From Chloroflexota bacterium (GTDB taxonomy: Bacteria > Chloroflexota > Anaerolineae > UBA1429): 64,000 bases of DNA. The notes below the pieces were generated by a model that was not told the DNA's origin, did no database searches, and was given only the letters and a program-made list of their open reading frames with translations. The first letter of the stretch is position 1. The number at the start of each line of letters is the position of its first letter. A program made the translations under genes and the position numbers. Positions 1 to 64,000 of this stretch are shown here, one piece after another. The stretch covers positions 18,645 through 82,644 of the forward strand of contig DAIPBO010000012.1 in assembly GCA_036774405.1 (NCBI GenBank). Direction: 5' to 3'.

Positions 1-939
1 TTGAGGCGGTGTGGCCTCAGCGATGATGGCCGCCGCATAGCCTGCATCGGCGAGCCGCCGCAACAGCCCCTGCGAGTGCTCGGCCGCCACAGCCACCACC
101 AGCGCTCCTGACGCGATGGTGCCCAGCGGGTCGAGCCCCAGCTTTTCGCACAGGATACGCCCCTCCGGCGCCAAAGAGATGGCCTCATGCTGCACCTCGA
201 GGCCGATGCCTGCTGCCATGGCCAGCTCGTGCAGGCCGGTGGCCAGGCCGCCCTCGGTGGGGTCATGCATGGCGTGCACACCGGGCCAACTGGCGGCCAG
301 GCGCGCTGGCTCGAGCACCGAGATGCCGGGGTCGAAGAGAAAGTTCTGTGCCCGCGTAATGGTATCGGCAGACACGCCCAGACTGCGCAGCAGGGGGGCC
401 TTTTCGCGGGCGATGATCGCCGTGGCCTCGATGGGGATGCTCTTGACCAGCACGATGTGGTCGCCCACGCGCGCGCCAGAGGTGGTCAGCAGGGCCTCTT
501 TGGGCGCCTCGCCGATCATTACCCCCACCACGATGGGCCGCGACAGAGCGTGCACCACTTCGGTGTGGCCGCCCACCGGCGTGATGCCCAACGCGCTGCA
601 TGCCTGGTGAATCTGTGCGAAAATGCCTTCGACCAGGGCAGGCGTGGTGTGTCCCTCGGGCAAGAGCACCGTGTTGAGCATCCACAGGGGCTGGGCACCA
701 CTGGTGGCTACGTCGTTGGCGTTGACGTGGACGGCATACCAGCCGATCTGATCGGTGGCAAAGGTGATGGGGTCGGTCTTGATGACCATGTAGCGGTCGC
801 CATTGTCGATGACGGCGACGTCTTCGCCCACGCCAGGGCCGGCGATCAGGCGGCCGTTGCTGCTGGCATACTGAGCCAACAGGCTCTGCATGTATTCGAG
901 GGGTAGCTTGCCCGTCGGAAAGATCGGTTGGTGTGTCAT
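1..939 (-). CDS. AIR synthase-related (PurM-fold) protein, HypE-like, 5'-complete but 3'-truncated by the window edge
   Basis: Reverse-strand translation from ATG (complement of 937..939) gives MTHQPIFPTGKLPLEYMQ...AVHVNANDVATSGAQP...GGHTEV...MHDPTEGGLATGLHELA. This is the PurM/HypE-superfamily pattern; 'NDVATSGA' matches the HypE 'NDVAVSGA' loop. No stop is reached before coordinate 1. The ORF is absent from the track because it is unterminated. Confidence 0.6.
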   Translation of the reverse strand, partial: MTHQPIFPTGKLPLEYMQSLLAQYASSNGRLIAGPGVGEDVAVIDNGDRYMVIKTDPITFATDQIGWYAVHVNANDVATSGAQPLWMLNTVLLPEGHTTPALVEGIFAQIHQACSALGITPVGGHTEVVHALSRPIVVGVMIGEAPKEALLTTSGARVGDHIVLVKSIPIEATAIIAREKAPLLRSLGVSADTITRAQNFLFDPGISVLEPARLAASWPGVHAMHDPTEGGLATGLHELAMAAGIGLEVQHEAISLAPEGRILCEKLGLDPLGTIASGALVVAVAAEHSQGLLRRLADAGYAAAIIAEATPPQ

Positions 940-1054
940 GCGCTCGGACCCGTGATGATGGTGCTCAAAGACCTACTGTACGCCGCCACCAGAGAGACGC
1001 CAAACGGGGGCCAAGCCAGAGCTCGACCCCCGCGAGCGATGTCAGACGGTCGCG

Positions 1055-2425
1055 TCAGTTGTGGTTCTTGGCAGGGAAGAGCAAGAACACCAGGTTCAGC
1101 AGAATGCCGATAACCGCCGAGGTGGCGATGGCCGGCAGCCCGTCGGGAAAGACGCCCGGAACTGCCAGCGGCAGGTTGCCACCGGGGAACATCGAGCCGC
1201 CGATGCCCACGATCAAGATGACAGCGCCGATGGCCAGCTGTTTGGGGTCGAACAGGTCGACCTTTTCGGACTGCATCAACGCCACGCCCTGCAGGCCGAT
1301 GACGCCGAACAAAAAGATGGCCAGGCCGCCGGTGACGGCAGTCGGCAGCGTCTCGACCACGGCGGCCAGTTTGCCGAAAAAGCCCAGCACCATGGCGATC
1401 ACGCCGGCAGCCACCAGAACGGGCACCGAGTAGTTGCGCGTAATGGCCATCAGCGAGTTGTTCTCGCCATAGTTGGTGCCGGGGCAGCCGCCCAGAAAGC
1501 CGTTGATGGCGTCGCCCACGCCGTCGAGGATCAGGTTGAGGCCGATGAGCCGCTTGATATTGAGCGGCTTGCGCCCCAACTGCTCGGCGAGCTGGTCGAC
1601 ATAGAGGCTGATCTGGTAGAGGTGGGCCGTGGACTCGGGGATGGTGGCAATGGCGATGGGGGCGATGGCCAGGATGGCCGACCACTTGAACACCGGCAGG
1701 GTAAAGTTGGGCACGCGCGCCCACTCGGCCGCTACTACCGGCGCAAAGATGTGTCGCAACGTCGTGTTCATGCCGTCGCCAAAGGTCATCATGCTGCGCG
1801 CAGGCCCCAACGAGGACAGGAACTGCCCTGCCTCGATGCCCTTGGCGAGCACATAGCCGCACAGCGCCCCCAACAGCACCGGAATCATGCTGACAAAGCC
1901 CTTGCCGCGTAGATACGCCGAAAAGACGATCGTCATCAGCGCCGTAAAGGCGGCCACGAGCCAGCCTGCCGAGGCCATATCGAGCGCTGTCTTGGCCAGC
2001 GAGATGCCGATCACGATGGCTACCGAGCCGGTGATGATGGGCGGCAGCACCTTGTCGAGCGCCTCTTTGCCCACCGCTCGAATGACCAGGCCGGCCAGAA
2101 TCGACACCACGCCGGTGGCGATGATGCCGCCCTGGGCCACCCGCACGCCGCCTGCCTCGGCGCCGACGATGGCCGCCACGGCAGCGATATACGAAAAGCT
2201 CGAACCATAGTACAGCGGGATGCGCATGCCCGAGCCCAACAGGGCGATGACGGTGGCCAGGCCGCTGGCAAACAGCGTGACGCCCACATCAAAGCCGGTC
2301 AGGATGGCCACCAGCACCGTCGCGGGGAACATGGTGATGACGTGCTGAAAGCCAAGGGCGACCATTGCCGCAAACGGCGGACGGTCTTGGGGCAGATAGC
2401 CGACATGTTTGGTTTGGGTAGCCAC
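1055..2425 (-). CDS. NCS2-family nucleobase (uracil/xanthine) permease
   Basis: 456-aa polytopic membrane protein with the typical NCS2 pattern (GFQHVITMF..., multiple Gly-rich TM segments). GTG start (read as M) lies 7 nt after GGAGA. Confidence 0.85.
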   Translation of the reverse strand: MATQTKHVGYLPQDRPPFAAMVALGFQHVITMFPATVLVAILTGFDVGVTLFASGLATVIALLGSGMRIPLYYGSSFSYIAAVAAIVGAEAGGVRVAQGGIIATGVVSILAGLVIRAVGKEALDKVLPPIITGSVAIVIGISLAKTALDMASAGWLVAAFTALMTIVFSAYLRGKGFVSMIPVLLGALCGYVLAKGIEAGQFLSSLGPARSMMTFGDGMNTTLRHIFAPVVAAEWARVPNFTLPVFKWSAILAIAPIAIATIPESTAHLYQISLYVDQLAEQLGRKPLNIKRLIGLNLILDGVGDAINGFLGGCPGTNYGENNSLMAITRNYSVPVLVAAGVIAMVLGFFGKLAAVVETLPTAVTGGLAIFLFGVIGLQGVALMQSEKVDLFDPKQLAIGAVILIVGIGGSMFPGGNLPLAVPGVFPDGLPAIATSAVIGILLNLVFLLFPAKNHN

Positions 2426-2556
2426 AGAGATCTCCTTTCCACCAATTCGACACGCTCGTCTGCCACACCATTGTGCCTTTGATGGCCACCATCGGCCGCG
2501 ACCGAAACCCCGGCACGAGAGCCAAACGCATCATAGCGGGGTGACTGGCACAAGGC

Positions 2557-2588
2557 GCAAAAAAAACGGAGACCAGAGGGTCTCCGCT
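2557..2588 (-). terminator. Intrinsic terminator downstream of rpiA (perfect GC-rich hairpin cggagaccagagggtctccg followed by an 8-nt U-run on the minus strand)
   Basis: Seen directly: A8 run 2559..2566 plus a 20-nt palindromic stem 2567..2586, immediately 3' of the rpiA stop at 2705. Confidence 0.75.
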
Positions 2589-2704
2589 GCTATCGCAATG
2601 GCAAGGTCGCGCCCATCAAGGGCGCGAACGCCTCCCACAGTGCCAATGTGTCCATGTCGCTGCGCTTCTCTCGTGCAAAACTGCGAGATTGTAACCAGAG
2701 ACGC

Positions 2705-3415
2705 CTATGATGTCAAACACAACTGGCCTGTAGCGGCATCGAGCCTGCCAATGCCCCGCGATGTGGCCACGATCACCTCGCTCACCATGCCGAGGAATAG
2801 GCCATGTTCGACCACGCCAGGGATGGCATGCAGCGCAGCGGCGAGGGCCTGGGGCTCAAAGGGCTCGGCATAGCGGCAGTCGAGGATATAGTTGCCTTCG
2901 TCAGTGACATAGGGTTGGCCGTCACGCAGACGCAGTGTGGGCTCGCCGCCCGTGCGCGCCACAGCGTCGCGGGTGCGCTGCCAGCCAAAGCGCACCACCT
3001 CGACGGGCACGGGGCTCACGATGCCCAGGCGCGGCGAAAGCTTGCGGTCGTCGACGACGATGATTTGGCGTATGGTGCTGTAGGCGACGATCTTTTCGCG
3101 CAGCAAAAAGCCCCCCAGGCCTTTGATGACGTTCATCTGTGGATCGACCTCATCGGCGCCGTCGATGGTCAGGTCGACACGCGGCTGAGCGTCCAGGTCG
3201 GTCAGAGGGATGCCCAGGGCCTTGGCCAGTGTGGCAGTCTCGATCGAGGTGGGCACGCCCAGGATGTCATGCAGCTCGTGACGGCGCAGACGCTCGCCCA
3301 GGTGCAGCGTCGCAAAGCGCGCCGTAGAGCCACTGCCCAGCCCCACCACCATGCCGTCCTGCACCAATTCGGCGGCGCACACACCCACCTGCTGCTTTAG
3401 CGTGTCGATGTTCAT
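2705..3415 (-). CDS. rpiA: Ribose-5-phosphate isomerase A
   Basis: 236 aa. GLGSGST motif, DGADEV and KGxGG motifs typical of RpiA. Confidence 0.9.
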   Translation of the reverse strand: MNIDTLKQQVGVCAAELVQDGMVVGLGSGSTARFATLHLGERLRRHELHDILGVPTSIETATLAKALGIPLTDLDAQPRVDLTIDGADEVDPQMNVIKGLGGFLLREKIVAYSTIRQIIVVDDRKLSPRLGIVSPVPVEVVRFGWQRTRDAVARTGGEPTLRLRDGQPYVTDEGNYILDCRYAEPFEPQALAAALHAIPGVVEHGLFLGMVSEVIVATSRGIGRLDAATGQLCLTS

Positions 3416-3495
3416 CTGCTCTGCCCCTCAAAGGACTGCAGCGATTATAGCCCGCTCGTAGCATTGCTGCCAGCGGCAGAGTCCCTGGTCGAGGT

Positions 3496-3525
3496 TTGAC
3501 GCTCATCTCGCCAGACGGCTATAAT
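3496..3525 (+). promoter_or_regulatory. Sigma70-type promoter (TTGACG, 18-nt spacer, TATAAT) driving the CHAT-NTPase cassette
   Basis: TTGACG at 3496..3501 and TATAAT at 3520..3525. Followed by a leader with GAAGGAG RBS and the ATG at 3562. Confidence 0.5.
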
Positions 3526-3561
3526 CCGGCCCGAAGAGGGCTTACGAGTGAGAAGGAGCCG

Positions 3562-5841
3562 ATGCTTTATTTGAGCCTGGACCTGCGCGTCTCTGACTGG
3601 GACCCTGCCTCCCGGAGCGCTCTGGTCGAGGTGCTGAACTCGCCTGCTGGCGAGGCGCCACCGCAGCGTGTACGCCTCGAGATCGACCCGGCGCGGCAGG
3701 GCGAGCGGCTGCTTTACACCGAAGGCAACGCGCAGCGCCTCGGTGAGCAGCTCTGGCAGAGCATCATGGTGGGCGAGATTCGCGATGCCTGGAGCCGTAG
3801 CTATCAGCGCGCTATCGATCGCCGCCGCGGCCTACGCCTGCGCGTACACAGCGATGACTGGCGCTTGGCGCAGCTGCCCTGGGAGCTCGCTTATGATCCC
3901 GCGCGACAGGAATATCTGGTGTACGACCGTCGCTTGTCGGTGGTGCGCTACGCGCGCATACCCAGCCCGCAGCCGGAGCCTGTGGCAACCGGTCAGCTGC
4001 ACGTGCTGCTGGTGGCCGCCTCTCCTCGTGATCAGGCGCCGCTCGATTGGGAGCGAGAGATTGAGCTGCTGCAGATAGCCCTGCAAGAGCTGGTGGACGA
4101 GGGGCGCATTGTGCTGAGTGTGTGCGAGCACGCCACGGCGCAGCGGCTGCAAGACCGACTGATGGAGACCATGCCCGAGGTGGTGCACTATGTAGGGCAT
4201 GGCGAGTACGATGCCACGCGGCAGACTGGTGCGCTGCTGGTCGAGACCGCCAACGGCGAGTCGGCACGCCTAGAGGCCCATGCTGTGGCGCGCCTGCTGT
4301 GCCGCTATCGCACGCAACTGGTCTTTCTCAACGCCTGCGACACGGCCCGCGGGCAGGCCATGGGTCTGGCGGCGGCGCTGATGCGCGGCGACATGCCCGC
4401 AGTCGTGGCTATGCAGTGGCCCGTCAAAGACGATGCCGCCATGCAGTTTGGGCGGGCGTTCTATCGCGGCATCTCGCACGATCTGACGGTGGATGAGTGC
4501 ATGTCTGAGGGGCGCCTGGCCGTGAGCACCGCCGGCGGCGAGCCTGCCGACTGGGGAGCGCCGGTGCTGTTCATGCGCTCACTCTCGGGTAACCTGTGGG
4601 TGCCCAGCGGGCAGTCATCCGCCTCGCAGGCCGCAGGTGCATCTGTCGTGACGGCTACAACGCAACCGGCGGTCGTTGGGGGTGAGAGCCGCTTTCTCAC
4701 GGGCAGGCCTTTGCGCGCAGGCCAGGATGCCGGCCTGATGCTACGACGCGATGAGCTGGCGCGGATACTCAAGCGCGCGCGGCTGCCAGCCGTCTCGCAG
4801 TATATCGCTGTGCTGGGCTCGCAGTACAGCGGCAAGACCACACTGCTGTTGCAGGTCAAAGATGCGCTGCAGGCCGAGCAGGCCTGCCTGTACTGCGACC
4901 TGGGCGTGCTGCACGATGCTGATCTCACCACCTGTTGTCGCCACCTCGCCTTTGAAGTCGCGCAGCAACTTGGGGCCCGACTGACAGCCAGGCAGGGCGG
5001 GGCGCTGCGCCGTCTTTCGAGCAGGATACTTGGTCAGCCCGCAGTGAGCGCCAGTCTGCTGGCCGAGGAACAACTGGCGCGCGTGCAGACGCCCGAAGAG
5101 CTGGTGGGGGTGCTTGAGGCCCTGTCGGCAGCCAGCCCCAGCGCGCGCATCACGCTGCTGGTTGACCAGGTAGACCGCCTGCCCGAAGATGTGGCTGTGG
5201 CCCTGCTGGGGGCTCTGCGCAGCATGTTGTTGACGGCACGCTGCGGTGGCAGCCCTCTGGCCAAGTATTTGGTGGTGTTGGCGGGCTCGTTGCGCTTGCA
5301 GGGTTGGCTTAACAGGCGCAACTCGCAACCTGGCTCGTTCGAGCGGCTGTATCTGGGTGAACTCGATGCCTGGCAGGTGGCGGGCGCGCTGGGTCAGTTC
5401 AGCCGCCTGGGCGTGCCCGTCGACGAGCAAGCGCCGCGCCTGGTGCTCGAGGCGACCGGTGGCCACCCCTACCTGACCATGCGGCTGTGCGCCTGGCTCG
5501 AACGGCTGCAGCCGGCAAGCATAGACGCGTCTGCCATCGAAGACGCGGTGGCCAACATGCTGGCCTCGGATGGACACCTGGCCGAGACGGTGGAGCGTGT
5601 AATGGCCGATGCCGGCCTGCAGGCCAGCATGCAAGCGGTGTTGGCGGGTGAAAGCCTACGCTTTGTTCGCAGCGACGCTGCGCTCTCGGCGCTGGAGCTC
5701 ATCGGCGTCATCACGCCGACCACGCCTGTGCGTGTGCGCAGCCGCCTCTATGAGCTGGCGCTGCGCGCCAGGTTGCCCAGGGCCACGCCGGCCGCCAACA
5801 CTGTTGCGGCCACCATAGCCCCCAAAGAGGAGACGAGATGA
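3562..5841 (+). CDS. CHAT-domain (caspase-like His/Cys) protease fused to a STAND/AAA-type P-loop NTPase
   Basis: The N-terminal region has the LPWELAYDP motif typical of CHAT proteins. The caspase-fold core has His in EVVHYVGHGEYD and Cys in LVFLNACDTARG. The C-terminal half has Walker A GSQYSGKTT, Walker B ITLLVDQVDRL and a GxP-like TGGHPYL. Start is set at the ATG with GGAG RBS (3562) rather than the track's 3496. Confidence 0.75.
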   Translation: MLYLSLDLRVSDWDPASRSALVEVLNSPAGEAPPQRVRLEIDPARQGERLLYTEGNAQRLGEQLWQSIMVGEIRDAWSRSYQRAIDRRRGLRLRVHSDDWRLAQLPWELAYDPARQEYLVYDRRLSVVRYARIPSPQPEPVATGQLHVLLVAASPRDQAPLDWEREIELLQIALQELVDEGRIVLSVCEHATAQRLQDRLMETMPEVVHYVGHGEYDATRQTGALLVETANGESARLEAHAVARLLCRYRTQLVFLNACDTARGQAMGLAAALMRGDMPAVVAMQWPVKDDAAMQFGRAFYRGISHDLTVDECMSEGRLAVSTAGGEPADWGAPVLFMRSLSGNLWVPSGQSSASQAAGASVVTATTQPAVVGGESRFLTGRPLRAGQDAGLMLRRDELARILKRARLPAVSQYIAVLGSQYSGKTTLLLQVKDALQAEQACLYCDLGVLHDADLTTCCRHLAFEVAQQLGARLTARQGGALRRLSSRILGQPAVSASLLAEEQLARVQTPEELVGVLEALSAASPSARITLLVDQVDRLPEDVAVALLGALRSMLLTARCGGSPLAKYLVVLAGSLRLQGWLNRRNSQPGSFERLYLGELDAWQVAGALGQFSRLGVPVDEQAPRLVLEATGGHPYLTMRLCAWLERLQPASIDASAIEDAVANMLASDGHLAETVERVMADAGLQASMQAVLAGESLRFVRSDAALSALELIGVITPTTPVRVRSRLYELALRARLPRATPAANTVAATIAPKEETR

Positions 5842-6188
5842 AGACGCTCTGGACGCCACGCAGCATCTATCTGTACATGGTCTGCCTCATCACGCTGGTC
5901 ATGATGATTGTGGGCAGCGTCAACCTGATTAAAGCGGGTACTGAGATGGCCTACCCTCAACCGCGGCCCTATCCGCAGTATGCTATCAAAATGCCAGACG
6001 CAGAGCCCCTGGACGCCGAGGCCGAGGCACGCTTTTACGAGGAGCAGCAGGCGGCCGAACGCGAGTGGGCACGCCGCAATGCCGTTCTGTCGATGGTGGG
6101 TAACGGCGCCCTGCTGGTCATTGCGGCGCCTCTCTACCGCTATCACTGGCGACAGGTGCAGCGAGAGCGCGAGATGTCTCAAACCTGA
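5838..6188 (+). CDS. Small membrane protein (2 predicted TM helices), translationally coupled to the CHAT-NTPase gene
   Basis: ATGA start/stop overlap with the upstream gene. Two hydrophobic segments (IYLYMVCLITLVMMIVGSVNLI and AVLSMVGNGALLVIAAPLY) flank a charged, Glu/Arg-rich loop. Confidence 0.55.
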   Translation: MKTLWTPRSIYLYMVCLITLVMMIVGSVNLIKAGTEMAYPQPRPYPQYAIKMPDAEPLDAEAEARFYEEQQAAEREWARRNAVLSMVGNGALLVIAAPLYRYHWRQVQREREMSQT

Positions 6189-6258
6189 CCGCCTCTGGTT
6201 GACAGGCTGCTCCCTGTACCCTAGAATAACGGTCAAATCTCACACAGGAGCCACTATC

Positions 6259-6627
6259 TTGAAGAGGCCGTCGCTGGGGCTCGTACTGGTTGCCGTACTG
6301 CAGATCATTCCCATCGTCATCATGCCACTGGGCACTCTCAAAGGCATGGGCATTGAGGTGTGGACGCCGCTCGTGGCCTTGTTCGCTTTGCTGGGGGTGT
6401 CTCTGCTGCTGCGCCGTGGTTGGAGCCGCGTGGCCAGCATCTTTGTGCAGGGGTTCAACATCCTCGTGCGTCTGCTGATGGGTGTGAGCAATGTGGTGGC
6501 CTCTGATAAGGTGGGCACAGGCTTTAATGGCGAACTGACAGTGACGTTTGCGATCTCGATTCTGCTCTCGGCCGTCGTCCTCTACTACATCGACCAGCCC
6601 GACGTGCAGCTGCAGATGCAGAGCTGA
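6259..6627 (+). CDS. Small polytopic membrane protein (about 4 TM)
   Basis: TTG start 8 nt after AGGAG (6246..6250). Hydrophobic throughout. The track ORF 5980..6627 is longer, but upstream of 6259 it overlaps the previous gene out of frame. Confidence 0.5.
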   Translation: MKRPSLGLVLVAVLQIIPIVIMPLGTLKGMGIEVWTPLVALFALLGVSLLLRRGWSRVASIFVQGFNILVRLLMGVSNVVASDKVGTGFNGELTVTFAISILLSAVVLYYIDQPDVQLQMQS

Positions 6628-6649
6628 GCTCGATACCGCGCAAGACCAA

Positions 6650-6684
6650 GACGCCGGACCTGAGTCCGGCGTCTTTTCTTTGTT
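6650..6684 (+). terminator. Intrinsic terminator (gacgccggac / gtccggcgtc stem plus TTTTCTTTGTT) closing the CHAT cassette; shared with the convergent ABC permease gene
   Basis: Seen directly: 10-bp GC stem and a 3' U-tract. Confidence 0.8.
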
Positions 6685-6694
6685 CAGATTGCCG

Positions 6695-7960
6695 CTACTG
6701 CTTTTCGTACACCTGGCCCTCGGCCGCTGGTGCCTCGGCGCGGCCCACCACACCGGCGAGCACGATCATGGTGATGAGATAAGGCGCCATGCGCATGAAC
6801 TGCGATGGAATGGGCACGCGCAGAATCTGCATCTTGGCCTGGAAGGTGTCTGTGAACCCGAAAATCAGCGATGCACCAAAGGCGCCGAACGGGTCCCATT
6901 TGCCAAAGATCATCGCGGCCAGCCCGATAAAGCCTTTGCCCGAGGTCATCAACTCGTCAAAGCGGGGCACCGAGCCCAACACCAAGAACACCCCGCCCAG
7001 CCCGGCCACCATGCCCCCCAGCAGCACGTTGATGTAGCGCATGCGGAACACGTCGATGCCCAACGTATCAGCAGCACGGGGATGCTCGCCCACGGCCCGC
7101 GTGCGCAGCCCCCAACGAGTGTGGTAGAGCATCACGTGCAGCACAATGAGCAGCCCAAAGAGCAGATAGACGATCAGGTTGTTCTCAAAGAACACTGGCC
7201 CAAGGATGGGAATGCGCGATAGCACTGGCACCGGCCAGTTACTGAACTTGCCGGGGTTGTTGAGGTGCTGGTATTGCGTGAGGAACTTGGCGCTGATGAA
7301 ACTGGTGCCCCCCGTCGCCAGGATGTTGATGGCGGTGCCGCTGATGATCTGGTTCACCTTGTAGCGTATCGACAGTACGGCCAAGAGCGCCCCCAGCGCC
7401 CCTGAGGACAGCACAGCGGCCAGCAGGCCGACCCACATGCTGCCCGCCAGGCTGCCCACCAGCGCCGAGACCATGGCGGCCGTGAGCATCATGCCCTCGA
7501 TGGCGATGTTGACGATGCCCGAGCGCTCACAGAGGATGCCGCTCAGAGCGGCCAAGGCGATGGGCGTGGCGCGCTGAACGGCGGTCTCGAGGATGCCGAT
7601 CAGGTTCAGGCTCTGATCGCGTGCGGCCCATGTCAAAAAGCCCAGCACCAAGAGCCCTGCCACGAGCCCCAGCACCAGGTCTTGCGCTCGCCCAAAGCCC
7701 CGCACAAGCTGCACCACGCCCAGGGCCACCGCGACCAGCGCCATGGCATAGAGGCTGGCCAGCACCGGCAAGGTGACGTTGGGTATGGGCGTTGCAGCCG
7801 TCTGCCGGCCTGGGTTAAGGCCAAAGGTGGCCAGCTGCCCCGGGCTCGAAGAGCGCACGAAGAAAACATAGATGATCAGCCCCATGGCGATAAAGGTCAT
7901 ACCCAGCGCTCTGCTCCGCCGCTTGGCCTCGGGGTCGACGATCGTTACCACAGCGCTCAT
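6695..7960 (-). CDS. ABC transporter permease (BMP/nucleoside-type uptake system, second permease)
   Basis: 421-aa polytopic protein. Start overlaps the stop of the upstream permease gene. Family pattern of the YufQ/NupC-like permeases encoded next to BMP-family binding proteins. Confidence 0.85.
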   Translation of the reverse strand: MSAVVTIVDPEAKRRSRALGMTFIAMGLIIYVFFVRSSSPGQLATFGLNPGRQTAATPIPNVTLPVLASLYAMALVAVALGVVQLVRGFGRAQDLVLGLVAGLLVLGFLTWAARDQSLNLIGILETAVQRATPIALAALSGILCERSGIVNIAIEGMMLTAAMVSALVGSLAGSMWVGLLAAVLSSGALGALLAVLSIRYKVNQIISGTAINILATGGTSFISAKFLTQYQHLNNPGKFSNWPVPVLSRIPILGPVFFENNLIVYLLFGLLIVLHVMLYHTRWGLRTRAVGEHPRAADTLGIDVFRMRYINVLLGGMVAGLGGVFLVLGSVPRFDELMTSGKGFIGLAAMIFGKWDPFGAFGASLIFGFTDTFQAKMQILRVPIPSQFMRMAPYLITMIVLAGVVGRAEAPAAEGQVYEKQ

Positions 7961-9416
7961 GCCTGCACCCCCTCTACGATGTCGGCCTCTGGGGGCTGTT
8001 CTTGGGCGCGGCGCTGCTTGATGCGGTAAATAGCCCGGATGATCTCGGGAGCGGCGATAAAGATGATGATCATCGCCTGCAAGATGGAGATGATGTCGAT
8101 GGGGATCTGCGCCACTGACTGCATGCGCGTGGCCCCCGCACGCAGTGTACCAAAGAGCAGCGCCGCCAGCACAACCCCCAGTGGGTGGCTGCGCCCCAGC
8201 AGAGCCAATGCGATCGAATCAAACCCGTATCCCGCTGAAAAGGCATTGGGCATGTAGTAGATCAGGCCGGTGATGTCGTTGGCCCCCGCAAGGCCGGCCA
8301 GGCCACCGCTCAGGAACATGGCCAGCACCATGCTGCGCGTGAGGCTGATGCCCGCATAGCGGGCGGCGCTGGGGTTGGCGCCCACTGTGCGTAGCTCAAA
8401 GCCGATCGTAGTCTTGAACAACAGCCAGTAGACCAACAGGGCCATCACCAGCGCCAGAAAGAAGCCGGCATGGAAGCGGATATCGCCTCCGAAGAAGCGC
8501 GGCAGCCGAGCGCTGACCTCGATCTCGGGTGAGATCGGGCGAAAGCCGCCCGGTCGCATCATCGGCCCGTTGAGCAGCCAGTCGCTCAACGCAAAGGCGA
8601 TATAGTTCATCATGATGGTGTTGATGACCTCATGGCCGCCGGTCTTGGCCTTGAGCCAGCCCGGGACAGAGCCCCATAACCCACCGCCCACAATACCCGC
8701 CAGCAAAGTAAGCGGCAGGTGCACCCACAAGGGCAGGCCTTTGAGGCTGTAGCCCACGAACACCGACGTCAGGCCACCCACAAAGTACTGTCCTTCGGCA
8801 CCGATGTTGAACATGCCAGCCCGAAAGCCCAGCGCCACTGCCAGGCCCGTCAGGATGTAGGGCGTAGAGGTGACCAGGCTTTCAGAGAGCGGATAAAAGG
8901 CACGGTTCAGCAGTGAAGGATCGCCGCGCAACCAGGCGGCCAGGGCCTGGGCCATCTGCCTGGGGTTGCCGATCGAACCTTCGAACAGCGCCACATAGGC
9001 CACGCGCACGGCGCGCCACGCGGCCCTGAGGCCTACGGCGGGCTTTTGGAAAAAGGTGAAATGGATCGTCACCCCTGGCCCCAGCTCAGGGTAGAGGGCG
9101 CGGGCCTCGTCGAGGCCGATCTGGGTGGTGGCATCGCGCACATCGCCCACCACGCGCAGTTGCTTGCCCTTGACCTCGACGGCATCGCCGATGACAACCT
9201 CGTTGGGGTGCCTCCAGAGGGCCTCTTCGAGCGAGATCTCGGTCTCGGGGTTGGTAAAGGGCACGGCCACCTGTCTGGGGATGCGCGTGAACGCAGCGAT
9301 GACCTGCAAATCGCTGACGATGATCAGCAGGCCTCCCAGAATCAGAGCGGTGACAATGGCCAGGAGCGGCATCAGCAGCGCCTGCAGGCGCTCATCACGG
9401 TTGTGCGGTGACCGGC

Positions 9417-9420
<4 letters not shown>
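7957..9420 (-). CDS. ABC transporter permease (BMP/nucleoside-type uptake system, first permease, with N-terminal periplasmic loop)
   Basis: 487 aa. Start overlaps the ATPase stop. Confidence 0.85.
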
Positions 9421-10967
<1,547 letters not shown>

Positions 10968-11070
10968 GCTCTCCTCCACGGTGGCGGCACGGGCAATATG
11001 CATTCTGCGGGCATTCTACTCGCCGAGGGGGGCTTTGGGCAAGCTGTCTCCTCTTGGGTGGCACGCGCAG

Positions 11071-11104
11071 ACAGAAAAAGGGAGCGGGTTTAGACCCGCT
11101 CCCT
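11071..11104 (-). terminator. Intrinsic terminator downstream of the fused binding-protein gene (agggagcgggt / acccgctccct stem, U-tract on the minus strand)
   Basis: Seen directly. Confidence 0.65.
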
Positions 11105-11130
11105 TTCAGTGGCTGCTGGCTACAGGGGTG

Positions 11131-13461
11131 CTATTCGCGCCCGCGAGCAAGCGCCTCATTTGAAAGCTGCACGGCCTCATCCAGGGCGGTCTGGGCATCG
11201 GCGATGCCTTCGAACACCTTGGTCATGGCCTCTTCGGCGTAGGTGCGCATCTCTTGCTCGCCTGCAACGGCGGGGCCTGGCTGCGCAGCCGGCATGATGA
11301 CCTCGACCTGCTCTTTGACGATGGGGTTCTCGGCAAAGTAGTCGTCCAACAGGGCGGCTGCCGAAGCGCGTACGGGCATATAGCCAGAGGCGCTGCCCCA
11401 CTTGGCGGTCTGCTCGGTCGAGCTAAAGAACTTCATGAACAACCAGGCGGCCTTTTGCTTGGCCTCGGTCGTCTTGAACATCACCAGGCTGCCACCGTAT
11501 AGCACGGTGCCTGGCTTGTCGGGGTTCAACTGCGGCGGCAGCGTGTGGCCGTATTCCTTGACCAGATTGCCACTCTCTTCGACGGCCTGCTGGTAGTAGA
11601 ACGTGCCAGAGGTCGAGCCAAAGGTAAAGGCCACGTTCCCCTTGCCAAACTCGGCCTGGTCGGCGTACGACCCCTCGGGCTTGACGGCGGCGCCGGCGTC
11701 GATCAGGCGCTTCATCATCTCAAGCGTCTCGACGGCCTCGGCATCGTTAAAGATGGCCTCGGTCTGGTCGGCGTTGGTGCGAGCCGTGCCACGGCTCAAC
11801 AGCCAGCTGTCGAGCGTTGAAGCGTTCTCATAGTAGGCATAGCCGATTTTGCCTGTCTGTTCGGTGACGGCCAGGCACATCTCTTCGAACTCTGCCCAGG
11901 TCTTGGGCGGGGCGTCGTAGCCGGCCTCTTTCAAGAGATCGAGGTTATACCACATGCCCTCGGCGCTCTTGGCAAACGGGAAAGTATAGTACTTGTTGCC
12001 GTATGCGGGGAAGCGCCCCTCGGCCAGGTAGCCTGGGTAGATGTCGGACAGGTCTTCGGCGGTGAGGCCGAGCTCGGCGTCATTGATGTACGGATCCAGC
12101 TCTTGCACCACACCGGCCTTGAGATAGTCCGAGACCATCGAAGGATAGGACACGGCCAGATCGGGCGTGCCGCCGGCGGCGATGGCTGCCACGAGCTTTT
12201 TGTAGAGGCTGGTATAGTCGCCCTGGTAGGTGGCGATCACATTGATCTCGGGGTACTTGGACTCAAAGTCGGCGATGATCTCGTCGAGGAGCTCACCGCG
12301 GAAGCTGTCTGGCGCCTGGTTGTGCCAGAACACCAGGTTGACCGACTCGCCCAGCACCACGCCCGTCTCGACGCCAGTGGGGGCCTCGCCCCAGCCGGTC
12401 CAGACCTGCTTGGCGATGACCTGCTTGCGCAGCTCATCGACCTCGGCCTTGAGCTCAGCGGGGATGGCGTCTTCCATGGAGCCGGGTGCCAGCCCCACGC
12501 CGTTGTTGGCCAGGGTGCCCACGTAGGTGCCGCCGGTGAAGGTACCTTCGACCACCTGCTCGATCACACCCTGAACCGAGACGTCCATATTCTTGAGCAC
12601 CGAAGCGAGCACGACATCTGCATATTGCGGCGCCGTGAGGGTCCAGTCGGCGTCCACACCGATCATCATGCCACCGCGCTCTTGCAGCACGGCCGCAGTT
12701 CCGTTGCCCACAGGGCCTGCCACGGGCATGATGATGTCGGCGCCCTCGTCCATCAGGCTCTCGGCGGCGCGGCGACCATCGTCGGTGGACTCAAAGTTGC
12801 CCACGTAATAGTCGGTGCCGAGGACCTTGACGTTGGTGCCATGCACCTGGTTGTATTGCCACACACCCTGGGCAAAGCCATCCATAAAGATGGTCACCGA
12901 GGGGATTTCGATGCCGCCAAAGGTGCCCACCACGCCGGTCTTGGTCATGCCCGCGGCGAGGTAGCCAGCCAGGAAGGTGGCCTGATCGGTGGCGTAGGTG
13001 AGGCCCAGCACGTTGGGCATCGTCTCGTCATACGCAAAGTCGACGATGGCGAACTTGGCATCTGGGTTGGCCTTGGCAAAGTTGGCCGTATCCTCGCCCA
13101 GCAGATAGCCCACCGTGATGATCAGGTCGGAGCCTTGCTGCAGGTACTCGGTGATATTCTTGGCATAGTCGGTCTGCTGCTGCGATTCGAGATAGGTACC
13201 TTCTACGCCAAACTGCTCGATAGCGTCTTGGACGCCCTTCCAAGAGGTCTGGTTAAACGACAGGTCGTCTACGCCGCCCATGTCGGTCACCAGGCCCACC
13301 TTGACAACCTCAGGCTCTGGTGTAGCAGCAGGGGCCTCAGCCTCCGGCTTGGCCGTCGGCGCTGCAGGCACCGGCGTTGGCGTGGGCTGAGTGCAGCCGC
13401 TAAGCACCATCGCTAGCGCCAGCAGCACACCCAGAGCAGCGAAAAGTCTGGTGCGCATCAT
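11131..13461 (-). CDS. Lipoprotein: BMP-family (PnrA-like, nucleoside-binding) substrate-binding domain fused to a family-1 extracellular solute-binding domain
   Basis: Signal peptide with lipobox (LSGC) and a Pro/Ala/Thr linker. Residues ~60-380 are BMP-like (VGLVTDMGGVDDLSFNQ..., GVDAD). Residues ~400-776 are SBP_bac_1-like (LVFWHN, GTPDLA, YNLDLLKEAG, PKTWAEF, AWLFMKF). Start is at the second ATG, 4 nt after GAGGAGG. Confidence 0.8.
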   Translation of the reverse strand: MMRTRLFAALGVLLALAMVLSGCTQPTPTPVPAAPTAKPEAEAPAATPEPEVVKVGLVTDMGGVDDLSFNQTSWKGVQDAIEQFGVEGTYLESQQQTDYAKNITEYLQQGSDLIITVGYLLGEDTANFAKANPDAKFAIVDFAYDETMPNVLGLTYATDQATFLAGYLAAGMTKTGVVGTFGGIEIPSVTIFMDGFAQGVWQYNQVHGTNVKVLGTDYYVGNFESTDDGRRAAESLMDEGADIIMPVAGPVGNGTAAVLQERGGMMIGVDADWTLTAPQYADVVLASVLKNMDVSVQGVIEQVVEGTFTGGTYVGTLANNGVGLAPGSMEDAIPAELKAEVDELRKQVIAKQVWTGWGEAPTGVETGVVLGESVNLVFWHNQAPDSFRGELLDEIIADFESKYPEINVIATYQGDYTSLYKKLVAAIAAGGTPDLAVSYPSMVSDYLKAGVVQELDPYINDAELGLTAEDLSDIYPGYLAEGRFPAYGNKYYTFPFAKSAEGMWYNLDLLKEAGYDAPPKTWAEFEEMCLAVTEQTGKIGYAYYENASTLDSWLLSRGTARTNADQTEAIFNDAEAVETLEMMKRLIDAGAAVKPEGSYADQAEFGKGNVAFTFGSTSGTFYYQQAVEESGNLVKEYGHTLPPQLNPDKPGTVLYGGSLVMFKTTEAKQKAAWLFMKFFSSTEQTAKWGSASGYMPVRASAAALLDDYFAENPIVKEQVEVIMPAAQPGPAVAGEQEMRTYAEEAMTKVFEGIADAQTALDEAVQLSNEALARGRE

Positions 13462-13625
13462 ATCCTCCTCTTTGGGTCTCAATCATCTGGGGAGCGTCTC
13501 GCTCCAACCCTGTGCATTATACTCCCGTCCAGGGTGTATGCAAGGCGTGAGGGTGCCTGAAGGTGCTGATTGTTGGCCAGCGCTGAACCGTGCTAGAATC
13601 GCGCCAGATCATAGACCGAGGTAGG

Positions 13626-15176
13626 ATGCTGCTTCCCCTGCTTCCTGCAATGTTGGCTGTGCTGTCAGTGGGGGCCTGGTATGCCGTCAGGCGTAGTGGC
13701 CAGGCAACCTGGGCCCGACGGTCATACCTGGGGGCCAATGCGGCGGTGCTGATAGTGGCGTTGCTGCTGCCCAGTGCCGAGGCTACGCTGGTGCCGGGCG
13801 GCATGTCTGCGGCCAGGCTTGAGCTGGCGTGGGATGGCGCCTCGCGTTTGGGCGCGGCGGTGTTGCTGTTGGCCACGCTGGCCCATCAGGTTACACCGCG
13901 TGAGGATCGTCGCATGGCGCCCGAGGCGCTGTTGGTGACGGTGTCGCTGGCCTGCCTGGCGGCGGTCAACGCGCAGGCGCTGGCGCTGTCGGCGGGCTTG
14001 CTATGTATTGCCATTGTGTGGGTCGAGGGCGCCTTGCCGGCCGGCTCGCGCAGCCCGTTCGCCGTCTTTGGCCTTGTGTCCATGTTGGCGGCATTGACAC
14101 TGCTGGGGCTGATAGCGGCTGGGTCGTTGCGGCTGGCACAGGGGTTGACGACGCCTCGCTGGGTGGTTGGCGCGGCCGTATTTGGAGTGGGCTTTGGCGG
14201 GTTATTGCTGGGCTACCCCGCTTTGCGCTGGCCAACGATGGCGGCCTGCACGGTCACCGCGGCGCATTTGCTGCAGCGGCTACCTGGCCCTGTGACCAGC
14301 AGCCCCGCAACCCTGACCCTGTCTCTTGTGGTGGGGGGGCTGGCGGTGCTCATTGGCGGGCTCTCGACAGCGCTGTGGGGGCCTCGCGGGCGCGCTCTCG
14401 ATGCCCTCTATGGGCTGACCTTTGGCGTGGCCTGGTTGGCCGCGGTCCTCGAGGGCGACCCAGGCCATGGCAGCGCGGTGGTGGCGCTGGTGGGCGCCGT
14501 GCTCGCCTATTCGGCGCTGGTGGCGCTGGAGCGCTCAGAGGGCGTGGGCTGGTACCGGCTGCCCAGCATTATCGCCGTGGGCGCGCTGGCGGGGCTGTTG
14601 CCCGGCGGGCTGCTGGTGGCGCGCTGGCGGGTGCTCGCCGCTAGCCTCTCGTTTGGCGATGGCTGGCTGGTGTTCTGGCAGGTGGTTGCCGGCCTGCTGG
14701 CCTGCTGGGTGACTGCACTGATCGCCCTGCCATGGGTCAGTACGCGTGACGTTTCGATGCCCCCGAGAGACTGGGTTGCCTGGGGTTTGGGGGCTATGCT
14801 TGCGTTGCTCTCTCTCGCTTTGGGTGTGGCACCCTTTGTGGTGTTACCGAGCCTGGGCTGGTTCGGTGGCGAAATGCAGGGGGCCGTATTGTGGGGCCTG
14901 TCGTTGGCGCTACTACCTGCTCTGCTTGGGCTCGGGCTGGCCTTTTGGCCCGCTGCGGTGCGGGCGCAGGCGCGCACCAGCCGCTGGCGCGAACGCGTGC
15001 GCCCGGTCTGGCAGGGCTCATGGGAGGGTGCTGTGCTGTGGCTCGACACGGCGCAGCAGCAGATAGCTGAGCGGCTCTATGGGCTAGCGCAGGTGGTCGA
15101 AGAGCGCCTGCTGATGGCCTGGGGCTTGCTGTGTGCGCTGGCGCTGCTGTTGGTGGCGCTTGAGGCCGGCCTATGA
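13626..15176 (+). CDS. Polytopic membrane protein (about 14 TM), first of three translationally coupled membrane proteins
   Basis: Ala/Leu/Gly/Trp-rich hydrophobic ORF. Start is the ATG after GAGGTAGG; the track's GTG at 13590 overlaps a TAGAAT -10-like box. Confidence 0.5.
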   Translation: MLLPLLPAMLAVLSVGAWYAVRRSGQATWARRSYLGANAAVLIVALLLPSAEATLVPGGMSAARLELAWDGASRLGAAVLLLATLAHQVTPREDRRMAPEALLVTVSLACLAAVNAQALALSAGLLCIAIVWVEGALPAGSRSPFAVFGLVSMLAALTLLGLIAAGSLRLAQGLTTPRWVVGAAVFGVGFGGLLLGYPALRWPTMAACTVTAAHLLQRLPGPVTSSPATLTLSLVVGGLAVLIGGLSTALWGPRGRALDALYGLTFGVAWLAAVLEGDPGHGSAVVALVGAVLAYSALVALERSEGVGWYRLPSIIAVGALAGLLPGGLLVARWRVLAASLSFGDGWLVFWQVVAGLLACWVTALIALPWVSTRDVSMPPRDWVAWGLGAMLALLSLALGVAPFVVLPSLGWFGGEMQGAVLWGLSLALLPALLGLGLAFWPAAVRAQARTSRWRERVRPVWQGSWEGAVLWLDTAQQQIAERLYGLAQVVEERLLMAWGLLCALALLLVALEAGL

Positions 15177-15790
15177 ACATCAGTATGCTGACCACCACCC
15201 AACTTGCGCTGCTCTTGGGGCTTGCTACGGCCCTCGTGGCGGTGACGGCACGCCGAGCAGCGGTGGTGGGTCTGGCCATCCAATACACGCTGCGTCTGCT
15301 GATGGTGGGGCCGCTGCTCTTGCGGCCGGTGCTCTACGGTCAGGTGGCAGTAGCCCTGGCGGCACTGATGATTCTCTTTCTCTCGGCGAGCTCGTTGGCG
15401 CACGTCCAGCGGCAGCGGGTTGTTGGTGGGGTCAGTCCTCTGGTGCGCATGGGGGGGCTCTATGGGCTCTTTAGCATGGCGCTGGCGGCTTTTGTGGCGC
15501 TCGGCCTGTACCGCTCGTTCCCTCTGCCGGGGCTTTCGGCTCAGGTGACGCTTGGCTGCTACTGGTTGCTGCTGGCTGGCCTGCTGCTGATCGTCATCGA
15601 GCCAACCGTGCTGGGCCAGGGCATGGCCGCGGTGACGGCGCTGAATGGCTTTCAGATGGCCTTTCTCACCCTCGACAACGGCCTGCTGATGATCGCACTG
15701 CTCAGCCTGCTCGAGATCGGCCTGGTGCTGACCGTCGCGGTGCTGTCAGAGCAGCAGCTAGAGCAGCTGGCCGAGGCAGAGGAGGGGTGA
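15173..15790 (+). CDS. Membrane protein (about 6 TM), second of the coupled trio
   Basis: ATGA overlap with the upstream gene. Hydrophobic. Confidence 0.5.
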   Translation: MNISMLTTTQLALLLGLATALVAVTARRAAVVGLAIQYTLRLLMVGPLLLRPVLYGQVAVALAALMILFLSASSLAHVQRQRVVGGVSPLVRMGGLYGLFSMALAAFVALGLYRSFPLPGLSAQVTLGCYWLLLAGLLLIVIEPTVLGQGMAAVTALNGFQMAFLTLDNGLLMIALLSLLEIGLVLTVAVLSEQQLEQLAEAEEG

Positions 15791-17097
15791 TGCCGCTCAC
15801 CGTATGGCTGGCTGTGCCGTTTGTGGGCGCGCTGCTGCTTTGGCCGGTGCGCCGGGCGCGTCAGGTCGCGGCGCCTGTGGCAGCCTTGATCTACCTGGCG
15901 CTGGCCGTCACGGCCCCCATGGTAGCCCGCAGCGCGCCGATCGATCTGCTGGGGCGCTCGCTGAACTTGAGCGCGGCCCACGCTCCCTATGTCTGTTTTC
16001 TGGCCGTGGGGTTGGCGTTGCTGATGGCCGGTGGCGCCTTTGTGCAAGAGAGTGCGTTGGTGTGGCCTGGCTCACTGGGAACCTTTGGTTTTCTGGTGGC
16101 GGCTCTTTGCGCTGGCAGCGCCCAACTGGCCGGTGCCATGTTGAGCATCGCTGTGATCGGCGTGGCTTTTTGCCTGCTGGCGCCCAACACGAGCGAGCTG
16201 ACCATGCGCACGGTGATTGTGCTGTTGTGCGGCACACTGATGTTGCTGCTGGCCGGCTGGACGGTGGAGGCCTCGCGTCTAGAGCATCCGCTGTCGGTTG
16301 GTGCCATCGGGCGGCCGGCAGCCCTTTTCGGCATGGCGTTGCTGCTGGGGCTGTTCCCCTTTGGGTTCTGGGCGCCGCCGCTCGGTCGCGTCGAACGGCC
16401 AACGGGGGCTTTTCTGGCGGTGTGCGCGCTGGGCGTCATTGCCTCGCTGCGCATGAGCGAGCTGAGCGGTTTGGCGGGGCGAGAGCTCTTGCCCATTGTG
16501 CTGCGGTGGGGTGGGCTGCTGACCTTTTGCTTTGGCGCAGTGGGCGCGCTGTTGCCACGGCGCCTGTGCGCTGTGGTAGGCTATGCCGCCATGGCCGACC
16601 TTGGGGTGGCGGCTCTGGCCATGGGCGCGGCGCCGCTCGATGGTGTAGACCTGGCGGCGCAGCATCTGGCCTATCGCGCGGTGGCCTGCGCGGCGTTGTG
16701 GGTAGCGGCCCGCGTGCTCTCCAAGTGCTTTGGGTCTGATGATGTACACGCGCTGAACGGCGCCTTTAGCCGCGCCCCTCTGACCTTGACGGCCGTTCTG
16801 TTGGCCGGCATGTCGCTTTCGGGCCTCCCCCCCATGGCGGGTTTTGCCAGCCGTAATGCCATTCTGGGGCTGACCATGACGAACCCCTGGTGGTCATCTC
16901 TGTGGGCCATGGGCACGCTGGGGCCAGTGTGGGGCCTGGCGCGTATCGTCATTGCCTCGTGGGGGCCAACGCCGCCTCCGGGGAGCCGTCGTGAGCCGGT
17001 CTGGCTGGGCGTGCTGTTGCTGGCGATGACCCTCTTCTTGTTGGTAGCGGGCGTGCTGCCCAACGTGATCGCCTGGATGCAGGGGCTGGCCAGCTAG
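15787..17097 (+). CDS. Membrane protein with complex I/Mrp antiporter-like (NuoN/NuoM-type) signature
   Basis: GTGATG overlap with the upstream gene. LSGLPPMAGFASR resembles the GIPPLAGFFSK motif of NuoL/M/N antiporter subunits, and GYAAMADLG resembles the AYSSIAHMG region. Confidence 0.5.
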   Translation: MMPLTVWLAVPFVGALLLWPVRRARQVAAPVAALIYLALAVTAPMVARSAPIDLLGRSLNLSAAHAPYVCFLAVGLALLMAGGAFVQESALVWPGSLGTFGFLVAALCAGSAQLAGAMLSIAVIGVAFCLLAPNTSELTMRTVIVLLCGTLMLLLAGWTVEASRLEHPLSVGAIGRPAALFGMALLLGLFPFGFWAPPLGRVERPTGAFLAVCALGVIASLRMSELSGLAGRELLPIVLRWGGLLTFCFGAVGALLPRRLCAVVGYAAMADLGVAALAMGAAPLDGVDLAAQHLAYRAVACAALWVAARVLSKCFGSDDVHALNGAFSRAPLTLTAVLLAGMSLSGLPPMAGFASRNAILGLTMTNPWWSSLWAMGTLGPVWGLARIVIASWGPTPPPGSRREPVWLGVLLLAMTLFLLVAGVLPNVIAWMQGLAS

Positions 17098-17672
17098 CCA
17101 CCCAGCGAGCGCAGCGCGGCGAGGATGCGCGCGTCCAGCGTCTCGGCGTCAGAAGGGATGGCGGCCAGCGCGGCCTGCGCCTCGGCCTGGCTGTAGCCGA
17201 GCGCAGTAAGCGCGTTGAGCACATCCACATCTCCCTGAGACACCGAAGTCGGCTGCCAGGCTTGTGTCGGCACGCCGATGCGGTCTCTGAGGTCTAGCAC
17301 CAGGCGCTGCGCCGTCTTGCGGCCGATGCCTGGGATGCGGGTGAGCGCAGCCACATCATCGTGGGCCACGGCGCCGCGCAAGGTCTCGGGCGAAAAGGTT
17401 GAGAGCACCGCCAGCGCCGTGCGCGGCCCCACGCCGCTGACCGTCAGCAGCGATCTGAACAAGTCGCGCTCCTCGGCCGAGCCAAAGCCATACAGGGCCA
17501 GCTCGTTCTCGCGCACGATCAGCTCGGTGATCAGCTCGATGTGCATGCCCACATGGGGCACACTGTCGATAACGCTGGCCGTCACGTGTACGCGATAGCC
17601 CACGCCCTCAACTGCGATCACCAGCGCGCCTTCTTCACGCATCTGCACCTGGCCCGACAGGCTTGCGATCAT
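17094..17672 (-). CDS. ruvA: Holliday junction DNA helicase subunit RuvA
   Basis: 192 aa. GVGYRVHV, the helix-hairpin-helix GIGRKTAQRL, and a C-terminal domain III. Confidence 0.9.
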   Translation of the reverse strand: MIASLSGQVQMREEGALVIAVEGVGYRVHVTASVIDSVPHVGMHIELITELIVRENELALYGFGSAEERDLFRSLLTVSGVGPRTALAVLSTFSPETLRGAVAHDDVAALTRIPGIGRKTAQRLVLDLRDRIGVPTQAWQPTSVSQGDVDVLNALTALGYSQAEAQAALAAIPSDAETLDARILAALRSLGG

Positions 17673-17675
17673 GCT

Positions 17676-18173
17676 TTACTCCGCGTTCTGCGCCAACTCG
17701 GTGTAGCGCCAGGCATGATAGTGGCAGATCGACGCCGCCAGCGCGTCGGCGGCGTCATCGGGGCGAGGTGGGCTTTCGAGCGATAGCAGGAGCTGCACCA
17801 TCTGCTGCACCTGCACTTTGTCGGCCAGGCCATAGCCCGTCACAGCTTGTTTGATCTGTAGCGGCGTGTACTCGGCGACAGACACACCCGCCTGAGCCAG
17901 CGCCAGCAGAATCACACCGCGGCCCTCGCCCACCATGATGGCCGTGCGCGCGTTGGTGGCAAAGAACAGCTCCTCGACCGCCGCAGCCTCAGGCTGGTAG
18001 CGTTCGAGGAGCTCTGTGACGCCACGATGCAGCTGTGCCAGCCGCTCCCCAATGGGGGTGCCTGCCGGCGTGGTGATCACCCCATAGGTGATCGCGCGGA
18101 TATCACCGTGCTCACCCTCCACGAGCCCGTATCCGGTGGTGGCAAGCCCAGGATCGAGGCCCAGGATGAGCAT
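17676..18173 (-). CDS. ruvC: Crossover junction endodeoxyribonuclease RuvC
   Basis: 165 aa. ILGLDPGLATTGYG N-terminus with a catalytic Asp; typical RuvC. Confidence 0.9.
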   Translation of the reverse strand: MLILGLDPGLATTGYGLVEGEHGDIRAITYGVITTPAGTPIGERLAQLHRGVTELLERYQPEAAAVEELFFATNARTAIMVGEGRGVILLALAQAGVSVAEYTPLQIKQAVTGYGLADKVQVQQMVQLLLSLESPPRPDDAADALAASICHYHAWRYTELAQNAE

Positions 18174-18179
18174 ATCGGC

Positions 18180-18935
18180 TCAGGCCGCCTGGTACTTGTC
18201 CATCACTTCGTCAGAGATGTTGAGGTTGGTAAAGACCTCTTGGACGTCATCGAGGTCCTCGAGGGCCTCGACCAGCTTGAGATTGCGGATGGTCTCTGCC
18301 TCTGTCATGTCGATGCGCGTGTTGGGCACCCATTCGATGGACGAGCTCTCGACGTCATAGCTCGCCTCGACGATGGCATCGAGCACGACCTTGAAATCTT
18401 GCAGGGCGGTGGTGATCTCTACCTCGCCATCGCTCACCTGCACATCATCGGCGCCGGCATCGATGGCCACCAGCATGATCTCCTCGGGGTCCTCATCCTT
18501 GGGATCGACGAGGATAACGCCTTTGCGCTCGAACATCCAGGCCACGCAGCCATCGGCGCCCAGGTTGCCGCCGAACCGCGAAAAGACGTGGCGCACCTCG
18601 GCCACGGTGCGGTTGCGGTTGTCCGTCAGGGCCTGCAAGATGATGGCCGAGCCGTTGGGCCCATAGCCCTCGTAGATGTACTCTTCGAGGCCGCCGCCTT
18701 CACCACCATCTCCCGCGCCGCGTTTGACGGCGCGTTCGATGTTATCTTTGGGCATGTTGGCTGCGCGAGCCTTGTCAAGGACGATCCTCAGGCGAAAGTT
18801 GCTGTCCGGATCAGGTCCCCCCTCTCGTGCCGCGAGTGCGATCTCGTGGCCGAGCTTGGTGAACATCGCGCCACGCTTGGCGTCGTTGGCTCCCTTGGCC
18901 CTCTTGATGGTGGCCCATTTGCTATGACCAGACAT
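18180..18935 (-). CDS. yebC: YebC/PmpR-family transcriptional regulator
   Basis: MSGHSKWATIKRAKGANDAKRG N-terminus is diagnostic. The conserved yebC-ruvC-ruvA order is present. Confidence 0.9.
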   Translation of the reverse strand: MSGHSKWATIKRAKGANDAKRGAMFTKLGHEIALAAREGGPDPDSNFRLRIVLDKARAANMPKDNIERAVKRGAGDGGEGGGLEEYIYEGYGPNGSAIILQALTDNRNRTVAEVRHVFSRFGGNLGADGCVAWMFERKGVILVDPKDEDPEEIMLVAIDAGADDVQVSDGEVEITTALQDFKVVLDAIVEASYDVESSSIEWVPNTRIDMTEAETIRNLKLVEALEDLDDVQEVFTNLNISDEVMDKYQAA

Positions 18936-19122
18936 CTATTTCCTCCTGACTTGGCAGCGACTTGCCTTGTACTTGATTATAGCACGCCGGCGTCTTGCGC
19001 GGCAATTGGCGACCGGTGTGAGCCGAGCATGGTACCGCGCGCTTGCGCACGACCGTCAGTCAAAAGAGAACAGGCCCGGGTTGGGCCTGTTCCGTGGTGG
19101 TAAGGATGTGCGGAGCCAAGGC

Positions 19123-19779
19123 CTACTCGGCCTCGGCGCCTTCGGCGGCATCTGCTGCATCGCTCTCGCTAGCGGCCTCACCGTAGCCCAAGATTGGCTC
19201 TTCGACCTCTTCCTCTTCCTCAACCGCACGTGGCACATAGACGCGTACGATGTCGCCATCAGGAGGGTTGAGCACGGTCACACCCAGGGGAATGTCCAGG
19301 TCGCTAAAGGCGATGGCCGAGTTCTCGTCGACCAGCACCGAGACGTCGACGTGGATGGCGTTCGGCAGGTCTTGTGGCATGCACTCGATATCCAGCTCTG
19401 AGACGAGCTGACTGACCGACATGCCCTCCTGTGTCACAGGCGCCTCACCAACCAGCACAACGGGCACCGTGCTGGTGATGACCTGGCCTGCCACCACGCT
19501 GTAGAGATCCACATGCAGAATGGCACGCGAGACCGGGTCTCGCTGCACGTCGCGGAAGAGGGCCATCTGTGTGCCCTCTTCGCCAGTGATGCTGAGGGTG
19601 AGCAGGCGGTTGGTGCCTGCATGCAGCACGGCCCTCTCTAGTTGCGCCTGGGTAAACTGCAGCGACGTGGCCTCAGAGCCGCGGCCATAGATGACGCCTG
19701 GCACCCAGCCCTCGCGCCTCAGCGCCTTGGCCTTGGCGCTTTCGCGTGGCGAGGCCTGCAAAACAACGGTTTCTGGCAT
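19123..19779 (-). CDS. rplY: 50S ribosomal protein L25 / general stress protein Ctc, with acidic C-terminal tail
   Basis: Ctc/L25 pattern (RREGWVPGVIYG...). Start is at the second ATG (MPETVV), 9 nt after AGGAGG. Confidence 0.85.
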   Translation of the reverse strand: MPETVVLQASPRESAKAKALRREGWVPGVIYGRGSEATSLQFTQAQLERAVLHAGTNRLLTLSITGEEGTQMALFRDVQRDPVSRAILHVDLYSVVAGQVITSTVPVVLVGEAPVTQEGMSVSQLVSELDIECMPQDLPNAIHVDVSVLVDENSAIAFSDLDIPLGVTVLNPPDGDIVRVYVPRAVEEEEEVEEPILGYGEAASESDAADAAEGAEAE

Positions 19780-19920
19780 AGCCCCCATCCTCCTATGTAT
19801 GTCTACAGACGATTCATCGTCCGCGATGAGGGCCGATCCATAGAGCCCCCACTATCGCAATGTGAACCATGCTATTGTACCCCCTGGGGGGGCTCGATCC
19901 AAACGGCAGTGAGGCGAGGG

Positions 19921-20928
19921 TTAGCGGTTGCGGCCGCGCACCATCTTGAGCCAGCGCAGGATGTTGCGCGTCACCTGGATAGCGTAGGCCGCGTCGTCGT
20001 GTGTGGGGCGCAGACCGCGATGCACGATGTCGTTGCGCAGGTCGTTGATCTCGTTGAACCTGAGCCAGAGCTCGGGGTTGTCGCGTTTGAGGCTAAAGCC
20101 CGAGTAGCGCCGCAAGAGCGCCTCGAGCTTGGATGTGAGGCTGCGTGTTGAGAGGGCATGATCGATCTCGCCATCAGCGAGCCCCTGCCGCTGCATGCCA
20201 TAGGTCAGCAGCATCGAAACGGCCGCCTCGATGGTGGTGTGGCAAGTGGCGATGGCCTGCCGTGGAAAGCGTTGCGCCAGGGCGCGTTCGGCCTCGATCA
20301 AGAGGTCGTCTGCGAGGCCAACAGGCTCCTCGTGGGCCAGCCCCAGGCGCAGCTCCTCATACCACTGCTCGCTCTCACGGGCCAGGTCAAAGCGCTCACC
20401 CAGGGCTTCTTCTTGCTCGATCAGTTCGGCCTGTAGAGGGTCGGGTGTCAGCACTGTGCCATCTTCAGAGCGCACGGTGACGTCGATATCGTCGCGCCGC
20501 AGGTCAAACACGTGGTAGAGCTTGGCCTTTCCGCGCACGACGGCGACAAAGTTGTTGAACGCGGCCAGCGATTCGGTGGCAAAGGCATCGCGCTGCGCGT
20601 CAAAGCGCTCACTGCGCCAGTCGGCTCCAGGGGTTAGGGACTGAACGATGGTGCCGCTCGAGTTGATCGAGCCCAGCGACGCGATGTTGCGCCCAAACAC
20701 CACGCGTAGCACAAAAGGGTGGTCGTACCAGCTGTACGAGGTCAGCCCCTCGGCCTGATCTTGTGCAGCCAGCACCCGCGTTGCTGCGGGGTGCGAGGCG
20801 ATCGTCAGAAAGGGCGTGTAGGTCTGTGCCGTGACGTGCACCGTTTTGATGCCGTAGACGGTGTTGACCTCGTAGGGGCCACCGGCGACGCCAAATGGCA
20901 GACTGGCAAATGCAACCAGGGCGGGCAT
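19921..20928 (-). CDS. Hypothetical protein with C-terminal HEPN-like motif (R-x4-H in NDLRNDIVHRG)
   Basis: 335 aa. The last ~120 aa are helical and end with EINDLRNDIVHRG (Rx4H). The N-terminal ~200 aa matched nothing I recognise. Confidence 0.55.
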   Translation of the reverse strand: MPALVAFASLPFGVAGGPYEVNTVYGIKTVHVTAQTYTPFLTIASHPAATRVLAAQDQAEGLTSYSWYDHPFVLRVVFGRNIASLGSINSSGTIVQSLTPGADWRSERFDAQRDAFATESLAAFNNFVAVVRGKAKLYHVFDLRRDDIDVTVRSEDGTVLTPDPLQAELIEQEEALGERFDLARESEQWYEELRLGLAHEEPVGLADDLLIEAERALAQRFPRQAIATCHTTIEAAVSMLLTYGMQRQGLADGEIDHALSTRSLTSKLEALLRRYSGFSLKRDNPELWLRFNEINDLRNDIVHRGLRPTHDDAAYAIQVTRNILRWLKMVRGRNR

Positions 20929-20977
20929 GCGGCTCCTCTCGTCAGGGTTACCTCAGTTTACCTGAGGTAACCACTGG

Positions 20978-21409
20978 CTACCAATCGCCGGGATCGACGC
21001 GCCGCTGGCGCTTGGTGGCAGTTCGCCGGCGCTTTGTGGCCAGGCGCCGCTCGATAGACGCGCGGGTGGGCTGCGTGGGGATGCGGCGCCTGGGCACGTG
21101 TAGCGCTCTGGCCAACACGATGCGCAGCCGCTCGAGGGCATCCTGTCGGTTGCGCCACTGGCTCGCATAGCTGCTTGCGGTGAGGTGCAGCACGCCGTCG
21201 CCTTCGAGCTGGCCGCGCAACCGCTGTAGGAGGCGCTCACGCTGCACCTGGTTGAGGGCGGCTGAGCGTGCCACATCAAAGCGTAGCTCGACACGGGTCG
21301 AGGTCTTGTTGACCTTTTGCCCGCCTGGGCCGGCGCTGCGCGTAAAGCGCAGCTCGATCTCGCTCAGGGGGATGCTGAGCTCGGGGGTGATGCGCAATTG
21401 CTCTGCCAC
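20978..21409 (-). CDS. arfB: Alternative ribosome-rescue factor ArfB (peptidyl-tRNA hydrolase, GGQ motif)
   Basis: LSIPLSEIELRFTRSAGPGGQKVNKTSTRVELRFD followed by a basic C-terminal tail. The track ORF (to 21718) extends over the divergent udk gene. The true start is probably the GTG/TTG near 21395..21410; the exact start is uncertain. Confidence 0.7.
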   Translation of the reverse strand: MAEQLRITPELSIPLSEIELRFTRSAGPGGQKVNKTSTRVELRFDVARSAALNQVQRERLLQRLRGQLEGDGVLHLTASSYASQWRNRQDALERLRIVLARALHVPRRRIPTQPTRASIERRLATKRRRTATKRQRRVDPGDW

Positions 21410-21499
21410 AGTATCGACCTCGATGGGTGGGTGGTTGGCCCGCCTGGCTGACGCGACTAGACTGGTGCTATCGATAGCTCTGCCAGGGTTGGAGGGCGC

Positions 21500-22135
21500 A
21501 TGCACAGCAGGCCGTTTGTTGTGGGGGTGGCGGGTGGCAGCGGTTCGGGCAAGACCACCGTGGTCGAACAGATCATCCAGGCGCTCGGCACGCCCGACGT
21601 CACTGTGCTGCATCATGATGCCTACTATCGCGATCGCAGCGACCTGACGCCCGAACAGCGCCAGGCCATCAACTATGACCACCCCGACTCTTTGGAGAAC
21701 GCGCTGATGATCGCGCATCTAGAGGCGCTCTTGCGGCGCGAACCCGTGCAGGTGCCCGTGTATGACTTTAGCCACCACGCCAGGCTGACGCAAACCGAAC
21801 GGCTGGAGCCCGCCGAGATCGTCATCGTCGAGGGCATCCTGGTCTTTCAGGATGCTCGCCTGCGCGAGCTTATGGACCTGCGGTTGTTTGTCGAGACGGA
21901 CGCCGATGTGCGCTTTATTCGCCGCCTGCGGCGCGACCTCGAGGAGCGCGGCCGCACCCTTGGTTCGGTGGTACGGCAATATCTGGAGACGGTCAGACCG
22001 ATGTACCTCGAGTTCGTCGAGCCGAGCAAGCGGTATGCCAACATCATCATCCCCGAGGGGGGCTTTAACACTGTGGCCATCGATCTGGTGGTGACCAAGT
22101 TGCGCGAGATGCTCAGAGCGAGTCGTCAGGGCTAG
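21500..22135 (+). CDS. udk: Uridine kinase
   Basis: 211 aa. P-loop GVAGGSGSGKTT; typical Udk. Confidence 0.9.
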   Translation: MHSRPFVVGVAGGSGSGKTTVVEQIIQALGTPDVTVLHHDAYYRDRSDLTPEQRQAINYDHPDSLENALMIAHLEALLRREPVQVPVYDFSHHARLTQTERLEPAEIVIVEGILVFQDARLRELMDLRLFVETDADVRFIRRLRRDLEERGRTLGSVVRQYLETVRPMYLEFVEPSKRYANIIIPEGGFNTVAIDLVVTKLREMLRASRQG

Positions 22136-22220
22136 CCCATCCTCAGGTTGTCCACAGTTTCTGCAGGCCATCCACAGGAGATAGTATCATCTGTGGATAA
22201 CCTGTTAGCTGGGTGAAATG

Positions 22221-22251
22221 CAGAACGCCCCTCGGTCAGAGGGGCGTTCTG
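22221..22251. terminator. GC-rich hairpin between convergent udk and bioY (cagaacgcccctc / gaggggcgttctg); weak U-tracts
   Basis: Seen directly. A second palindrome (atccacag...ctgtggat) lies just upstream at ~22160..22200. Confidence 0.45.
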
Positions 22252-22264
22252 TGTCGGTTGCTGC

Positions 22265-22807
22265 CTAGCGTTGACGAGTGCTGGCCACGCCAACGGAAAT
22301 GATGGCTTTGAGCAGGTCTGCCACGGCAAAGGGCAGCACGCCTGCGCTGAACGCCAGCGGCATCGACCCGAGATAGAATGCGAGCCAGGCCGTTCCTGCA
22401 GCATAGATGGTCGCCAGGCCGGCCAGGGCGCCCAGGGCGCGGCCAGCCAGTGGCACACTACTGCGCTGTGCCAGCCAGCCCGCCACAAAGGCGGCAGCAG
22501 GAAAGGCAAGCAGGTAGCCCGCGCTGGGGCCAACAAAAGCCGCTGGCCCAATCAGCCCAGAGGCTGTGGCAGGGGCGCCCAGCAATACGGCTTGGAGATA
22601 GGCAAGCTGCGCCAGCAACCCGTCTCGGGGGCCGAGCAGCAGCCCGCTCAGCAGCACCACCAGCACCTGCAGGGTGAGGGGCACCGGCGAGAGTGGCGTC
22701 AGCACATTGATGCGGGCGCTCACAGCTGTGGCGCCTGCAAAGAGCGCGATGCTCAATACGCGGACCCAGGGGCGATAGTCGGCACGATGGAGAGCGCGTG
22801 TCAGCAT
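22265..22807 (-). CDS. bioY: BioY-family biotin transporter (ECF S-component)
   Basis: BioY pattern (hydrophobic, LTPLSPVPLTLQ...). Start is at the internal ATG (MLTRAL), preceded by GGAGG and a TTGACA-16-TATAGT promoter in the 22808..22896 gap. Confidence 0.8.
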   Translation of the reverse strand: MLTRALHRADYRPWVRVLSIALFAGATAVSARINVLTPLSPVPLTLQVLVVLLSGLLLGPRDGLLAQLAYLQAVLLGAPATASGLIGPAAFVGPSAGYLLAFPAAAFVAGWLAQRSSVPLAGRALGALAGLATIYAAGTAWLAFYLGSMPLAFSAGVLPFAVADLLKAIISVGVASTRQR

Positions 22808-22896
22808 AGAGACCTCCGAACAGCTAACTCGAACGACACATTTCCGGTCACTATAGGGATAAGGCATACGCTGTCAAAAGGCGACGCTCGTACGGC

Positions 22897-24213
22897 TCAG
22901 CCAGCGAAAAAGATGCGCTGTATGTCCTCACGGGTGATCTTGCCCGAGGCCAGCCGGTTGCGCAGCTCGTTCATCTGCTGTACCAGCGGGATGGCCTCGA
23001 GGGGGCTGCGATGTTCTTCAAAGGGAGGCAACTCGGCTGGCAGCTCGACGGCATCGCCGTGCAGCAGCGCCCTGACGGCATCGATGGCCTTGCCGGTCTG
23101 CACAAGCCCGTTGTGATTTTGTTCGACATAGTAGGTGGCGACGCCCGGCACGCGTGCAGACCAGAGCGGCACCTGCTCGTCGCCCGAGTCGGGACCGGTG
23201 TCATGGCGTTCGGGCAGCAGACGCAGCTCACCATCGTCGGTCTGACGACGCACGGCAGCAACGGTCTCATAGTGGCAGCCAGCGATCTCAATCTGCTCGA
23301 TATCGGGTTGGCAGCCCAGCACCAACTCATGAAAGCGCCTGGCCTCGCTCAGCAGGTCGCCGCGCACCGGTGGCCCCTGCCATTCGGTCTCGTCGTAGGG
23401 GTTCCAGTCCAGCGGGTAGGGGCGATCGCCCATGAACAGCTCGGGTGGCGGTGGCAAGAGCTGGTAGGCCGAGGGCAGGCCGAGGGCAAAGCCGAGCACA
23501 TCGTTAGCGGGGTTGAGGTGCTTGATGATGCGTGCGGGCCGCGCTTCACCGGCAAAGAGCAGGGCAGCCTCAGCGGCGCCCTGCAACGGTGTGCCCAGCA
23601 TGATCACCCGTTCGACGCGTCGCTCGGCTTCATGGGGATGTTTGGCCAGATAGGCACGGGCCACCAGCCCGCCCATACTATGGCACACCAGCGTAAAGCG
23701 TCGCTCGGGCTCGGTCAAAGACCAGCGCTCGAGCGAGTGGGCGAGCGTATCGGCGGTCCTGAGCACGCTGTGTCGCCAGTCGTAGGGGAACTCGTAGAGG
23801 CGCGTCTCGCGAGCAAGCGCCAGAACGATCTGTAGATACGACAGCTTCTCTACCCCGAGTGGCACAATGTCGACATCGGGCACGCGGTCGTCGACGCCAT
23901 CGTCGTCCAGATCAAGCAGGTTGAGGTGACCCTCGAGCAGCAGCCGTGGGTTGGGCCACAGCAGCGCGCTGATCCCACGAATGCTCGTCAGTTGTGAGCC
24001 CATGATACCAGGGATGAACACCGTCGCATTGCGCGGGTGTTCGGTCGAGGGGCGGTCGAGCAGGGCGCGTATCTCGGCAGTCTCGCGCTCGCTCATCACC
24101 AACTCCATCCACAGGTTGGGCTTGATCATAGCCAGTCCACGGCTCAGATGCTCCGCCGGGATTGACTCTAGCTGAGCGATGACCCACTGAGCGATGCTAT
24201 TGGCAATGTCCAT
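22897..24213 (-). CDS. LCAT-like (lecithin:cholesterol acyltransferase family) alpha/beta-hydrolase / putative lipase
   Basis: 438 aa. YDWR motif (EFPYDWRHS), nucleophile elbow CHSMGG, and a downstream acid/His region. The start ATG at 24211..24213 nearly overlaps the stop of the upstream STAND gene (24216). Confidence 0.75.
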   Translation of the reverse strand: MDIANSIAQWVIAQLESIPAEHLSRGLAMIKPNLWMELVMSERETAEIRALLDRPSTEHPRNATVFIPGIMGSQLTSIRGISALLWPNPRLLLEGHLNLLDLDDDGVDDRVPDVDIVPLGVEKLSYLQIVLALARETRLYEFPYDWRHSVLRTADTLAHSLERWSLTEPERRFTLVCHSMGGLVARAYLAKHPHEAERRVERVIMLGTPLQGAAEAALLFAGEARPARIIKHLNPANDVLGFALGLPSAYQLLPPPPELFMGDRPYPLDWNPYDETEWQGPPVRGDLLSEARRFHELVLGCQPDIEQIEIAGCHYETVAAVRRQTDDGELRLLPERHDTGPDSGDEQVPLWSARVPGVATYYVEQNHNGLVQTGKAIDAVRALLHGDAVELPAELPPFEEHRSPLEAIPLVQQMNELRNRLASGKITREDIQRIFFAG

Positions 24214-24215
24214 GG

Positions 24216-27200
24216 TCAGCCTCCAGAGGCGGCGCCCTGGGCGGTGGTGTTGCCTGTGGGCTGCCTCTCGAATATCTCGGGATGATCGATGCCATGTAGA
24301 ACCGTTCGCACCACAAGGGCCGCCACATGGTCGAGCTCGCTGTACGCCTCAGGCCCGCGGGCGCCGCCCAACACAGCCCAGAGGGCATGGGCGAGGGCGC
24401 GCCCCTGTGCGTCGGCCTCCAGTTTCTCCACGGCCTCGGCCGTCTCTGCCGAGAGCGCAGCGCCTCTGCAGGCCTCGGCGATGGCACGGATGAGGCCAAA
24501 CCATTGCTGCACAACCGCCGCCCCTGCTGGCGAGAGGGCAAAGGCGCGCTGCGTGCGTTGGCGCCAGGCAGCCTCTTGCTCGGCGTCGCCGCTGGCGTGG
24601 GCCACGCGTTGCAGCAGATGATAGATCTCCCAGGCGACGGCATTCTGCCCGCCCGCCTGACTGATCTCCAGGGCGCGCGTGGCATGCACAGCTGCTGCGG
24701 CCGGCTCGCTTTGGCTCAGATAGTGCTCGGCCAGCGCATGCAGCGCGCCGACGACCGACTGGGGCTGGTTAGCCTCACGGAAGGCCTCGACGGCCGCATG
24801 TAGATCGGCGACGGTGAGTTCGCCCTGTTCAAGCCGTGCGTGCAGCCGAGCTCGGCGCAAGAGCAGATTGCCGCGCACAGAGGGCAGTTCTGCGGCGCTG
24901 GCCACAGCCAGGCCATGGCCCAGGGCCTCGATGGCCGCCGGCGCGTCGTGTCGCCGAGCCTCTTGCAGGGCAGCCACCTGTTCCCACAGGCTGCACAGAG
25001 CGGGCCAGGCGCTGGCCTTGCTGAGGCTTTCGGCAGCCTGCTCAAACTGTAGAAGCGCGGCGTCGGTCTCCTCATGGGCTGCCATAGCGCCGGCCAGTTG
25101 GGCCTGCAGCAGGCCGACCAGTTCGAGATCGTCGAGCCGCCGCGCCAGCTCAAGCCCGCGCTGGGCGGCCTCTTGGGCAGCCTCTGGCTGGCGCGCCAGC
25201 AACAGCGCCTCGCCCAACTGACGCCAGGCCTGGGCCTCGGCCAGAGGCGCCTCGGGCAAGCTGCGCGCCTGGCTGAGCAGCGCAATGGCCTGCCTCAGGG
25301 TGGTGATCACCACGTCGGGCCGCAGTGAGGCGGTGAGCACCATGGCAAACAGCTTGAGGGCCAGGCCCTGGTCTAGCGTGGCCTCGGGGGCAGCGTAGGT
25401 CTGTCCCTTGTCGGCGGTGATGCGCTTGATGAGCCCCTGCAGCATGGGCGCCGCCTGATCGACACGCCCAGACTGTAGCAGGCGCTCGGCCTGGCCCAGC
25501 ACAAACCGCACCGCGGCACGGCTCAGAGGGCCCTCGGCGGGCACAGCGGTCGCAGTGGCCCTGTCGATGCGGCGTCGCAGGGCGGCGACTGTGTCGCCCA
25601 GGCCCGCCGTGACGAGTGCCGAGCCCGCCGCCTGCACCAGCTCGGCGGCCAGGTTCAGCTCGTCGGTCTCGATAGCCAGGGCAACTGACTGCACAATGTT
25701 GGCCAGCTCGAGACGCAGCAGACGCCGCGCAAGGCCCGGTGCACGTGCCTCGCCGCGTGGTAACCAGCCTAACAAGCCCAAAGTGCTGTTGGCATAGGGT
25801 TGGGCCAGCGCCTGCCGCTGGCGTAACGTGGCCTGCCGCGCCAGATGGCCCGCCAACGCAGGATGCATACTGATGCGGCTCAACGTCAGCCCCTGCACGG
25901 GCTGCTGGCTGAGCAGCCCCGCCGCAGCCAGCAGCGCCTTGAGGCGACTCCATGGCTCGGGCTCGAGGCCGAGCGTGCGCAAGGTGGTCGGCTCGAGAAA
26001 GCCCTGTGGATAGAGCCCCAGGCCGTTGACCGCCAGCCGTTCATCGGGCGAGAGGTCGTTGAGCAGGAGGTCGAGAGCGAGCTCTCCGCCTCGCTCCGTC
26101 CAGCGCGAAGCCTGTTGCACGGCATGCGGCAAGGTGCGCTCGATGGCGGCGCGTAAAGCCTCGTCAGAGCTGGAGCGCAGACGTGCTGCTGCGCATCGGA
26201 GCACCAGCGGGCTATCGCCCAGCTGCTGGCTCCAGGCGGCGGCTTCTTCTGTCGAGGCGCCGGCGTATGCCTGCAGCAGGGCCACACCCTCCTGGTTTGT
26301 CAGAGCGGGCAGCACTTGTGCAACCGGCTCGAGTGAAGCGAGCTCGGCCGGCATGCTCGCTCCATCGGCGATCAGCAGCAGGCGACAGCCGGGCGAGTGC
26401 GCCAACTCACGGGCTAGCGCCAGCAGCCGGCTGCGTGCGTCGTCGTCATAGTTCAGGTCGTCGCGGCTGAACGCGGCCTCGACATTATCCCACAGCAGCA
26501 GGGTGCGGCTTTGCGCCAGGGCCTCGTGCAGGCGGGCGCTCGTTTCAGGCGTGCCAGGTGTGGCGTCGGGCCCCACCAGCTGCCAGGTGAGATCGTGGAC
26601 GAGTGCATCAGGCAACAGTCCGCCATAGAGGTTGGTGTATACGATGCGGTCAAAGGTGGCAGTGCGCATCAGCCAGCGTGCCGTGGCGGCGGCGAGGGCC
26701 GTCTTGCCATGGCCCACTGGCCCATGCAGGCAGACGACGCGCGCCTCGGGGGTCAGCAATGCCGCCTCCAGGGCGGCACGCTGGAATGCGCGCCCAACAA
26801 ACGGGGCATCGGGGCTTGACGGCAGGCCGCCAGGGGTTGGCTGGAGCGCCAGCCGTTGCCAGGCCGGGCGCAGATCATCCTGCGTAAAGGGTACCACTCG
26901 CGCCACACCACTGGCCTCGGGTTGAGGGTTCGCCAGTGGGCGGCCTTCGGCGGCGCCCAGTGCCCAGCGGGCTGCACTGGTGTTGGGGGCGAGGTCACGC
27001 TGGACGCTCTCGCAGGCCAGACCGAGCGTCGTGCCCGCCAGTAGCTCGCTGAACAGCGTCTGCAGGGCGCCCTGCAGAGCCGACGGAGCCATATCTGCAG
27101 CGAGCCACAGGGTGGCAAGCTCATCAGGCAAAAAGGCCTCTCCAGACACCCAGATGACGAGGCCTACCTCGATGCCCGCGAGCATCTCCGTAAGGGCAGC

Positions 27201-27461
27201 GGCGCCCTCAGGCCAGGCCGGCCACGCCTCGCCAGAAGGCACCAGCAGGCAGAGCATGTCGATCACCGGCTCTGGCGTCTGCAAACGTTTGGCCAGGGCC
27301 TCTCTGCTTGCCGGGCGTAGCCACTCAATCTCGATCTGGCCGCCCTGCGCCTCAGCGGCAGAGAGCACGGCCGCAGCGCGATCATAGGCCAGCAGATCGG
27401 CTTGAGATGAGACGTCGCTCGAGGCGATCAACAGGCGCAATGACGGGCGAGGTTGAATCAC
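24216..27461 (-). CDS. STAND NTPase: N-terminal CHAT-like (dyad-less) domain, NB-ARC-type P-loop domain, C-terminal TPR-like helical repeats
   Basis: 1081 aa. Walker A VVCLHGPVGHGKTALA, Walker B LLLWDNVE, and a GxP-like DSPLVL. The C-terminal ~600 aa are Ala/Leu-rich repeats. Confidence 0.8.
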   Translation of the reverse strand: MIQPRPSLRLLIASSDVSSQADLLAYDRAAAVLSAAEAQGGQIEIEWLRPASREALAKRLQTPEPVIDMLCLLVPSGEAWPAWPEGAAALTEMLAGIEVGLVIWVSGEAFLPDELATLWLAADMAPSALQGALQTLFSELLAGTTLGLACESVQRDLAPNTSAARWALGAAEGRPLANPQPEASGVARVVPFTQDDLRPAWQRLALQPTPGGLPSSPDAPFVGRAFQRAALEAALLTPEARVVCLHGPVGHGKTALAAATARWLMRTATFDRIVYTNLYGGLLPDALVHDLTWQLVGPDATPGTPETSARLHEALAQSRTLLLWDNVEAAFSRDDLNYDDDARSRLLALARELAHSPGCRLLLIADGASMPAELASLEPVAQVLPALTNQEGVALLQAYAGASTEEAAAWSQQLGDSPLVLRCAAARLRSSSDEALRAAIERTLPHAVQQASRWTERGGELALDLLLNDLSPDERLAVNGLGLYPQGFLEPTTLRTLGLEPEPWSRLKALLAAAGLLSQQPVQGLTLSRISMHPALAGHLARQATLRQRQALAQPYANSTLGLLGWLPRGEARAPGLARRLLRLELANIVQSVALAIETDELNLAAELVQAAGSALVTAGLGDTVAALRRRIDRATATAVPAEGPLSRAAVRFVLGQAERLLQSGRVDQAAPMLQGLIKRITADKGQTYAAPEATLDQGLALKLFAMVLTASLRPDVVITTLRQAIALLSQARSLPEAPLAEAQAWRQLGEALLLARQPEAAQEAAQRGLELARRLDDLELVGLLQAQLAGAMAAHEETDAALLQFEQAAESLSKASAWPALCSLWEQVAALQEARRHDAPAAIEALGHGLAVASAAELPSVRGNLLLRRARLHARLEQGELTVADLHAAVEAFREANQPQSVVGALHALAEHYLSQSEPAAAAVHATRALEISQAGGQNAVAWEIYHLLQRVAHASGDAEQEAAWRQRTQRAFALSPAGAAVVQQWFGLIRAIAEACRGAALSAETAEAVEKLEADAQGRALAHALWAVLGGARGPEAYSELDHVAALVVRTVLHGIDHPEIFERQPTGNTTAQGAASGG

Positions 27462-27571
27462 TGTTCCTCCGCGTGCATAGTGGCTATTGACCCGATTATA
27501 CCCTGTGCGACGGCTTTGGTCAGCATCAGACCTTGGGTATACTATAGGGTGCTCATTCTGGAGGTACCCGC

Positions 27572-27937
27572 GTGTACACGGTATCGGTAAGACGCCATTT
27601 TGACGCTGCTCACGCCTTGCGGGGCTATGCTGGCAAGTGCGAGCGGCGCCACGGACATCGCTTTGAGGTGGTTGTCTCGGTGCAGCGCTGCCAGCTCGAT
27701 AGCATTGGTCTGGCGTTGGACTATGGTATCATCAAGCGAGAGTTGGACTCGGTGTTGGCGCTGCTGGATCACACGGACCTCAACGAGACGCCACCGTTCG
27801 ATGAGATCAACCCCAGCTCCGAGCATATCGCGGCCTATATCCATGATCAGATGGCCGCACGCCTGGGTGGGCCCATCGACCAGGTGCAGGTGTACGAGTC
27901 TCCCGACGCCTGGGTGACCTACACCCCTGATGCCTGA
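27572..27937 (+). CDS. queD: 6-carboxy-5,6,7,8-tetrahydropterin synthase QueD (PTPS family)
   Basis: 121 aa. Cys/His/His/Glu pattern (CERRHGHRFEV...). GTG start 5 nt after GGAGGT. Confidence 0.85.
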   Translation: MYTVSVRRHFDAAHALRGYAGKCERRHGHRFEVVVSVQRCQLDSIGLALDYGIIKRELDSVLALLDHTDLNETPPFDEINPSSEHIAAYIHDQMAARLGGPIDQVQVYESPDAWVTYTPDA

Positions 27938-27964
27938 GCATTCTCCCGGAGGCAGACAAGCCTG

Positions 27965-30373
27965 ATGGCTCAAGAGATCACGAGCGAATCGCACGAGTTC
28001 GACCAATGGCTCGAGACATCGACGCCCGACTATGACGAGCTGCCGGTGTTGCCCGTCTTGGCCCTGCGCGACTCGGTCATGTTCCCGCATATGATGGTGC
28101 CGTTGCTGGTGGGGCGCGAACGTTCCATTCGCGCGGTAGAGGCGGCTATGGCCGCTGAGGGCCGCCTGCTGGCGCTAGCCCAGCTCGACGAGGAGATCGA
28201 AGTGCCCGAGGTGAGCGATCTCTATCGCGTGGGCACCGAGGTCGTCATCGGCCGCAAGTTGCTGATGCCCGATGGCAGCCTGAGCATCTGGGTGCAGGGG
28301 CAGCGCCGCGTGCAGGTGGCCAAGTTTGTGCAGACCGAACCCCACATCGCGGCCACCGTCGAGCCCGTTGAAGAAGTCACCCGTTCCGACGTGCAGGCCG
28401 AGGCGCTCAAGCGCGCGGTGCTGCGCAGTTTTCATCGTGTCCAAGAGCTGAGCCAGAACATCCCCGAAGACGCCTATGTGGCTGCCGTGAACGCCGAGAC
28501 GCCCGGCCTGTTGGCCGACCTGGTGGCCTCGGTGCTGGGGTTGACGGTGGCTGAACGGCAAGAGGTGCTGGCAAACCTGGACTGCTACGACCGCCTCAAG
28601 GCGGTGCAGCGCATCCTCGCCGCAGAGCAGGATGTGCTCGAGCTGGAGAACCAGCTGCAATCGCAGGTGCAGCAAGAGATCGACCGCGGCCAACGCGAGT
28701 ACTTTTTGCGCGAGCAGATGCGCGTCATCCAGTCCGAGTTGGGCGAGGGAGACCCCTATGCGCAAGAGGTCGAAGAGCTGCGCACCAAGCTCGCCGAGTT
28801 GGAGCTGCCCGACGAGGTGCGCGAGCGCGCCGACAAAGAGCTCTCGCGCCTGAGCGGCATGTCTCCCATGTCTCCCGAGACGGGCGTTATCCGCACCTAT
28901 CTGGACTGGATCATTGCTCTGCCCTGGGGCCAGGAAACTGAGGATAACCTCGACATTGCGCGGGCCAAAGAGATGCTCGAGGCCTCGCACTATGGCATCC
29001 CCAAGGCCAAAGAGCGCATCCTGGAGCACATCGCCGTGTACTCGCTGGCCCGCGACAAAATGAAGAACCCGATCCTCTGCTTTGCGGGGCCGCCCGGCAC
29101 CGGCAAGACGTCGCTGGGGCGCTCCATCGCAGAGGCTCTGGGGCGCAAGTTTGTGCGCGTGAGCCTGGGCGGCATCCGTGATGAGGCCGAGATCCGCGGG
29201 CACCGCCGAACCTATGTGGGCGCACTGCCCGGCCGCATCATCCAGACCATTCGCCGCGCTGGGTCGGCCAATCCTGTGTTCATGCTCGACGAGATCGACA
29301 AGCTGGGCATGGACTTTCGCGGTGACCCGGCGTCGGCGCTGCTCGAGGTGCTCGACCCGGAGCAGAACAATGCCTTTTCCGATCATTATCTCGAGCTGCC
29401 GTTCGATCTTTCGCACGTGATGTTCATCACCACGGCCAACTATCTCGATCCGGTGCCGCCGGCGCTGCTTGACCGCATGGAAGTGATCGAGTTTCCAGGG
29501 TATATGGAGTACGAGAAGGTCCATATCGCCCGCAAGTTCCTGATCCCGCAGCAGATCGAGCAAAACGGGTTGGAGCAGCTCAGGTTCTCGGACGGCGCAT
29601 TGCAGGCGCTGATCCGTGAGCACACCAACGAGGCGGGTGTGCGCAATCTGGATCGGTTGATCGCCACCGTGTGTCGCAAGGCGGCGATGCGCATGGCTGA
29701 GGGTAAGGCGCCGCTTCGCCAGGTGTCGGCCCAGTCGCTCACCAAGCTGGTGGGCCCGCCCCGTTACACCTTTGGTGTGGCCGAGCGAGAAGATCAGATC
29801 GGCGTAGCCACTGGCCTGGCCTGGACTGAGGCCGGCGGAGACACCATGTCGATCGAGGTGAGCATTGTGGCAGGCAAGGGGAGCCTGCTGCTCACGGGGC
29901 AGCTGGGCGACGTGATGCAAGAGTCTGCGCAGGCAGCGCTGAGCTATGCGCGCTCGCGGGCCGAGGACTATGGTTTTGACGATGTCGATTTCGACAAGAT
30001 CGATATCCATGTGCACGTGCCCGAGGGCGCTGTGCCCAAAGATGGCCCGTCGGCAGGCATTACCATTGCCACCGCCCTCATCTCGGCGCTGAGCGGCCGC
30101 GCCGTGGACCATCAAGTGACCATGACCGGCGAGATCACCTTGCGCGGGCGGGTGCTGCCCATCGGCGGCCTGCGAGAAAAGGCGTTGGCCGCGCACCGCG
30201 CTGGCCTCAAGACGATCCTCGTGCCCAAGCAGAACGATCGCGATATGGTCGAGGTGCCCAGGAACTTGATGCGCAATATGCGCTTTGTGTTTGTTGAGAA
30301 CATGGACCAGGTGGTGCCCGTGGCGCTGCGCACGCAGGCCGATCAGCGGGCGCGGAACCATTTTTTGCAGTAG
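27965..30373 (+). CDS. lon: ATP-dependent Lon protease
   Basis: 802 aa. LON N-domain, AAA+ (GPPGTGKTS) and Ser-Lys protease domain (DGPSAGIT). Confidence 0.95.
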
Positions 30374-30386
30374 ACCGATCTGTACT

Positions 30387-30419
30387 CAAGAGGCCGCGTC
30401 GTACAGGCGCGGCCTCTTG
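30387..30419 (+). terminator. Hairpin terminator after lon (caagaggccgcg / cgcggcctcttg), followed by an extended -10 (TGTGTATAAT) for the next gene
   Basis: Seen directly. Confidence 0.55.
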
Positions 30420-30464
30420 GCGTTGTGTGTATAATCGCAGCAGCAGCAAGAGGAGGGGCCCGAC

Positions 30465-31841
30465 ATGGATTGGCACGAGGCGCACGGCCTGCTGAGCTCG
30501 ATGGGCGCCGACCATGTGGTGACGTTGCCCCAAGCCGCCACGCCGCGGCGCATCGCAGAGTGGGCGGCGGCGTTGGCCAACGGTGAAGGCGGCGCTGTGG
30601 TGTTGGGCGCCACGAGCCCAAGCTGTCCTCTCGAAGACGGCGCTGCGGTGCTAGAGCGCGCCCTGGATGCGCTGTTGATGTGCGAGCCAGCACTGGTGGC
30701 GCCCGTGCCGGTGTTTGTCGGCAAAGAGGGCGCGCCCGAGGCAGTGCTTGTGCAGATACCGGCCGGGCTGCGACACGTCTATGCGGTGGATGGACGCTAT
30801 CTGGTGCGGGCAGGGGCCCGTGTGGCACCCCTCAGCAGCCTGGCGCTCAAGCAGCTGCTGGTGGCGCGCGGCCAGGTCAGCTACGACGCCGAACCTCTCC
30901 CTGGGGCCTCGTACGATGATCTCGATGGTGAGGCGATTGCCGCTTATCTGGCGCGCATCGGCAACCCCCGTGGCCTGCCTGTTAACGAACTGCTGCGACA
31001 GCGCGGCTGCTTGTACGGCGCCGAGGCCAGGCCGACCGTGGCGGGCGTGCTGCTCTTTGGCCGGCAACCCGATCGCTGGGTGCGGTCCAGCGAGATTTTG
31101 GCCGTGCGCTACGCCGGTCAGCGCATGAGCGACCGGTTTGTGCGCGAAGACATCCGTGGGCCGCTGCCCGAGCAGATCCGCCGTGCCGTGGCCTTTGCTT
31201 TGGGCAATATGCGCCGTGCCGTCGAACTGAGCGGGGTCGAGCGCCTGGAGACGACCGAGTACCCCGAGGAGGCGGTGCGCGAGGCCATCGTCAACGCTGT
31301 GGCGCACCGCGACTATGCCCTGGCTGGTGACGGTATTCGACTGTTGCTCTTCAGCGATCGGCTCGAGGTGCATTCGCCGGGACGCCTGCCCGGGCACGTG
31401 ACGGTGGCCAACATCCGGCAAGAGCGCTGCTCGCGCAATGAGGTGATCGTGCAGGTGCTGGCTGACCTGGGGTTCATCGAGCGGCTGGGCTATGGCATCG
31501 ACCGGATGATCGACCTGCTCGCCGACGCTGGGCTGCCGCCACCCGAATTCCGCGAGACGGCCGGCGGCTTTGTGGTCACCCTGCGCAGTGCTTCCGGGCA
31601 GCTCCTCGAGGAGCCCGAGCCCACCGCTGTGTGGCGGCATGCGGGCTACAACGCACGCCAGGCGGCGCTTTTGACCTATCTCGACACCCACGAATATGTC
31701 AGCAACCGCGAGTATCGCGAGCTGTGCCCCGACGTCAGCGCCGAGACGTTGCGCCGCGATCTGGCCGATCTGGTGCGGCGTGGTGTGTTGCTGCGCATTG
31801 GCGCCAAACGCGGCACCGTGTATGCTCGCCGCCAACCATGA
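30465..31841 (+). CDS. Putative DNA-binding regulator with Schlafen-like AlbA_2 and HATPase_c_4 domains
   Basis: 458 aa. The pattern is that of proteins often annotated as 'ATP-dependent DNA helicase RecG C-terminal domain' or 'divergent AAA transcriptional regulator'; the C-terminus looks like a winged helix. Confidence 0.65.
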   Translation: MDWHEAHGLLSSMGADHVVTLPQAATPRRIAEWAAALANGEGGAVVLGATSPSCPLEDGAAVLERALDALLMCEPALVAPVPVFVGKEGAPEAVLVQIPAGLRHVYAVDGRYLVRAGARVAPLSSLALKQLLVARGQVSYDAEPLPGASYDDLDGEAIAAYLARIGNPRGLPVNELLRQRGCLYGAEARPTVAGVLLFGRQPDRWVRSSEILAVRYAGQRMSDRFVREDIRGPLPEQIRRAVAFALGNMRRAVELSGVERLETTEYPEEAVREAIVNAVAHRDYALAGDGIRLLLFSDRLEVHSPGRLPGHVTVANIRQERCSRNEVIVQVLADLGFIERLGYGIDRMIDLLADAGLPPPEFRETAGGFVVTLRSASGQLLEEPEPTAVWRHAGYNARQAALLTYLDTHEYVSNREYRELCPDVSAETLRRDLADLVRRGVLLRIGAKRGTVYARRQP

Positions 31842-31842
31842 G

Positions 31843-31889
31843 GATATCGCACAATATCCCACACGCCTTGTGGGATATTGTGCGATATC
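31843..31889. repeat. Perfect 21-bp inverted repeat (gatatcgcacaatatcccaca / tgtgggatattgtgcgatatc) with a 5-nt loop, 1 nt after the stop codon
   Basis: Seen directly. No U-tract follows. Confidence 0.9.
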
Positions 31890-31978
31890 GTGTGAAAGCG
31901 GTGCAATGGCGTAACCATAGCCGCCAGGCTGCGTATCAGTACACAGCAGGGCAAGTGCACTGTTGTGAGGAGAGCGAG

Positions 31979-32518
31979 ATGAAGAGACGTGGCATGCTGT
32001 ACGTTGGGGTGCTGCTGGTGACGTTGGGCGTCATCTTTATGCTGATCCAGTTCACCCAGGCGACGATGCCTAACCTGTTGGGTTGGCGCCGCCTGTGGCC
32101 ACTGCTGGTCCTGTTCGTTGGGCTGGCCTTTTGGCTGCCGTTGCTGCTGTGGTGGCCGCAAAGGGCCAGTATCTGTGGTCTGGCGATGCCAGCCACCATC
32201 ATCACTGCCAACGGCCTGTTGCTGCTCTACCAGTCTCTCACGGGCGATTGGGGTTCGTGGGCCTATATGTGGGCCATCGAGCCACTGGCGGTGGGCGTCG
32301 GGCTGCTGGCCATCTACGCCCTGGGCCCGCGCGATAGAGGGCTGCTGACCGCGGCCGGCGTGGTCGGCGGCATCGGCCTGGTGATGCTGATGGTCTTTGG
32401 CGCCGTGTTTTCGCCGGTGCTGCGCTATCTGTTGCCGGCGCTGCTCATCGTGGCCGGGCTGGTGATGTTCCTGCGCGGATCGCGGCAGCGCGCCGCTGAG
32501 GATGGGCCGACGCCCTGA
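31979..32518 (+). CDS. Membrane protein (LiaF/DUF-like, 5-6 TM)
   Basis: ATG start after GAGGAGAG. Hydrophobic with Trp-rich loops. Confidence 0.6.
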   Translation: MKRRGMLYVGVLLVTLGVIFMLIQFTQATMPNLLGWRRLWPLLVLFVGLAFWLPLLLWWPQRASICGLAMPATIITANGLLLLYQSLTGDWGSWAYMWAIEPLAVGVGLLAIYALGPRDRGLLTAAGVVGGIGLVMLMVFGAVFSPVLRYLLPALLIVAGLVMFLRGSRQRAAEDGPTP

Positions 32519-32538
32519 GCGGGCGTCCTGTGTCAACA

Positions 32539-32571
32539 CGAGAGGGGCTGGCAATTTGCCAGCCCCTCTCG
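32539..32571. terminator. 16-bp perfect palindromic hairpin between convergent genes (cgagaggggctggcaa t ttgccagcccctctcg)
   Basis: Seen directly. No clear U-tract. Confidence 0.55.
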
Positions 32572-32595
32572 TCATGTCGGTCTCGCGAGCCAACG

Positions 32596-33036
32596 TTACT
32601 TTTTGATGTTCTGAATCAGGATCAGGATGCCCACGGCGATGACGCCCAGCGGCCACAGACCGTTGAAAAAGCTCAGCACGTTCAGGTTGCGCAAGAGTAG
32701 CAATAGGCCCACACCCACCAGGATGGCGCCGCCGATCAGCAGCCGGTCGCTGCTGTTGGCGTCGCCCCAATGGCGCTGACGCAGTTCGCCAAAGGTGCTC
32801 TTGATGTCATCCACGTTCTGGCGGATCGAGTCGTCATGGTCGGTAAAGGGCACGTCGCGCTGCGGGATGAACAGCCACAGCAGCAGATAGACGGGCAGCC
32901 CCGTGCCCGAGAACATGATCGCCAGCGTCACGAACAAGATGCGCACCAGGGTGGCATCCACCCTGAAATACTCGGCCAGCCCTCCGCAGACGCCACCGAT
33001 AACGCGGTTGGTGCTGCTTCGATAGAGACGATCCAT
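32596..33036 (-). CDS. PspC-domain membrane protein
   Basis: MDRLYRSSTNRVIGGVCGGLAEYF is the PspC signature, followed by TM segments. Confidence 0.8.
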   Translation of the reverse strand: MDRLYRSSTNRVIGGVCGGLAEYFRVDATLVRILFVTLAIMFSGTGLPVYLLLWLFIPQRDVPFTDHDDSIRQNVDDIKSTFGELRQRHWGDANSSDRLLIGGAILVGVGLLLLLRNLNVLSFFNGLWPLGVIAVGILILIQNIKK

Positions 33037-33118
33037 GGTATGCTCCTACGGATGAATGAGTGCAGTCATGTCTGCGCTTGTACCCCTTATACGCGTTGTG
33101 GGCGCCAGGGTTGCTGCG

Positions 33119-34861
33119 TCAGTGTCGACCAAACTCGCGCTCCAACTGGGTGGCGCTCAGATGTACCATGGTTGGGCGCCCGTGAGGGCAGGTGTGGGGC
33201 AGAGCCGTGGCCTCGAGCTGGCGGATCAGGTCACGCATTTCGAGGATGGAGAGGGTTTGCCCGGCGCGGACGGCCGAATGGCAGGCCACGGTGAACAGGG
33301 CCTGATCTTCCCACGAAAAGCCGTCACCGCCCTCTACCGCTGCATCGAGCAGCTCGAGCAATGCCGCGACCAGATCATAGCCAGCCAGGCTCGCCGGGAT
33401 GCGTTTGATCAGCACCGTGCTGGGGCCAAAGGGTGCGATGTCGAACGCATAGTTGGCGAGCTCCGCGGCATGCTCTTCGAGCAGGGCGGCCTGTTGCGGC
33501 GTTACATCGAGAACGATGGGTTCGAGCAGCTCCTGGCCAGGCACGTTGAGCGCGGCTCGCTGCGCACGCAGCGCCTCATAGCGAATGCGCTCATGGGCGG
33601 CGTGCTGGTCGATGAGGTACATGCCCCCGGGCCCCTCTGCCACGATGTAGGTCTGGGCGATTTGGCCGACCACACGGAGCATGGGCAGCCGCTCGGTGGG
33701 CGCGGTGGCATCAGGCGAGGCGGGCTGGTGTTGGGTCTGGGGTGTGACCCCCGGCGAGAGCGGCATCTCGTGTTGCGCGGGGGTATACACACTCACCACG
33801 CGCGAGGCGCCGTCGCGGCGCCAGGCCGCCGTGGATGTGCCTGGCACCAGGCTCACCGGCACCGGATACTGTGCCTGCAGGGTTGCGCGCACGGCCCGCT
33901 GCACCGCCGCAAACGCCAGGCGCGGATCTCTGAAGCGCACCTCGCGCTTGGTGGGGTGGATGTTGACGTCTACCTGCTCGGGGTCGATCCTGATATTCAG
34001 GATGACGATGGGAAAGCGGCCCTGCGGCAAGAGCGTGCGGTAGGCCTCTCGAATAGCAAAAGAGAGGGTCTGATCCTGTATCCAGCGGCGGTTGACGAAC
34101 AGCACGATGTCGTTGCGATTGGAGCGGTGCACCGAGGGTGCAGCGACGAGGCCGTCGACAGCGATGCCGTTCGGCTCTCTGGCAGGTGCGTCGACGGGCA
34201 GCATCTCTTGTGCTACGTCCAGGCCATAGAGCGCAAGCACCACATCCTGCAGCGAGCCCGTGCCATTGGTGCGCAGCATCTGGCGATCGTTGTGTTGGAG
34301 GCGCAGGCGCAGCTCTGGGTAGGCCAGGGCATAGCTCGAGATCAGGCGACCGATGTGCCCCGCCTCGGTGGGGTCGCTCGACAGGAAACGCAGTCTGGCA
34401 GGTGTGTTATAGAACAGGTTCTCGACCTGCACCGTGGTGCCTGGCGGGCGCGCCTGGGCTGAGCGCTGAACGATCTGGCCGCCCTCGAGGCGCAGGGTGA
34501 CGCCCGCCAGGGCTTTGCGCGTGCACGTGGAGAGTGTGAGGTGCGACACGGCGGCGATGCTGGCCAATGCTTCGCCGCGAAAGCCCAGTGTGCGGATGTG
34601 ATAGAGCTCCTCGGCAGAAGAGAGCTTGCTGGTGGCATGCCGCTCAAAGGCCACCTCGACCTCGTCGGCAGCGATGCCGACCCCATCGTCACTCACACGC
34701 ATTAGCCGCTTGCCGCCCTGGACAATGTCGACGCCGATCTGACTCGCGCCAGCGTCGATGGCGTTCTCGACCAGCTCTTTGACTACCGAGGCCGGGCGCT
34801 CGATCACCTCGCCAGCGGCGATCTTGGCGGCGATGTCGGGCGGCAGCACGCGGATGGGCAT
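33119..34861 (-). CDS. mutL: DNA mismatch repair protein MutL
   Basis: 580 aa. GHKL ATPase N-terminus (AAGEVIERPASVVKELVENAIDAGA) and the C-terminal dimerisation/endonuclease region. Confidence 0.95.
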   Translation of the reverse strand: MPIRVLPPDIAAKIAAGEVIERPASVVKELVENAIDAGASQIGVDIVQGGKRLMRVSDDGVGIAADEVEVAFERHATSKLSSAEELYHIRTLGFRGEALASIAAVSHLTLSTCTRKALAGVTLRLEGGQIVQRSAQARPPGTTVQVENLFYNTPARLRFLSSDPTEAGHIGRLISSYALAYPELRLRLQHNDRQMLRTNGTGSLQDVVLALYGLDVAQEMLPVDAPAREPNGIAVDGLVAAPSVHRSNRNDIVLFVNRRWIQDQTLSFAIREAYRTLLPQGRFPIVILNIRIDPEQVDVNIHPTKREVRFRDPRLAFAAVQRAVRATLQAQYPVPVSLVPGTSTAAWRRDGASRVVSVYTPAQHEMPLSPGVTPQTQHQPASPDATAPTERLPMLRVVGQIAQTYIVAEGPGGMYLIDQHAAHERIRYEALRAQRAALNVPGQELLEPIVLDVTPQQAALLEEHAAELANYAFDIAPFGPSTVLIKRIPASLAGYDLVAALLELLDAAVEGGDGFSWEDQALFTVACHSAVRAGQTLSILEMRDLIRQLEATALPHTCPHGRPTMVHLSATQLEREFGRH

Positions 34862-34962
34862 GGTGGGCGCTTCCTTTTGTGGCGCTGATTGGGCTCATTG
34901 TACCACATCGCCAGAGCGTCGGCTTGACGAGCCCTGGTGGCCCCACTATGCTCGCATGATCT

Positions 34963-35886
34963 TTGCAGGGGGCGATGGCGATGGCACGTGGGGGCAGGCC
35001 AATAGCGCGGCGCTACTATCACTGGTTGGCGCTGGTGCTGGGCATCCTCGCCACATCGACCGGCTCGATCATCATCCGATTGGCCGACGCGCCGGCCCTG
35101 GCGGTGGCCGCCTGGCGGCTCAGCCTGGCGACGTTGCTGCTTTCGCCACTATCACTGGGCCCGCTGCGGCGCGAGTGGGGCGGGTTGACGGGCCGCGAGC
35201 GCTGGCTGCTACTGGCCGCAGGCGGCTGCCTCTCGCTGCATTTTGCCTTTTGGATTAGCTCACTCGACTATACCAGCGTCTCTAGTTCCGTGATCCTGGT
35301 GTCTACCAACCCGCTGTGGGTGGCGTTGATCTTGCGGTTCGTGCTCAGAGAGCAGATCGCTGGGCGCAGCGTGGTTGCCATCGTGGTGGCGCTGGCCGGC
35401 GCTGCCATCATCGGCGCTGGCGACCTGACCCTCTCGCCGCGAGCTCTGTTGGGCGACCTGCTGGCGCTGCTTGGGGCCGTTGCGGGCTCTGCCTACTTTA
35501 TGTTGGGGCGCGCGGTGCGCCGCAAGCTCTCGACACTGGCCTACGTCTGGCCGTGTTATGCCGTCGCAGCGATCTTGCTCATCGGTTACACCCTGGCGGC
35601 GGGCCAGCCGCTGTTGGGTTATGGCCTGCCAACCTACGGCATGTTTGCTCTGCTCGCCATCGGGCCGCAGATACTGGGGCATTCGTCGTACAACTGGGCG
35701 CTGGGCTACTTTACGCCGGTGTTGGTGACCATTGCGCTGCTGGGCGAGCCGATTGGCGCCTCGGTGTTGGCCTTTCTGGTGCTGGGCGAGGCGCCGCCGC
35801 TGGGCGTCTGGATCGGTGGCCCGCTGATCCTGGCGGGCATGCTGCTGGCCGCCTGGCAAGAGGGACGGCGCCAGCTGGCTGGTTGA
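34963..35886 (+). CDS. EamA/DMT-family transporter
   Basis: 10-TM pattern with two EamA repeats. Exact start is uncertain. Confidence 0.75.
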   Translation: MQGAMAMARGGRPIARRYYHWLALVLGILATSTGSIIIRLADAPALAVAAWRLSLATLLLSPLSLGPLRREWGGLTGRERWLLLAAGGCLSLHFAFWISSLDYTSVSSSVILVSTNPLWVALILRFVLREQIAGRSVVAIVVALAGAAIIGAGDLTLSPRALLGDLLALLGAVAGSAYFMLGRAVRRKLSTLAYVWPCYAVAAILLIGYTLAAGQPLLGYGLPTYGMFALLAIGPQILGHSSYNWALGYFTPVLVTIALLGEPIGASVLAFLVLGEAPPLGVWIGGPLILAGMLLAAWQEGRRQLAG

Positions 35887-35986
35887 CCTGGGCGTTGACT
35901 GGCCCTATAGTGCGACGAGTAGGCGCGAGGGAGCGAGCATCGAGACGGTGCAGCCCTCGCGCTCGGCTATACAGGGAGGTTCAGAC

Positions 35987-37207
35987 ATGACCATGAACTG
36001 GGAAGCGCTCTACAGCGAGCGTCTGGGCAGCATGACAACGTCAGTTATCCGCGAGATCCTCAAAGTGGCCCAGTCGCCCGAGGTGATCTCGCTCTCGGGC
36101 GGGTGGCCCGAGGCCGATCTCTTTCCCACAGAGCAGCTGCAAGAGGTGGCCGCCCACGTGATGCGCGAGACGCCTCGTGAGGCGCTGCAATATGGCCTGA
36201 CCGATGGCTCCATCGGGCTGCGCCAGCTGCTTGCTGAGCAGATGCAGGCCCAGGGCGTGCCCGCTGGGCCAGAGAATATCCTCATCACGTCGGGCTCGCA
36301 GCAGGCGCTTGATCTGCTTGGGCGCATCCTGCTCGACGAGGGAGACTGTGTGATCGTCGAGGCGCCCACCTTCCTGGGGGCAGTGCAATCGTTCAAGGCC
36401 TATGGGCCCCGTTTTGTGCCACTGCCGCTTGACGGCGATGGCGCCTGTGTCGAGCTCTTGCCCGAGCTCATCTCCAGGCACAAACCCAAGCTGATGTATC
36501 TGCTGCCGACGTTCCACAACCCGGCCGGCGTCTGCCTCAGCCTCGAACGCCGTCGCCGCGCGGTTGAGATTGCCAGCGAGATGGGCGTGCCTATCGTCGA
36601 AGACGACCCCTATGGCCAGCTACGCTACTCGGGCGAACCGTTGCCTACGCTGGCGGCGCTGGACAGCGCCCGTTGCTCGGCCCATGGGCCCCGTTTGGGC
36701 AACACGGTGATCTATCTGAGCACATTTTCCAAGACGCTGACGCCAGGGTTGCGTGTGGCCTGGGCCGTGGCCCCCGTCGACGTGGTGCAGCAACTGGTGA
36801 TGGCCAAACAGGGTGCCGATCTGATGACCAGCTCGCTCTCGCAAGAGATCGCGGCCGAGTTCATACGGCGCGGCTGGCTGCCCGGCCAGGTGGCGCGCAT
36901 CCGCGATACCTACCGGCTGCGTCGCGATGCCATGTGCGCAGCCATCGACGACTTTTTCCCCAGCGAGGCAAGCTACTATCGGCCCGAGGGCGGCCTCTTT
37001 CTGTGGGTGACGCTGCCCGAGGGGCTCGACGCCACCGCGCTCTTGGCCGAGGCAGCAGTACACCAGGTGGCCTATGTGCCCGGTCAGCCCTTTTTCGTCG
37101 ATGGCCGCGGCACCAACACCCTGCGCATGTCGTTTGCCAGCGTGCCGCCCGAGACGATCCGCGAAGGGGTGCGCCGTGTGGGCGAGGTGTTCAAGGCCCA
37201 TCTGTAG
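35987..37207 (+). CDS. PLP-dependent aminotransferase, class I/II fold (2-aminoadipate/LysN-like)
   Basis: Start at MTMNWEAL after GGGAGG. Fold-type I aminotransferase pattern. Confidence 0.8.
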   Translation: MTMNWEALYSERLGSMTTSVIREILKVAQSPEVISLSGGWPEADLFPTEQLQEVAAHVMRETPREALQYGLTDGSIGLRQLLAEQMQAQGVPAGPENILITSGSQQALDLLGRILLDEGDCVIVEAPTFLGAVQSFKAYGPRFVPLPLDGDGACVELLPELISRHKPKLMYLLPTFHNPAGVCLSLERRRRAVEIASEMGVPIVEDDPYGQLRYSGEPLPTLAALDSARCSAHGPRLGNTVIYLSTFSKTLTPGLRVAWAVAPVDVVQQLVMAKQGADLMTSSLSQEIAAEFIRRGWLPGQVARIRDTYRLRRDAMCAAIDDFFPSEASYYRPEGGLFLWVTLPEGLDATALLAEAAVHQVAYVPGQPFFVDGRGTNTLRMSFASVPPETIREGVRRVGEVFKAHL

Positions 37208-37282
37208 CAGGGGGCGGGGCGCAAGCTTGACCACAACGGCGAACGGCCTAGAATCGTTGCCATAGTCAGAGGGAGAGTTGCT

Positions 37283-37516
37283 ATGCCGCTGTACGAATTC
37301 CACTGTCATCATTGCGGCGAGACCTTTACGGTACGCCGTTCATTCTCGGCCGCTAAGGAACCTGCTCCGTGCCCGAGCTGCGAGAGCGACGACACCACGC
37401 GCGCCTTTGCCACGTTTGCCTGTATGGCCAAGGGCAGCGGTGGAGAGACCTATTCAGTTGGCGGAGGCGGTTGTGCTGGCTGCGCTGGCGGGCACTGCGC
37501 GACCTGTGGCCATTAG
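37283..37516 (+). CDS. FmdB-family zinc-ribbon protein with Gly/Cys-rich C-terminal tail
   Basis: MPLYEFHCHHCGETF...CPSC is the FmdB signature. The tail is GGGGCAGCAGGHCATCGH. Confidence 0.8.
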   Translation: MPLYEFHCHHCGETFTVRRSFSAAKEPAPCPSCESDDTTRAFATFACMAKGSGGETYSVGGGGCAGCAGGHCATCGH

Positions 37517-37588
37517 CGAGAGCCTCGTTCATCCACGGGCTGCACATTATCAGGTGCGGCCCGTTTTCGTATGTGCAGGTTGCCCTCT

Positions 37589-38782
37589 ATGACGTCCAAG
37601 GCATGGTCAGTACAATTCGATCTACAGCATACGGATGACGCCACCATGGCGCGCGTCGGTGTGCTGCACACGCCGCATGGTCAGGTGCCCACACCGGTTT
37701 TCTGCCCGGTGGGCACGCAGGCCACCGTCAAGGCCATCACGCCGCGCGAGTTGCACGACTTGCAGGCTGGGATGATTCTGGGCAACACCTACCACCTCTA
37801 CCTGCGCCCTGGTGCCGAACTCATCGCGCAGCTCGGCGGCCTGCATCGCTTCATGGGGTGGGATGGCCCCATCCTCACCGACAGTGGCGGCTTTCAGGTG
37901 TTCAGCCTCGAGGGGTTGCGGCGCATCGGCGACGACGGTGTGATGTTCCGCTCGCACATCGATGGCTCGACGCACACCTTTACGCCCGAGTTGGTGGTCG
38001 ACGTGCAGGAAAAGCTCGGCTCTGACATCGCCATGGTGCTCGACGAGTGCGCCGAACCGCATGACTATGACTATGCAGTGGCGGCCATGGAGCGCACGCA
38101 TCGCTGGGCCGAGCGCTGTCTCAAGGCCCATCGTCGCCCCGATCAGTCTCTGTTTGGCATTGTGCAGGGGGGCATCCACGCAGACCTGCGGCGGGCCAGC
38201 GCCGAGGCCATTGCCAGCATGGGGTTTGCAGGGCATGCCATTGGTGGGTTGAGCGTGGGCGAAACCAAGGCCGATATGCTGCGTATTCTGGATGTTGTCA
38301 CGCCCCTGCTGCCGCCCGAGCGGCCGCGGTATCTGATGGGGGTGGGCTCGCCCGAAGACCTGGTTGAAGGCGTGGCTCGCGGTGTGGACATCTTTGACTG
38401 CGTGTTACCCACGCGGTTGGCGCGAAATGGCGCCGTGTTCACCCCCGAGGGACGGCTCAACCTGCGCAATACGGCGCATCGAGACGATCCCCGGCCCATC
38501 CAAGAGGGCTGCGGCTGCTATACCTGTCAGAACTTTTCGCGGGCCTATCTGCGGCACCTCATCGTCGCGCAAGAGATGCTCGCTGCGCGGCTCAACACGC
38601 TGCACAATCTGCACTTTTTGCTCGACCTGATGCGCCGCATGCGCACTGCCATCTTGGAGGGCGCGATGGCATCATTCCGCGAGGCGTTCTGGGAGCGCTA
38701 TCAGGTGGCCGATGCTGTAGCCCGTGAGCACAACCGTGCTCGCTGGAACAGCCGAGCACGCCGCAGCAGTGCCGGTAAGTGA
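37589..38782 (+). CDS. tgt: Queuine tRNA-ribosyltransferase
   Basis: FDL...ARVGVLHTPHG...PVGT N-terminus, catalytic Asp region and zinc site CxCxxC...H (GCGCYTCQ). Confidence 0.9.
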   Translation: MTSKAWSVQFDLQHTDDATMARVGVLHTPHGQVPTPVFCPVGTQATVKAITPRELHDLQAGMILGNTYHLYLRPGAELIAQLGGLHRFMGWDGPILTDSGGFQVFSLEGLRRIGDDGVMFRSHIDGSTHTFTPELVVDVQEKLGSDIAMVLDECAEPHDYDYAVAAMERTHRWAERCLKAHRRPDQSLFGIVQGGIHADLRRASAEAIASMGFAGHAIGGLSVGETKADMLRILDVVTPLLPPERPRYLMGVGSPEDLVEGVARGVDIFDCVLPTRLARNGAVFTPEGRLNLRNTAHRDDPRPIQEGCGCYTCQNFSRAYLRHLIVAQEMLAARLNTLHNLHFLLDLMRRMRTAILEGAMASFREAFWERYQVADAVAREHNRARWNSRARRSSAGK

Positions 38783-38809
38783 CAAAAACCTGGGCGGTGA
38801 CGGAGGCGT

Positions 38810-39619
38810 GTGGACATGACGGTTTGGGAGGCCATTCTGTGGGGCATGCTGCAGGGCGCAACCGAGTTCTTGCCGGTGAGCAGCTCGGGCCACCTGGTGT
38901 TGGTGCCGTGGTTGCTGGGCCGCTCGGCGCCAGGGCTGACCTATGGCGTGATCGTGCATACCGGCACGCTGCTGGCCATGGTGGTCTACTTTTGGCATGA
39001 CATCTGGGCGTTGCTCGATGGTTTGCTGCAGAGTTGGCGACAGCGCGAGCTGACGCCTATGGGGCGGCTGGCGCTGATGATCGCGGTCAGTGCTATTCCG
39101 GCGGGAGTGGTGGGCTTGCTGTTCGACGACTACCTGGAGGCGGCGTTTGGCGAGCCAGCGGTGGTGGCGGTGCTGTTGCTGATCACCGGCGCCGTGTTGG
39201 CCCTCAGCGAGCATTTGGGGCGCCGTGAGCGCCCGCTGGAAGCGCTCTCATGGCGCGATGCAGTGACCATTGGCCTGGCGCAGTGCGTGGCTCTTTTGCC
39301 CGGCATCTCGCGTTCGGGCAGCACCATCTCGGCAGGGATGCTGCGGGGGCTCGATCGCGAGGCGGCGGCTCGCTTTGGCTTCTTGATGGCGCTGCCGTTG
39401 CTCGTGGGCGCTACGGCCCACGAGTTGCTTGGCATGTCGGGCGGGGGAGGTCAGGTGGCTGGCGGACTGCTACTGGTCGGGTTCGTAGCGGCAGCCCTGA
39501 CGGGTTACGCGGCCTTGCGCTTGCTGCTGGGCCTGGTGCGCAGAAACGGCCTGTGGCCCTTTGCCATCTATTGCTGGGCGATAGGTCTCTTTGGGCTGGT
39601 GATGGTGGCGGTGCGGTGA
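38810..39619 (+). CDS. uppP: Undecaprenyl-diphosphatase UppP (BacA)
   Basis: EFLPVSSSGHL and GISRSG motifs. Confidence 0.9.
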   Translation: MDMTVWEAILWGMLQGATEFLPVSSSGHLVLVPWLLGRSAPGLTYGVIVHTGTLLAMVVYFWHDIWALLDGLLQSWRQRELTPMGRLALMIAVSAIPAGVVGLLFDDYLEAAFGEPAVVAVLLLITGAVLALSEHLGRRERPLEALSWRDAVTIGLAQCVALLPGISRSGSTISAGMLRGLDREAAARFGFLMALPLLVGATAHELLGMSGGGGQVAGGLLLVGFVAAALTGYAALRLLLGLVRRNGLWPFAIYCWAIGLFGLVMVAVR

Positions 39620-40473
39620 TACGCGGCTGGCGGCTGTGGGCCTTGTTGGTCACTCTCATGCTGGGTGGGTGCCAGGCGCTGGTGACGCCGCTGGGGCATG
39701 ACGTGGCCGCCGTTGAGCCCACCGCCGGAGACGATGGCGACCTGGTGAACCTGGTTGCCTGCTGGGAGGCCGAGCCGCTGGCCGAGCTGCTGCGGATGGC
39801 CTATGAAGCGCAGTATCCCAGCTCGGCGGTGCTGGTCAACCTGACCAATAGTCAGCACGCCATGGAGCTGCTGCAACGTGGCGAGGCGTCGCTGGGGCTG
39901 ATAGTGACGATGGCCGATCAGGAACCCCAGGTGCCCACAGGCTGGATCACTCGGGAGCTGGCTGTGGATGCCGTCGCGCTGGTGACTTCGCCTGATCTGG
40001 CAGTGGCCAGTATCTCGCCCGATGATCTGTCTCGGCTCTATGCCGGGCAGGTGGTCGACTGGGCCGATCTAGGGTTCGGCGAGGGACAGCCTGCCTTTGT
40101 CACGCGCGAACGGGGCACGGTGCTGCGGCTGCTGTTCGAGGAGCGCATCATGGGTGATCGCTCGATCTCGACAGCAGCGGCCGTGGTGCCCCACAACCAC
40201 GCAATGCTAGAGCTGGTGTCTACGACGCCGAAAGCGCTGGGCTATGTGCCCGCAACTCTGGTCGACGATCGTGTGCGGGTGGTGGCACTCGATGGCAAGT
40301 TGCCCACGCATAGCGAGATCGAAAGGGGTAGCTATCCGCTGCGCTCTAGCCTGTGGCTAGTGATGCCCGTCTCTAGCGAAGGGCTGGCCGATGGTGGCGC
40401 ACTACGCCTCGCCAGCTTCGCCCTTGGCGCCCGTATGCAGCGCGAGATCAGCGCTCGGTACGTGCGCCCTTAG
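39616..40473 (+). CDS. Lipoprotein with PstS-like (phosphate-binding type) periplasmic binding domain
   Basis: GTG start overlapping the uppP stop. Signal peptide with lipobox LGGC. PBP-fold-like sequence. Family assignment is tentative. Confidence 0.5.
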   Translation: MIRGWRLWALLVTLMLGGCQALVTPLGHDVAAVEPTAGDDGDLVNLVACWEAEPLAELLRMAYEAQYPSSAVLVNLTNSQHAMELLQRGEASLGLIVTMADQEPQVPTGWITRELAVDAVALVTSPDLAVASISPDDLSRLYAGQVVDWADLGFGEGQPAFVTRERGTVLRLLFEERIMGDRSISTAAAVVPHNHAMLELVSTTPKALGYVPATLVDDRVRVVALDGKLPTHSEIERGSYPLRSSLWLVMPVSSEGLADGGALRLASFALGARMQREISARYVRP

Positions 40474-41099
40474 GGCCGCACATAGGGATTGCCGGCGCGT
40501 TCGAGCGCGATAGTGGTCTCGGGGCCATGCCCTGGATAGACCACCGTCTCGGGTGGAAGAGTGTACAGGCGCTCGCGGATGGACTGTGCGAGGATGCGCT
40601 GGCTGCCACCGGGCAGGTCGGTGCGACCGATGCTGCCGGCAAAGAGCGCATCCCCGCAGAACACCACGCGTTCGCTGGCGAGGTAGAATGATAGCCCGCC
40701 GGGCGAATGGCCCGGGGTGAGCAGGCAGGCGATCGTCAGTTCGCCGAGCCCCAGCGTCTCGTTGTCAACGAGTAGACGCCCGGCCTTGACCGGCGAGATA
40801 CCGCCCTGGGCGAACAGCTTAAAGATGGCGGGCGGCCTGGCCAACGGTTCGGCCTCGTGGGCGTGGATGCAGACCTCGGCGCCTGTCGCCTCAACCAAGC
40901 CATTGACGGCGCCGATATGGTCGAAATGATAGTGAGTGAGCAGGATGTACCGCAGCTCGAGGGCCTGCTCTTTGAGCAGGGCGAGCACGCGCTCGGGCTC
41001 AGCGCCCGGATCGATGACGGCCGACGGGCCGCCCCGCCCGTCGGCCAGCAGGTAGCAGTTGGTCTGCAGCGGGCCGAGGGCCAGAGCCTTGAGTAACAA
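40470..41099 (-). CDS. MBL-fold metallo-hydrolase (hydroxyacylglutathione hydrolase-like)
   Basis: HxHxDH motif (THYHFDHIG) and downstream His/Asp ligands. TTG start 6 nt after GGGAGG. The track ORF to 41531 is out of frame in its upstream part. Confidence 0.8.
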   Translation of the reverse strand: MLLKALALGPLQTNCYLLADGRGGPSAVIDPGAEPERVLALLKEQALELRYILLTHYHFDHIGAVNGLVEATGAEVCIHAHEAEPLARPPAIFKLFAQGGISPVKAGRLLVDNETLGLGELTIACLLTPGHSPGGLSFYLASERVVFCGDALFAGSIGRTDLPGGSQRILAQSIRERLYTLPPETVVYPGHGPETTIALERAGNPYVRP

Positions 41100-41195
41100 A
41101 ACGTGCCTCCCATCGGTGCTGATAGCGTCGATCCTAGTCAGCGCCGGGGGATGCGTCAACTGCGACCCTGGTCGCGCATATGAAGGAGTCTCGCC

Positions 41196-42935
41196 ATGCG
41201 CATGAGTCATCTCTTTGGCCGCACCCTGCGCGATGCCCCCTCGGATGCTCAGCTGCCCAGCCACCAACTCTCGGTGCGCGCCGGGCTGGTGCGGCAGCTT
41301 GCCCAGGGCATCTACTCGTTTCTGCCTTTGGGGTGGCGCGCCATTCGCAAGATCGAGGGGATCATCCGGCAGGAGATGGACGCTGTCGGTGGCCAAGAGT
41401 TGCTGATGCCACTGGTGCACCCGGCCGAGCTGTGGCAGCGTACCGGCCGTTACGACGCCCCTGCGCCAGGCCGCAACCTGCTGCGATTTAACGACCGCTG
41501 GGACCACCCCATGGTGCTGGCGATGACTCACGAAGAGGTGGCCGCCGATCTGGCGCGCACCGAGATCAGCTCATACCGGCAGTTGCCGTTGATGACCTAC
41601 CACTTTCAGGTCAAGTTCCGCGACGAGCCCCGGGCGCGAGGCGGATTGGTGCGCGTGCGCGAGTTCATTATGAAGGATGCCTACACCTATAGCGCCAGCG
41701 ACGAGCAGCTCGACGAGCAGTACCAGGCTATCTATGCGGCCTATCTGCGCATCTTTCAGCGTTGTGGGCTTGACGTCTTGCCCGTGCGGGCTGCTACGGG
41801 CGCTATGGGCGGTTCGGCATCGCACGAGTTTATGGTGCCCAATGAGCTGGGCGAGGACACACTGCTGCTCTGCCCTGCGTGTGGTTATGCGGCCAACGCC
41901 GAGACGGCCACCTTCACCAAGGGGCAGGCGGCAGAGGAGCCGTTGGCGGCTATGGAACAGGTGGCCACGCCCGGCGCCACCACCATCGAGGCGGTGGCAC
42001 GCTACCTGGGCGTGCCGGTGAACAAGACCGCCAAGGCGGTGTTCTTGGCCACGCCCGCCGGCCGGGTGGTCTTTTGCGTTATCCGCGGTGATCTCGAGGT
42101 GAGCGAGGCCAAAGTGTCGGCGCTGCTGGGCGGCGAGGAGCTGGGTGCAGCCACACCGGAGCAACTGCAGCGTGCCGGGCTGGTGGCGGGCTATGCCTCG
42201 CCGGTGGGCGTCAAAGAGGGCGCCGCGGGCGAGGCGGTACTGGTGATCGGCGACGACTCGCTGCTGCATGCGCCCAACCTGGTGGCCGGCGCCAACAGGC
42301 CAGGCTATCACCTCGTCAACGTCAACTATCCCCGCGATTACGCCGTGGATCAGATGTCTGACATTGCCCTGGCCCGTGAGGGCGATCCGTGCCCCGTCTG
42401 CCAGCAGCCGCTGCAACTGACGCGCGGCATCGAGGTGGGGCATGTGTTCAAGCTGGGCACCCGCTACAGCGATGCCCTGGGCGCCACCTATCTGGATGCC
42501 GATGGCCGGCCGCATCCGGTGATCATGGGCAGCTATGGCATCGGGCTGGGGCGGCTGCTGGCGTGTATCATCGAGCAGCATCACGACGAGCATGGCATCG
42601 TCTGGCCTACAAGCGTTGCGCCCTATCAGGTGTACATCGCTTCGCTGGCGCGGCCGGGGTCTGAGGTCGAGCAGGCGGCCGATGCCCTGTATGAGCGGCT
42701 GTGCGCCGCCGGGTTCGAGGTGCTCTATGACGATCGCAACGAGCGCGCTGGGGTCAAGTTCAACGATGCGGACCTGCTTGGCATACCCGTACGCCTGACG
42801 GTGAGCGACCGCACAGCGCCGCAGCATACAGTCGAGTGCAAGCTGCGTTGGGAGTCAGAGCGGCACCTCGTACCCCTCGATGAGGTCGAGTCGGTCATCG
42901 GCGCCGCAATGAACCTGCAGCAGCCCCAGGCTTGA
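41196..42935 (+). CDS. proS: Proline--tRNA ligase
   Basis: 579 aa. Class II aaRS with the ProRS pattern, an editing insertion and the C-terminal anticodon-binding region. Confidence 0.95.
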   Translation: MRMSHLFGRTLRDAPSDAQLPSHQLSVRAGLVRQLAQGIYSFLPLGWRAIRKIEGIIRQEMDAVGGQELLMPLVHPAELWQRTGRYDAPAPGRNLLRFNDRWDHPMVLAMTHEEVAADLARTEISSYRQLPLMTYHFQVKFRDEPRARGGLVRVREFIMKDAYTYSASDEQLDEQYQAIYAAYLRIFQRCGLDVLPVRAATGAMGGSASHEFMVPNELGEDTLLLCPACGYAANAETATFTKGQAAEEPLAAMEQVATPGATTIEAVARYLGVPVNKTAKAVFLATPAGRVVFCVIRGDLEVSEAKVSALLGGEELGAATPEQLQRAGLVAGYASPVGVKEGAAGEAVLVIGDDSLLHAPNLVAGANRPGYHLVNVNYPRDYAVDQMSDIALAREGDPCPVCQQPLQLTRGIEVGHVFKLGTRYSDALGATYLDADGRPHPVIMGSYGIGLGRLLACIIEQHHDEHGIVWPTSVAPYQVYIASLARPGSEVEQAADALYERLCAAGFEVLYDDRNERAGVKFNDADLLGIPVRLTVSDRTAPQHTVECKLRWESERHLVPLDEVESVIGAAMNLQQPQA

Positions 42936-43223
42936 CGTGCGCAGCCCATGCTGCTATGATCTGGGCATCGGCGATGATCGGAAGGAGTAGCCGTTCGCGC
43001 GTCGCAAGAGATGAGGGGTCAGCGGCTGAGAGCCCCTCTCGGCGCCAGGCGGTGAAGGTCGTCCGTGAGCCAGATGGCTGAAGGCGAGTAAGCCACCTCG
43101 GGTGCGCCCGTTATAGCGATCGAGCGTGGTCGGCCAAGGCCGGCCAAAGAGGAGTGGTACCGCGGAAGGCGCAAGATGGCGCCCTTTCGTCTCCAGCAGA
43201 CGAGAGGGCGCTTTGTCGTTGTT
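42932..43223 (+). promoter_or_regulatory. Promoter (TTGACG-17-TATGAT) plus T-box riboswitch leader with intrinsic terminator, upstream of valS
   Basis: AGAGA-type element (gcaagagatgagg). Candidate specifier region with GUC (gaaggucg). T-box sequence gaggaGUGGUACCGCGg at 43150..43166. Terminator hairpin 43179..43211 plus tttgtcgttgtt. The T-box 3' half can pair with the 5' arm of the terminator (antiterminator). Confidence 0.7.
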
Positions 43224-43248
43224 GAGGATCGATCTGGGGAGGAAACAG

Positions 43249-45921
43249 ATGACCAAGATGCCGCTGCCGCAAGAGATGGCCAGGATGTACGACGCCGCAG
43301 CCATCGAGCAGCCCCTATATCACTGGTGGATGGAGCGCGGCGATTTTAAGCCGCGCATCGACCCGGCGCAAAAGCCGTTCGTGATCTCAATGCCGCCGCC
43401 CAACGTCACCGGCGCACTGCATCTGGGGCACGCCATCATCGCATCGATCGAAGACGCGATGATCCGCTACCATCGTCTGCATGGCCGGCCAACGCTCTGG
43501 GTGCCTGGCAGCGACCATGCTGGCATCGCGACGCAGAACGTGGTCGAGCGCGAGCTGGCCAAAGAGGGCCTCACGCGGCACGATCTGGGCCGCGAAAAGT
43601 TCGTCGAGCGGGTGTGGCAGTGGAAAGAGGTCTACCATCGGCGCATCACCGAGCAGCACTATGCCCTGGGCGTCTCGTGCGACTGGGACCGCGAGCGCTT
43701 TACCATGGATGAGGGCCTCTCGCGGGCGGTGAGAGAAGCTTTTGTGCAGCTCTACGAAGATGGTTTGATCTACCGTGGCTCGTATCTGGTGAACTGGTGC
43801 CCGCGCTGCGGCACGGCCATCTCTGACCTCGAGGTGGAGCACGAGGATGAGCAGGCGCACTTGTGGTACGTGCGCTACTGGACGGCCGACCGCAGCCGCT
43901 CGATCACGGTGGCCACCACGCGCCCCGAGACGATTCTGGGCGATACGGCTGTGGCCGTGCACCCCGAGGATGAGCGCTATGCTGACCTGGTGGGGCTTGA
44001 GGTGGTGCTGCCGGTGATCGGGCGCGCCATCCCCATTGTGGCAGATGAGGCGGTGGATCGTGCCTTTGGAACCGGCGCCGTCAAGATCACGCCGGCGCAT
44101 GACCCGGTGGACTATGAGGTGGGGCAACGGCATGGCCTGCCGTCGATCAATGTGATGAACGACGATATGACCATGAACGCCGAGGCCGGCCCCTACGTGG
44201 GCCAAGACCGCTTTGACTGTCGCCGCAACCTGGTGGCTGACATCGAGGCGCTGGGCGATCTGATCAAGATCCAGGATCTGAGCCACGCTGTGGGGCATTG
44301 CCAGCGCTGCAACACCATCGTAGAACCGCGCATCTCCAAGCAGTGGTTCGTCAAGACGGCACCGCTGGCCGAGGAGGCGCTGGCGGCCGTCAACGATGGA
44401 CGTATTCGCATCGTGCCTGAGCGTTTTGCGCGCGTGTATGCCAACTGGATGGAGAACATCCGCGACTGGTGTATCTCGCGGCAGCTCTGGTGGGGGCATC
44501 GCATCCCTGTCTGGTACTGTGCCGACTGTGGCGCCGAACTCTGTGCCCGTGAAGACCCGACCACCTGCGCCAAGTGCGGCGGCAGGGCCCTGGAGCAAGA
44601 CCCTGACGTGCTCGACACCTGGTTCTCGTCGGGGCTGTGGCCCTTTTCGACGTTGGGCTGGCCCGACCAGACGCCCGACCTGGACTATTTTTACCCCACG
44701 TCGGTGCTCGAGACGGGCTATGACATCCTCTTTTTCTGGGTGGCTCGCATGATCATGATGGGTCTGCGCATGACGGGGCAGGTGCCTTTCGATACCGTCT
44801 ATCTGCATGGGCTCATCCGCAACGAGGACGGCAAAAAGATCAGCAAGTCGCTGCCTAACGCCGAGAGCTATGATCCGCTGAACATCATCCGCGAGTATGG
44901 GCAGGACGCACTGCGCTACACACTGCTCACCGGCTCTACCCCTGGCAACGACATGAAGCTGTCGCTTGGCCGCGTGGAGAGCAACCGCAACTTTGGCAAC
45001 AAGCTGTGGCAGGCGGCTCGCTTTGTGCTGGGCAACCTGGGCGATCAGTCGGCCGCCTTTACGCCACCCGCGAGCGTCGACCCTGCCACGCTCGACGACG
45101 TCGCTGACCGCTGGATCGTGAGCCGATTCCATGGTCTGGTTGGCGAGGTGGATCGCCTCTTTGAGGCTTATCAGATCGGCGAGGCGGGCCGACAGATCTA
45201 TGAGTTCATCTGGGGCGAGTACTGTGACTGGTATATCGAGATGACCAAAGTGCGCCTGCGCGGCGACGGCGGGTCGGCGGCCGAGCAGGCGCTGCAGGCG
45301 CTGGTGTACGTGCTCGACGGCTGTCTCAAGCTGCTGCACCCCTACATGCCCTTTGTCACCGAGGCGATCTGGCAATACCTGCCGCACCATGGCGAGGCGT
45401 TGATCGTGGCCGACTGGCCGGCCGGTGGCGCGCAAGATGCCGAGGCCGAGGCCGATCTGGCGGCGCTGATGGAGCTCGTGCGGGCCATCCGCAACGTGCG
45501 CAGCGAGTATGAGGTGGAGGCGAGCCGGCGCATCGGCGCGGTGGTGGTGGCCGGCGAGCGGCTGGCGCTGGTCGAGTCGCAGCGCGAGGCGTTTCTGCAG
45601 CTGGCGCGCATCGACCCGGCACAGCTCACCCTGGTGACTGGCCTCGCTGAGCACCCAGAGCGCGCCGTCAGCCTGGTGGTGGCCGGGTTCGAGTGCTATC
45701 TGCCACTGGCCGCGCTGGTCGACCTCGATGTCGAGCGCGAGCGGATCGGCAAACAGCTCGCCGAGCTGGCCAGCGAGATCGCACGTTCTGAAAAGCTGCT
45801 GGGCAACGCCGGCTTTGTGGCCAAGGCGCCAGAGGCGGTGGTGGAACGCGAGCGCGTCAAACTGGGCGACCTGCGAGAGCGCCGCGCCAAGCTCGATAAC
45901 CGCCAACAGGCTCTGAGCTGA
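43249..45921 (+). CDS. valS: Valine--tRNA ligase
   Basis: 890 aa. HIGH (PPNVTGALHLGH) and KMSKS (KISKSL) motifs and the C-terminal coiled coil. Start is the ATG after GGGGAGG (43249); the track's 43126 start lies inside the T-box leader. Confidence 0.95.
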   Translation: MTKMPLPQEMARMYDAAAIEQPLYHWWMERGDFKPRIDPAQKPFVISMPPPNVTGALHLGHAIIASIEDAMIRYHRLHGRPTLWVPGSDHAGIATQNVVERELAKEGLTRHDLGREKFVERVWQWKEVYHRRITEQHYALGVSCDWDRERFTMDEGLSRAVREAFVQLYEDGLIYRGSYLVNWCPRCGTAISDLEVEHEDEQAHLWYVRYWTADRSRSITVATTRPETILGDTAVAVHPEDERYADLVGLEVVLPVIGRAIPIVADEAVDRAFGTGAVKITPAHDPVDYEVGQRHGLPSINVMNDDMTMNAEAGPYVGQDRFDCRRNLVADIEALGDLIKIQDLSHAVGHCQRCNTIVEPRISKQWFVKTAPLAEEALAAVNDGRIRIVPERFARVYANWMENIRDWCISRQLWWGHRIPVWYCADCGAELCAREDPTTCAKCGGRALEQDPDVLDTWFSSGLWPFSTLGWPDQTPDLDYFYPTSVLETGYDILFFWVARMIMMGLRMTGQVPFDTVYLHGLIRNEDGKKISKSLPNAESYDPLNIIREYGQDALRYTLLTGSTPGNDMKLSLGRVESNRNFGNKLWQAARFVLGNLGDQSAAFTPPASVDPATLDDVADRWIVSRFHGLVGEVDRLFEAYQIGEAGRQIYEFIWGEYCDWYIEMTKVRLRGDGGSAAEQALQALVYVLDGCLKLLHPYMPFVTEAIWQYLPHHGEALIVADWPAGGAQDAEAEADLAALMELVRAIRNVRSEYEVEASRRIGAVVVAGERLALVESQREAFLQLARIDPAQLTLVTGLAEHPERAVSLVVAGFECYLPLAALVDLDVERERIGKQLAELASEIARSEKLLGNAGFVAKAPEAVVERERVKLGDLRERRAKLDNRQQALS

Positions 45922-45937
45922 GATCAGTGCGACTATG

Positions 45938-45971
45938 AACGGGGCCTGCGTTTACGCAGGCCCCGTTTTGC
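45938..45971 (+). terminator. Intrinsic terminator after valS (aacggggcctgcg / cgcaggccccgtt plus TTTTG)
   Basis: Seen directly. Confidence 0.8.
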
Positions 45972-45987
45972 TGCTTGCCAGACCGAC

Positions 45988-46015
45988 TTGACACCCTCAG
46001 GGGGCATGGTATAAT
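45988..46015 (+). promoter_or_regulatory. Near-consensus sigma70 promoter with extended -10 (TTGACA-16-TGGTATAAT), followed by an AT-rich leader
   Basis: TTGACA at 45988..45993 and TATAAT at 46010..46015. GGAGG RBS precedes the ATG at 46059. Confidence 0.6.
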
Positions 46016-46058
46016 CTTTAGTAAGTCAATAAACAATAACATCCCTGAGGAGGTTGTG

Positions 46059-46997
46059 ATGGAGTTCCGGAGACTTGGCAAGGCGGGCATCAAGCTGAGT
46101 ACGGTGGGCCTGGGCGGTTGGACGACCTTTGGCGAAAGCATTCAGGATCGTGACCTGACACGCGATATCATCCGCGCCGCGTATGAGCAGGGGATCAACT
46201 TTTTCGACATCGCCGACGCCTATGCGCGCGGTGGTTCGGAAGAGATGATGGGGCAGGTGCTGCGCGAGTTCCCACGGCATACGCTGGTGATCTCGAGCAA
46301 GCTGTTCTGGCCGATGAGCGACGATGTGAACGACCGCGGACTCTCGCGCAAGCACGTCTTTGAGTCGGTGGACAAGTCGCTCAAACGCATCGGCACTGAC
46401 TATCTGGACATCTACTACTGCCATCGCTTTGACCCCGAGACGCCTCTCGAAGAAACAGTGCGCGCCATGGATGATCTGGTGCATCAGGGCAAGGTGCTCT
46501 ACTGGGGCACTAGCGAGTGGAGTGGCGCCCAGATCGCAGAGGCCGTGGGCCTGGCGCGCCAGCACAATCTCTATGCGCCCAGCGTTGAACAGCCGCACTA
46601 TAGCCTGCTACATCGCCAGCGCGTCGAGGGAGAGATCATCCCCGCGGTGCGGGCACATGGCATTGGGCTCACGACCTTTAGCCCGCTGGCAAACGGCATT
46701 CTGACGGGGAAGTACGATGACGGGGTGCCGGCAGATAGCCGCGCGGCCCGCAATGAGCACCTGCGCGAGCGCCTAACTGATGACCTGCTCGACAAGGTGC
46801 GCCGCCTCAAGCCCATCGCCGATGACCTGGGCATTAACCGCGCCCAGCTGGCTGTGGCCTGGATTCTGCGCCAGCCTGAGGTGACTGCGGTAATCACTGG
46901 CGCCACCAGGCCCGAGCATGTGGCTGGCAATGCCAGGGCAGCTAGCGTGGCGTTGACCCCCGACGTCGTTGCGGCCATCGACGCTCTCTTTGCCTAG
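46059..46997 (+). CDS. Aldo/keto reductase (Kv-beta/AKR-type)
   Basis: 312 aa. AKR pattern (GTDYLDIYYCHRFD, the catalytic tetrad region). Confidence 0.9.
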   Translation: MEFRRLGKAGIKLSTVGLGGWTTFGESIQDRDLTRDIIRAAYEQGINFFDIADAYARGGSEEMMGQVLREFPRHTLVISSKLFWPMSDDVNDRGLSRKHVFESVDKSLKRIGTDYLDIYYCHRFDPETPLEETVRAMDDLVHQGKVLYWGTSEWSGAQIAEAVGLARQHNLYAPSVEQPHYSLLHRQRVEGEIIPAVRAHGIGLTTFSPLANGILTGKYDDGVPADSRAARNEHLRERLTDDLLDKVRRLKPIADDLGINRAQLAVAWILRQPEVTAVITGATRPEHVAGNARAASVALTPDVVAAIDALFA

Positions 46998-47020
46998 CCC
47001 GTCACCGGCCTTTTTGAAAC

Positions 47021-47056
47021 AGCAACAGCGCCCACAGGGCGCTGTTGCTTTGCTTT
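47021..47056 (+). terminator. Intrinsic terminator after the AKR gene (agcaacagcgccc / gggcgctgttgctt plus TGCTTT)
   Basis: Seen directly. Bidirectional context with the convergent cupin gene. Confidence 0.7.
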
Positions 47057-47075
47057 ACCGTCTGGCAGCCGGCGG

Positions 47076-47408
47076 TTACTCGACGACTGGCCACCAGAGG
47101 GCGAACCAGAGCATCTCGCCGTCCGAGTTGTTGCGCACGGTGTGCATCACATCGGGGGGCACATCGACCACCATGCCGGGGAAGGTCTCGGCGACCTCAT
47201 CGCCGATGACCACCTGGCCATGGCCTGCATGGAAGAAGTAGATCTCTTGCGTGGGGTGCGTGTGAGGTTCCATCTCGCCGCCCGGGTTGAGATGGCCCCA
47301 GGCATGGCCAAAGGGCGCCTTGACGCCGTCGGGCAGCACGGGCATGGCCAGGATGGTACCGGCATGGGCCGGGCGTGCGGTCAGGGCATCATAGCTGCTG
47401 GTGTTCAT
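47076..47408 (-). CDS. Cupin-domain protein
   Basis: 110 aa. Two His-containing cupin motifs (HTHPTQEIYFF...G; PPDVMHTVRN). Start at MNTSS after GGAGG; the track ORF is N-terminally extended. Confidence 0.75.
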   Translation of the reverse strand: MNTSSYDALTARPAHAGTILAMPVLPDGVKAPFGHAWGHLNPGGEMEPHTHPTQEIYFFHAGHGQVVIGDEVAETFPGMVVDVPPDVMHTVRNNSDGEMLWFALWWPVVE

Positions 47409-47419
47409 GTTTCGCTCCT

Positions 47420-50400
47420 CTAGGGTGTGAGTGGGGTGAGCTCGAGTCGATCCATCATCCCGAGCGCGGCGGTGAGGCGATCGCGCCAGTCTGCGCCGAC
47501 CTGCAGCCACACACGCGACCCGCGCGCCCGCACGTCGGGCTGGCGGTTCAGCCGCGCCAGGGCGTTGTCGGTGAGCAAGAGGGGCAGCACCAGCACAATC
47601 TCGTCTTCCATGCTCTTGATCTGAATCACGCCAACCTGCTCGGCTCGCGCCTTGACCTCGAGCAGGTAGAACAGGTCCTCGACCGGCGCCGGCATGGTGC
47701 CAAAGCGATCGCGCAGCTCATCGCGTATCTGGGCAACGTCGTCCAGCGTCTTGACGTGAGACAACCGCCGGTAGAGACGCAAGCGCAGGGCGGCGTCGGG
47801 TATATAGTCATCTGGCAGGTGGGCCGAGAGGGGCAGATCGATGCTGGGACCCAGGTCGAGGCTGAGGGCCTCGACGGCTGCCCGGTGTTGAGCACGAATC
47901 ACCGCCTCCAGCGACTCGCCTGAGGCATCGCGGATCTCTTGCACGGCGCGCCGTAACAGGCGGCTATAGAGATCAAACCCGATGGCATTGATGTGGCCGT
48001 GCTGCTCTGCACCGAGAATCTCGCCGGCGCCGCGGATCTCCATATCGCGCATAGCCACGCGCAGGCCTGCGCCCAGCTCGCTGGCCTCTTGGATGGCCTG
48101 CAGGCGCTTGGTGGCGATCTCGGTGAGCGGCGGTCGATAGAGCAGGTAGGCATAGCCGCGGTTGAGCCCACGCCCCACGCGGCCACGCAACTGGTAGAGC
48201 TGCGCCAGGCCAAAATGGTCAGCATCATCGATGATGATGGTGTTGACGTTGGGGATGTCGAGGCCGCTTTCGATGATGGTGGTGCACAGAAGTACGTCAT
48301 ACTGCCCCTGGGCAAAGTCTAGCATCACCTGTGCGAGCTCGTCCTCGTCCATCTGCCCGTGGCCGATGACCACACTGGCCTCGGGCACGATGCGGTGCAA
48401 CGCAGCCGCTACCAGGTCGATATCTTGCACACGGTTGTGCACAAAGTACACCTGACCGTTGCGGTCGATCTCGCGCAGGATGGCCGTGCGGATGGCACTC
48501 TCCTCGTAGGACGCCACCACAGTGCGCACTGCCAGGCGATTCTCGGGGGCCGTATCGATTATGCTCATATCGCGGATGCCGCTGAGCGACATGTGCAGGG
48601 TGCGCGGGATGGGCGTGGCCGTCATGGTGAGCACGTCTACCTCGCGACGGAGCTGCTTGAGGCGCTCTTTGTGGGTAACGCCAAACCGCTGCTCTTCATC
48701 GATGACCACCAGGCCCAGGTCGTGGAACGAGACATCTTGCGAGAGCAGACGGTGTGTGCCGATGACGATATCGACGCTGCCCTCCATGAGGCCGAGGATA
48801 ACCTCGTCTTGCTCGTCGGGGCTACGAAAGCGCGAAAGCATCTCGACGCGCACCGGAAAGGCGCGCAGTCGTCGTCGGAAGGTGTAAAAATGCTGTTGCG
48901 CCAGGATGGTGGTGGGCACCAGCACGGCCACCTGCTTGCCATCCATCACCGCCTTAAAGGCGGCACGCAGGGCCACCTCTGTCTTGCCATAGCCCACGTC
49001 GCCGCACACCAGGCGGTCCATCGGCTTGGGGCGCTCCATGTCGGCCTTGATCTCGGCCAGGGCGCGGAGCTGGTCGTCGGTCTCTTCGTAGGCAAAAGAT
49101 GCCTCTAGCTCGTGCTGCCATTCGGTGTCAGCCGCAAAGGCCATGCCGGGCGTCACCTCACGAGCGGCGTAGAGCTCGAGCAGGTCGCGCGCGATATCGC
49201 GGATGGCCTTTTCAGCCCTTTCGCGGACGGCGGCCCACTCGGTGCCCCCCAGGCGGTGGATGCGCGGTTGGCGCTCGTCGGCGCCCAGGTAGCGGCTAAC
49301 GCGGTCGGCCTGATGAATGGGCACAAAGAGGCGATCGCCCTGTTCATAGGCCAGCTCCAGGTACTCGCGCTCGACGCCGCCGATGCTCTTGCGCACCAAC
49401 CCGCGATAGACGCCGATGCCATACTCAAGGTGTACGACATAGTCGCCCTCTTGCAGGTCGGCAAAGAGGGCCTCCGGTGCGCTCTGGCGAGGGGCTATCT
49501 CTCGGCGTCGCTGTTTGCGCACCCAACCGAACAGCTCAGCATCGGTGAGCAGCAGCAGGTCGGCTGCCGGCAGGGCCCAGCCCTCGTTGACGACGCCATC
49601 GATCAGGCTGATGGTACCTGGTGCTGGTAGGCTCGCCAGCTCGCGAGTCGGCGTCACAGGCACCTGCTGTTGGTGCAAGAGGGTGGCCAGGCGCTCGGCC
49701 TGCCGCGAGACGAGCACCAGCCGTTGGCCGTCGCGGCTGAGGCGCACGGCCTCGGCCAGGCCGTCTTCGAGCTGACCGCCAAAGTGCGGCGCCGCCACAA
49801 AGAGCCGGCCGATGGGAGACTGTAGCTCTTGCTGACCATAGCCGAGGCTGATGGCGCCCGCTAGGCGGGTTTTGAGCTCTTCCCACGTTAGGTGAGCTAT
49901 GGCAAAGTTGGCTGGCAGGTCGCCGTCGCGGATCATGTCGGCCCTCAGACTGGTGGCCTGGTTCTCGAGGCCGAGGGCAGCCGTCTCGAGCGTCAACACA
50001 TCGTCGACCAGCAGCAGGGCATTGGCCGGCAGATAGTCTGTGAGCGTGGCAGCGTTGGGATAGAGATAGGGCGTATAGTACTCGATGCCACGAAAGTAGG
50101 CTCGCTCGAGCAAATGGTCGCGATCGTCCTGATAGCGCGCCCTGGCCACGCCGTTACAGCCATCGAGCTGCCAGCTCGCGAGGGCCTCACGCGCAGCCAG
50201 TCCCCACTCGGGCAGCGCCTCGCTGGCAGGCGGCAAAGCCACGCTGGTAAGGTTTTTGCGGGTGCGCTGCGTGCTGGCATCGAATGTGCGGATCGAGTCG
50301 ATCTCGTCGCCGAAAAAGTCGATGCGAATGGGCCAATGCTGGCCCGGCGGGTAGACATCGACCAGGCTGCCACGGTGGGCAAAGGTGCCTGGCTCCTCAA

Positions 50401-50941
50401 CCACGGGCACACGCTCGTAGCCAGCGCGAACGAGGCGCTCGATCAGCGTATACATTGGCACGGCCTGTCCCTGATCGAGCGTCTGATGTGCGCGCAGCAG
50501 GGCGCGCGGAGTGACGGTCTTGGCCATCAGCGACCAGATCGAGGCGGTGATAAACAGCCCTTGTGGGGCAGCTGCGCCGCGGCTCTGCGCGGCCAGCTCA
50601 CTCAAGAGCGAGACGCGGGCCTGGATGGTCTCGCGATCCCACGGGGTGCGGTCATAAAAGATCGTGTCGGGTGCATGGTAGTAACGCACCAGAGCTGGAT
50701 CGTGAGCATAGCCCTGCACCTGCTCGGCAAGCTGACGGGCCGCGGCCGGCGTGCCGGTGACAAAGAGAACGGGGCCGCCCCAGTCGGCCTGGATGGCGGC
50801 CAGCAGCACTGGGCGAGCGGCCTCGAGCACATCCAGCGTGAGCGCCGCAAAGCGACGTTCGTCTCGCGCTGCCGATAGCTGCGTCAGCAGCTGTTGGTAT
50901 GTGGGGTGCGCACGCAACGGTGCCAGCAGGTTCAGTTTCAT
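47420..50941 (-). CDS. mfd: Transcription-repair coupling factor Mfd
   Basis: 1173 aa. UvrB-homology N-terminus, RNAP-interaction domain, and superfamily-2 translocase motifs (GDVGYGKTE, DEEQRFG). Confidence 0.95.
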   Translation of the reverse strand: MKLNLLAPLRAHPTYQQLLTQLSAARDERRFAALTLDVLEAARPVLLAAIQADWGGPVLFVTGTPAAARQLAEQVQGYAHDPALVRYYHAPDTIFYDRTPWDRETIQARVSLLSELAAQSRGAAAPQGLFITASIWSLMAKTVTPRALLRAHQTLDQGQAVPMYTLIERLVRAGYERVPVVEEPGTFAHRGSLVDVYPPGQHWPIRIDFFGDEIDSIRTFDASTQRTRKNLTSVALPPASEALPEWGLAAREALASWQLDGCNGVARARYQDDRDHLLERAYFRGIEYYTPYLYPNAATLTDYLPANALLLVDDVLTLETAALGLENQATSLRADMIRDGDLPANFAIAHLTWEELKTRLAGAISLGYGQQELQSPIGRLFVAAPHFGGQLEDGLAEAVRLSRDGQRLVLVSRQAERLATLLHQQQVPVTPTRELASLPAPGTISLIDGVVNEGWALPAADLLLLTDAELFGWVRKQRRREIAPRQSAPEALFADLQEGDYVVHLEYGIGVYRGLVRKSIGGVEREYLELAYEQGDRLFVPIHQADRVSRYLGADERQPRIHRLGGTEWAAVRERAEKAIRDIARDLLELYAAREVTPGMAFAADTEWQHELEASFAYEETDDQLRALAEIKADMERPKPMDRLVCGDVGYGKTEVALRAAFKAVMDGKQVAVLVPTTILAQQHFYTFRRRLRAFPVRVEMLSRFRSPDEQDEVILGLMEGSVDIVIGTHRLLSQDVSFHDLGLVVIDEEQRFGVTHKERLKQLRREVDVLTMTATPIPRTLHMSLSGIRDMSIIDTAPENRLAVRTVVASYEESAIRTAILREIDRNGQVYFVHNRVQDIDLVAAALHRIVPEASVVIGHGQMDEDELAQVMLDFAQGQYDVLLCTTIIESGLDIPNVNTIIIDDADHFGLAQLYQLRGRVGRGLNRGYAYLLYRPPLTEIATKRLQAIQEASELGAGLRVAMRDMEIRGAGEILGAEQHGHINAIGFDLYSRLLRRAVQEIRDASGESLEAVIRAQHRAAVEALSLDLGPSIDLPLSAHLPDDYIPDAALRLRLYRRLSHVKTLDDVAQIRDELRDRFGTMPAPVEDLFYLLEVKARAEQVGVIQIKSMEDEIVLVLPLLLTDNALARLNRQPDVRARGSRVWLQVGADWRDRLTAALGMMDRLELTPLTP

Positions 50942-50951
50942 ATGGCCTCGT

Positions 50952-51554
50952 CTAGAGGGGGAACAGCGGCTGCCCGTTGTAGAGGTTCATCGCTTCGTGA
51001 ACGCCTTGTTCTAGCAGCGTGCGCAGAACCTCGTCGACGCGCTGATGGGCTGCGGCGATGACGGGCTGCTGATCGCGATCAAAGTCGTTCAGCACATAGT
51101 CGGCGGGGTCTCCCGCGCTGGGGCGGCCGATGCCGATGCGCACACGGCAAAATGCCTGCGACTTGAGCATGGCGATGATGCTTTTCAGGCCATTGTGGCC
51201 GCCACTGCCGCCCTCAGGGCGCACGCGTACCTGCCCCAGCTCCAGGTCGAGATCATCATAGATGACGATGAGGTGATCCAGCGGCACCTTGAACCAACGT
51301 ACGAGCGGCGCCACAGCCTGCCCGCTCTCGTTCATAAAGGTCTGTGGCTGCGCCAACACTACACGCTTGCCGATGATGGCGCCCTCGCCAAAGGTCGCAC
51401 GAAAGCGACGCTTGTTGAGAGAGATGCCATACAGGCGCGCGATATAGTCGGTGGCCTGAAAGCCGATGTTGTGCCGGTTACCGGCGTACTGCCGGCCTGG
51501 GTTGCCCAGGCCGGCGATAAGATAGCGCTCCACGAGTTCCTCGGGGTCGAGCAC
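50952..51554 (-). CDS. pth: Peptidyl-tRNA hydrolase
   Basis: LIAGLGNPGRQYAGNRHNIGF is the Pth signature. Confidence 0.9.
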   Translation of the reverse strand: MLDPEELVERYLIAGLGNPGRQYAGNRHNIGFQATDYIARLYGISLNKRRFRATFGEGAIIGKRVVLAQPQTFMNESGQAVAPLVRWFKVPLDHLIVIYDDLDLELGQVRVRPEGGSGGHNGLKSIIAMLKSQAFCRVRIGIGRPSAGDPADYVLNDFDRDQQPVIAAAHQRVDEVLRTLLEQGVHEAMNLYNGQPLFPL

Positions 51555-51614
51555 AGTGCACCATCGTAGTGGCGCAGCAGCAAGCCAAGGTCGGATGGCC
51601 TGCCGCGCGGGCGC

Positions 51615-52307
51615 CTAAAGCAAGCGGCGGATGCCGAATACGATGCCCACCAACACGAACACGGCGCCCATGGCCAGCCCGCCATACATGGCCGACTGCC
51701 CCCACATCTTGACGTCAAGTGGAGACTCGCTCTCGGCCTCGGGGGCGGTCAGCGTGGGCGTTGGGGTGCCCTGTGCGGGGGCGCGGGTGGGCGCGATGAC
51801 GATAGGCGTTGGCGACACCCGCGGCGTGGCTGTGGGGGCAACCGCAGGCGTCCCCTCCTCTTGTACGGGCTCGGGCTCCTCCAGAGCGGGCGTCTCCGTG
51901 ACCTCTGGCGTCGGCGTTGAGGTGGGACGGGTGTTGGCCACCACCAGGTTACGCACAAAGAACTCTTCCCAGTTGCCATCTTGCTTGACGCCCTGCAGGC
52001 GCAGCGTATAGACGCCATCGGGCAAGACGGCGGTGTTCCACACTTCGAGCTGGCCGTTGATGACGGGCTGTTCGTGCAGCGACCCGATGACGGCCCACTC
52101 GCCTGGGTTGGCGCCTACGCCGAACTCGACTTTGTAGAACTGAAACGAGGGCACCGAGGCCGACCCGATGATGGGCACCATGCCACGCACCTCTTGCCCC
52201 ATCTCGGGCGATGTGATCTGCACCACCAGTTGCTGACCGGCCGTCGGCATCGCCAGGGCCAGCAGCAGGGTGATGAACGCCAGCGTTGCGAATGCTCGTT
52301 TGAGCAT
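51615..52307 (-). CDS. Secreted protein with N-terminal signal peptide, beta-rich domain, Pro/Thr-rich linker and C-terminal TM anchor
   Basis: 230 aa. The compositional domains are seen directly. No family recognised. Confidence 0.6.
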   Translation of the reverse strand: MLKRAFATLAFITLLLALAMPTAGQQLVVQITSPEMGQEVRGMVPIIGSASVPSFQFYKVEFGVGANPGEWAVIGSLHEQPVINGQLEVWNTAVLPDGVYTLRLQGVKQDGNWEEFFVRNLVVANTRPTSTPTPEVTETPALEEPEPVQEEGTPAVAPTATPRVSPTPIVIAPTRAPAQGTPTPTLTAPEAESESPLDVKMWGQSAMYGGLAMGAVFVLVGIVFGIRRLL

Positions 52308-52392
52308 GGGGATATCCTCTGTACCTCGTATGGTGCTGCGAGTTTACCACAATGGGCTGCCAGGGCCAAGCCAGAGCGGCGTAAAGGTGCGT

Positions 52393-52427
52393 TTGACCTG
52401 CAAGCACACAAACCTATACTGGGTATG
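52393..52427 (+). promoter_or_regulatory. Promoter TTGACC-16-TATACT, with an ATAC-N3-GTAT palindrome overlapping the -10 (candidate CsoR-type operator)
   Basis: TTGACC at 52393..52398, TATACT at 52415..52420. ATACTGGGTAT at 52416..52426. Confidence 0.5.
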
Positions 52428-52452
52428 AGCAGTCATCAGGAAGAGGCAGTCC

Positions 52453-52776
52453 ATGAGCAGCATCGAAGAACAGGCCGGCCCCAGCGATAGCGTGCAAGAA
52501 GAGATTCTGGCGCGGCTGCGCCGGGTCGAGGGACAGATTCGTGGCATCCAGCGCATGATCGTCGAAGGTCGCGATTGCGAGGCTGTGGCGACGCAGCTGC
52601 TGGCGGCCCGCGCCGCGCTAGATAAGGCGAGCGTGTTCATCATGAGCCACCATATCGAGCAGTGCCTGGTGGGCACTTCGGGGCGCACCGATCATGACCA
52701 GCTCGATCGGGTGGTGTCTTTCTTCATGCGCTTTGCATCTGGCCCGGCGACGGCCATCGAGAGCGAGGAGGAGTAA
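52453..52776 (+). CDS. CsoR/RcnR/FrmR-family metal- or formaldehyde-sensing transcriptional repressor
   Basis: 107 aa. DUF156 pattern (RLRRVEGQIRGIQRMIVEGRDC...H...C). Confidence 0.85.
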   Translation: MSSIEEQAGPSDSVQEEILARLRRVEGQIRGIQRMIVEGRDCEAVATQLLAARAALDKASVFIMSHHIEQCLVGTSGRTDHDQLDRVVSFFMRFASGPATAIESEEE

Positions 52777-53102
52777 TGGCGACCCTATCAAATGTGACAG
52801 ACAGCACCTTTGAATCAGAGGTACTCGGCGCTCAGGGAGCGGTGCTGGTCGACTTTTGGGCCGAATGGTGCGTGCCCTGCAAGATGCTGGCGCCGGTGCT
52901 CGAGAGGGTGGCTGGTGAGTTGGGCGACCAGGTGACCATCGTCAAGCTTGACGTGCAAGCCAACCCCGAGACGCCGACGCGCCTGGGCGTGCTCAATCTC
53001 CCTACCATGATTCTCTTTCGCGCTGGGCAAGAGCTCAAGCGGTTTGGCGGCGCCATGCCCGCAGGCAAGCTCAAACAGCAACTGCTCGAAACGCTGGCCT
53101 GA
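52776..53102 (+). CDS. trxA: Thioredoxin (active site WCVPC)
   Basis: 108 aa thioredoxin fold. CVPC instead of the canonical CGPC. Start overlaps the csoR stop. Confidence 0.9.
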   Translation: MATLSNVTDSTFESEVLGAQGAVLVDFWAEWCVPCKMLAPVLERVAGELGDQVTIVKLDVQANPETPTRLGVLNLPTMILFRAGQELKRFGGAMPAGKLKQQLLETLA

Positions 53103-53111
53103 GAATGCAGA

Positions 53112-53142
53112 GGCCCCGCCAACACCCGGCGGGGCCTTTTTG
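53112..53142 (+). terminator. Intrinsic terminator after trxA (aggccccgcc / ggcggggcct plus T5)
   Basis: Seen directly. Confidence 0.85.
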
Positions 53143-53157
53143 ATCACAGTGCGATGG

Positions 53158-54492
53158 CTAGCTGAATTGCGGCAGCCAACGTGCCTCGGCGGCGAACAGC
53201 TCGGCGGTCATCTCGCGGATCTGAGGCAATGTGCAGACAGCCGCTGTGAGCGGGTCCATCATCAGCGCGTGCACGATCATCTCGCGGTCGCCAGCAAGCG
53301 AGCCCGATACGGCCAGCTCTTGTACGGCGATGTTGCTGCGGTTGAGCGCCGCCAGTACGGGGGGCAGCGCGCCTACGTGACACGGCTGGATGCCGTTGCC
53401 ATCGACGACACAAGGCACCTCGACCGAGCAGCCCTGTGGCAGGTTGGTGATGAGCTCTGTGTTGGGGACGTTGCCATAGATGACGGTGGGCGTGTCGGAG
53501 ACCATCGCCTCGATGATGTACGAGCCGTACTCGTTCGAGCGCTCGTCGGGCAGGCGCCGTGTGCCAGCGATCTGCTCATTCACCTCATCGAGATAGTCAT
53601 GCAAGCGCGCTTTGCAGTGGTTGAGATAACCAGCATTGCCGCCAAAGGCGATCCAGTGGTCGTGAGGGTCTTTGAAGCGAGGCACCAGCTCCTGCTCGAT
53701 CATGGCCTGAGACTTGCGAAAGTAGGGCACATACTCCGAGGCATGACCGCTCGACTCGGTGACAAAGTAGCCAAACTGCTCAAACTCTTCGATGCGAATG
53801 GGCTCTTGGCCGCGCAGCATCGGATCTTTTACGGCCTCTCGCAACAGGGGATAGGCGTCTTGCCCCTTCCAGGTGAGGTCGAGAAACCAGGCCATGTGAT
53901 TGATGCCTGCCACGCGGTAGCGCAACTCCTCGAACGGGGCGTCGATGAACCGCGCCAGCATGGCCGCTGTGCCCTGCACGCTGTGGCACAGCCCCACGTA
54001 GGGGCGGCCTGCGCCAGCAGCCACGCCCCAGCTGTTGATGGCCATGGGGTTGCTATAGTTGATCAGCAACGCCCTGTCATCGCAGAGCTCGTTCATATCC
54101 TGGCAGATGTCGAGCAGGACAGGGACGGTGCGCAGACCGCGGAACACGCCGCCAGGGCCCAGCGTGTCGCCCACACACTGGCCCACGCCATAGCGCAGGG
54201 GGATTTCGATGTCGAGCTCGTAGGCCTCGAGGCCGCCCACCTGAATGGTGGTGATGCAAAAGTCGGCGCCATCCAGGGCCTCGCGACGGTCCAGCGTGGC
54301 CTCAACGCGGGCGGGTAGGTTGCGGGCCGTCACCATCTTGTGCACCAGCGCACGCGCCGTCTCTAGGCGCTGCGCGTCGATATCCATCAGGGTGATGGTG
54401 GCGTTCTGCAGTGCGGGCGCCATCAGAATGTCGCTGGTCAGGTTGCGTGTGAACACAACACTGCCCGCGCCGATGATCGCGATCTTGGTCAT
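53158..54492 (-). CDS. Glycoside hydrolase family 4 (NAD+/Mn2+-dependent alpha-glucosidase/alpha-galactosidase type)
   Basis: MTKIAIIGAGSVVFT Rossmann N-terminus, NYSNPM, and GLCHS motifs. Start at MTKIAII; the track ORF is N-terminally extended. Confidence 0.85.
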   Translation of the reverse strand: MTKIAIIGAGSVVFTRNLTSDILMAPALQNATITLMDIDAQRLETARALVHKMVTARNLPARVEATLDRREALDGADFCITTIQVGGLEAYELDIEIPLRYGVGQCVGDTLGPGGVFRGLRTVPVLLDICQDMNELCDDRALLINYSNPMAINSWGVAAGAGRPYVGLCHSVQGTAAMLARFIDAPFEELRYRVAGINHMAWFLDLTWKGQDAYPLLREAVKDPMLRGQEPIRIEEFEQFGYFVTESSGHASEYVPYFRKSQAMIEQELVPRFKDPHDHWIAFGGNAGYLNHCKARLHDYLDEVNEQIAGTRRLPDERSNEYGSYIIEAMVSDTPTVIYGNVPNTELITNLPQGCSVEVPCVVDGNGIQPCHVGALPPVLAALNRSNIAVQELAVSGSLAGDREMIVHALMMDPLTAAVCTLPQIREMTAELFAAEARWLPQFS

Positions 54493-54564
54493 GGGGCACC
54501 TCCAGAGGCCTAGCTGTACGGCGATGATAGCCGCCAGAATCGGCATCGCCAAGTAGACGTAAGT

Positions 54565-54643
54565 TTGCAGTCACGGGCCCACGATGATATACTAGGGTGA
54601 AAGACTTTCCAGGGAAAGTGGGTGCGGTCGTCCCACTTTTTTT
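54565..54643 (+). promoter_or_regulatory. Promoter (TTGCAG-17-TATACT) followed by a leader hairpin plus U7 (terminator/attenuator) upstream of nusA
   Basis: TTGCAG at 54565..54570, TATACT at 54588..54593. Hairpin agtggg / cccact at 54617..54637 plus ttttttt at 54637..54643. The nusA ATG is at 54681. Confidence 0.5.
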
Positions 54644-54680
54644 CTGTTAGCGGCTGATAGCCTGGAGGTAAGGGAGCAGC

Positions 54681-56252
54681 ATGAAGAGCGAGTTTGAGCG
54701 TGCGATAACGCAGCTCAGCGCAGACCGCAACCTGGCGCCCGAGGTTATCCTCGAAGCCATTGAACAGTCGCTGGTGCTTGCCTATAAGAAACACTTTGGT
54801 GCCACTCAAAGCGTCGTGGTCAAGATTGACCCGCACACGGGTGCAGCGCAAGTGTATGTGATGAAACAGGTTGTGGATCAGGTGCTGGATCCCATGCTCG
54901 AGATCGAGCTGCCCGCGGCGCGGGCCCTGCAACCCACTGCCAAAGTAGGCGATCTGGTCGAGGTTGAGGAGCACCCCGAGAACTTTGGGCGCATCGCGGC
55001 GCAGACAGCCAAACAGGTGATCACGCAGCGCATCAAAGAGGCCGAGCGTGACACGGTGTATGCCGAGTTCGAGGGCCGCGTGGGCGAGATCATCAACGGC
55101 GTGGTGCGCAATGTGGACGCACGCACGCATAATGTGACCATCAGCCTGGGCAAGGCCGAGGCCGTGTTGCCGCGAGGGGAACAGATCCCGGGAGAGCACT
55201 ATCGCTTTAACCAGCGAGTGCGCGCCTATGTGGATGATGTCTCGCGCGATGCGCGCGGACCGCAGATCACCGTCTCTCGCACCCATCCAGACCTTCTCAA
55301 GCGCTTGCTGGAGCTTGAGGTGCCCGAGATCGCCAACGGCATCGTCGAGGTCAAGCGCATCGCCCGCGAGCCGGGCTACCGCTCCAAGATCGCCGTGGCG
55401 GCGCTGCAGAGCGGTGTCGACCCCGTAGGCTCGTGTGTGGGCATGCGTGGTGTGCGCATTCAGAACATCGTCAACGAGTTGAGTGGCGAAAAGATCGATG
55501 TGGTCGAATGGTCGTCGGATGAGCGCGAGTTTATCTCGAACTCGCTGAGCCCGGCCAAGGCAGTGCAAGTGCTGCTCGATAATGTCGAGCGACTGGCGAT
55601 CGTCATCGTTCCCGACCGTGCACTATCACTGGCCATTGGCAAAGAGGGTCAGAATGCGCGCCTGGCGGCCAAACTCACGGGTTGGCGCATCGACATCAAG
55701 AGCGAGACCGAGGCGGCCGAAGAGGCCGAGGTATTGGCCCAGCAGCTGGCCGAGGCCGAAGAGCGCTCGCGTCAGCTTGAGGAGCAGCGCCGTGCGGCGG
55801 CCGAGTTGCTGCTGCAGGCTGAAGCGCTGATGGATGCAGAGAGCGAACTCGACCAGAGCGAGGCCGACCTGGTGTGGGACGAGACTGCTGAACCGGTGAC
55901 CGAGCCAGAGGTCGCAGCCCTTGAGGTTGACGAAGAGCTCGAGCTCGAGCACGAGCAGGAAGAGGCCGATGTTGAGCCCGAGCCGCTTGTGGCAGATGCC
56001 ACGGCAGAGCCGGTTGACGAGGTTGAGGCAGTTGAGCCTGGGGCTGAGCAAGACGAAGAATGGCTCCGTCAGGCCGCGTCAGAAGATGCCGGTGAGGAAG
56101 GCGAAGACGAGGACGAGGACGACGGAGAGCGTGGCCGTGGCCGCAAAAAGGGCCGTCGGCTCGAGTATGATGAGAGGCTGGGCCGCGTGGTAGCGCGCAA
56201 GCAGCACAAGCAGCGCGGCCGCCGCGACTGGTCGGCAGACTGGGAAGAGTAG
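54681..56252 (+). CDS. nusA: Transcription termination/antitermination factor NusA with long acidic C-terminal extension
   Basis: 523 aa. N-terminal RNAP-binding domain, S1, and KH1/KH2 (IGKEGQNARLAAKLTGWRIDI). The C-terminal ~170 aa are a Glu/Asp-rich low-complexity tail ending basic. Confidence 0.95.
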   Translation: MKSEFERAITQLSADRNLAPEVILEAIEQSLVLAYKKHFGATQSVVVKIDPHTGAAQVYVMKQVVDQVLDPMLEIELPAARALQPTAKVGDLVEVEEHPENFGRIAAQTAKQVITQRIKEAERDTVYAEFEGRVGEIINGVVRNVDARTHNVTISLGKAEAVLPRGEQIPGEHYRFNQRVRAYVDDVSRDARGPQITVSRTHPDLLKRLLELEVPEIANGIVEVKRIAREPGYRSKIAVAALQSGVDPVGSCVGMRGVRIQNIVNELSGEKIDVVEWSSDEREFISNSLSPAKAVQVLLDNVERLAIVIVPDRALSLAIGKEGQNARLAAKLTGWRIDIKSETEAAEEAEVLAQQLAEAEERSRQLEEQRRAAAELLLQAEALMDAESELDQSEADLVWDETAEPVTEPEVAALEVDEELELEHEQEEADVEPEPLVADATAEPVDEVEAVEPGAEQDEEWLRQAASEDAGEEGEDEDEDDGERGRGRKKGRRLEYDERLGRVVARKQHKQRGRRDWSADWEE

Positions 56253-56265
56253 CCGAGGCATCCAG

Positions 56266-56595
56266 ATGCCACCGAAACCACGACGTCAACCACAGAGGAC
56301 TTGTGTCGCCTGCCGCCAGGTGGCCGGTAAGCGAGGTCTGGTGCGCGTGGTGCGCACGCCGGCGGGAGAGGTGTCTATCGACGCCACCGGCCGACTGTCG
56401 GGCCGCGGGGCCTATCTCTGTGCTCGGCGCTCTTGCTGGGATCTGGCGCTCAAGCGTAAGGCGCTCGATCGTGCCCTCAAGGTAACGCTCGATGCCGCCA
56501 CGGTTGAGCGGCTGGCCGCCTTTGGTCGCGATCTACCAGACGAAGCTGATGAAGGCGCCGACACTGACGCCGCAATGACGAATCAGGATGCATAA
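56266..56595 (+). CDS. ylxR: YlxR-family (DUF448) RNA-binding protein
   Basis: CVACR...GRGAYLC motif. Conserved position between nusA and infB. Confidence 0.85.
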   Translation: MPPKPRRQPQRTCVACRQVAGKRGLVRVVRTPAGEVSIDATGRLSGRGAYLCARRSCWDLALKRKALDRALKVTLDAATVERLAAFGRDLPDEADEGADTDAAMTNQDA

Positions 56596-56794
56596 GCAAG
56601 ACACGGTCGCCATGAATCTGGAGAAGGAGCCTATGGCCTGACGCTGATGCCTGGCGGTGCAGCCGCCTGCAGCGCCCCAGAGGCCCCTCTCTCAGAGCAG
56701 CAATCGGTCTATGACGCTCTGAGTGGCCACAGACCTTTGTTGAGGGTGTGGCCCTCAGAGGTGTAGAGCCATAGAGCTCGAAAGGAGAGGACAC

Positions 56795-58789
56795 ATGGAC
56801 GCAAGATCAGGCGCCGGGAGTAGGCGCATGGGCGCACCATCACGCTCAGCAAATGATGCTGGCAGTCAGGCCCGTGGCCGACGCGGGGGGGGCTCCGCGG
56901 GTCGCTCTGGGCGCGGAGGCCAGCGTTCTGACGGCAATCGTTCCTCTCGCCCCGCTGCCCGGCCTGTGCCAGCAGGCCGTCGACCCGCCCCCGAACCCGA
57001 GCCTCAGGTCAGCGAACTGGTGCTGCCCGACGCCATCACGGTGCATGACCTGGCCAATCTGATGAAGCGTAGCCCCATCGATCTGATCAAAGAGCTGATG
57101 AACGCTGGCATCATGGCCAACATCAACCAGGTCATCGACCGCGACACGGCAACCATCGTGGCCGAGGACATGGGCTTTACCGTGGTCGAGCCCGAGGCAC
57201 CCGTGGTCGAAGAGGTCGAAGAAGAAGCTCCTACTACGGTCACCGTGGTACAGCAGCGCGAGTATGCTGAAGATGAGCTGTCGCAGCTCGAGTCGCGCCC
57301 GCCCGTTGTCACCATTCTGGGCCATGTTGACCATGGCAAGACCTCTCTGCTCGATGTGATCAGGGCGACCAACGTTCAGGCTGGTGAGGCCGGCGGCATC
57401 ACGCAGCACATCGGCGCCTATCAGGTCGATGTGGGTGGCAAGCGCATCACTTTTCTGGACACACCCGGCCATGAGGCCTTTACGGCCATGCGCGCTCGAG
57501 GCGCCAACGTCACCGATATCGCCGTGCTGGTGGTGGCGGCCGACGACGGCGTTCAACCGCAAACGCGCGAGGCTATCAATCACGCCCGTGCAGCGCATGT
57601 GCCCATCATCGTGGCCATCAACAAGGTCGATCTGCCCTCTGCCAACGTCGACAACGCCATGAACCAGTTGGCCGATTTGGGCCTGGTGCCCGAAGATTGG
57701 GGTGGCGAGACGATCTGCGTGCCCGTTTCGGCGCGTACGCGGCTCAACATCGACACGCTGCTCGATAACATCCTGGTGGTAGCCGAGCTCTCGAACCTGC
57801 GCGCCAACCCCCAGCGTACGCCTTCGGGGCATGTGCTCGAATCGCGCCTCGACCGTGGGCAAGGCGCCACGGCCACGCTGCTGGTGCGCGAGGGCACCCT
57901 CTCAGTGGGAGATACGGTGCTGGCAGGCACCGCCTATGGCCGCATCCGTGCGATGTATGACTTTCAGGGCAACCCTACTGACAAAGTCACGCCGTCGACG
58001 CCGGTGATGGTCACCGGCTTGCGCGAGGTGCCCACTGCTGGCGAGGGCTTTGAGGTGGTCGAGAGCGAGCGCAAGGCCCGCGAGGTCGTCGAAGAGCGCC
58101 TGCAGGCAGCCAGAAACCAGACGGTGAGGCCGGCTGGCGCCTTGACGCTGGAAGAGGTGTATGCGCAGGCGCAGGCTGGCGCGGTGCAATCGCTCAACCT
58201 CGTGCTCAAGGTTGACGTGCAGGGCAGCATCGAACCGATCCGCTCGTCGCTGGAGCAACTCGAGGTAGGCGATCTCAAGGTGGATTTCATCCATACTGGC
58301 GTGGGCACCATCACCGAGTCTGACGTGATGCTCGCAGTGGCCTCGCAGGCCATCATCGTGGGTTTTAACGTGACGGTGGATGGCGCTGCAGAGCGCCAGG
58401 CCGAGGCCGATGGCGTGCAGATCCGCACGTACAACATCATCTATCGCCTGATCGAAGACCTGCAAAAGGCGCTCGAGGGTATGCTGGCGCCCGAGTTCGA
58501 GGAAAAGCTGCAGGGCCGTGCCACGGTGCGGCAGGTGTTCAGCATTCCGCGGGTGGGCGTTATCGCCGGCTGCCGCGTAATCGAGGGGCGCGCAGTGCGT
58601 AATGCCAAAGCGCGCGTGATGCGCGATGGTCGCATGATCCACGAGGGACAGGTGAACTCACTGAAGCGGTTCACCGATGACGTCCGTGATGTGGCCACCG
58701 GCTATGAGTGTGGTGTGGGCATCGCCGACGCCAAAGACCTGCAGCCCGAGGATATCATCGAGTTCTACACCATGGAGATCAAGCAGTAA
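56795..58789 (+). CDS. infB: Translation initiation factor IF-2
   Basis: 664 aa. Arg/Gly-rich N-terminus, G-domain ([24 protein letters not shown]) and C-terminal beta-barrels. ATG after GGAGAGG. Confidence 0.95.
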
Positions 58790-58800
58790 GCGAGGGCGAG

Positions 58801-59193
58801 ATGGCTTTTCGCCGAGAACGAGGCGACAGCTTTATCCGCGAGGAGCTGACGCTGGCGATCCGTAATGAGCTTAGTGATCCGCGCATCGAGGGGGCTGTGG
58901 TCACCGAGGTAGAATTGACCAAGGATCGGCGCTTTGCGCGGGTGTATGTATCGCACTATGAGGGCGAAGAAGCGCTGCAGGCGGCGCTGGCGGGGCTCGA
59001 GGGCGCCAAGGGCGTGCTGCGGCGACATCTGAGCCAGGTGCTCGCCTGGCGCTTTACGCCAGAGTTGGGCTTTTATGCCGATCGTGCCTGGGCCCATGGC
59101 GCGCGCATAGATGCCCTGTTCGAGCAACTCGAGCAAGAGCAGGGGCCAGACGTCATGGACAGCGACGAGCAGGATGACGCCGACGATGAATGA
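58801..59193 (+). CDS. rbfA: Ribosome-binding factor A with acidic C-terminal tail
   Basis: RbfA pattern (RVYVSHY..., KH-like). Start is the ATG at 58801; the track ORF is extended. Confidence 0.9.
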   Translation: MAFRRERGDSFIREELTLAIRNELSDPRIEGAVVTEVELTKDRRFARVYVSHYEGEEALQAALAGLEGAKGVLRRHLSQVLAWRFTPELGFYADRAWAHGARIDALFEQLEQEQGPDVMDSDEQDDADDE

Positions 59194-60151
59194 TCTCGAG
59201 CGCATCGCCGAGGTGCTGGCCGGTGCCGAGAGCGTGCTGCTGGTGTCGCACGTGTCGCCCGATGGCGACACCATCGGCTCGACGCTGGGCATCATGTGGG
59301 CGTTGCGCGCGTTGAGCGTGCCGGTGCGGGTCGCGTGCGATGATCCGGTGCCGCAAGAAGCGGCTTTTCTGCCCGGCGCCGAGCTCTATACAACTGAGCC
59401 GTATGCCGGCGAAGAGGTGGTTCTGGGCGTAGATGCCAGTGACATGAGACGTCTGGGCAACATCGTTGCCGGTGTCGACGTCGAGAGCATCATCCTGGCC
59501 GAGATCGACCACCACAGCACCAACCAGGGCTTTGCGGCGCTCAACTATGTACGCGAAACCTCTGCGACGGCCGAGCTGGCATTGGATCTCGTGCGGGTGC
59601 TGGGAGCTCCCCTTGATGGGCGCATCGCCACATGCCTGCTCACTGGCCTGGTGAGCGACACAAGGGGCTTTCGCACCAGTAGCACGACAGTCGACAGTCT
59701 GGCGACGGCTCACGCGCTCGTGGCAGTGGGAGGCGATCTGGGCCTGGTGACCGATCGGCTGTTCAACCACGTTTCGCCAGCAGCGCGCAGGCTATGGAGC
59801 GTGGCGCTGGCCGATCAGCACCTCGACGAAGGCATCCTCTGGATCGATCTCCCCCTCGCCCTGCTCGAGTCGTTGGGCGAAGGCGAGCCGGACACGCGAG
59901 GGCTCATCGGCCTGCTCATCAGCTTTGACGAGGCGAAGATTGCGGCTCTTTTTCGGGAACTGCCCGAGGGAGGCATCGATGTGAGCCTGCGCTCGCGGCC
60001 TGGCATCGATGTGGCCACGGTAGCCTATGCGCTGGGGGGGGGCGGGCATCCGCAGGCAGCAGGGTGTCAGTTGCCTGGCGCTCTGAGCGACGAGCGGCCG
60101 CGTGTGCTGGCCGCGCTAAAGCAGGCGCTGTTGGCAGCGCGTAAGGCCTGA
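59186..60151 (+). CDS. nrnA: DHH/DHHA1-family phosphoesterase NrnA (oligoribonuclease/pAp phosphatase)
   Basis: DHH motif (HVSPDGDTIGS, DHH at IDHHSTN) and DHHA1 with GGGH. Start overlaps the rbfA stop. Confidence 0.85.
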   Translation: MNDLERIAEVLAGAESVLLVSHVSPDGDTIGSTLGIMWALRALSVPVRVACDDPVPQEAAFLPGAELYTTEPYAGEEVVLGVDASDMRRLGNIVAGVDVESIILAEIDHHSTNQGFAALNYVRETSATAELALDLVRVLGAPLDGRIATCLLTGLVSDTRGFRTSSTTVDSLATAHALVAVGGDLGLVTDRLFNHVSPAARRLWSVALADQHLDEGILWIDLPLALLESLGEGEPDTRGLIGLLISFDEAKIAALFRELPEGGIDVSLRSRPGIDVATVAYALGGGGHPQAAGCQLPGALSDERPRVLAALKQALLAARKA

Positions 60152-60162
60152 GGTCCCTGTCT

Positions 60163-61044
60163 ATGGGCCGCGACGAGAGCGCTATCCTCAACATCGACAA
60201 GCCAAGCGGCTGGACATCGCATGATGTGGTGGCCCGTCTACGTCGCATCACCGGTGTGCGGCGCATTGGCCATGCCGGCACACTCGATCCGCTGGCGACG
60301 GGTGTGCTGGTGGTGTGTGTGGGTGCGGCCACGCGCCTCTCCGAGTACCTGATGGCGGGCGACAAGCGCTATCGCGCCACACTGCACCTGGGCATCGAGA
60401 CCGACACCTGGGATGCGGACGGCCAGGTGGTGGCGCGCACCGACGCGTGCGCCGTTACCGCTGAGCAGTTCTGCGCAGCCTGCGCAGGTTTGGTAGGTCA
60501 GAGCGAGCAGACGCCGCCCATCTATTCGGCCATCAAGCGCAATGGGCAACCGCTCTATCGCCTGGCGCGGCGGGGCGAGCAGATCACGGCTGACCCTCGG
60601 CCCGTGACCATCTACGCCATCGAGGTTCTATCGTTCGCACCACCTCTGGCGACTATTGATGTGAGCTGTAGCAAGGGCACGTATATCCGCTCGCTGGCTC
60701 ACGATCTGGGCAGGGGGCTGGGCTGTGGGGCGTATCTGGCGGCGCTGCGCAGGGAGCGTTCTGGCAGCATGGGGCTCGATACGGCGGTGCCGCTCGATGT
60801 GCTGTCAGCGACAAACTGGCGCGAGCACCTGTTGTCGCCGTGGCAGGCTCTGGCCGATTGGCCGCGCGTGACGGTGACTGGCGAACGGAGAGCTGAACTG
60901 CTGCTGGGCCGCGCCATCACGCTGGCCGACGTCAAAGCAGACCTGTGCTTTGCCTTTGACCATACCGGCGAGCTGGTGGCGGTATTGACCCCAGACGCGA
61001 CGCCTGGTCTCATGCGCCCCATCAAGGTGTTGGCCAGGGCCTGA
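60163..61044 (+). CDS. truB: tRNA pseudouridine(55) synthase TruB
   Basis: NIDKPSGWTSHDVV and GHAGTLDPLATG catalytic Asp motif. Confidence 0.95.
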   Translation: MGRDESAILNIDKPSGWTSHDVVARLRRITGVRRIGHAGTLDPLATGVLVVCVGAATRLSEYLMAGDKRYRATLHLGIETDTWDADGQVVARTDACAVTAEQFCAACAGLVGQSEQTPPIYSAIKRNGQPLYRLARRGEQITADPRPVTIYAIEVLSFAPPLATIDVSCSKGTYIRSLAHDLGRGLGCGAYLAALRRERSGSMGLDTAVPLDVLSATNWREHLLSPWQALADWPRVTVTGERRAELLLGRAITLADVKADLCFAFDHTGELVAVLTPDATPGLMRPIKVLARA

Positions 61045-61163
61045 TAAGGGCACTGGATGACGACTGTGTGGTTGGCAGGTGGGGCTTCTGCGGCTAGAAT
61101 ATGGGTTACCAAAGCGCCGCTTGCGGCGCGCAGCATACGCCACTCCAAAGGCGGGCAGAGACC

Positions 61164-62105
61164 ATGCGGATTTCCACCAGCCTCGATTGTCTGGGCCCTG
61201 GCGAGCGCATTGCGCTTACCATCGGCGCCTTTGACGGGCTGCATATCGGTCATCAGCACCTTATCCGACAACTGGTGCAGCATGCCCATCAGCGCGGCTT
61301 GCTGGCCGCCGCCCTCACCTTTGAGCCCCACCCCCGCAAGGTACTGATGCCCGAGCGCAAGCTGACGCTGCTCAGCAGCGTGCATGAGCGCGATGCCGTT
61401 TTCAACGCCCTGGGTCTCGATCTGTTGCTCTTGCTGCCCTTTACCCGCGAGCTGGCGGCCACCGGCGCGCGAGAGTTTGTGCGCCATCTCGCTGGGTGCC
61501 TGCACATGGCCGAGCTTTGGGTGGGAGAGGATTTTGCCCTTGGCCGCGACCGTGGCGGCGACCGTCGAGCCCTGGCCGAGCTGGCCTCAGAGCTGGGCTA
61601 TCGTCTGCATGTGGTGCCCCCGCTGATGTTGGGTGGCGAGCCGGTGAGCAGCACGCGCATCCGTGCCCTGATCGAGGCGGGGCGCATGCCTGAGGCCGCT
61701 GAGCTGCTCGGCCGCGAGTACTGCGTAAACAGTGTGGTGGTGCCTGGCGCGCAGCGCGGGCGCACCCTGGGCTTTCGCACCGCCAACCTGCGCATTGCGG
61801 CCGAGCGCGCCAAGCCGCCCAATGGCGTCTATGCCGTTCGCGTCGAGCTTGATGGTATGGAGCTGCCGGGCGTGGCCAACCTGGGTATCCGCCCAAGCTT
61901 TGATGCTGGCGAGGTGCTGCTCGAGGTGCACCTGCTGGGCATCGAGCGCGACCTGTACGGCCTCGACCTGCGGGTGCGCTTTGTCGAGCGGCTGCGCGGC
62001 GAGATGGCTTTTGACGATGTTGAGGCGCTCAAGGCCCAGGTGCAGCGCGACATTGCCCAGGCGGCCCAGATTCTGGGCACCGAGGTGCCCGAGCGAGGCA
62101 GCTGA
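61164..62105 (+). CDS. ribF: Bifunctional riboflavin kinase / FMN adenylyltransferase
   Basis: GAFDGLHIGHQ (FAD synthetase) and C-terminal riboflavin kinase motifs (PTANL-like, GVY...E). Confidence 0.9.
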   Translation: MRISTSLDCLGPGERIALTIGAFDGLHIGHQHLIRQLVQHAHQRGLLAAALTFEPHPRKVLMPERKLTLLSSVHERDAVFNALGLDLLLLLPFTRELAATGAREFVRHLAGCLHMAELWVGEDFALGRDRGGDRRALAELASELGYRLHVVPPLMLGGEPVSSTRIRALIEAGRMPEAAELLGREYCVNSVVVPGAQRGRTLGFRTANLRIAAERAKPPNGVYAVRVELDGMELPGVANLGIRPSFDAGEVLLEVHLLGIERDLYGLDLRVRFVERLRGEMAFDDVEALKAQVQRDIAQAAQILGTEVPERGS

Positions 62106-62521
62106 TGTTGCCAGGCGGCTACACTGAGCGACCGCACCCGGCCGACCTGTGCCTGGCGGTGTGGGGCAATAGCCGCGCACAGCTATATCGTCACGCGGCG
62201 CTGGCGCTGTTTGAGACGCTCGGCTGCACAGTGGGGCCCGGGCCACAGACCGTCAACCACGAGATTCACCTTACTGCCCCTGACCCCGAGACGCTACTGG
62301 TCGACTGGCTGAGCGAGCTGCTGTACGAGAGCGAGCGACAGCAGGCTTGCTGGCAACGCTACACTCTGCACCACGTTACGACCACCGTGCTGCAAGCCAC
62401 CGCACTAGGCATTCGCCCGGCCAGGCCACAGCGCGAAGTCAAGGCCGTCACCTATACAGGGCTCGAGATCGTCGAGGATATGGGCGGCCGTTGGACGGCG
62501 ACGATCACCTTTGATGTGTGA
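62105..62521 (+). CDS. Archease (RtcB activator)
   Basis: 138 aa. Archease pattern (DL...AL...HEI...LLVDWLSELLY). Start overlaps the ribF stop. Immediately upstream of rtcB. Confidence 0.8.
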   Translation: MLPGGYTERPHPADLCLAVWGNSRAQLYRHAALALFETLGCTVGPGPQTVNHEIHLTAPDPETLLVDWLSELLYESERQQACWQRYTLHHVTTTVLQATALGIRPARPQREVKAVTYTGLEIVEDMGGRWTATITFDV

Positions 62522-62544
62522 ATGCGTCGCCAGAGGAGGTCAAT

Positions 62545-64000
62545 ATGAGCACGACACGCGTGCCCACAAGACGAGATCTGCGGCAGATCTCGCCATGGGT
62601 GTGGGAGGTGTCGGCATCTTTTCGAGATGATATGCGGGCGCCGGCGCGCCTGTACGCCGACGAGGATATCCTGGCTCAGGCGTTGAGCGACCGCTCGCTC
62701 GAGCAGTTGGTCAACACGGCCACGCTCCCAGGGATTGTGGGCTATGCCATGGCCATGCCCGATGTGCACCAGGGTTACGGCTTTCCCATCGGCGGGGTGG
62801 CGGCCACCAGTGTTAGCGATGGTGTGGTGTCTCCTGGCGGGGTGGGCTATGACATCAACTGTGGTGTACGGTTGCTGTCGACGGGCCTGCCTGCCCACGA
62901 CGTGGCGCCGTTCATCGGCGAACTGATGTCGGCTCTGTTCCGCGAGGTGCCGGTAGGCGTGGGCTCCTCGGGCGAGGTGCGCGTCGATCGGCAAGAGCTG
63001 CGCCAGGTGCTGGCTGAAGGCGCTGGCTGGGCGGTGCGCAAAGGCATGGGCCTCGCGGCAGACCTCGAACACACTGAAGATCACGGCTGCCTGGCAGGCG
63101 CCGACCCATCCAAAGTGAGCCCACGGGCGCTGGAACGAGGGCTCGACCAGGTGGGCACGCTCGGCTCGGGCAACCATTTTCTAGAGATCGACGAGATCAC
63201 CGAAGTGTACGACGAAGCGGCTGCTGTCGCGCTGGGCTTGCGGCAGGGCGACCTGTGCGTCTGGATCCACTGTGGATCGCGCGGGCTCGGGCATCAGGTG
63301 TGCAGCGACTATGTACGGGCGCTGCAGCCTGCGGTTAGCCACTACAAGATCACCATCCCCGATCGTGAGCTGGTGTGCGCACCTGTAGAATCGCCCGAAG
63401 GACGCGATTATCTGGCCGCCATGGCCTGCGCTGCGAACTATGCCTGGGCCAACCGCCAGGTGATCACGCACTTTGTACGGCGCGTGTTTGAGCGCGTGCT
63501 CAGGGGGCGGCTGGGTGAGCCTGCGCTCGCGATGGTATACGATGTGTGCCACAATATCGCCAAGATCGAGATGCACTCCGTCGAAGGCCGGCCGGCCCGC
63601 GTCTGTGTACATCGCAAGGGCGCAACGCGGGCCTTTGGGCCTGGGCGCGCCGAGGTGCCAGAGGCCTATCGGCAACTTGGCCAGCCGGTGTTGATCCCTG
63701 GCAGCATGGGCACGGGCTCGTATGTGCTCTTGGGCACCGAGCGGGCCATGGCAGAGACCTTTGGCAGCGCCTGTCATGGGGCTGGTCGCACCATGAGCCG
63801 CCATGGAGCCACACGCAGCATCAGTGGGCGCGAGCTGCGTCTCGATTTGGAGCGCAGCGGGATTGCCGTACGGGCACACTCTGACAAGGGGCTGGCCGAA
63901 GAGGCGCCACAGGCCTACAAGGACGTCGATGCCGTCGTCGAGGTGGTGCACCAGCACGGCATGGCGCGCCGCGTTGCCCGCACACGGCCCCTGGGCGTGA
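62545..64000 (+). CDS. rtcB: RNA-splicing ligase RtcB (3'-truncated by the window edge)
   Basis: ATG after GAGGAGG. RtcB metal-binding and GMP-histidine motifs (GYDINCGVRLL, GSGNHFLE, CHNIAKIE, SACHGAGR). Absent from the track because it is unterminated. Confidence 0.9.
   Translation, partial: MSTTRVPTRRDLRQISPWVWEVSASFRDDMRAPARLYADEDILAQALSDRSLEQLVNTATLPGIVGYAMAMPDVHQGYGFPIGGVAATSVSDGVVSPGGVGYDINCGVRLLSTGLPAHDVAPFIGELMSALFREVPVGVGSSGEVRVDRQELRQVLAEGAGWAVRKGMGLAADLEHTEDHGCLAGADPSKVSPRALERGLDQVGTLGSGNHFLEIDEITEVYDEAAAVALGLRQGDLCVWIHCGSRGLGHQVCSDYVRALQPAVSHYKITIPDRELVCAPVESPEGRDYLAAMACAANYAWANRQVITHFVRRVFERVLRGRLGEPALAMVYDVCHNIAKIEMHSVEGRPARVCVHRKGATRAFGPGRAEVPEAYRQLGQPVLIPGSMGTGSYVLLGTERAMAETFGSACHGAGRTMSRHGATRSISGRELRLDLERSGIAVRAHSDKGLAEEAPQAYKDVDAVVEVVHQHGMARRVARTRPLGV

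Follow-up and report, generated by a model that had tools for sequence, protein, structure and literature searches.

The stretch from position 3496 to 6675 of the window (the whole 64,000-nucleotide piece of Chloroflexota DNA that was analysed) raises the question of whether a gene for a protease-NTPase fusion and the two small membrane-protein genes that follow it form one conflict system or are simply neighbours. A sequence-only reading took them for a self-contained three-gene cassette with its own strong promoter and intrinsic terminator, lying between rpiA and an ABC transporter. Both signals and the location are confirmed; the cassette itself is largely refuted by gene-neighbourhood data. 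We lean, by a little, toward one autonomous gene with neighbours, encoding an NTP-gated caspase-like protease on an AAA_35/STAND-like module that has become fixed as a lineage-core gene. The features are as follows.

2705..3415, minus strand: rpiA, divergent from the CHAT-NTPase gene (context)
3496..3525, plus strand: sigma-70-type promoter of the CHAT-NTPase gene, TTGACG-N18-TATAAT, 11/12 consensus match
3553..3558, plus strand: ribosome-binding site AAGGAG, 3 nt 5' of the ATG, read from the sequence
3562..5841, plus strand: CHAT-AAA_35 NTPase gene, ATG start, 759 aa, cytosolic, without a TM segment
3733..4569, plus strand: CHAT protease domain (clan CD, caspase-fold), residues 58-336, Pfam CHAT E=2.3e-33
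4198-4200, plus strand: codon of catalytic His213, invariant among orthologues
4336-4338, plus strand: codon of catalytic Cys259, invariant among orthologues
4750..5838, plus strand: AAA_35/STAND-like P-loop NTPase with helical lid and winged-helix-like C-terminal region, residues 397-759
4816-4842, plus strand: Walker A, GSQYSGKTT, residues 419-427
5155-5181, plus strand: Walker B, LLVDQVDRL, residues 532-540
5458-5475, plus strand: GGHPYL, residues 633-638
5838..6188, plus strand: DUF5671 2-TM protein, 116 aa (Pfam DUF5671)
6199..6227, plus strand: separate promoter of the 4-TM gene, TTGACA-N17-TAGAAT, 11/12 match
6259..6627, plus strand: 4-TM protein, 122 aa, TTG start, no Pfam family, own transcription unit
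6648..6675, no strand assigned: intrinsic-terminator hairpin with a 12-bp stem (8 GC pairs) and then a T-run, between the convergent 4-TM and ABC permease genes
6695..13482, minus strand: Bmp-type ABC transporter operon, four genes (context)
13590..17097, plus strand: membrane-protein cluster of a 528-aa, a 205-aa and a 436-aa Proton_antipo_M protein (context)
17097-18173, minus strand: RuvA and RuvC, 3' of the membrane cluster

A longer listed ORF starting at TTG-3496 was rejected, and the ATG at 3562 is taken as the real start because the orthologues all begin with MxYLSxDLR. The promoter hexamers are kept, with a diverged spacer, 59-97 nt 5' of the start codon at 18 of the 21 orthologous loci examined.

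The 759-aa product does, as first read, join a caspase-fold CHAT protease, its catalytic dyad conserved, to a STAND-like P-loop NTPase. The Pfam CHAT model gives 116 bits where 24 is the cut-off, and LPWEL (residues 105-109), H209 and H213 within EVVHYVGHGEYD, and C259 within LNAC are invariant in 14 aligned orthologues, down to 37% identity. An AF2 model of the protein is of moderate confidence (mean pLDDT 73.5), with values below 50 in the loop that bears Cys259; its CHAT half matches the solved CHAT folds in Foldseek (SAVED-CHAT 8tl0, E=2e-10; Csx29, 8eex; DdvA, 8rot). PADLOC gives domain-level matches to SAVED_CHAT (E 2.4e-11) and BovA (E 6.5e-7), and the best NCBIfam match is HetF, where the CHAT domain alone aligns and the score is 89 bits, the family cut-off being 1200. 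Outside the family, the nearest CHAT domains have FGE-sulfatase (PF03781), WD40, TPR, NACHT and EAD-family domains as fusion partners. The ORF is under purifying selection over its whole length (dN/dS 0.155 against the 82%-identical relative at locus L012).

All three NTPase motifs that had been named, the GxP-like GGHPYL included, are present, and G424, K425, T426 and T427 of Walker A, D535 of Walker B and the GHPYL of GGHPYL are invariant among the 14 aligned orthologues. The window clade has DQ, not DE, at the Walker B aspartate, which could mean slow or absent hydrolysis. The window protein itself falls below the Pfam threshold for every NTPase model (AAA_16, 23.8 bits versus 32.6), but orthologues carry PF14516, and Foldseek matches the NTPase half to a Walker-type ATPase (2qen, TMt 0.63), Orc1/Cdc6, RuvB, Avs3/4 and RPP1. 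A search with the NTPase region alone returned 356 representatives; 78 of the nearest 80 non-orthologous relatives are AAA_35, and fusions among the same 80 include CHAT (8), Trans_reg_C (6), TIR (5), C14 caspase (2), EAD7 (2), cyclase (2), SIR2, trypsin, SEFIR and kinase domains. Death and effector domains are thus swapped among members of the AAA_35 family, and so the protease-plus-switch half of the conflict-system grammar that had been proposed is real; its other half, small TM effectors, is not supported, those genes not being conserved neighbours. Neither a repeat-type nor any other recognisable sensor domain was found in the window protein by Pfam or in the orthologue alignment, and no Pfam DNA-binding domain model matches it. 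Ancestral orthologues have a restriction-endonuclease-fold domain at the C-terminus, which is without conserved catalytic residues and has been lost at least three times.

A genome scan, which took one genome per species and looked for two conserved peptide patterns, found full-length orthologues in 37 MAGs of Anaerolineae/Chloroflexota, with a separate genome record for each and one locus per record. What it says on copy number and absence is therefore a lower bound. Within that scope the gene is shown to be single-copy in the genomes where it is found and vertically inherited in one lineage of Anaerolineae (filamentous Chloroflexi). Its divergence follows that of its flanks: an orthologue with 82% identity to the window protein lies beside a purM with 86%, those with 62-65% beside rpiA/purM with 72-78%, and one with 40% beside flanking genes with 57-65%. 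Two clades from opposite extremes of the tree both have rpiA next to the gene, RuvA and RuvC follow further downstream in the window as well as in distant loci, and GC content is 0.65-0.67 in the gene and 0.60-0.69 in the flanks. No flanking repeats were found around the gene, the viral contigs searched gave no match to it, and no mobile or defence genes occur in any orthologous neighbourhood inspected. The sequence-only reading had asked whether such genes sit in defence islands; what is conserved here is a housekeeping backbone (purM-rpiA, the CHAT-NTPase gene, and further on RuvA-RuvC), not a defence island. Such a setting, with small TM genes that are not conserved neighbours, is what that reading itself had named as telling against its cassette. 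Being single-copy, lineage-restricted and vertically inherited, with a near-consensus promoter, the gene therefore behaves as a lineage-core gene and not as part of a mobile defence island.

How such a protein may work is suggested by better-known switches. As in STAND and apoptosome-type proteins, the ADP-bound NTPase would keep it monomeric; a trigger would cause nucleotide exchange and then oligomerisation, as in other STAND/caspase systems, and the crowded CHAT domains might become active and cut one or more cytosolic targets in trans. By the same analogy this would be a proteolytic commitment step, leading to cell death or growth arrest or removing a regulator. As there is no repeat-type sensor domain, it would fall to the NTPase/winged-helix region, or to a partner, to read the trigger. 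For the role, we put forward, as no more than narrowly the likeliest, a HetF-like logic of endogenous regulated proteolysis or of developmental cell death within the filament.

A defence role for the single gene is a question separate from that of the cassette, and we hold it to be possible, if rather doubtful. The gene would then encode an anti-phage STAND receptor, Avs/bNACHT-like in logic, that serves as an abortive-infection sensor: the NTPase/winged-helix region would recognise a protein or nucleic acid of the phage, oligomerisation would follow, and CHAT would degrade host or phage proteins, so that the infection is aborted and the filament protected. The effector swapping in AAA_35 (TIR, SIR2, caspase, trypsin, EAD7) points this way, as do the PF03781, WD40, TPR, NACHT and EAD-family fusions of the closest outside CHAT domains; FGS, EAD, repeat and STAND domains partner caspase-like peptidases in the conflict systems of multicellular bacteria (PMC7159879), and bacterial Apaf-1 orthologues bear N-terminal caspase-like proteases (PMC13581612). 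The domain-level matches to SAVED_CHAT and BovA and the nuclease fold of the ancestral C-terminus are also consistent with it. On the other hand, the protein has no recognisable sensor, the nuclease-fold domain is the degenerate and repeatedly lost one described above, and the Avs5 models of PADLOC/NCBIfam are unmatched (E 0.06-0.16); moreover, the gene is strictly lineage-restricted, stays in housekeeping synteny down to 40% identity, has no defence or mobile genes in any neighbourhood seen, and is under purifying selection throughout. What probability remains belongs to some other role.

We consider it very unlikely that all three genes act together, in one operon that starts at the 3496 promoter and ends at the 6675 terminator, as an abortive-infection cassette in which the NTPase senses infection, CHAT is activated, and the two small proteins (2-TM and 4-TM) are effectors that permeabilise the membrane, perhaps once they have been cleaved. 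A membrane-associated caspase has a precedent in EACC1-caspase (PMC7159879), no terminator was detected in the sequence between the three ORFs, and the CHAT-NTPase stop (TGA, 5839-5841) overlaps the DUF5671 start (ATG, 5838-5840) as ATGA, here and in L012. DUF5671 is a real gene, translationally abutted to the CHAT-NTPase gene here: its product passes the Pfam cut-off (31.9 bits versus 28.4), has the two TM helices first predicted (N-in/C-in by charge), and is under purifying selection (dN/dS 0.21 against the 82%-identical relative). This abutment is probably due to deletion of the C-terminal nuclease-fold domain in the window clade, and among the 37 informative loci (orthologous loci with enough downstream sequence) DUF5671 is inside the flank at 6 and absent from it at 31. 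The third ORF has the four hydrophobic helices ascribed to it, but is 122 and not 123 aa long, given its TTG start; it has a conserved FVQGFNIIVRLL core, and its C-terminal tail, PDVQLQMQ, is strongly conserved and probably cytosolic, a point in favour of the cassette. The ORF is under purifying selection (dN/dS 0.18 against the 82%-identical relative). The promoter-like TTGACA-17-TAGAAT at 6199-6227, directly 5' of this ORF, had been overlooked. The 4-TM gene adjoins the CHAT gene at 14 of the 37 loci, in two distant clades and despite rearrangements on both sides, but is absent next to it at the other 23, and its own promoter (TTGACA-N16-17-TAnAAT) is present at 18/18 loci, three of them without the CHAT gene. 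L069, L071 and L072 have it without a CHAT gene, alone or with the membrane cluster; assembly GCA_019873625.1 carries the two genes on separate contigs (L018, L069); and in L005 a TruD gene separates the CHAT gene from the small ORFs. In L006/L007, L011 and L069 the membrane cluster lies directly 3' of the 4-TM gene, in the same order as in the window, and the Bmp-type operon is absent from this position in L006, L011 and L069. The ABC operon is an insertion that separates the 4-TM gene from its usual downstream partners, which in the window are found 7 kb further on, beyond the operon. Neither small ORF matches a PADLOC model. The 4-TM ORF is transcribed on its own and was ancestrally the first gene of the neighbouring membrane-protein cluster, and both small genes owe their place here to old gene order and do not belong to a defence cassette, although the ATGA overlap and the persistent 4-TM adjacency leave room for a functional link.

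Least probable of all is a catalytically silent scaffold or regulator, with CHAT as an interaction platform and the NTPase/winged-helix region as a nucleotide-dependent regulator (an Orc/Cdc6-like DNA binder or transcription factor), modelled on the CHAT-domain anti-sigma factor DdvA and on the inactive caspase domains that are frequent in vWA-MoxR systems (about 70% of effector-position caspase domains of vWA components; PMC7159879): the Foldseek matches to DdvA and to Orc1/Cdc6 with its winged helix, Trans_reg_C in 6 of the nearest 80 AAA_35 relatives and the DQ Walker B agree with it, but HxxGH and LNAC with the His/Cys dyad are invariant in 14/14 aligned orthologues, the opposite of the inactive-caspase pattern, and no DNA-binding model is matched.

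The preferred reading, a single NTP-gated protease, can be set against several known systems. Avs/AVAST and Borvo also act as single polypeptides (Avs a STAND NTPase plus effector, Borvo the CHAT protein BovA alone), but the matches are weak and at the domain level (Avs5 as above; BovA 26.7 bits over 136 residues), and the window protein has neither a terminase/portal-type sensor domain nor a defence-island context. The EACC1-caspase (System 4 of Kaur et al. 2020) is a two-gene membrane-associated system that likewise joins an N-terminal caspase-superfamily protease to variable C-terminal domains, including STAND NTPases, and pairs it with a small TM protein. EACC1, however, has one TM segment, occurs mostly in actinobacteria and has its gene 5' of the caspase gene, whereas the 5' neighbour here is the divergent rpiA and the small TM genes, whose products have 2 and 4 TM helices, lie 3' and show no conserved partnership with the CHAT-NTPase gene. 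SAVED-CHAT (8tl0) and the TPR-CHAT protein Csx29 of Craspase (8eex) are the closest solved CHAT folds, and are proteases activated by oligomerisation or ligand-driven conformational change; their switch is a cyclic-oligonucleotide-binding SAVED domain or a Cas7-11 RNA complex rather than a fused NTPase, and they sit in CRISPR/CBASS-type loci, of which none is present at this locus.

The caspase-like peptidase/NTPase conflict systems (PMC7159879), with the Apaf-1 orthologues (PMC13581612), share more: an N-terminal caspase-fold protease in the effector position, a P-loop NTPase with a GxP-type lid and winged-helix region, multicellular or filamentous hosts, and effector swapping within the NTPase family. 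They differ in that the window NTPase is AAA_35/archaeal ATPase_2-like (best fold 2qen) and not Apaf-1/NB-ARC, that the window protein has no beta-propeller, TPR or other repeat sensor, and that its gene is a vertically inherited backbone gene and not a sporadic one. HetF, the Anabaena CHAT protease that cleaves PatU3 and so licenses cell division and heterocyst commitment (PMC9457339), is without an AAA_35 NTPase and belongs to another phylum, and no PatU3-type partner has been identified for the window gene. The two nevertheless have in common an active CHAT protease (here predicted), a filamentous multicellular host, a chromosomal and vertically inherited gene, and an endogenous regulatory logic.

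The features of the locus, taken from the ORF list, the raw sequence and a consensus scan for promoters and terminators, are as follows.

3496–3525 (+): CHAT-NTPase promoter, TTGACG-18-TATAAT (consensus scan)
3562–5841 (+): CHAT-NTPase ORF, 759 AAs, ATG at 3562 preceded by AAGGAG, TGA at 5839–5841 (ORF list and raw sequence)
5838–6188 (+): DUF5671 ORF, 116 AAs, whose ATG at 5838 overlaps the CHAT-NTPase stop as ATGA; the predicted cytosolic tail ends ...YRYHWRQVQREREMSQT
6199–6227 (+): near-consensus promoter immediately 5' of the 4-TM ORF (consensus scan)
6259–6627 (+): 4-TM ORF, 122 AAs, TTG start; the predicted cytosolic tail ends ...IDQPDVQLQMQS
6648–6675: terminator with a 12-bp stem (consensus scan)

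All three ORFs are real protein-coding genes, since their dN/dS values against the 82%-identical relative L012 (a related locus) are 0.155 (CHAT-NTPase), 0.21 (DUF5671) and 0.18 (4-TM). A hydropathy scan finds two TM helices in the 116 AA protein, four in the 122 AA protein and none in the CHAT-NTPase, and the 116 AA ORF matches Pfam family DUF5671 at 31.9 bits (cut-off 28.4). PADLOC and NCBIfam searches with both small ORFs gave no defence-family or otherwise meaningful match; their PGF-CTERM and Btc22 matches are sub-threshold and were discarded as chance. The 146-nt region between the CHAT-NTPase gene and the divergently oriented rpiA contains promoters only. A 781 AA reading from the TTG at 3496 was rejected, as that TTG belongs to the promoter -35 hexamer and the orthologues begin at the ATG. 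Much of this had been described in the sequence-only reading: the ATGA overlap is confirmed by the raw sequence, the 2-TM and 4-TM topologies are borne out, and both the strong promoter and the terminator were recovered; of the two small ORF sizes, 116 AAs is correct, but the third ORF encodes 122 AAs rather than the 123 given there.

The N-terminal half of the 759 AA protein, which already carries the NCBI label "CHAT domain-containing protein", matches the Pfam CHAT family (PF12770) at 116.3 bits over residues 58–336 and 286 of the 289 profile positions, far above the cut-off of 24, in agreement with the domain assignment made by eye. The putative catalytic residues H213 (HYVGHG) and C259 (LNAC), as well as the LPWEL motif, are unchanged across 14 aligned orthologues with identities down to 37%; judged from this alignment, the caspase-type dyad is intact and conserved. 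An AlphaFold2 model made from the orthologue alignment has moderate confidence (mean pLDDT 73.5), and within it the CHAT loop at 259–264 is poorly modelled (pLDDT below 50 in the Cys259 loop). A Foldseek search of the PDB with the N-terminal half of the model retrieves the SAVED-CHAT filament (8tl0, E = 2e-10), Csx29 (8eex) and DdvA (8rot), a CHAT-containing anti-sigma factor, matches that predict a caspase/hemoglobinase fold for this half and agree with the earlier expectation of a caspase fold.

The C-terminal half contains the Walker A GSQYSGKTT, Walker B LLVDQVD and GGHPYL sequences, so that every motif quoted from the protein was found, and GKTT, D535 and GHPYL are invariant in the same 14 orthologues. 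In Pfam its AAA_16 and AAA_22 matches (residues 397–555) are sub-threshold (AAA_16 at 23.8 bits versus a cut-off of 32.6), and the AAA_35 profile (PF14516) has no match to the window protein at E≤1; orthologues 62–65% identical to it carry PF14516. When residues 380–759 alone were searched against 1.84 billion representatives there were 356 matches, with AAA_35 proteins at E values down to 4e-36. Among the best 80 non-orthologous relatives of the NTPase region 78 have AAA_35, and GHP is nearly invariant throughout 80 AAA_35 relatives. The domains fused in these best 80 relatives include CHAT (8), Trans_reg_C (6), TIR (5), C14 caspase (2), EAD7 (2), nucleotide cyclase (2) and SpoIIE (2), as well as SIR2, trypsin, SEFIR and protein kinase. 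Such alternative fusions match the effector swapping that PMC7159879 describes in the NTP-dependent conflict systems found in multicellular bacteria, so the proposed grammar of a CHAT protease joined to an NTPase switch is genuine. The best Foldseek matches of the C-terminal half are the Walker-type ATPase PABY2304 (2qen, target TM-score 0.63), Orc1/Cdc6, RuvB and clamp-loader subunits, with weaker matches to the STAND proteins RPP1, Avs3 and Avs4; the C-terminal region is helical with a short hairpin in the model, and 2qen and Orc1/Cdc6 (core-lid-winged helix) match it at modest TM-scores. No TPR, WD40 or LRR sensor repeat family is matched by the CHAT-NTPase in Pfam, and its chain stops about 100 residues past the lid, where longer orthologues instead bear a restriction-endonuclease-fold domain without conserved catalytic residues.

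The Walker B region (residues 532–540, nucleotides 5155–5181) reads LLVDQVD in the five members of the clade that includes the window and LLLDEVG in all of the ~40%-identity orthologues in the alignment, and the window clade gains a new Asp three residues further on. A Glu-to-Gln change after the Walker B Asp is the textbook way to abolish hydrolysis in AAA+ proteins. This clade also has an insertion of ~22 residues between Walker A and Walker B, and pLDDT is low at residues 479–493.

When protein length is mapped on the neighbour-joining tree, the C-terminal nuclease-fold domain has been lost independently at least three times. Within the window clade only locus L002 retains it, and there the DUF5671 gene begins 73 nt past the CHAT-NTPase stop; we therefore infer that the ATGA overlap in the window and in L012 is a by-product of the nuclease-fold deletion and not an ancient coupling.

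A genome scan (one genome per GTDB species, two conserved peptide patterns, with copy numbers and absences as lower bounds) yielded 37 full-length CHAT-NTPase orthologues, each from a separate genome record, in Anaerolineae/Anaerolineales/Chloroflexota MAGs; the relatives used throughout are MAG or metagenome sequences, and the MAGs come from anaerobic-digester communities. The gene maps were drawn with a greedy longest-ORF heuristic that mis-calls some small genes, and small-gene presence was scored by HMMs over the six-frame ORFs of all loci. Clustering of all stop-to-stop ORFs was rejected, being swamped by the antisense and shadow ORFs of high-GC DNA. By the HMMs, the 4-TM gene is directly downstream in 14 of 37 loci that have 1 kb or more of sequence on that side; DUF5671 is within the flank in six of 37, and all three genes are together only in the window, L002–L005 and L012. 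Thus the small TM genes are not conserved neighbours of the CHAT-NTPase. Close relatives (62–65% identity) have the order rpiA / CHAT-NTPase / (TruD) / (DUF5671) / 4-TM / ABC permeases, with variations, and among ~40%-identity loci the 4-TM gene is still adjacent in L006–L008 and L011 but not in L009. TruD-type tRNA pseudouridine synthase genes lie directly downstream of CHAT-NTPase in three loci from different clades, L014, L018 and L005 (5403–6560); in the last of these the TruD start overlaps the CHAT-NTPase stop. In 13 loci the CHAT-NTPase gene is beside a divergent gene for a secreted protein of ~500 AAs and sugar or oxidoreductase genes. This upstream neighbour, which has no Pfam match, was rejected as a partner on account of its signal peptide, soluble body and sugar-metabolism gene company.

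The 4-TM gene also occurs apart from the CHAT-NTPase. A search with its protein gave about 36 clusters, all of 118–128 AAs, of which the few source-named ones are Chloroflexi MAGs. At locus L069, which has no CHAT gene, the 4-TM gene comes first and is followed by genes for a 549 AA protein, a 216 AA protein, a Proton_antipo_M protein and RuvA/RuvC; at L071 it adjoins a 547 and 223 AA pair, and at L072 and L073 its neighbours are a dehydrogenase gene on one side and rsmE on the other, again with no CHAT gene. In assembly GCA_019873625.1 the 4-TM gene (L069) and the CHAT-NTPase gene followed by TruD (L018) are on separate contigs.

Promoter footprinting finds TTGACG-N18-TATAAT 5' of the CHAT-NTPase gene in 18 of 21 loci and TTGACA-N16-17-TA(T/G/C)AAT 5' of the 4-TM gene in all 18 loci, including three without a CHAT gene; at both promoters the hexamers are kept while the spacers have diverged. 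The 4-TM gene is thus probably a separate transcription unit expressed from this conserved internal promoter, contrary to the single unit envisaged for the three genes, although read-through from the first promoter is possible, since the consensus scan detects no terminator between the CHAT-NTPase, DUF5671 and 4-TM genes. This sigma-70-type -35/-10 footprint, kept across orthologous Anaerolineae loci at ~40% protein identity, shows that an E. coli-like promoter consensus is in use in this Chloroflexi lineage.

The neighbours of the CHAT-NTPase are purM, rpiA, permeases, ABC transporters, aro genes, TruD and RuvA/RuvC, which are housekeeping and transport genes rather than the components of a defence island. 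Beyond the 4-TM gene the window contains the following.

6695–13482: ABC operon, between the 4-TM gene and the membrane cluster
13590–15176 (+): 528 AA multi-TM protein, downstream of the ABC operon
15173–15790 (+): 205 AA 6-TM protein, with an NGFQ...L motif shared (by eye only) with a 213 AA protein of locus L006
15787–17097 (+): Proton_antipo_M protein
downstream of the Proton_antipo_M gene (-): RuvA and RuvC

In L006, L011 and L069 the membrane cluster and RuvA/RuvC block comes straight after the 4-TM gene, so the ancestral order was purM-rpiA / CHAT-NTPase / (DUF5671) / 4-TM / membrane cluster / RuvA RuvC, and the window clade acquired the ABC operon by insertion behind the 4-TM gene. The synteny is argued from the order and sizes of the genes together with the matches to Proton_antipo_M and RuvA/RuvC; between the window 528 AA protein and the ~540 AA protein encoded next to the 4-TM gene in other loci, BLASTP gives no significant match. 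In the neighbour-joining tree of 40 orthologues (made without support values) the loci that retain the 4-TM gene fall into two clades, one at either end, which argues that the adjacency is ancestral and was lost repeatedly while the CHAT-NTPase stayed. CHAT-NTPase identity to the window copy falls in step with that of the purM/rpiA genes beside it (82% versus 86%, 62–65% versus 72–78%, and 40% versus 57–65%), the GC content of the locus is unremarkable, no direct or inverted repeats of note flank it, an Rfam search of it found no RNA family, and a search of viral contigs found no CHAT-NTPase relatives. These comparisons speak for a backbone gene passed on vertically and not for a mobile island. 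With such poor co-occurrence, a conserved internal 4-TM promoter, and housekeeping neighbours with no mobile or defence-island context, it is very improbable that the CHAT-NTPase, 2-TM and 4-TM genes make up an abortive-infection cassette, as the sequence-only reading suggested. What looks like a cassette of protease, switch and small TM effectors is only an effect of conserved gene order, and the three-gene system should not enter the catalogue as a new defence system.

Several other features of these regions deserve mention. The unannotated membrane cluster recurs beside RuvA/RuvC in several Anaerolineae (window 13590–17097 with the 4-TM gene at 6259–6627, L006 8308–12471, L069 6001–10116); its members are the ~122 AA 4-TM protein, a ~540 AA protein with at least 11 TM helices, a ~210 AA 6-TM protein and Proton_antipo_M. 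In the window the ABC operon splits the cluster. Possibly it encodes an antiporter of the Mrp/Nuo type in which some subunits are novel. The gene 5' of the CHAT-NTPase in L008 (3923–5701, - strand) was called as 592 AAs with Rib_5-P_isom_A, response-regulator receiver and GGDEF domains; this is an uncommon fusion of rpiA, or else an error of gene calling or assembly. In the window ABC operon the substrate-binding protein (11131–13482, - strand, 783 AAs) is a fusion of Bmp/PnrA-like (63–353) and SBP_bac_1/8 (398–722) parts, so that a single lipoprotein-like chain holds two solute-binding modules of different kinds. A 1081 AA ORF at 24216–27461 (- strand), with no Pfam match at E≤1e-5, is directly 5' of a 438 AA alpha/beta-hydrolase (LCAT/PGAP1-like) ORF at 22897–24213 on the same strand.

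What, then, might the CHAT-NTPase do? Its P-loop, Walker B and GxP-type lid motif are intact, it has neither a TM segment nor sensor repeats, it is under strong purifying selection, and its near-consensus promoter is conserved. By analogy with STAND NTPases and clan CD proteases, nucleotide exchange and oligomerization would gather the CHAT domains, which would thereby be licensed to cleave cytosolic targets. Comparative genomics shows a lineage-core, syntenic gene without defence neighbours, and for this reason we lean, tentatively, toward an endogenous role in the filamentous host lineage. On the other hand, the effector swapping, the nuclease-fold remnant and the nearest CHAT partners (the nearest CHAT domains are fused to FGS, EAD, NACHT and WD40 domains) favour an origin in immunity or cell death, and we regard a defence role as possible if somewhat doubtful. 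It is also conceivable, but unlikely, that the protein is a domesticated death-switch, a conflict-derived NTPase-gated protease that has become a core gene and governs programmed death or division of the cells in the filament, perhaps with the DUF5671 and 4-TM proteins as its means of sensing membrane status; the conflict-system ancestry is suggested by relatives with TIR, SIR2 or caspase domains and by ancestors with the now-degenerate nuclease-fold domain. If this were true, apoptosome-like developmental proteolysis would have arisen in a third multicellular bacterial phylum, independently of HetF.

Fusions of caspase-like proteases to STAND-type NTPases are bacterial counterparts of apoptosome logic, and to our knowledge almost none has been studied experimentally. 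Literature searches for PF14516, DUF5671 and PF18920 found no papers, and one for CHAT with AAA_35 gave unrelated matches only. The CHAT-NTPase falls outside the following known systems. Its match to the HetF family (NF045509) scores 89 bits against a cut-off of 1200 and covers profile positions 59–383 of 836; Avs5/AVAST matches (NF041814 and PDLC02170) have E values of 0.16 and 0.063 and span ~50 residues around the P-loop; and in PADLOC the CHAT portion alone aligns with SAVED-CHAT (profile positions 62–270 of 498) and Borvo BovA (529–667 of 711). The EACC1-caspase system (Kaur 2020, System 4) differs in its 5' single-TM EACC1 gene, as here the 5' neighbour is rpiA. The HetF CHAT domain cuts PatU3 after Arg117, licensing division and heterocyst commitment (PMC9457339), and an endogenous role of the CHAT-NTPase would resemble it in logic. 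Three things set the CHAT-NTPase apart, namely its NTPase clade (AAA_35/ATPase_2-like), a chain that lacks sensor repeats, and the way it has evolved; this uncharacterized clade, carried in an unusually stable vertical backbone gene, would make the family a clean case for asking whether such switches serve immunity or endogenous cell-fate control.

Follow-up and report, generated by a model that had tools for sequence, protein, structure and literature searches.

The closest described systems combine a caspase-superfamily protease with an α/β-hydrolase. Caspase domains are always accompanied by a neighboring α/β-hydrolase gene, and inactive caspase domains are common, for which dominant-negative or peptide-binding roles have been proposed (Kaur 2020, PMC7159879). 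The α/β-hydrolases of AP-ATPase-linked systems are predicted to be effectors that hydrolyze lipids (Kaur 2021, PMC8195603). In the pair LcCaspase-LcHydrolase, a hydrolase zymogen that is activated by the caspase, with cleavage at R|G sites, kills cells (Evans 2025, PMC12642450). A fusion of a sesB-like lipase with NB-ARC and TPR regions is a common architecture of fungal NLRs (Dyrka 2014, PMC4986451).

The locus discussed here lies in a stretch of 64,000 nucleotides from a bacterium of the Anaerolineae, referred to below as the window. It consists of two genes on the same strand:

24216..27461, (-), STAND gene, 1081 aa, GTG start (open reading frame)
22897..24213, (-), lipase gene, 438 aa, ATG start (open reading frame)

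An earlier note on this DNA had presented the combination of a STAND protein and a lipase as undescribed. This does not hold, as caspase-superfamily domains with α/β-hydrolases, in part also with STAND proteins, are reported in PMC7159879, PMC8195603, and PMC12642450, with the fungal equivalent in PMC4986451. The pair is a variant of the known caspase/CHAT, α/β-hydrolase, and STAND theme and not a new kind of system, because the lipase family includes CHAT fusions and has members beside CHAT-NB-ARC-TPR, caspase, SIR2, and TIR genes.

The likeness to the caspase/CHAT-hydrolase modules (PMC7159879, PMC12642450) is that a caspase-superfamily domain is found beside an α/β-hydrolase gene, that fusions of the protease with a STAND sensor occur, that filamentous or multicellular phyla are enriched in both, and that cell death is attributed, by prediction or by demonstration, to the hydrolase. 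In the window locus, by contrast, the catalytic dyad of the CHAT domain is gone, some orthologues do without the domain, and the neighborhood is a syntenic one of housekeeping genes. Of the features that define an LcHydrolase-type system, a hydrolase beside or fused to a caspase-superfamily domain is present, in the form of the CHAT-derived neighbor and the CHAT-fused relatives, while an active partner protease cutting at two R|G sites is not, since the adjacent CHAT domain has no dyad. LcHydrolase (approximately 33 kDa) is also set apart, judging by its description, from the window lipase, which is about 145 aa longer and of the LCAT/LPLA2 type.

Fungal sesB-lipase NLRs share with the window pair a lipase effector (PGAP1/SERAC1-related; the window lipase also passes the PGAP1 threshold), an NB-ARC, and TPR repeats. 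The fungal proteins carry the lipase as an N-terminal fusion and have hypervariable TPR repeats, whereas here the genes are separate and in reversed order, the TPR is not hypervariable, and the STAND protein carries a pseudo-CHAT domain. Avs and other bacterial NLR-related proteins are likewise built from an output domain at the N-terminus, a STAND NTPase, and a sensor of C-terminal repeats. The locus differs from Avs and bNACHT systems in matching no PADLOC model, in having its effector as a separate gene, and in lying outside any defense island.

We assign a probability of about one half to the reading in which the two genes form a module of an NLR-like switch and its effector, probably coupled in translation.

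Domains of the STAND protein

The STAND protein is composed of a pseudo-CHAT domain, an NB-ARC-like NTPase, a winged-helix/helical region, TPR repeats, and a conserved C-terminal domain, encoded as follows:

26964..27461, (-), degenerate CHAT (caspase-superfamily) domain, by homology, aa 1-166
26262..26789, (-), P-loop NTPase core, aa 225-400, with Walker A GPVGHGKT and Walker B LLLWD
25827..26261, (-), helical and winged-helix region, aa 401-545
24642..25826, (-), TPR-like helical repeats, aa 546-940
24288..24641, (-), C-terminal helical domain, aa 941-1058

The motifs quoted in the earlier note for the STAND protein and the lipase are all found in the translations of the two open reading frames, those of the STAND protein being GPVGHGKTALA (approximately 247-257), LLLWDNVE (approximately 320-327), and GDSPLVL (approximately 414-420). 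The Walker residues G247, G250, G252, K253, W324, and D325 are invariant in eight orthologues, and the NTPase active site is intact. By sequence, the protein conforms to the P-loop pattern of the STAND/NB-ARC clade (Walker A GxxGxGK[TS], Walker B hhhhD[DE]). The description of this core as a classic NB-ARC is too strong at the level of Pfam, where NB-ARC (PF00931) scores 18.2 bits, short of the gathering threshold of 23.5 (E 0.0016), and the match extends over no more than the first 100 positions of the model; AAA_22 and TPR_12 are likewise below threshold in this single-sequence scan. Assignment to the class is upheld by profile searches, in which remote homologues found with the profile of STAND orthologues carry PF00931, and by Foldseek. 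The AlphaFold model (pLDDT 78) matched the STAND-TPR protein PH0952 (6mfv, E 2.8e-13) and Apaf-1 (3shf, 1.2e-7), and also CED-4 (8jo0) and ZAR1 (6j5t). Judged by this model, the NTPase, helical, and winged-helix fold common to Apaf-1, CED-4, and plant NLRs is present. Within aa 401-545, GDSPLVL (GGNPLAL in orthologues) may correspond to the GxP motif and MHPAL, of which P534, A535, and L536 are invariant, to the MHD motif, which would make both NB-ARC-like.

The C-terminal TPR repeats expected of a STAND sensor are present, as had been suggested earlier. The region forms approximately 20 regular helix pairs in the model (pLDDT approximately 90), and the orthologue profile matches consensus TPR proteins (E 2.5e-18), the TPR region of AfsR, and PH0952. 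Per-domain identity among orthologues shows no greater variability in the TPR region than in the NTPase. The best conserved part of the protein is the C-terminal domain, which is 84/68/67/68/44/51% identical to that of orthologues, against 76/54/51/53/26/32% for the TPR region; it has no match to any family, including those of Pfam. A repeat homologue search with the STAND alignment returned only remote NB-ARC/TPR proteins and no new orthologues, as TPR proteins had saturated the word index.

No DNA-binding output domain (LuxR HTH, SARP/BTAD, or XRE) was found in the 1081 aa by Pfam scan. The alternative of a transcription factor of the MalT/AfsR type, named in the earlier note as one that the sequence did not favor, is rejected because there is no such domain; in addition, the N-terminus is CHAT-derived.

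The N-terminal domain of approximately 166 aa is missing from the earlier reading of the domains. Aligned with hhalign, the STAND orthologues match the CHAT-AAA_22-TPR protein P0126 over the full length (Prob 100, E 6.6e-41), and within this match aa 6-200 align to the CHAT domain of P0126. A disordered linker (aa 167-211) follows the domain. P0126 and P0128 are active CHAT-STAND relatives. At the site of the catalytic His, HFDGHG of P0126 is replaced by LLVPSG, and at that of the catalytic Cys, LLDACQ is replaced by IWVS-G. The His-Cys dyad (HxxGHG ... xAC) is absent from the STAND protein and from every orthologue. The domain also aligns with the family of lipase-CHAT fusions described below (E 1e-4, Prob 56, 189 columns), with only a weak local match (Prob 9%) to four CHAT domains of loci L002 and L003. 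The Pfam CHAT model has no match to the N-terminus, and a sequence search of the PDB with the pseudo-CHAT profile gave nothing relevant. On these alignments aa 1-166 are homologous to CHAT, and the STAND protein descends from CHAT-NB-ARC-TPR proteins. The domain is the least conserved of the protein, and is missing altogether from L005, L065, and L076, that is, from at least two lineages. Because the dyad is lost and the domain is gone in some orthologues, control of the lipase by the STAND protein cannot be proteolytic in cis.

Proteolysis in trans would be a different matter. The lipase could be a zymogen that an active CHAT or caspase from another locus cleaves, with the dead CHAT acting as a cFLIP-like decoy or dominant negative, a role of the kind proposed for the common inactive caspase domains (PMC7159879). 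A candidate CHAT-AAA_16 protein with active-looking HYVGHG and LNACDT motifs is encoded 18 kb away (3559-5841 of the window), and the lipase family has a near-invariant R79-G80, comparable to the R|G cleavage of a caspase-associated hydrolase (PMC12642450), with no second conserved R-G seen. However, the pseudo-CHAT is missing from three orthologues and is therefore not needed, LcHydrolase appears from its description to belong to another hydrolase family, the R-G dipeptide may be structural, and nothing links the distant CHAT gene to the pair. We regard this route as unlikely.

The lipase

The assignment of the second gene to the LCAT family, made in the earlier note, is confirmed. Pfam LCAT (PF02450) matches with 38.9 bits, well over its gathering threshold of 21 (E 8e-10), with PGAP1 also above threshold and DUF7379 below it (25.9 vs 33 bits), and the lipase profile matches LPLA2 and LCAT in the PDB. 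The AlphaFold model (pLDDT 83) has LPLA2 as its top Foldseek match (4x90, E 2.9e-14, TM 0.55/0.64), followed by several LCAT entries, and also matches the T6SS phospholipase Tle4. The model thus points to an LCAT/LPLA2 fold. LCAT, LPLA2 (PLA2G15), and Tle4 are the best structural and sequence matches of the core and have the same Ser-Asp-His triad, but identity is only 15-17% and the window lipase adds helical extensions at both ends (aa 1-55 and 410-435), which are specific to its family.

The triad consists of Ser179 (codon 23677-23679), Asp345 (23179-23181), and His367 (23113-23115), and is invariant in 31 family sequences, with HSMGG as the nucleophile elbow. The active site is intact, and the protein is predicted to be a catalytically competent phospholipase or acyltransferase. 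Two motifs are YDWR (144-147) and CHSMGG (177-182). No signal peptide is evident from the translation, read by eye, and the lipase is probably cytoplasmic. Family members have a constant length (approximately 435-445 aa), with one copy found per MAG in the scans. No adaptor domain (EAD or Death-like) or amyloid motif common to the lipase and the STAND protein was found.

A role as a biotin-related esterase, suggested by the JGI label "pimeloyl-ACP methyl ester carboxylesterase" and the neighboring bioY, was also considered. It was rejected because the label is attached to many family members, because bioY has its own putative promoter, and because L075 has no bioY.

The gene pair and its surroundings

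The signals around the two genes are the following:

27495..27523, (-), candidate sigma-70-like promoter CTGACC-17-TATAAT (10/12 consensus), 5' of the STAND gene
27466..27470, (-), Shine-Dalgarno GGAGG, 4 nt 5' of the STAND GTG, read from sequence
24211..24224, (-), gene junction, read from sequence
22850..22877, (-), strong sigma-70-like promoter candidate TTGACA-16-TATAGT (11/12 consensus)

The stop of the STAND gene had been said to overlap the start of the lipase gene. The sequence reads instead GGAGGC-TGA-CC-ATG, with the stop at 24218-24216, a gap of 2 nt, and the lipase ATG at 24213-24211. The ribosome-binding site of the lipase, GGAGG (24224-24220), lies inside the 3' end of the STAND gene, and this layout suggests translational coupling. 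The 2-nt gap recurs in L074 and L075, with 3 nt in L065 and an overlap in L076. The candidate promoter of the STAND gene, which is a match to consensus only, sits in a divergent intergenic region of 110 nt shared with queD-lon. The second candidate comes directly after the lipase stop, where it would mark the 3' limit of the two-gene unit and be bioY's own putative promoter.

In all eight STAND orthologues with readable downstream DNA (the window, L074, L075, L076, L065, L066, L067, and L005) the lipase is immediately downstream, at spacings from a 10-nt overlap to 109 nt, with 2-3 nt in four of them. The co-occurrence across genomes that the earlier note had proposed to check is thus present, and the lipase family is in addition found fused to CHAT and beside other CHAT and STAND genes. 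The flanking genes were correctly named as bioY (PF02632) and queD/PTPS (PF01242), identified by Pfam scan. They had been taken as incidental, which does not fit: the order Lon-queD / STAND-lipase-bioY is kept in Anaerolineae whose lipases are as little as 47% identical, among the housekeeping genes Lon, queD, bioY, udk, and L25. Since the locus is syntenic in this way, it is vertically inherited and not a defense island.

In close relatives the synteny extends beyond the pair to the whole neighborhood of approximately 15 kb, as it would if the two genes were merely adjacent in a lineage with conservative gene order. Against this, the spacing of 2-3 nt and the internal Shine-Dalgarno are kept across genera, the pair survives where the flanks differ (L005, L066, and L067), and the lipase family occurs independently beside other STAND and CHAT genes and fused to CHAT. 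We consider it highly improbable that there is no functional link; conservation of the pair supports one.

The earlier note also saw in the locus an Avs-like antiviral system, and here it finds no backing. With PADLOC-DB 2.0 there was no match for the lipase and only weak matches at the P-loop level for the STAND protein (E >= 0.002), NCBIfam gave nothing informative for either protein, and there is no defense island or mobile context at the locus; vertical synteny and a TPR region no more variable than the NTPase point the same way. Immune genes do not typically lie in conserved housekeeping synteny of this kind. The pair may plausibly act in immunity or in cell death.

If the locus is a switch and effector module, its ancestry would lie in the death modules of multicellular bacteria that consist of a caspase/CHAT protease and an α/β-hydrolase, and in which a sensor-linked protease activates a latent hydrolase. 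We infer that here a ligand would be bound by the TPR and C-terminal region, that the NTPase would then open in a nucleotide-dependent manner and oligomerize, and that the oligomer would recruit, release, or allosterically activate the lipase by physical interaction. The lipase would attack membrane phospholipids, leading to regulated cell death or to membrane remodeling in the filament. Protease-hydrolase death modules could in that case lose their protease chemistry and yet keep the partnership of NTPase and lipase, which would be a second, non-proteolytic way to license a lipase effector, and the pair would stand as a prokaryotic equivalent, divided between two genes, of the fungal sesB-lipase NLRs, which are abundant but uncharacterized.

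A more specific and rather speculative version is that an NLR-like death switch has been domesticated in the core genome of filamentous Anaerolineae. A pseudo-CHAT or CHAT-less NB-ARC-TPR protein would control the lipase non-proteolytically, by scaffolding or allostery, and the output would be death or remodeling within the filament and not mobile phage defense. This would be a bacterial parallel to death-effector control by pseudo-caspases (cFLIP-like) and to the fungal sesB-lipase NLRs.

Lipase relatives in other contexts

Of 44 long outgroup relatives sampled from the best 150 representatives, 40 have the lipase domain fused to an active CHAT protease. These fusions, of approximately 1000-1200 aa (for example P0281, P0289, annotated as "CHAT domain-containing protein", and P0310), are the closest outgroup relatives of the window lipase (E 1e-40 to 1e-54) and have the same YDWR, HSMGG, and catalytic triad; the His and Cys of their C-terminal CHAT are near-invariant. 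Each is one polypeptide in which the CHAT is active and an NB-ARC-TPR module is lacking, whereas in the window the lipase and the dead CHAT are in two genes and an NTPase switch is added.

Relatives are also found among conflict-type genes. P0310 belongs to a TIR/nSTAND1-WD40 cluster; such a cluster at L077 has TIR, nSTAND1-WD40, lipase-CHAT fusion, TIR, and SLOG genes. In L002, two CHAT-NB-ARC-TPR genes are followed at a gap of 3 nt by the lipase, and beyond it by a second hydrolase, a papain-like protease, and a TPR-CHAT gene. SIR2, nSTAND1-WD40, caspase, and Macro-AAA-CHAT genes lie near the lipase homologue of L003, L012 has a trypsin-lipase fusion and a STAND, and in L036 the homologue is beside STAND and protease genes unrelated to the window STAND. 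LCAT/LPLA2-type lipases are recurrently associated with CHAT and STAND genes. If the switch and effector reading is true, CHAT/STAND conflict systems would repeatedly use such lipases as an effector domain, and the fusion proteins number in the hundreds.

Linkage to a STAND gene is consistent when viewed from the STAND orthologues, all readable ones having the lipase, and breaks down when viewed from the lipase, many homologues of which have no STAND. The observation that the earlier note had named as refuting its reading, a lipase unlinked to the STAND gene elsewhere, is thus made in part. A sister subclade has an intact lipase with no adjacent STAND, and is linked at gaps of 8-61 nt to PMT_2/GT4/GT2 glycosyltransferase genes; additional family members are in unrelated contexts. 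Because this subclade keeps the lipase without the STAND, the enzyme can work, and be tolerated, without it.

This bears on the possibility that the lipase is a housekeeping enzyme, an LCAT-like acyltransferase or phospholipase of membrane or envelope lipids, and that the STAND-TPR protein regulates it in response to a signal or serves as its scaffold, with no role in immunity, comparable to MalT without its DNA-binding output. The glycosyltransferase-linked subclade is what such an enzyme would lead one to expect, as are the constant length and single copy per MAG, the vertical inheritance amid Lon, queD, bioY, udk, and L25, the failure to match PADLOC, and a sensor region that is not hypervariable. 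However, the nearest relatives beyond the family are in their great majority lipase-CHAT fusions or members of conflict-type neighborhoods, the STAND ancestry is in CHAT-NB-ARC-TPR proteins, the phospholipase toxin Tle4 is among the structural neighbors, and no lipid-biosynthesis genes flank the pair within the window. We hold the housekeeping role to be possible but somewhat doubtful; it would imply that an immune-type STAND was co-opted to regulate lipid metabolism. Either way, the general theme is already in the literature, and the function of the pair is predicted from sequence and models.

A single conserved STAND for the whole lipase family was considered and rejected, the STANDs of L002, L003, and L036 being of unrelated families; BLASTP and hmmsearch with the window STAND against the open reading frames beside distant lipase homologues found only L005. 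The Lysobacter match (L015) is a PGAP1/DUF7379 hydrolase beside YcaO and LytTR genes, and is uninformative.

Layout and conservation of the gene pair

The STAND and lipase genes are co-directional, and the following features were located:

24216..27461, minus strand: STAND ORF, 1081 aa, GTG start
22897..24213, minus strand: lipase ORF, 438 aa, ATG start
27523-27495, minus strand: candidate sigma-70-like promoter, in the 110-nt divergent region common to the STAND gene and queD
22877-22850, minus strand: stronger candidate sigma-70-like promoter, TTGACA-16-TATAGT, just past the lipase stop, with 11/12 consensus matches

The junction reads GGAGGC-TGA-CC-ATG, such that the STAND stop codon (24218-24216) is followed by two spacer bases and then the lipase ATG (24213-24211). 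The genes thus abut with a 2-nt gap and do not overlap, contrary to the title of the earlier note. A GGAGG lies 6 nt 5' of the lipase ATG, within the 3' end of the STAND gene, an arrangement that is classic for translational coupling. A second GGAGG precedes the GTG start of the STAND gene. Because the stronger promoter candidate sits directly after the lipase stop, bioY probably has its own promoter and is probably transcribed separately from the pair; on this reading of the two candidates, the STAND and lipase genes form a bicistron. The stronger candidate also covers the first ATG of the bioY ORF (22265-22867, minus strand, 200 aa), and the real bioY start is probably an internal Met at about 22807. 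The G+C content of the STAND gene (24216-27461) is 0.67-0.70, compared to 0.62-0.65 in its neighbours. This probably reflects Ala/Leu/Arg-rich repeats, recent transfer being disfavoured because the locus is syntenic.

The lipase gene is directly 3' of the STAND gene in all eight orthologues with readable downstream DNA. These are in the window and in seven loci from other genomes, and the gaps are 2 nt in the window, L074 and L075, -10 nt in L076, 3 nt in L065, 33 nt in L066, 109 nt in L067 and 61 nt in L005. The functional link proposed in the earlier note is well supported by this pairing, and by the recurrent association of lipase, CHAT and STAND described below; it is very improbable that the two genes are merely adjacent. 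In L065 (5372-7997, 442 + 440 aa) and in L067 (4563-7891, 886 + 241 aa), two ORFs stand in place of one STAND gene, and lon of L065 is likewise broken into three; assembly frameshifts or pseudogenisation could be responsible.

The gene order, with Lon-queD divergent from STAND-lipase-bioY, stays syntenic as lipase identity falls from 78% to 47%, and in L074 and L075 the synteny reaches MutL, PspC, udk, an RF-1-domain gene, a gene for a 335-aa protein, and L25. The locus is vertically inherited and fixed among housekeeping genes, and is not a defence island. A PADLOC search of the STAND protein and the lipase gave no defence match. Apart from the overlap, what the earlier note observed is real, but its reading of the pair as a novel antiviral sensor and effector has partial support: the link between the two genes stands, and the antiviral role is not supported.

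Domains of the STAND protein and the lipase

Single-sequence Pfam matches of the STAND protein to AAA_22, NB-ARC and TPR_12 are all below threshold, and it was therefore an overstatement to call its core "classic NB-ARC", although the class itself is well supported by motifs, profiles and fold. The Walker A residues G247, G250, G252 and K253 and the Walker B residues W324 and D325 are invariant in the 8 orthologues, and GxP-like (GGNPLAL) and MHD-like (MHPAL) motifs are found in the family. The orthologue profile matches consensus TPR proteins (E 2.5e-18), and reaches NB-ARC/TPR proteins with an N-terminal CHAT, TIR, caspase, adenylate cyclase, SARP or XRE domain. Fold matches to the AlphaFold model (pLDDT 78) include PH0952, a STAND-TPR protein (6mfv, E 3e-13), as well as Apaf-1, CED-4 and ZAR1. 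The best-conserved part is a C-terminal helical domain (aa 941-1058), and in a per-domain comparison of orthologues the variability of the TPR region is not above that of the NTPase.

The least conserved part is an N-terminal domain (aa 1-166) that the earlier note overlooked. An hhalign comparison of the STAND orthologue alignment with P0126, a homologous 1510-aa CHAT-AAA_22-TPR protein, matched residues 6-1063 of the STAND protein at Prob 100 (E 6.6e-41), with residues 6-200 aligned onto the CHAT domain. The catalytic HFDGHG of P0126 is opposite LLVPSG of the window protein, and LLDACQ is opposite IWVS-G. The catalytic His and Cys are absent from this degenerate domain (pseudo-CHAT) in every STAND orthologue, and cis proteolytic licensing of the lipase by the STAND protein is excluded. 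The pseudo-CHAT is missing from three orthologues (L005, L065 and L076, protein P0125), indicating that it was lost at least twice.

The lipase matches Pfam LCAT at 38.9 bits (cut-off 21), with PGAP1 also above threshold and DUF7379 below it. About 276 full-length homologues were found, 40-78% identical and constant in length, and almost all of them come from metagenomes of Anaerolineae or Chloroflexota. S179 (in HSMGG), D345, H367 and the YDWR motif are invariant across a 31-sequence alignment. Among PDB sequences the profile matches LPLA2/PLA2G15 (E 6e-7) and LCAT, and the AlphaFold model (pLDDT 83) has LPLA2 as its top structural match (4x90, E 3e-14, TM 0.55/0.64), LCAT and the T6SS phospholipase Tle4 being the other best matches. 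Helices at the N-terminus (aa 1-55, low confidence) and C-terminus (aa 410-435) are family-specific extensions. An adaptor domain or motif common to the STAND protein and the lipase was looked for, and none was found.

Related lipases in other contexts

The converse linkage fails, in that many lipase homologues have no such STAND gene nearby. Those in L004, L006-L008, L010 and L011 are in unrelated contexts, and in one subclade (47-52% identical; L032, L034, L035, L071, L072 and L073) the lipase follows PMT_2/GT4/GT2 glycosyltransferase genes at a distance of 8-61 nt, with no STAND gene and often with RNase J next after the lipase. The PMT_2 neighbours are GT39/ArnT-like. These linkages hint that members of this subclade act in the metabolism of envelope lipids or glycolipids. 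Together with the synteny of the locus and a sensor region that lacks hypervariability, they favour the possible, if rather doubtful, explanation that the lipase is a physiological lipid enzyme and the STAND protein a non-immune regulator. In a neighbour-joining tree of low resolution, the STAND-linked lipases are paraphyletic relative to the PMT_2-linked ones, which tentatively suggests that the STAND link is ancestral in this clade and was later lost.

Lipases of this type are also found with CHAT, caspase and other STAND proteins. An exhaustive profile search found 17,034 relatives, 461 of them with E <= 1e-30. Judged by eye, proteins of 1000-1200 aa with an N-terminal lipase domain make up about 45% of the 150 best representatives, and 40 of the 44 long relatives from this set have a C-terminal CHAT domain. 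The catalytic His and Cys are near-invariant in these fusions, to whose CHAT domain the pseudo-CHAT aligns (E 1e-4, 189 columns). The gene of one fusion, P0310, belongs to a cluster that encodes TIR, nSTAND1-WD40, lipase-CHAT, TIR, SLOG-like and DUF559 proteins. Locus L002 has a cluster of six genes (2540-16746), encoding in this order two CHAT-NB-ARC-TPR proteins, an LCAT-like lipase, a PGAP1/DUF7379-like hydrolase, a papain-family (C1) protease and a TPR-CHAT protein. Both CHAT-NB-ARC-TPR genes keep His and Cys, the second ends 3 nt before the lipase homologue, and the cluster looks like a conflict system with several proteases and several hydrolases. In L003, SIR2_2 and nSTAND1-WD40 genes are divergent from the lipase, with caspase and Macro-AAA_16-CHAT genes downstream, and in L036 a divergent nSTAND1 gene adjoins it. 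The STAND proteins of L002, L003 and L036 have no detectable relationship to that of the window, suggesting that the lipase is a module recruited by different sensors. In L012, an Acidobacteriota MAG (8420-15469), a 913-aa fusion of trypsin-like protease and LCAT-like lipase is followed by a 434-aa protein without family assignment and a 1026-aa STAND (AAA_16/NPHP3_N).

A proposed switch and its relation to known systems

Our preferred reading, to which we give a probability of about one half, is that the pair is an NLR-like switch controlling a phospholipase. A ligand would bind the TPR/C-terminal region of the STAND protein and lead to its nucleotide-dependent oligomerisation; the oligomer would recruit, release or allosterically activate the phospholipase, which would then damage or remodel membrane. 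The physical interaction, trigger, substrate and outcome in this scheme are all putative.

Contrary to the earlier note, a STAND protein with a separate LCAT-like lipase is not an undescribed combination. Caspase-superfamily domains in the systems of Kaur et al. 2020 always have a neighbouring alpha/beta-hydrolase gene, and inactive caspase domains are common there (PMC7159879). Such hydrolases are listed as predicted lipid-hydrolysing effectors in AP-ATPase-type STAND-linked systems (Kaur et al. 2021, PMC8195603), and sesB-like lipase/NB-ARC/TPR is among the commonest fungal NLR architectures (PMC4986451). In Evans et al. 2025, an alpha/beta-hydrolase zymogen (LcHydrolase) is activated by a caspase-like protease, which cuts it at two R|G sites, and fusions of proteases of this kind to STAND sensors also occur (PMC12642450). 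The window pair differs from the described systems in four ways: its CHAT domain is dead, and partly lost among orthologues; its hydrolase is LCAT/LPLA2-type, possibly of another family than LcHydrolase; it is split over two genes, with an NB-ARC-TPR switch; and its locus is fixed and vertically inherited.

Across the family's standalone lipases, G80 is invariant and R79 nearly so (codons about 23972-23977), but the lipase-CHAT fusions do not conserve this dipeptide. It recalls the R|G cleavage motif of LcHydrolase, possibly by coincidence. The window also has a CHAT-AAA_16 gene (3559-5841, plus strand; ORF listed from TTG 3496) encoding about 760 aa without TPR repeats. Its CHAT domain looks active (Pfam E 2e-33, His in HYVGHG and Cys in LNACDT). 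Flanked by rpiA on one side and branched-chain amino-acid ABC permease genes on the other, the gene is 18 kb away from the pair and could encode a trans-acting protease or belong to a separate system. This gene and R79-G80 both point to a lipase zymogen cleaved in trans, which we consider unlikely.

Two other genes in the window have weak or domain-level matches to defence models. The 335-aa protein (19921-20928, minus strand) weakly matches HEPN (RiboL-PSP, E 0.008) and PADLOC CARF-HEPN models. In L074 and L075 its gene keeps the same place, between the RF-1-domain gene and L25, and is therefore conserved and lineage-specific rather than a mobile element. A 458-aa protein with HATPase_c_4 and a DeoR-type HTH (30465-31841, plus strand) has domain-level PADLOC matches to pAgo-associated models (E 7e-19); its gene adjoins lon, as it does in L074.
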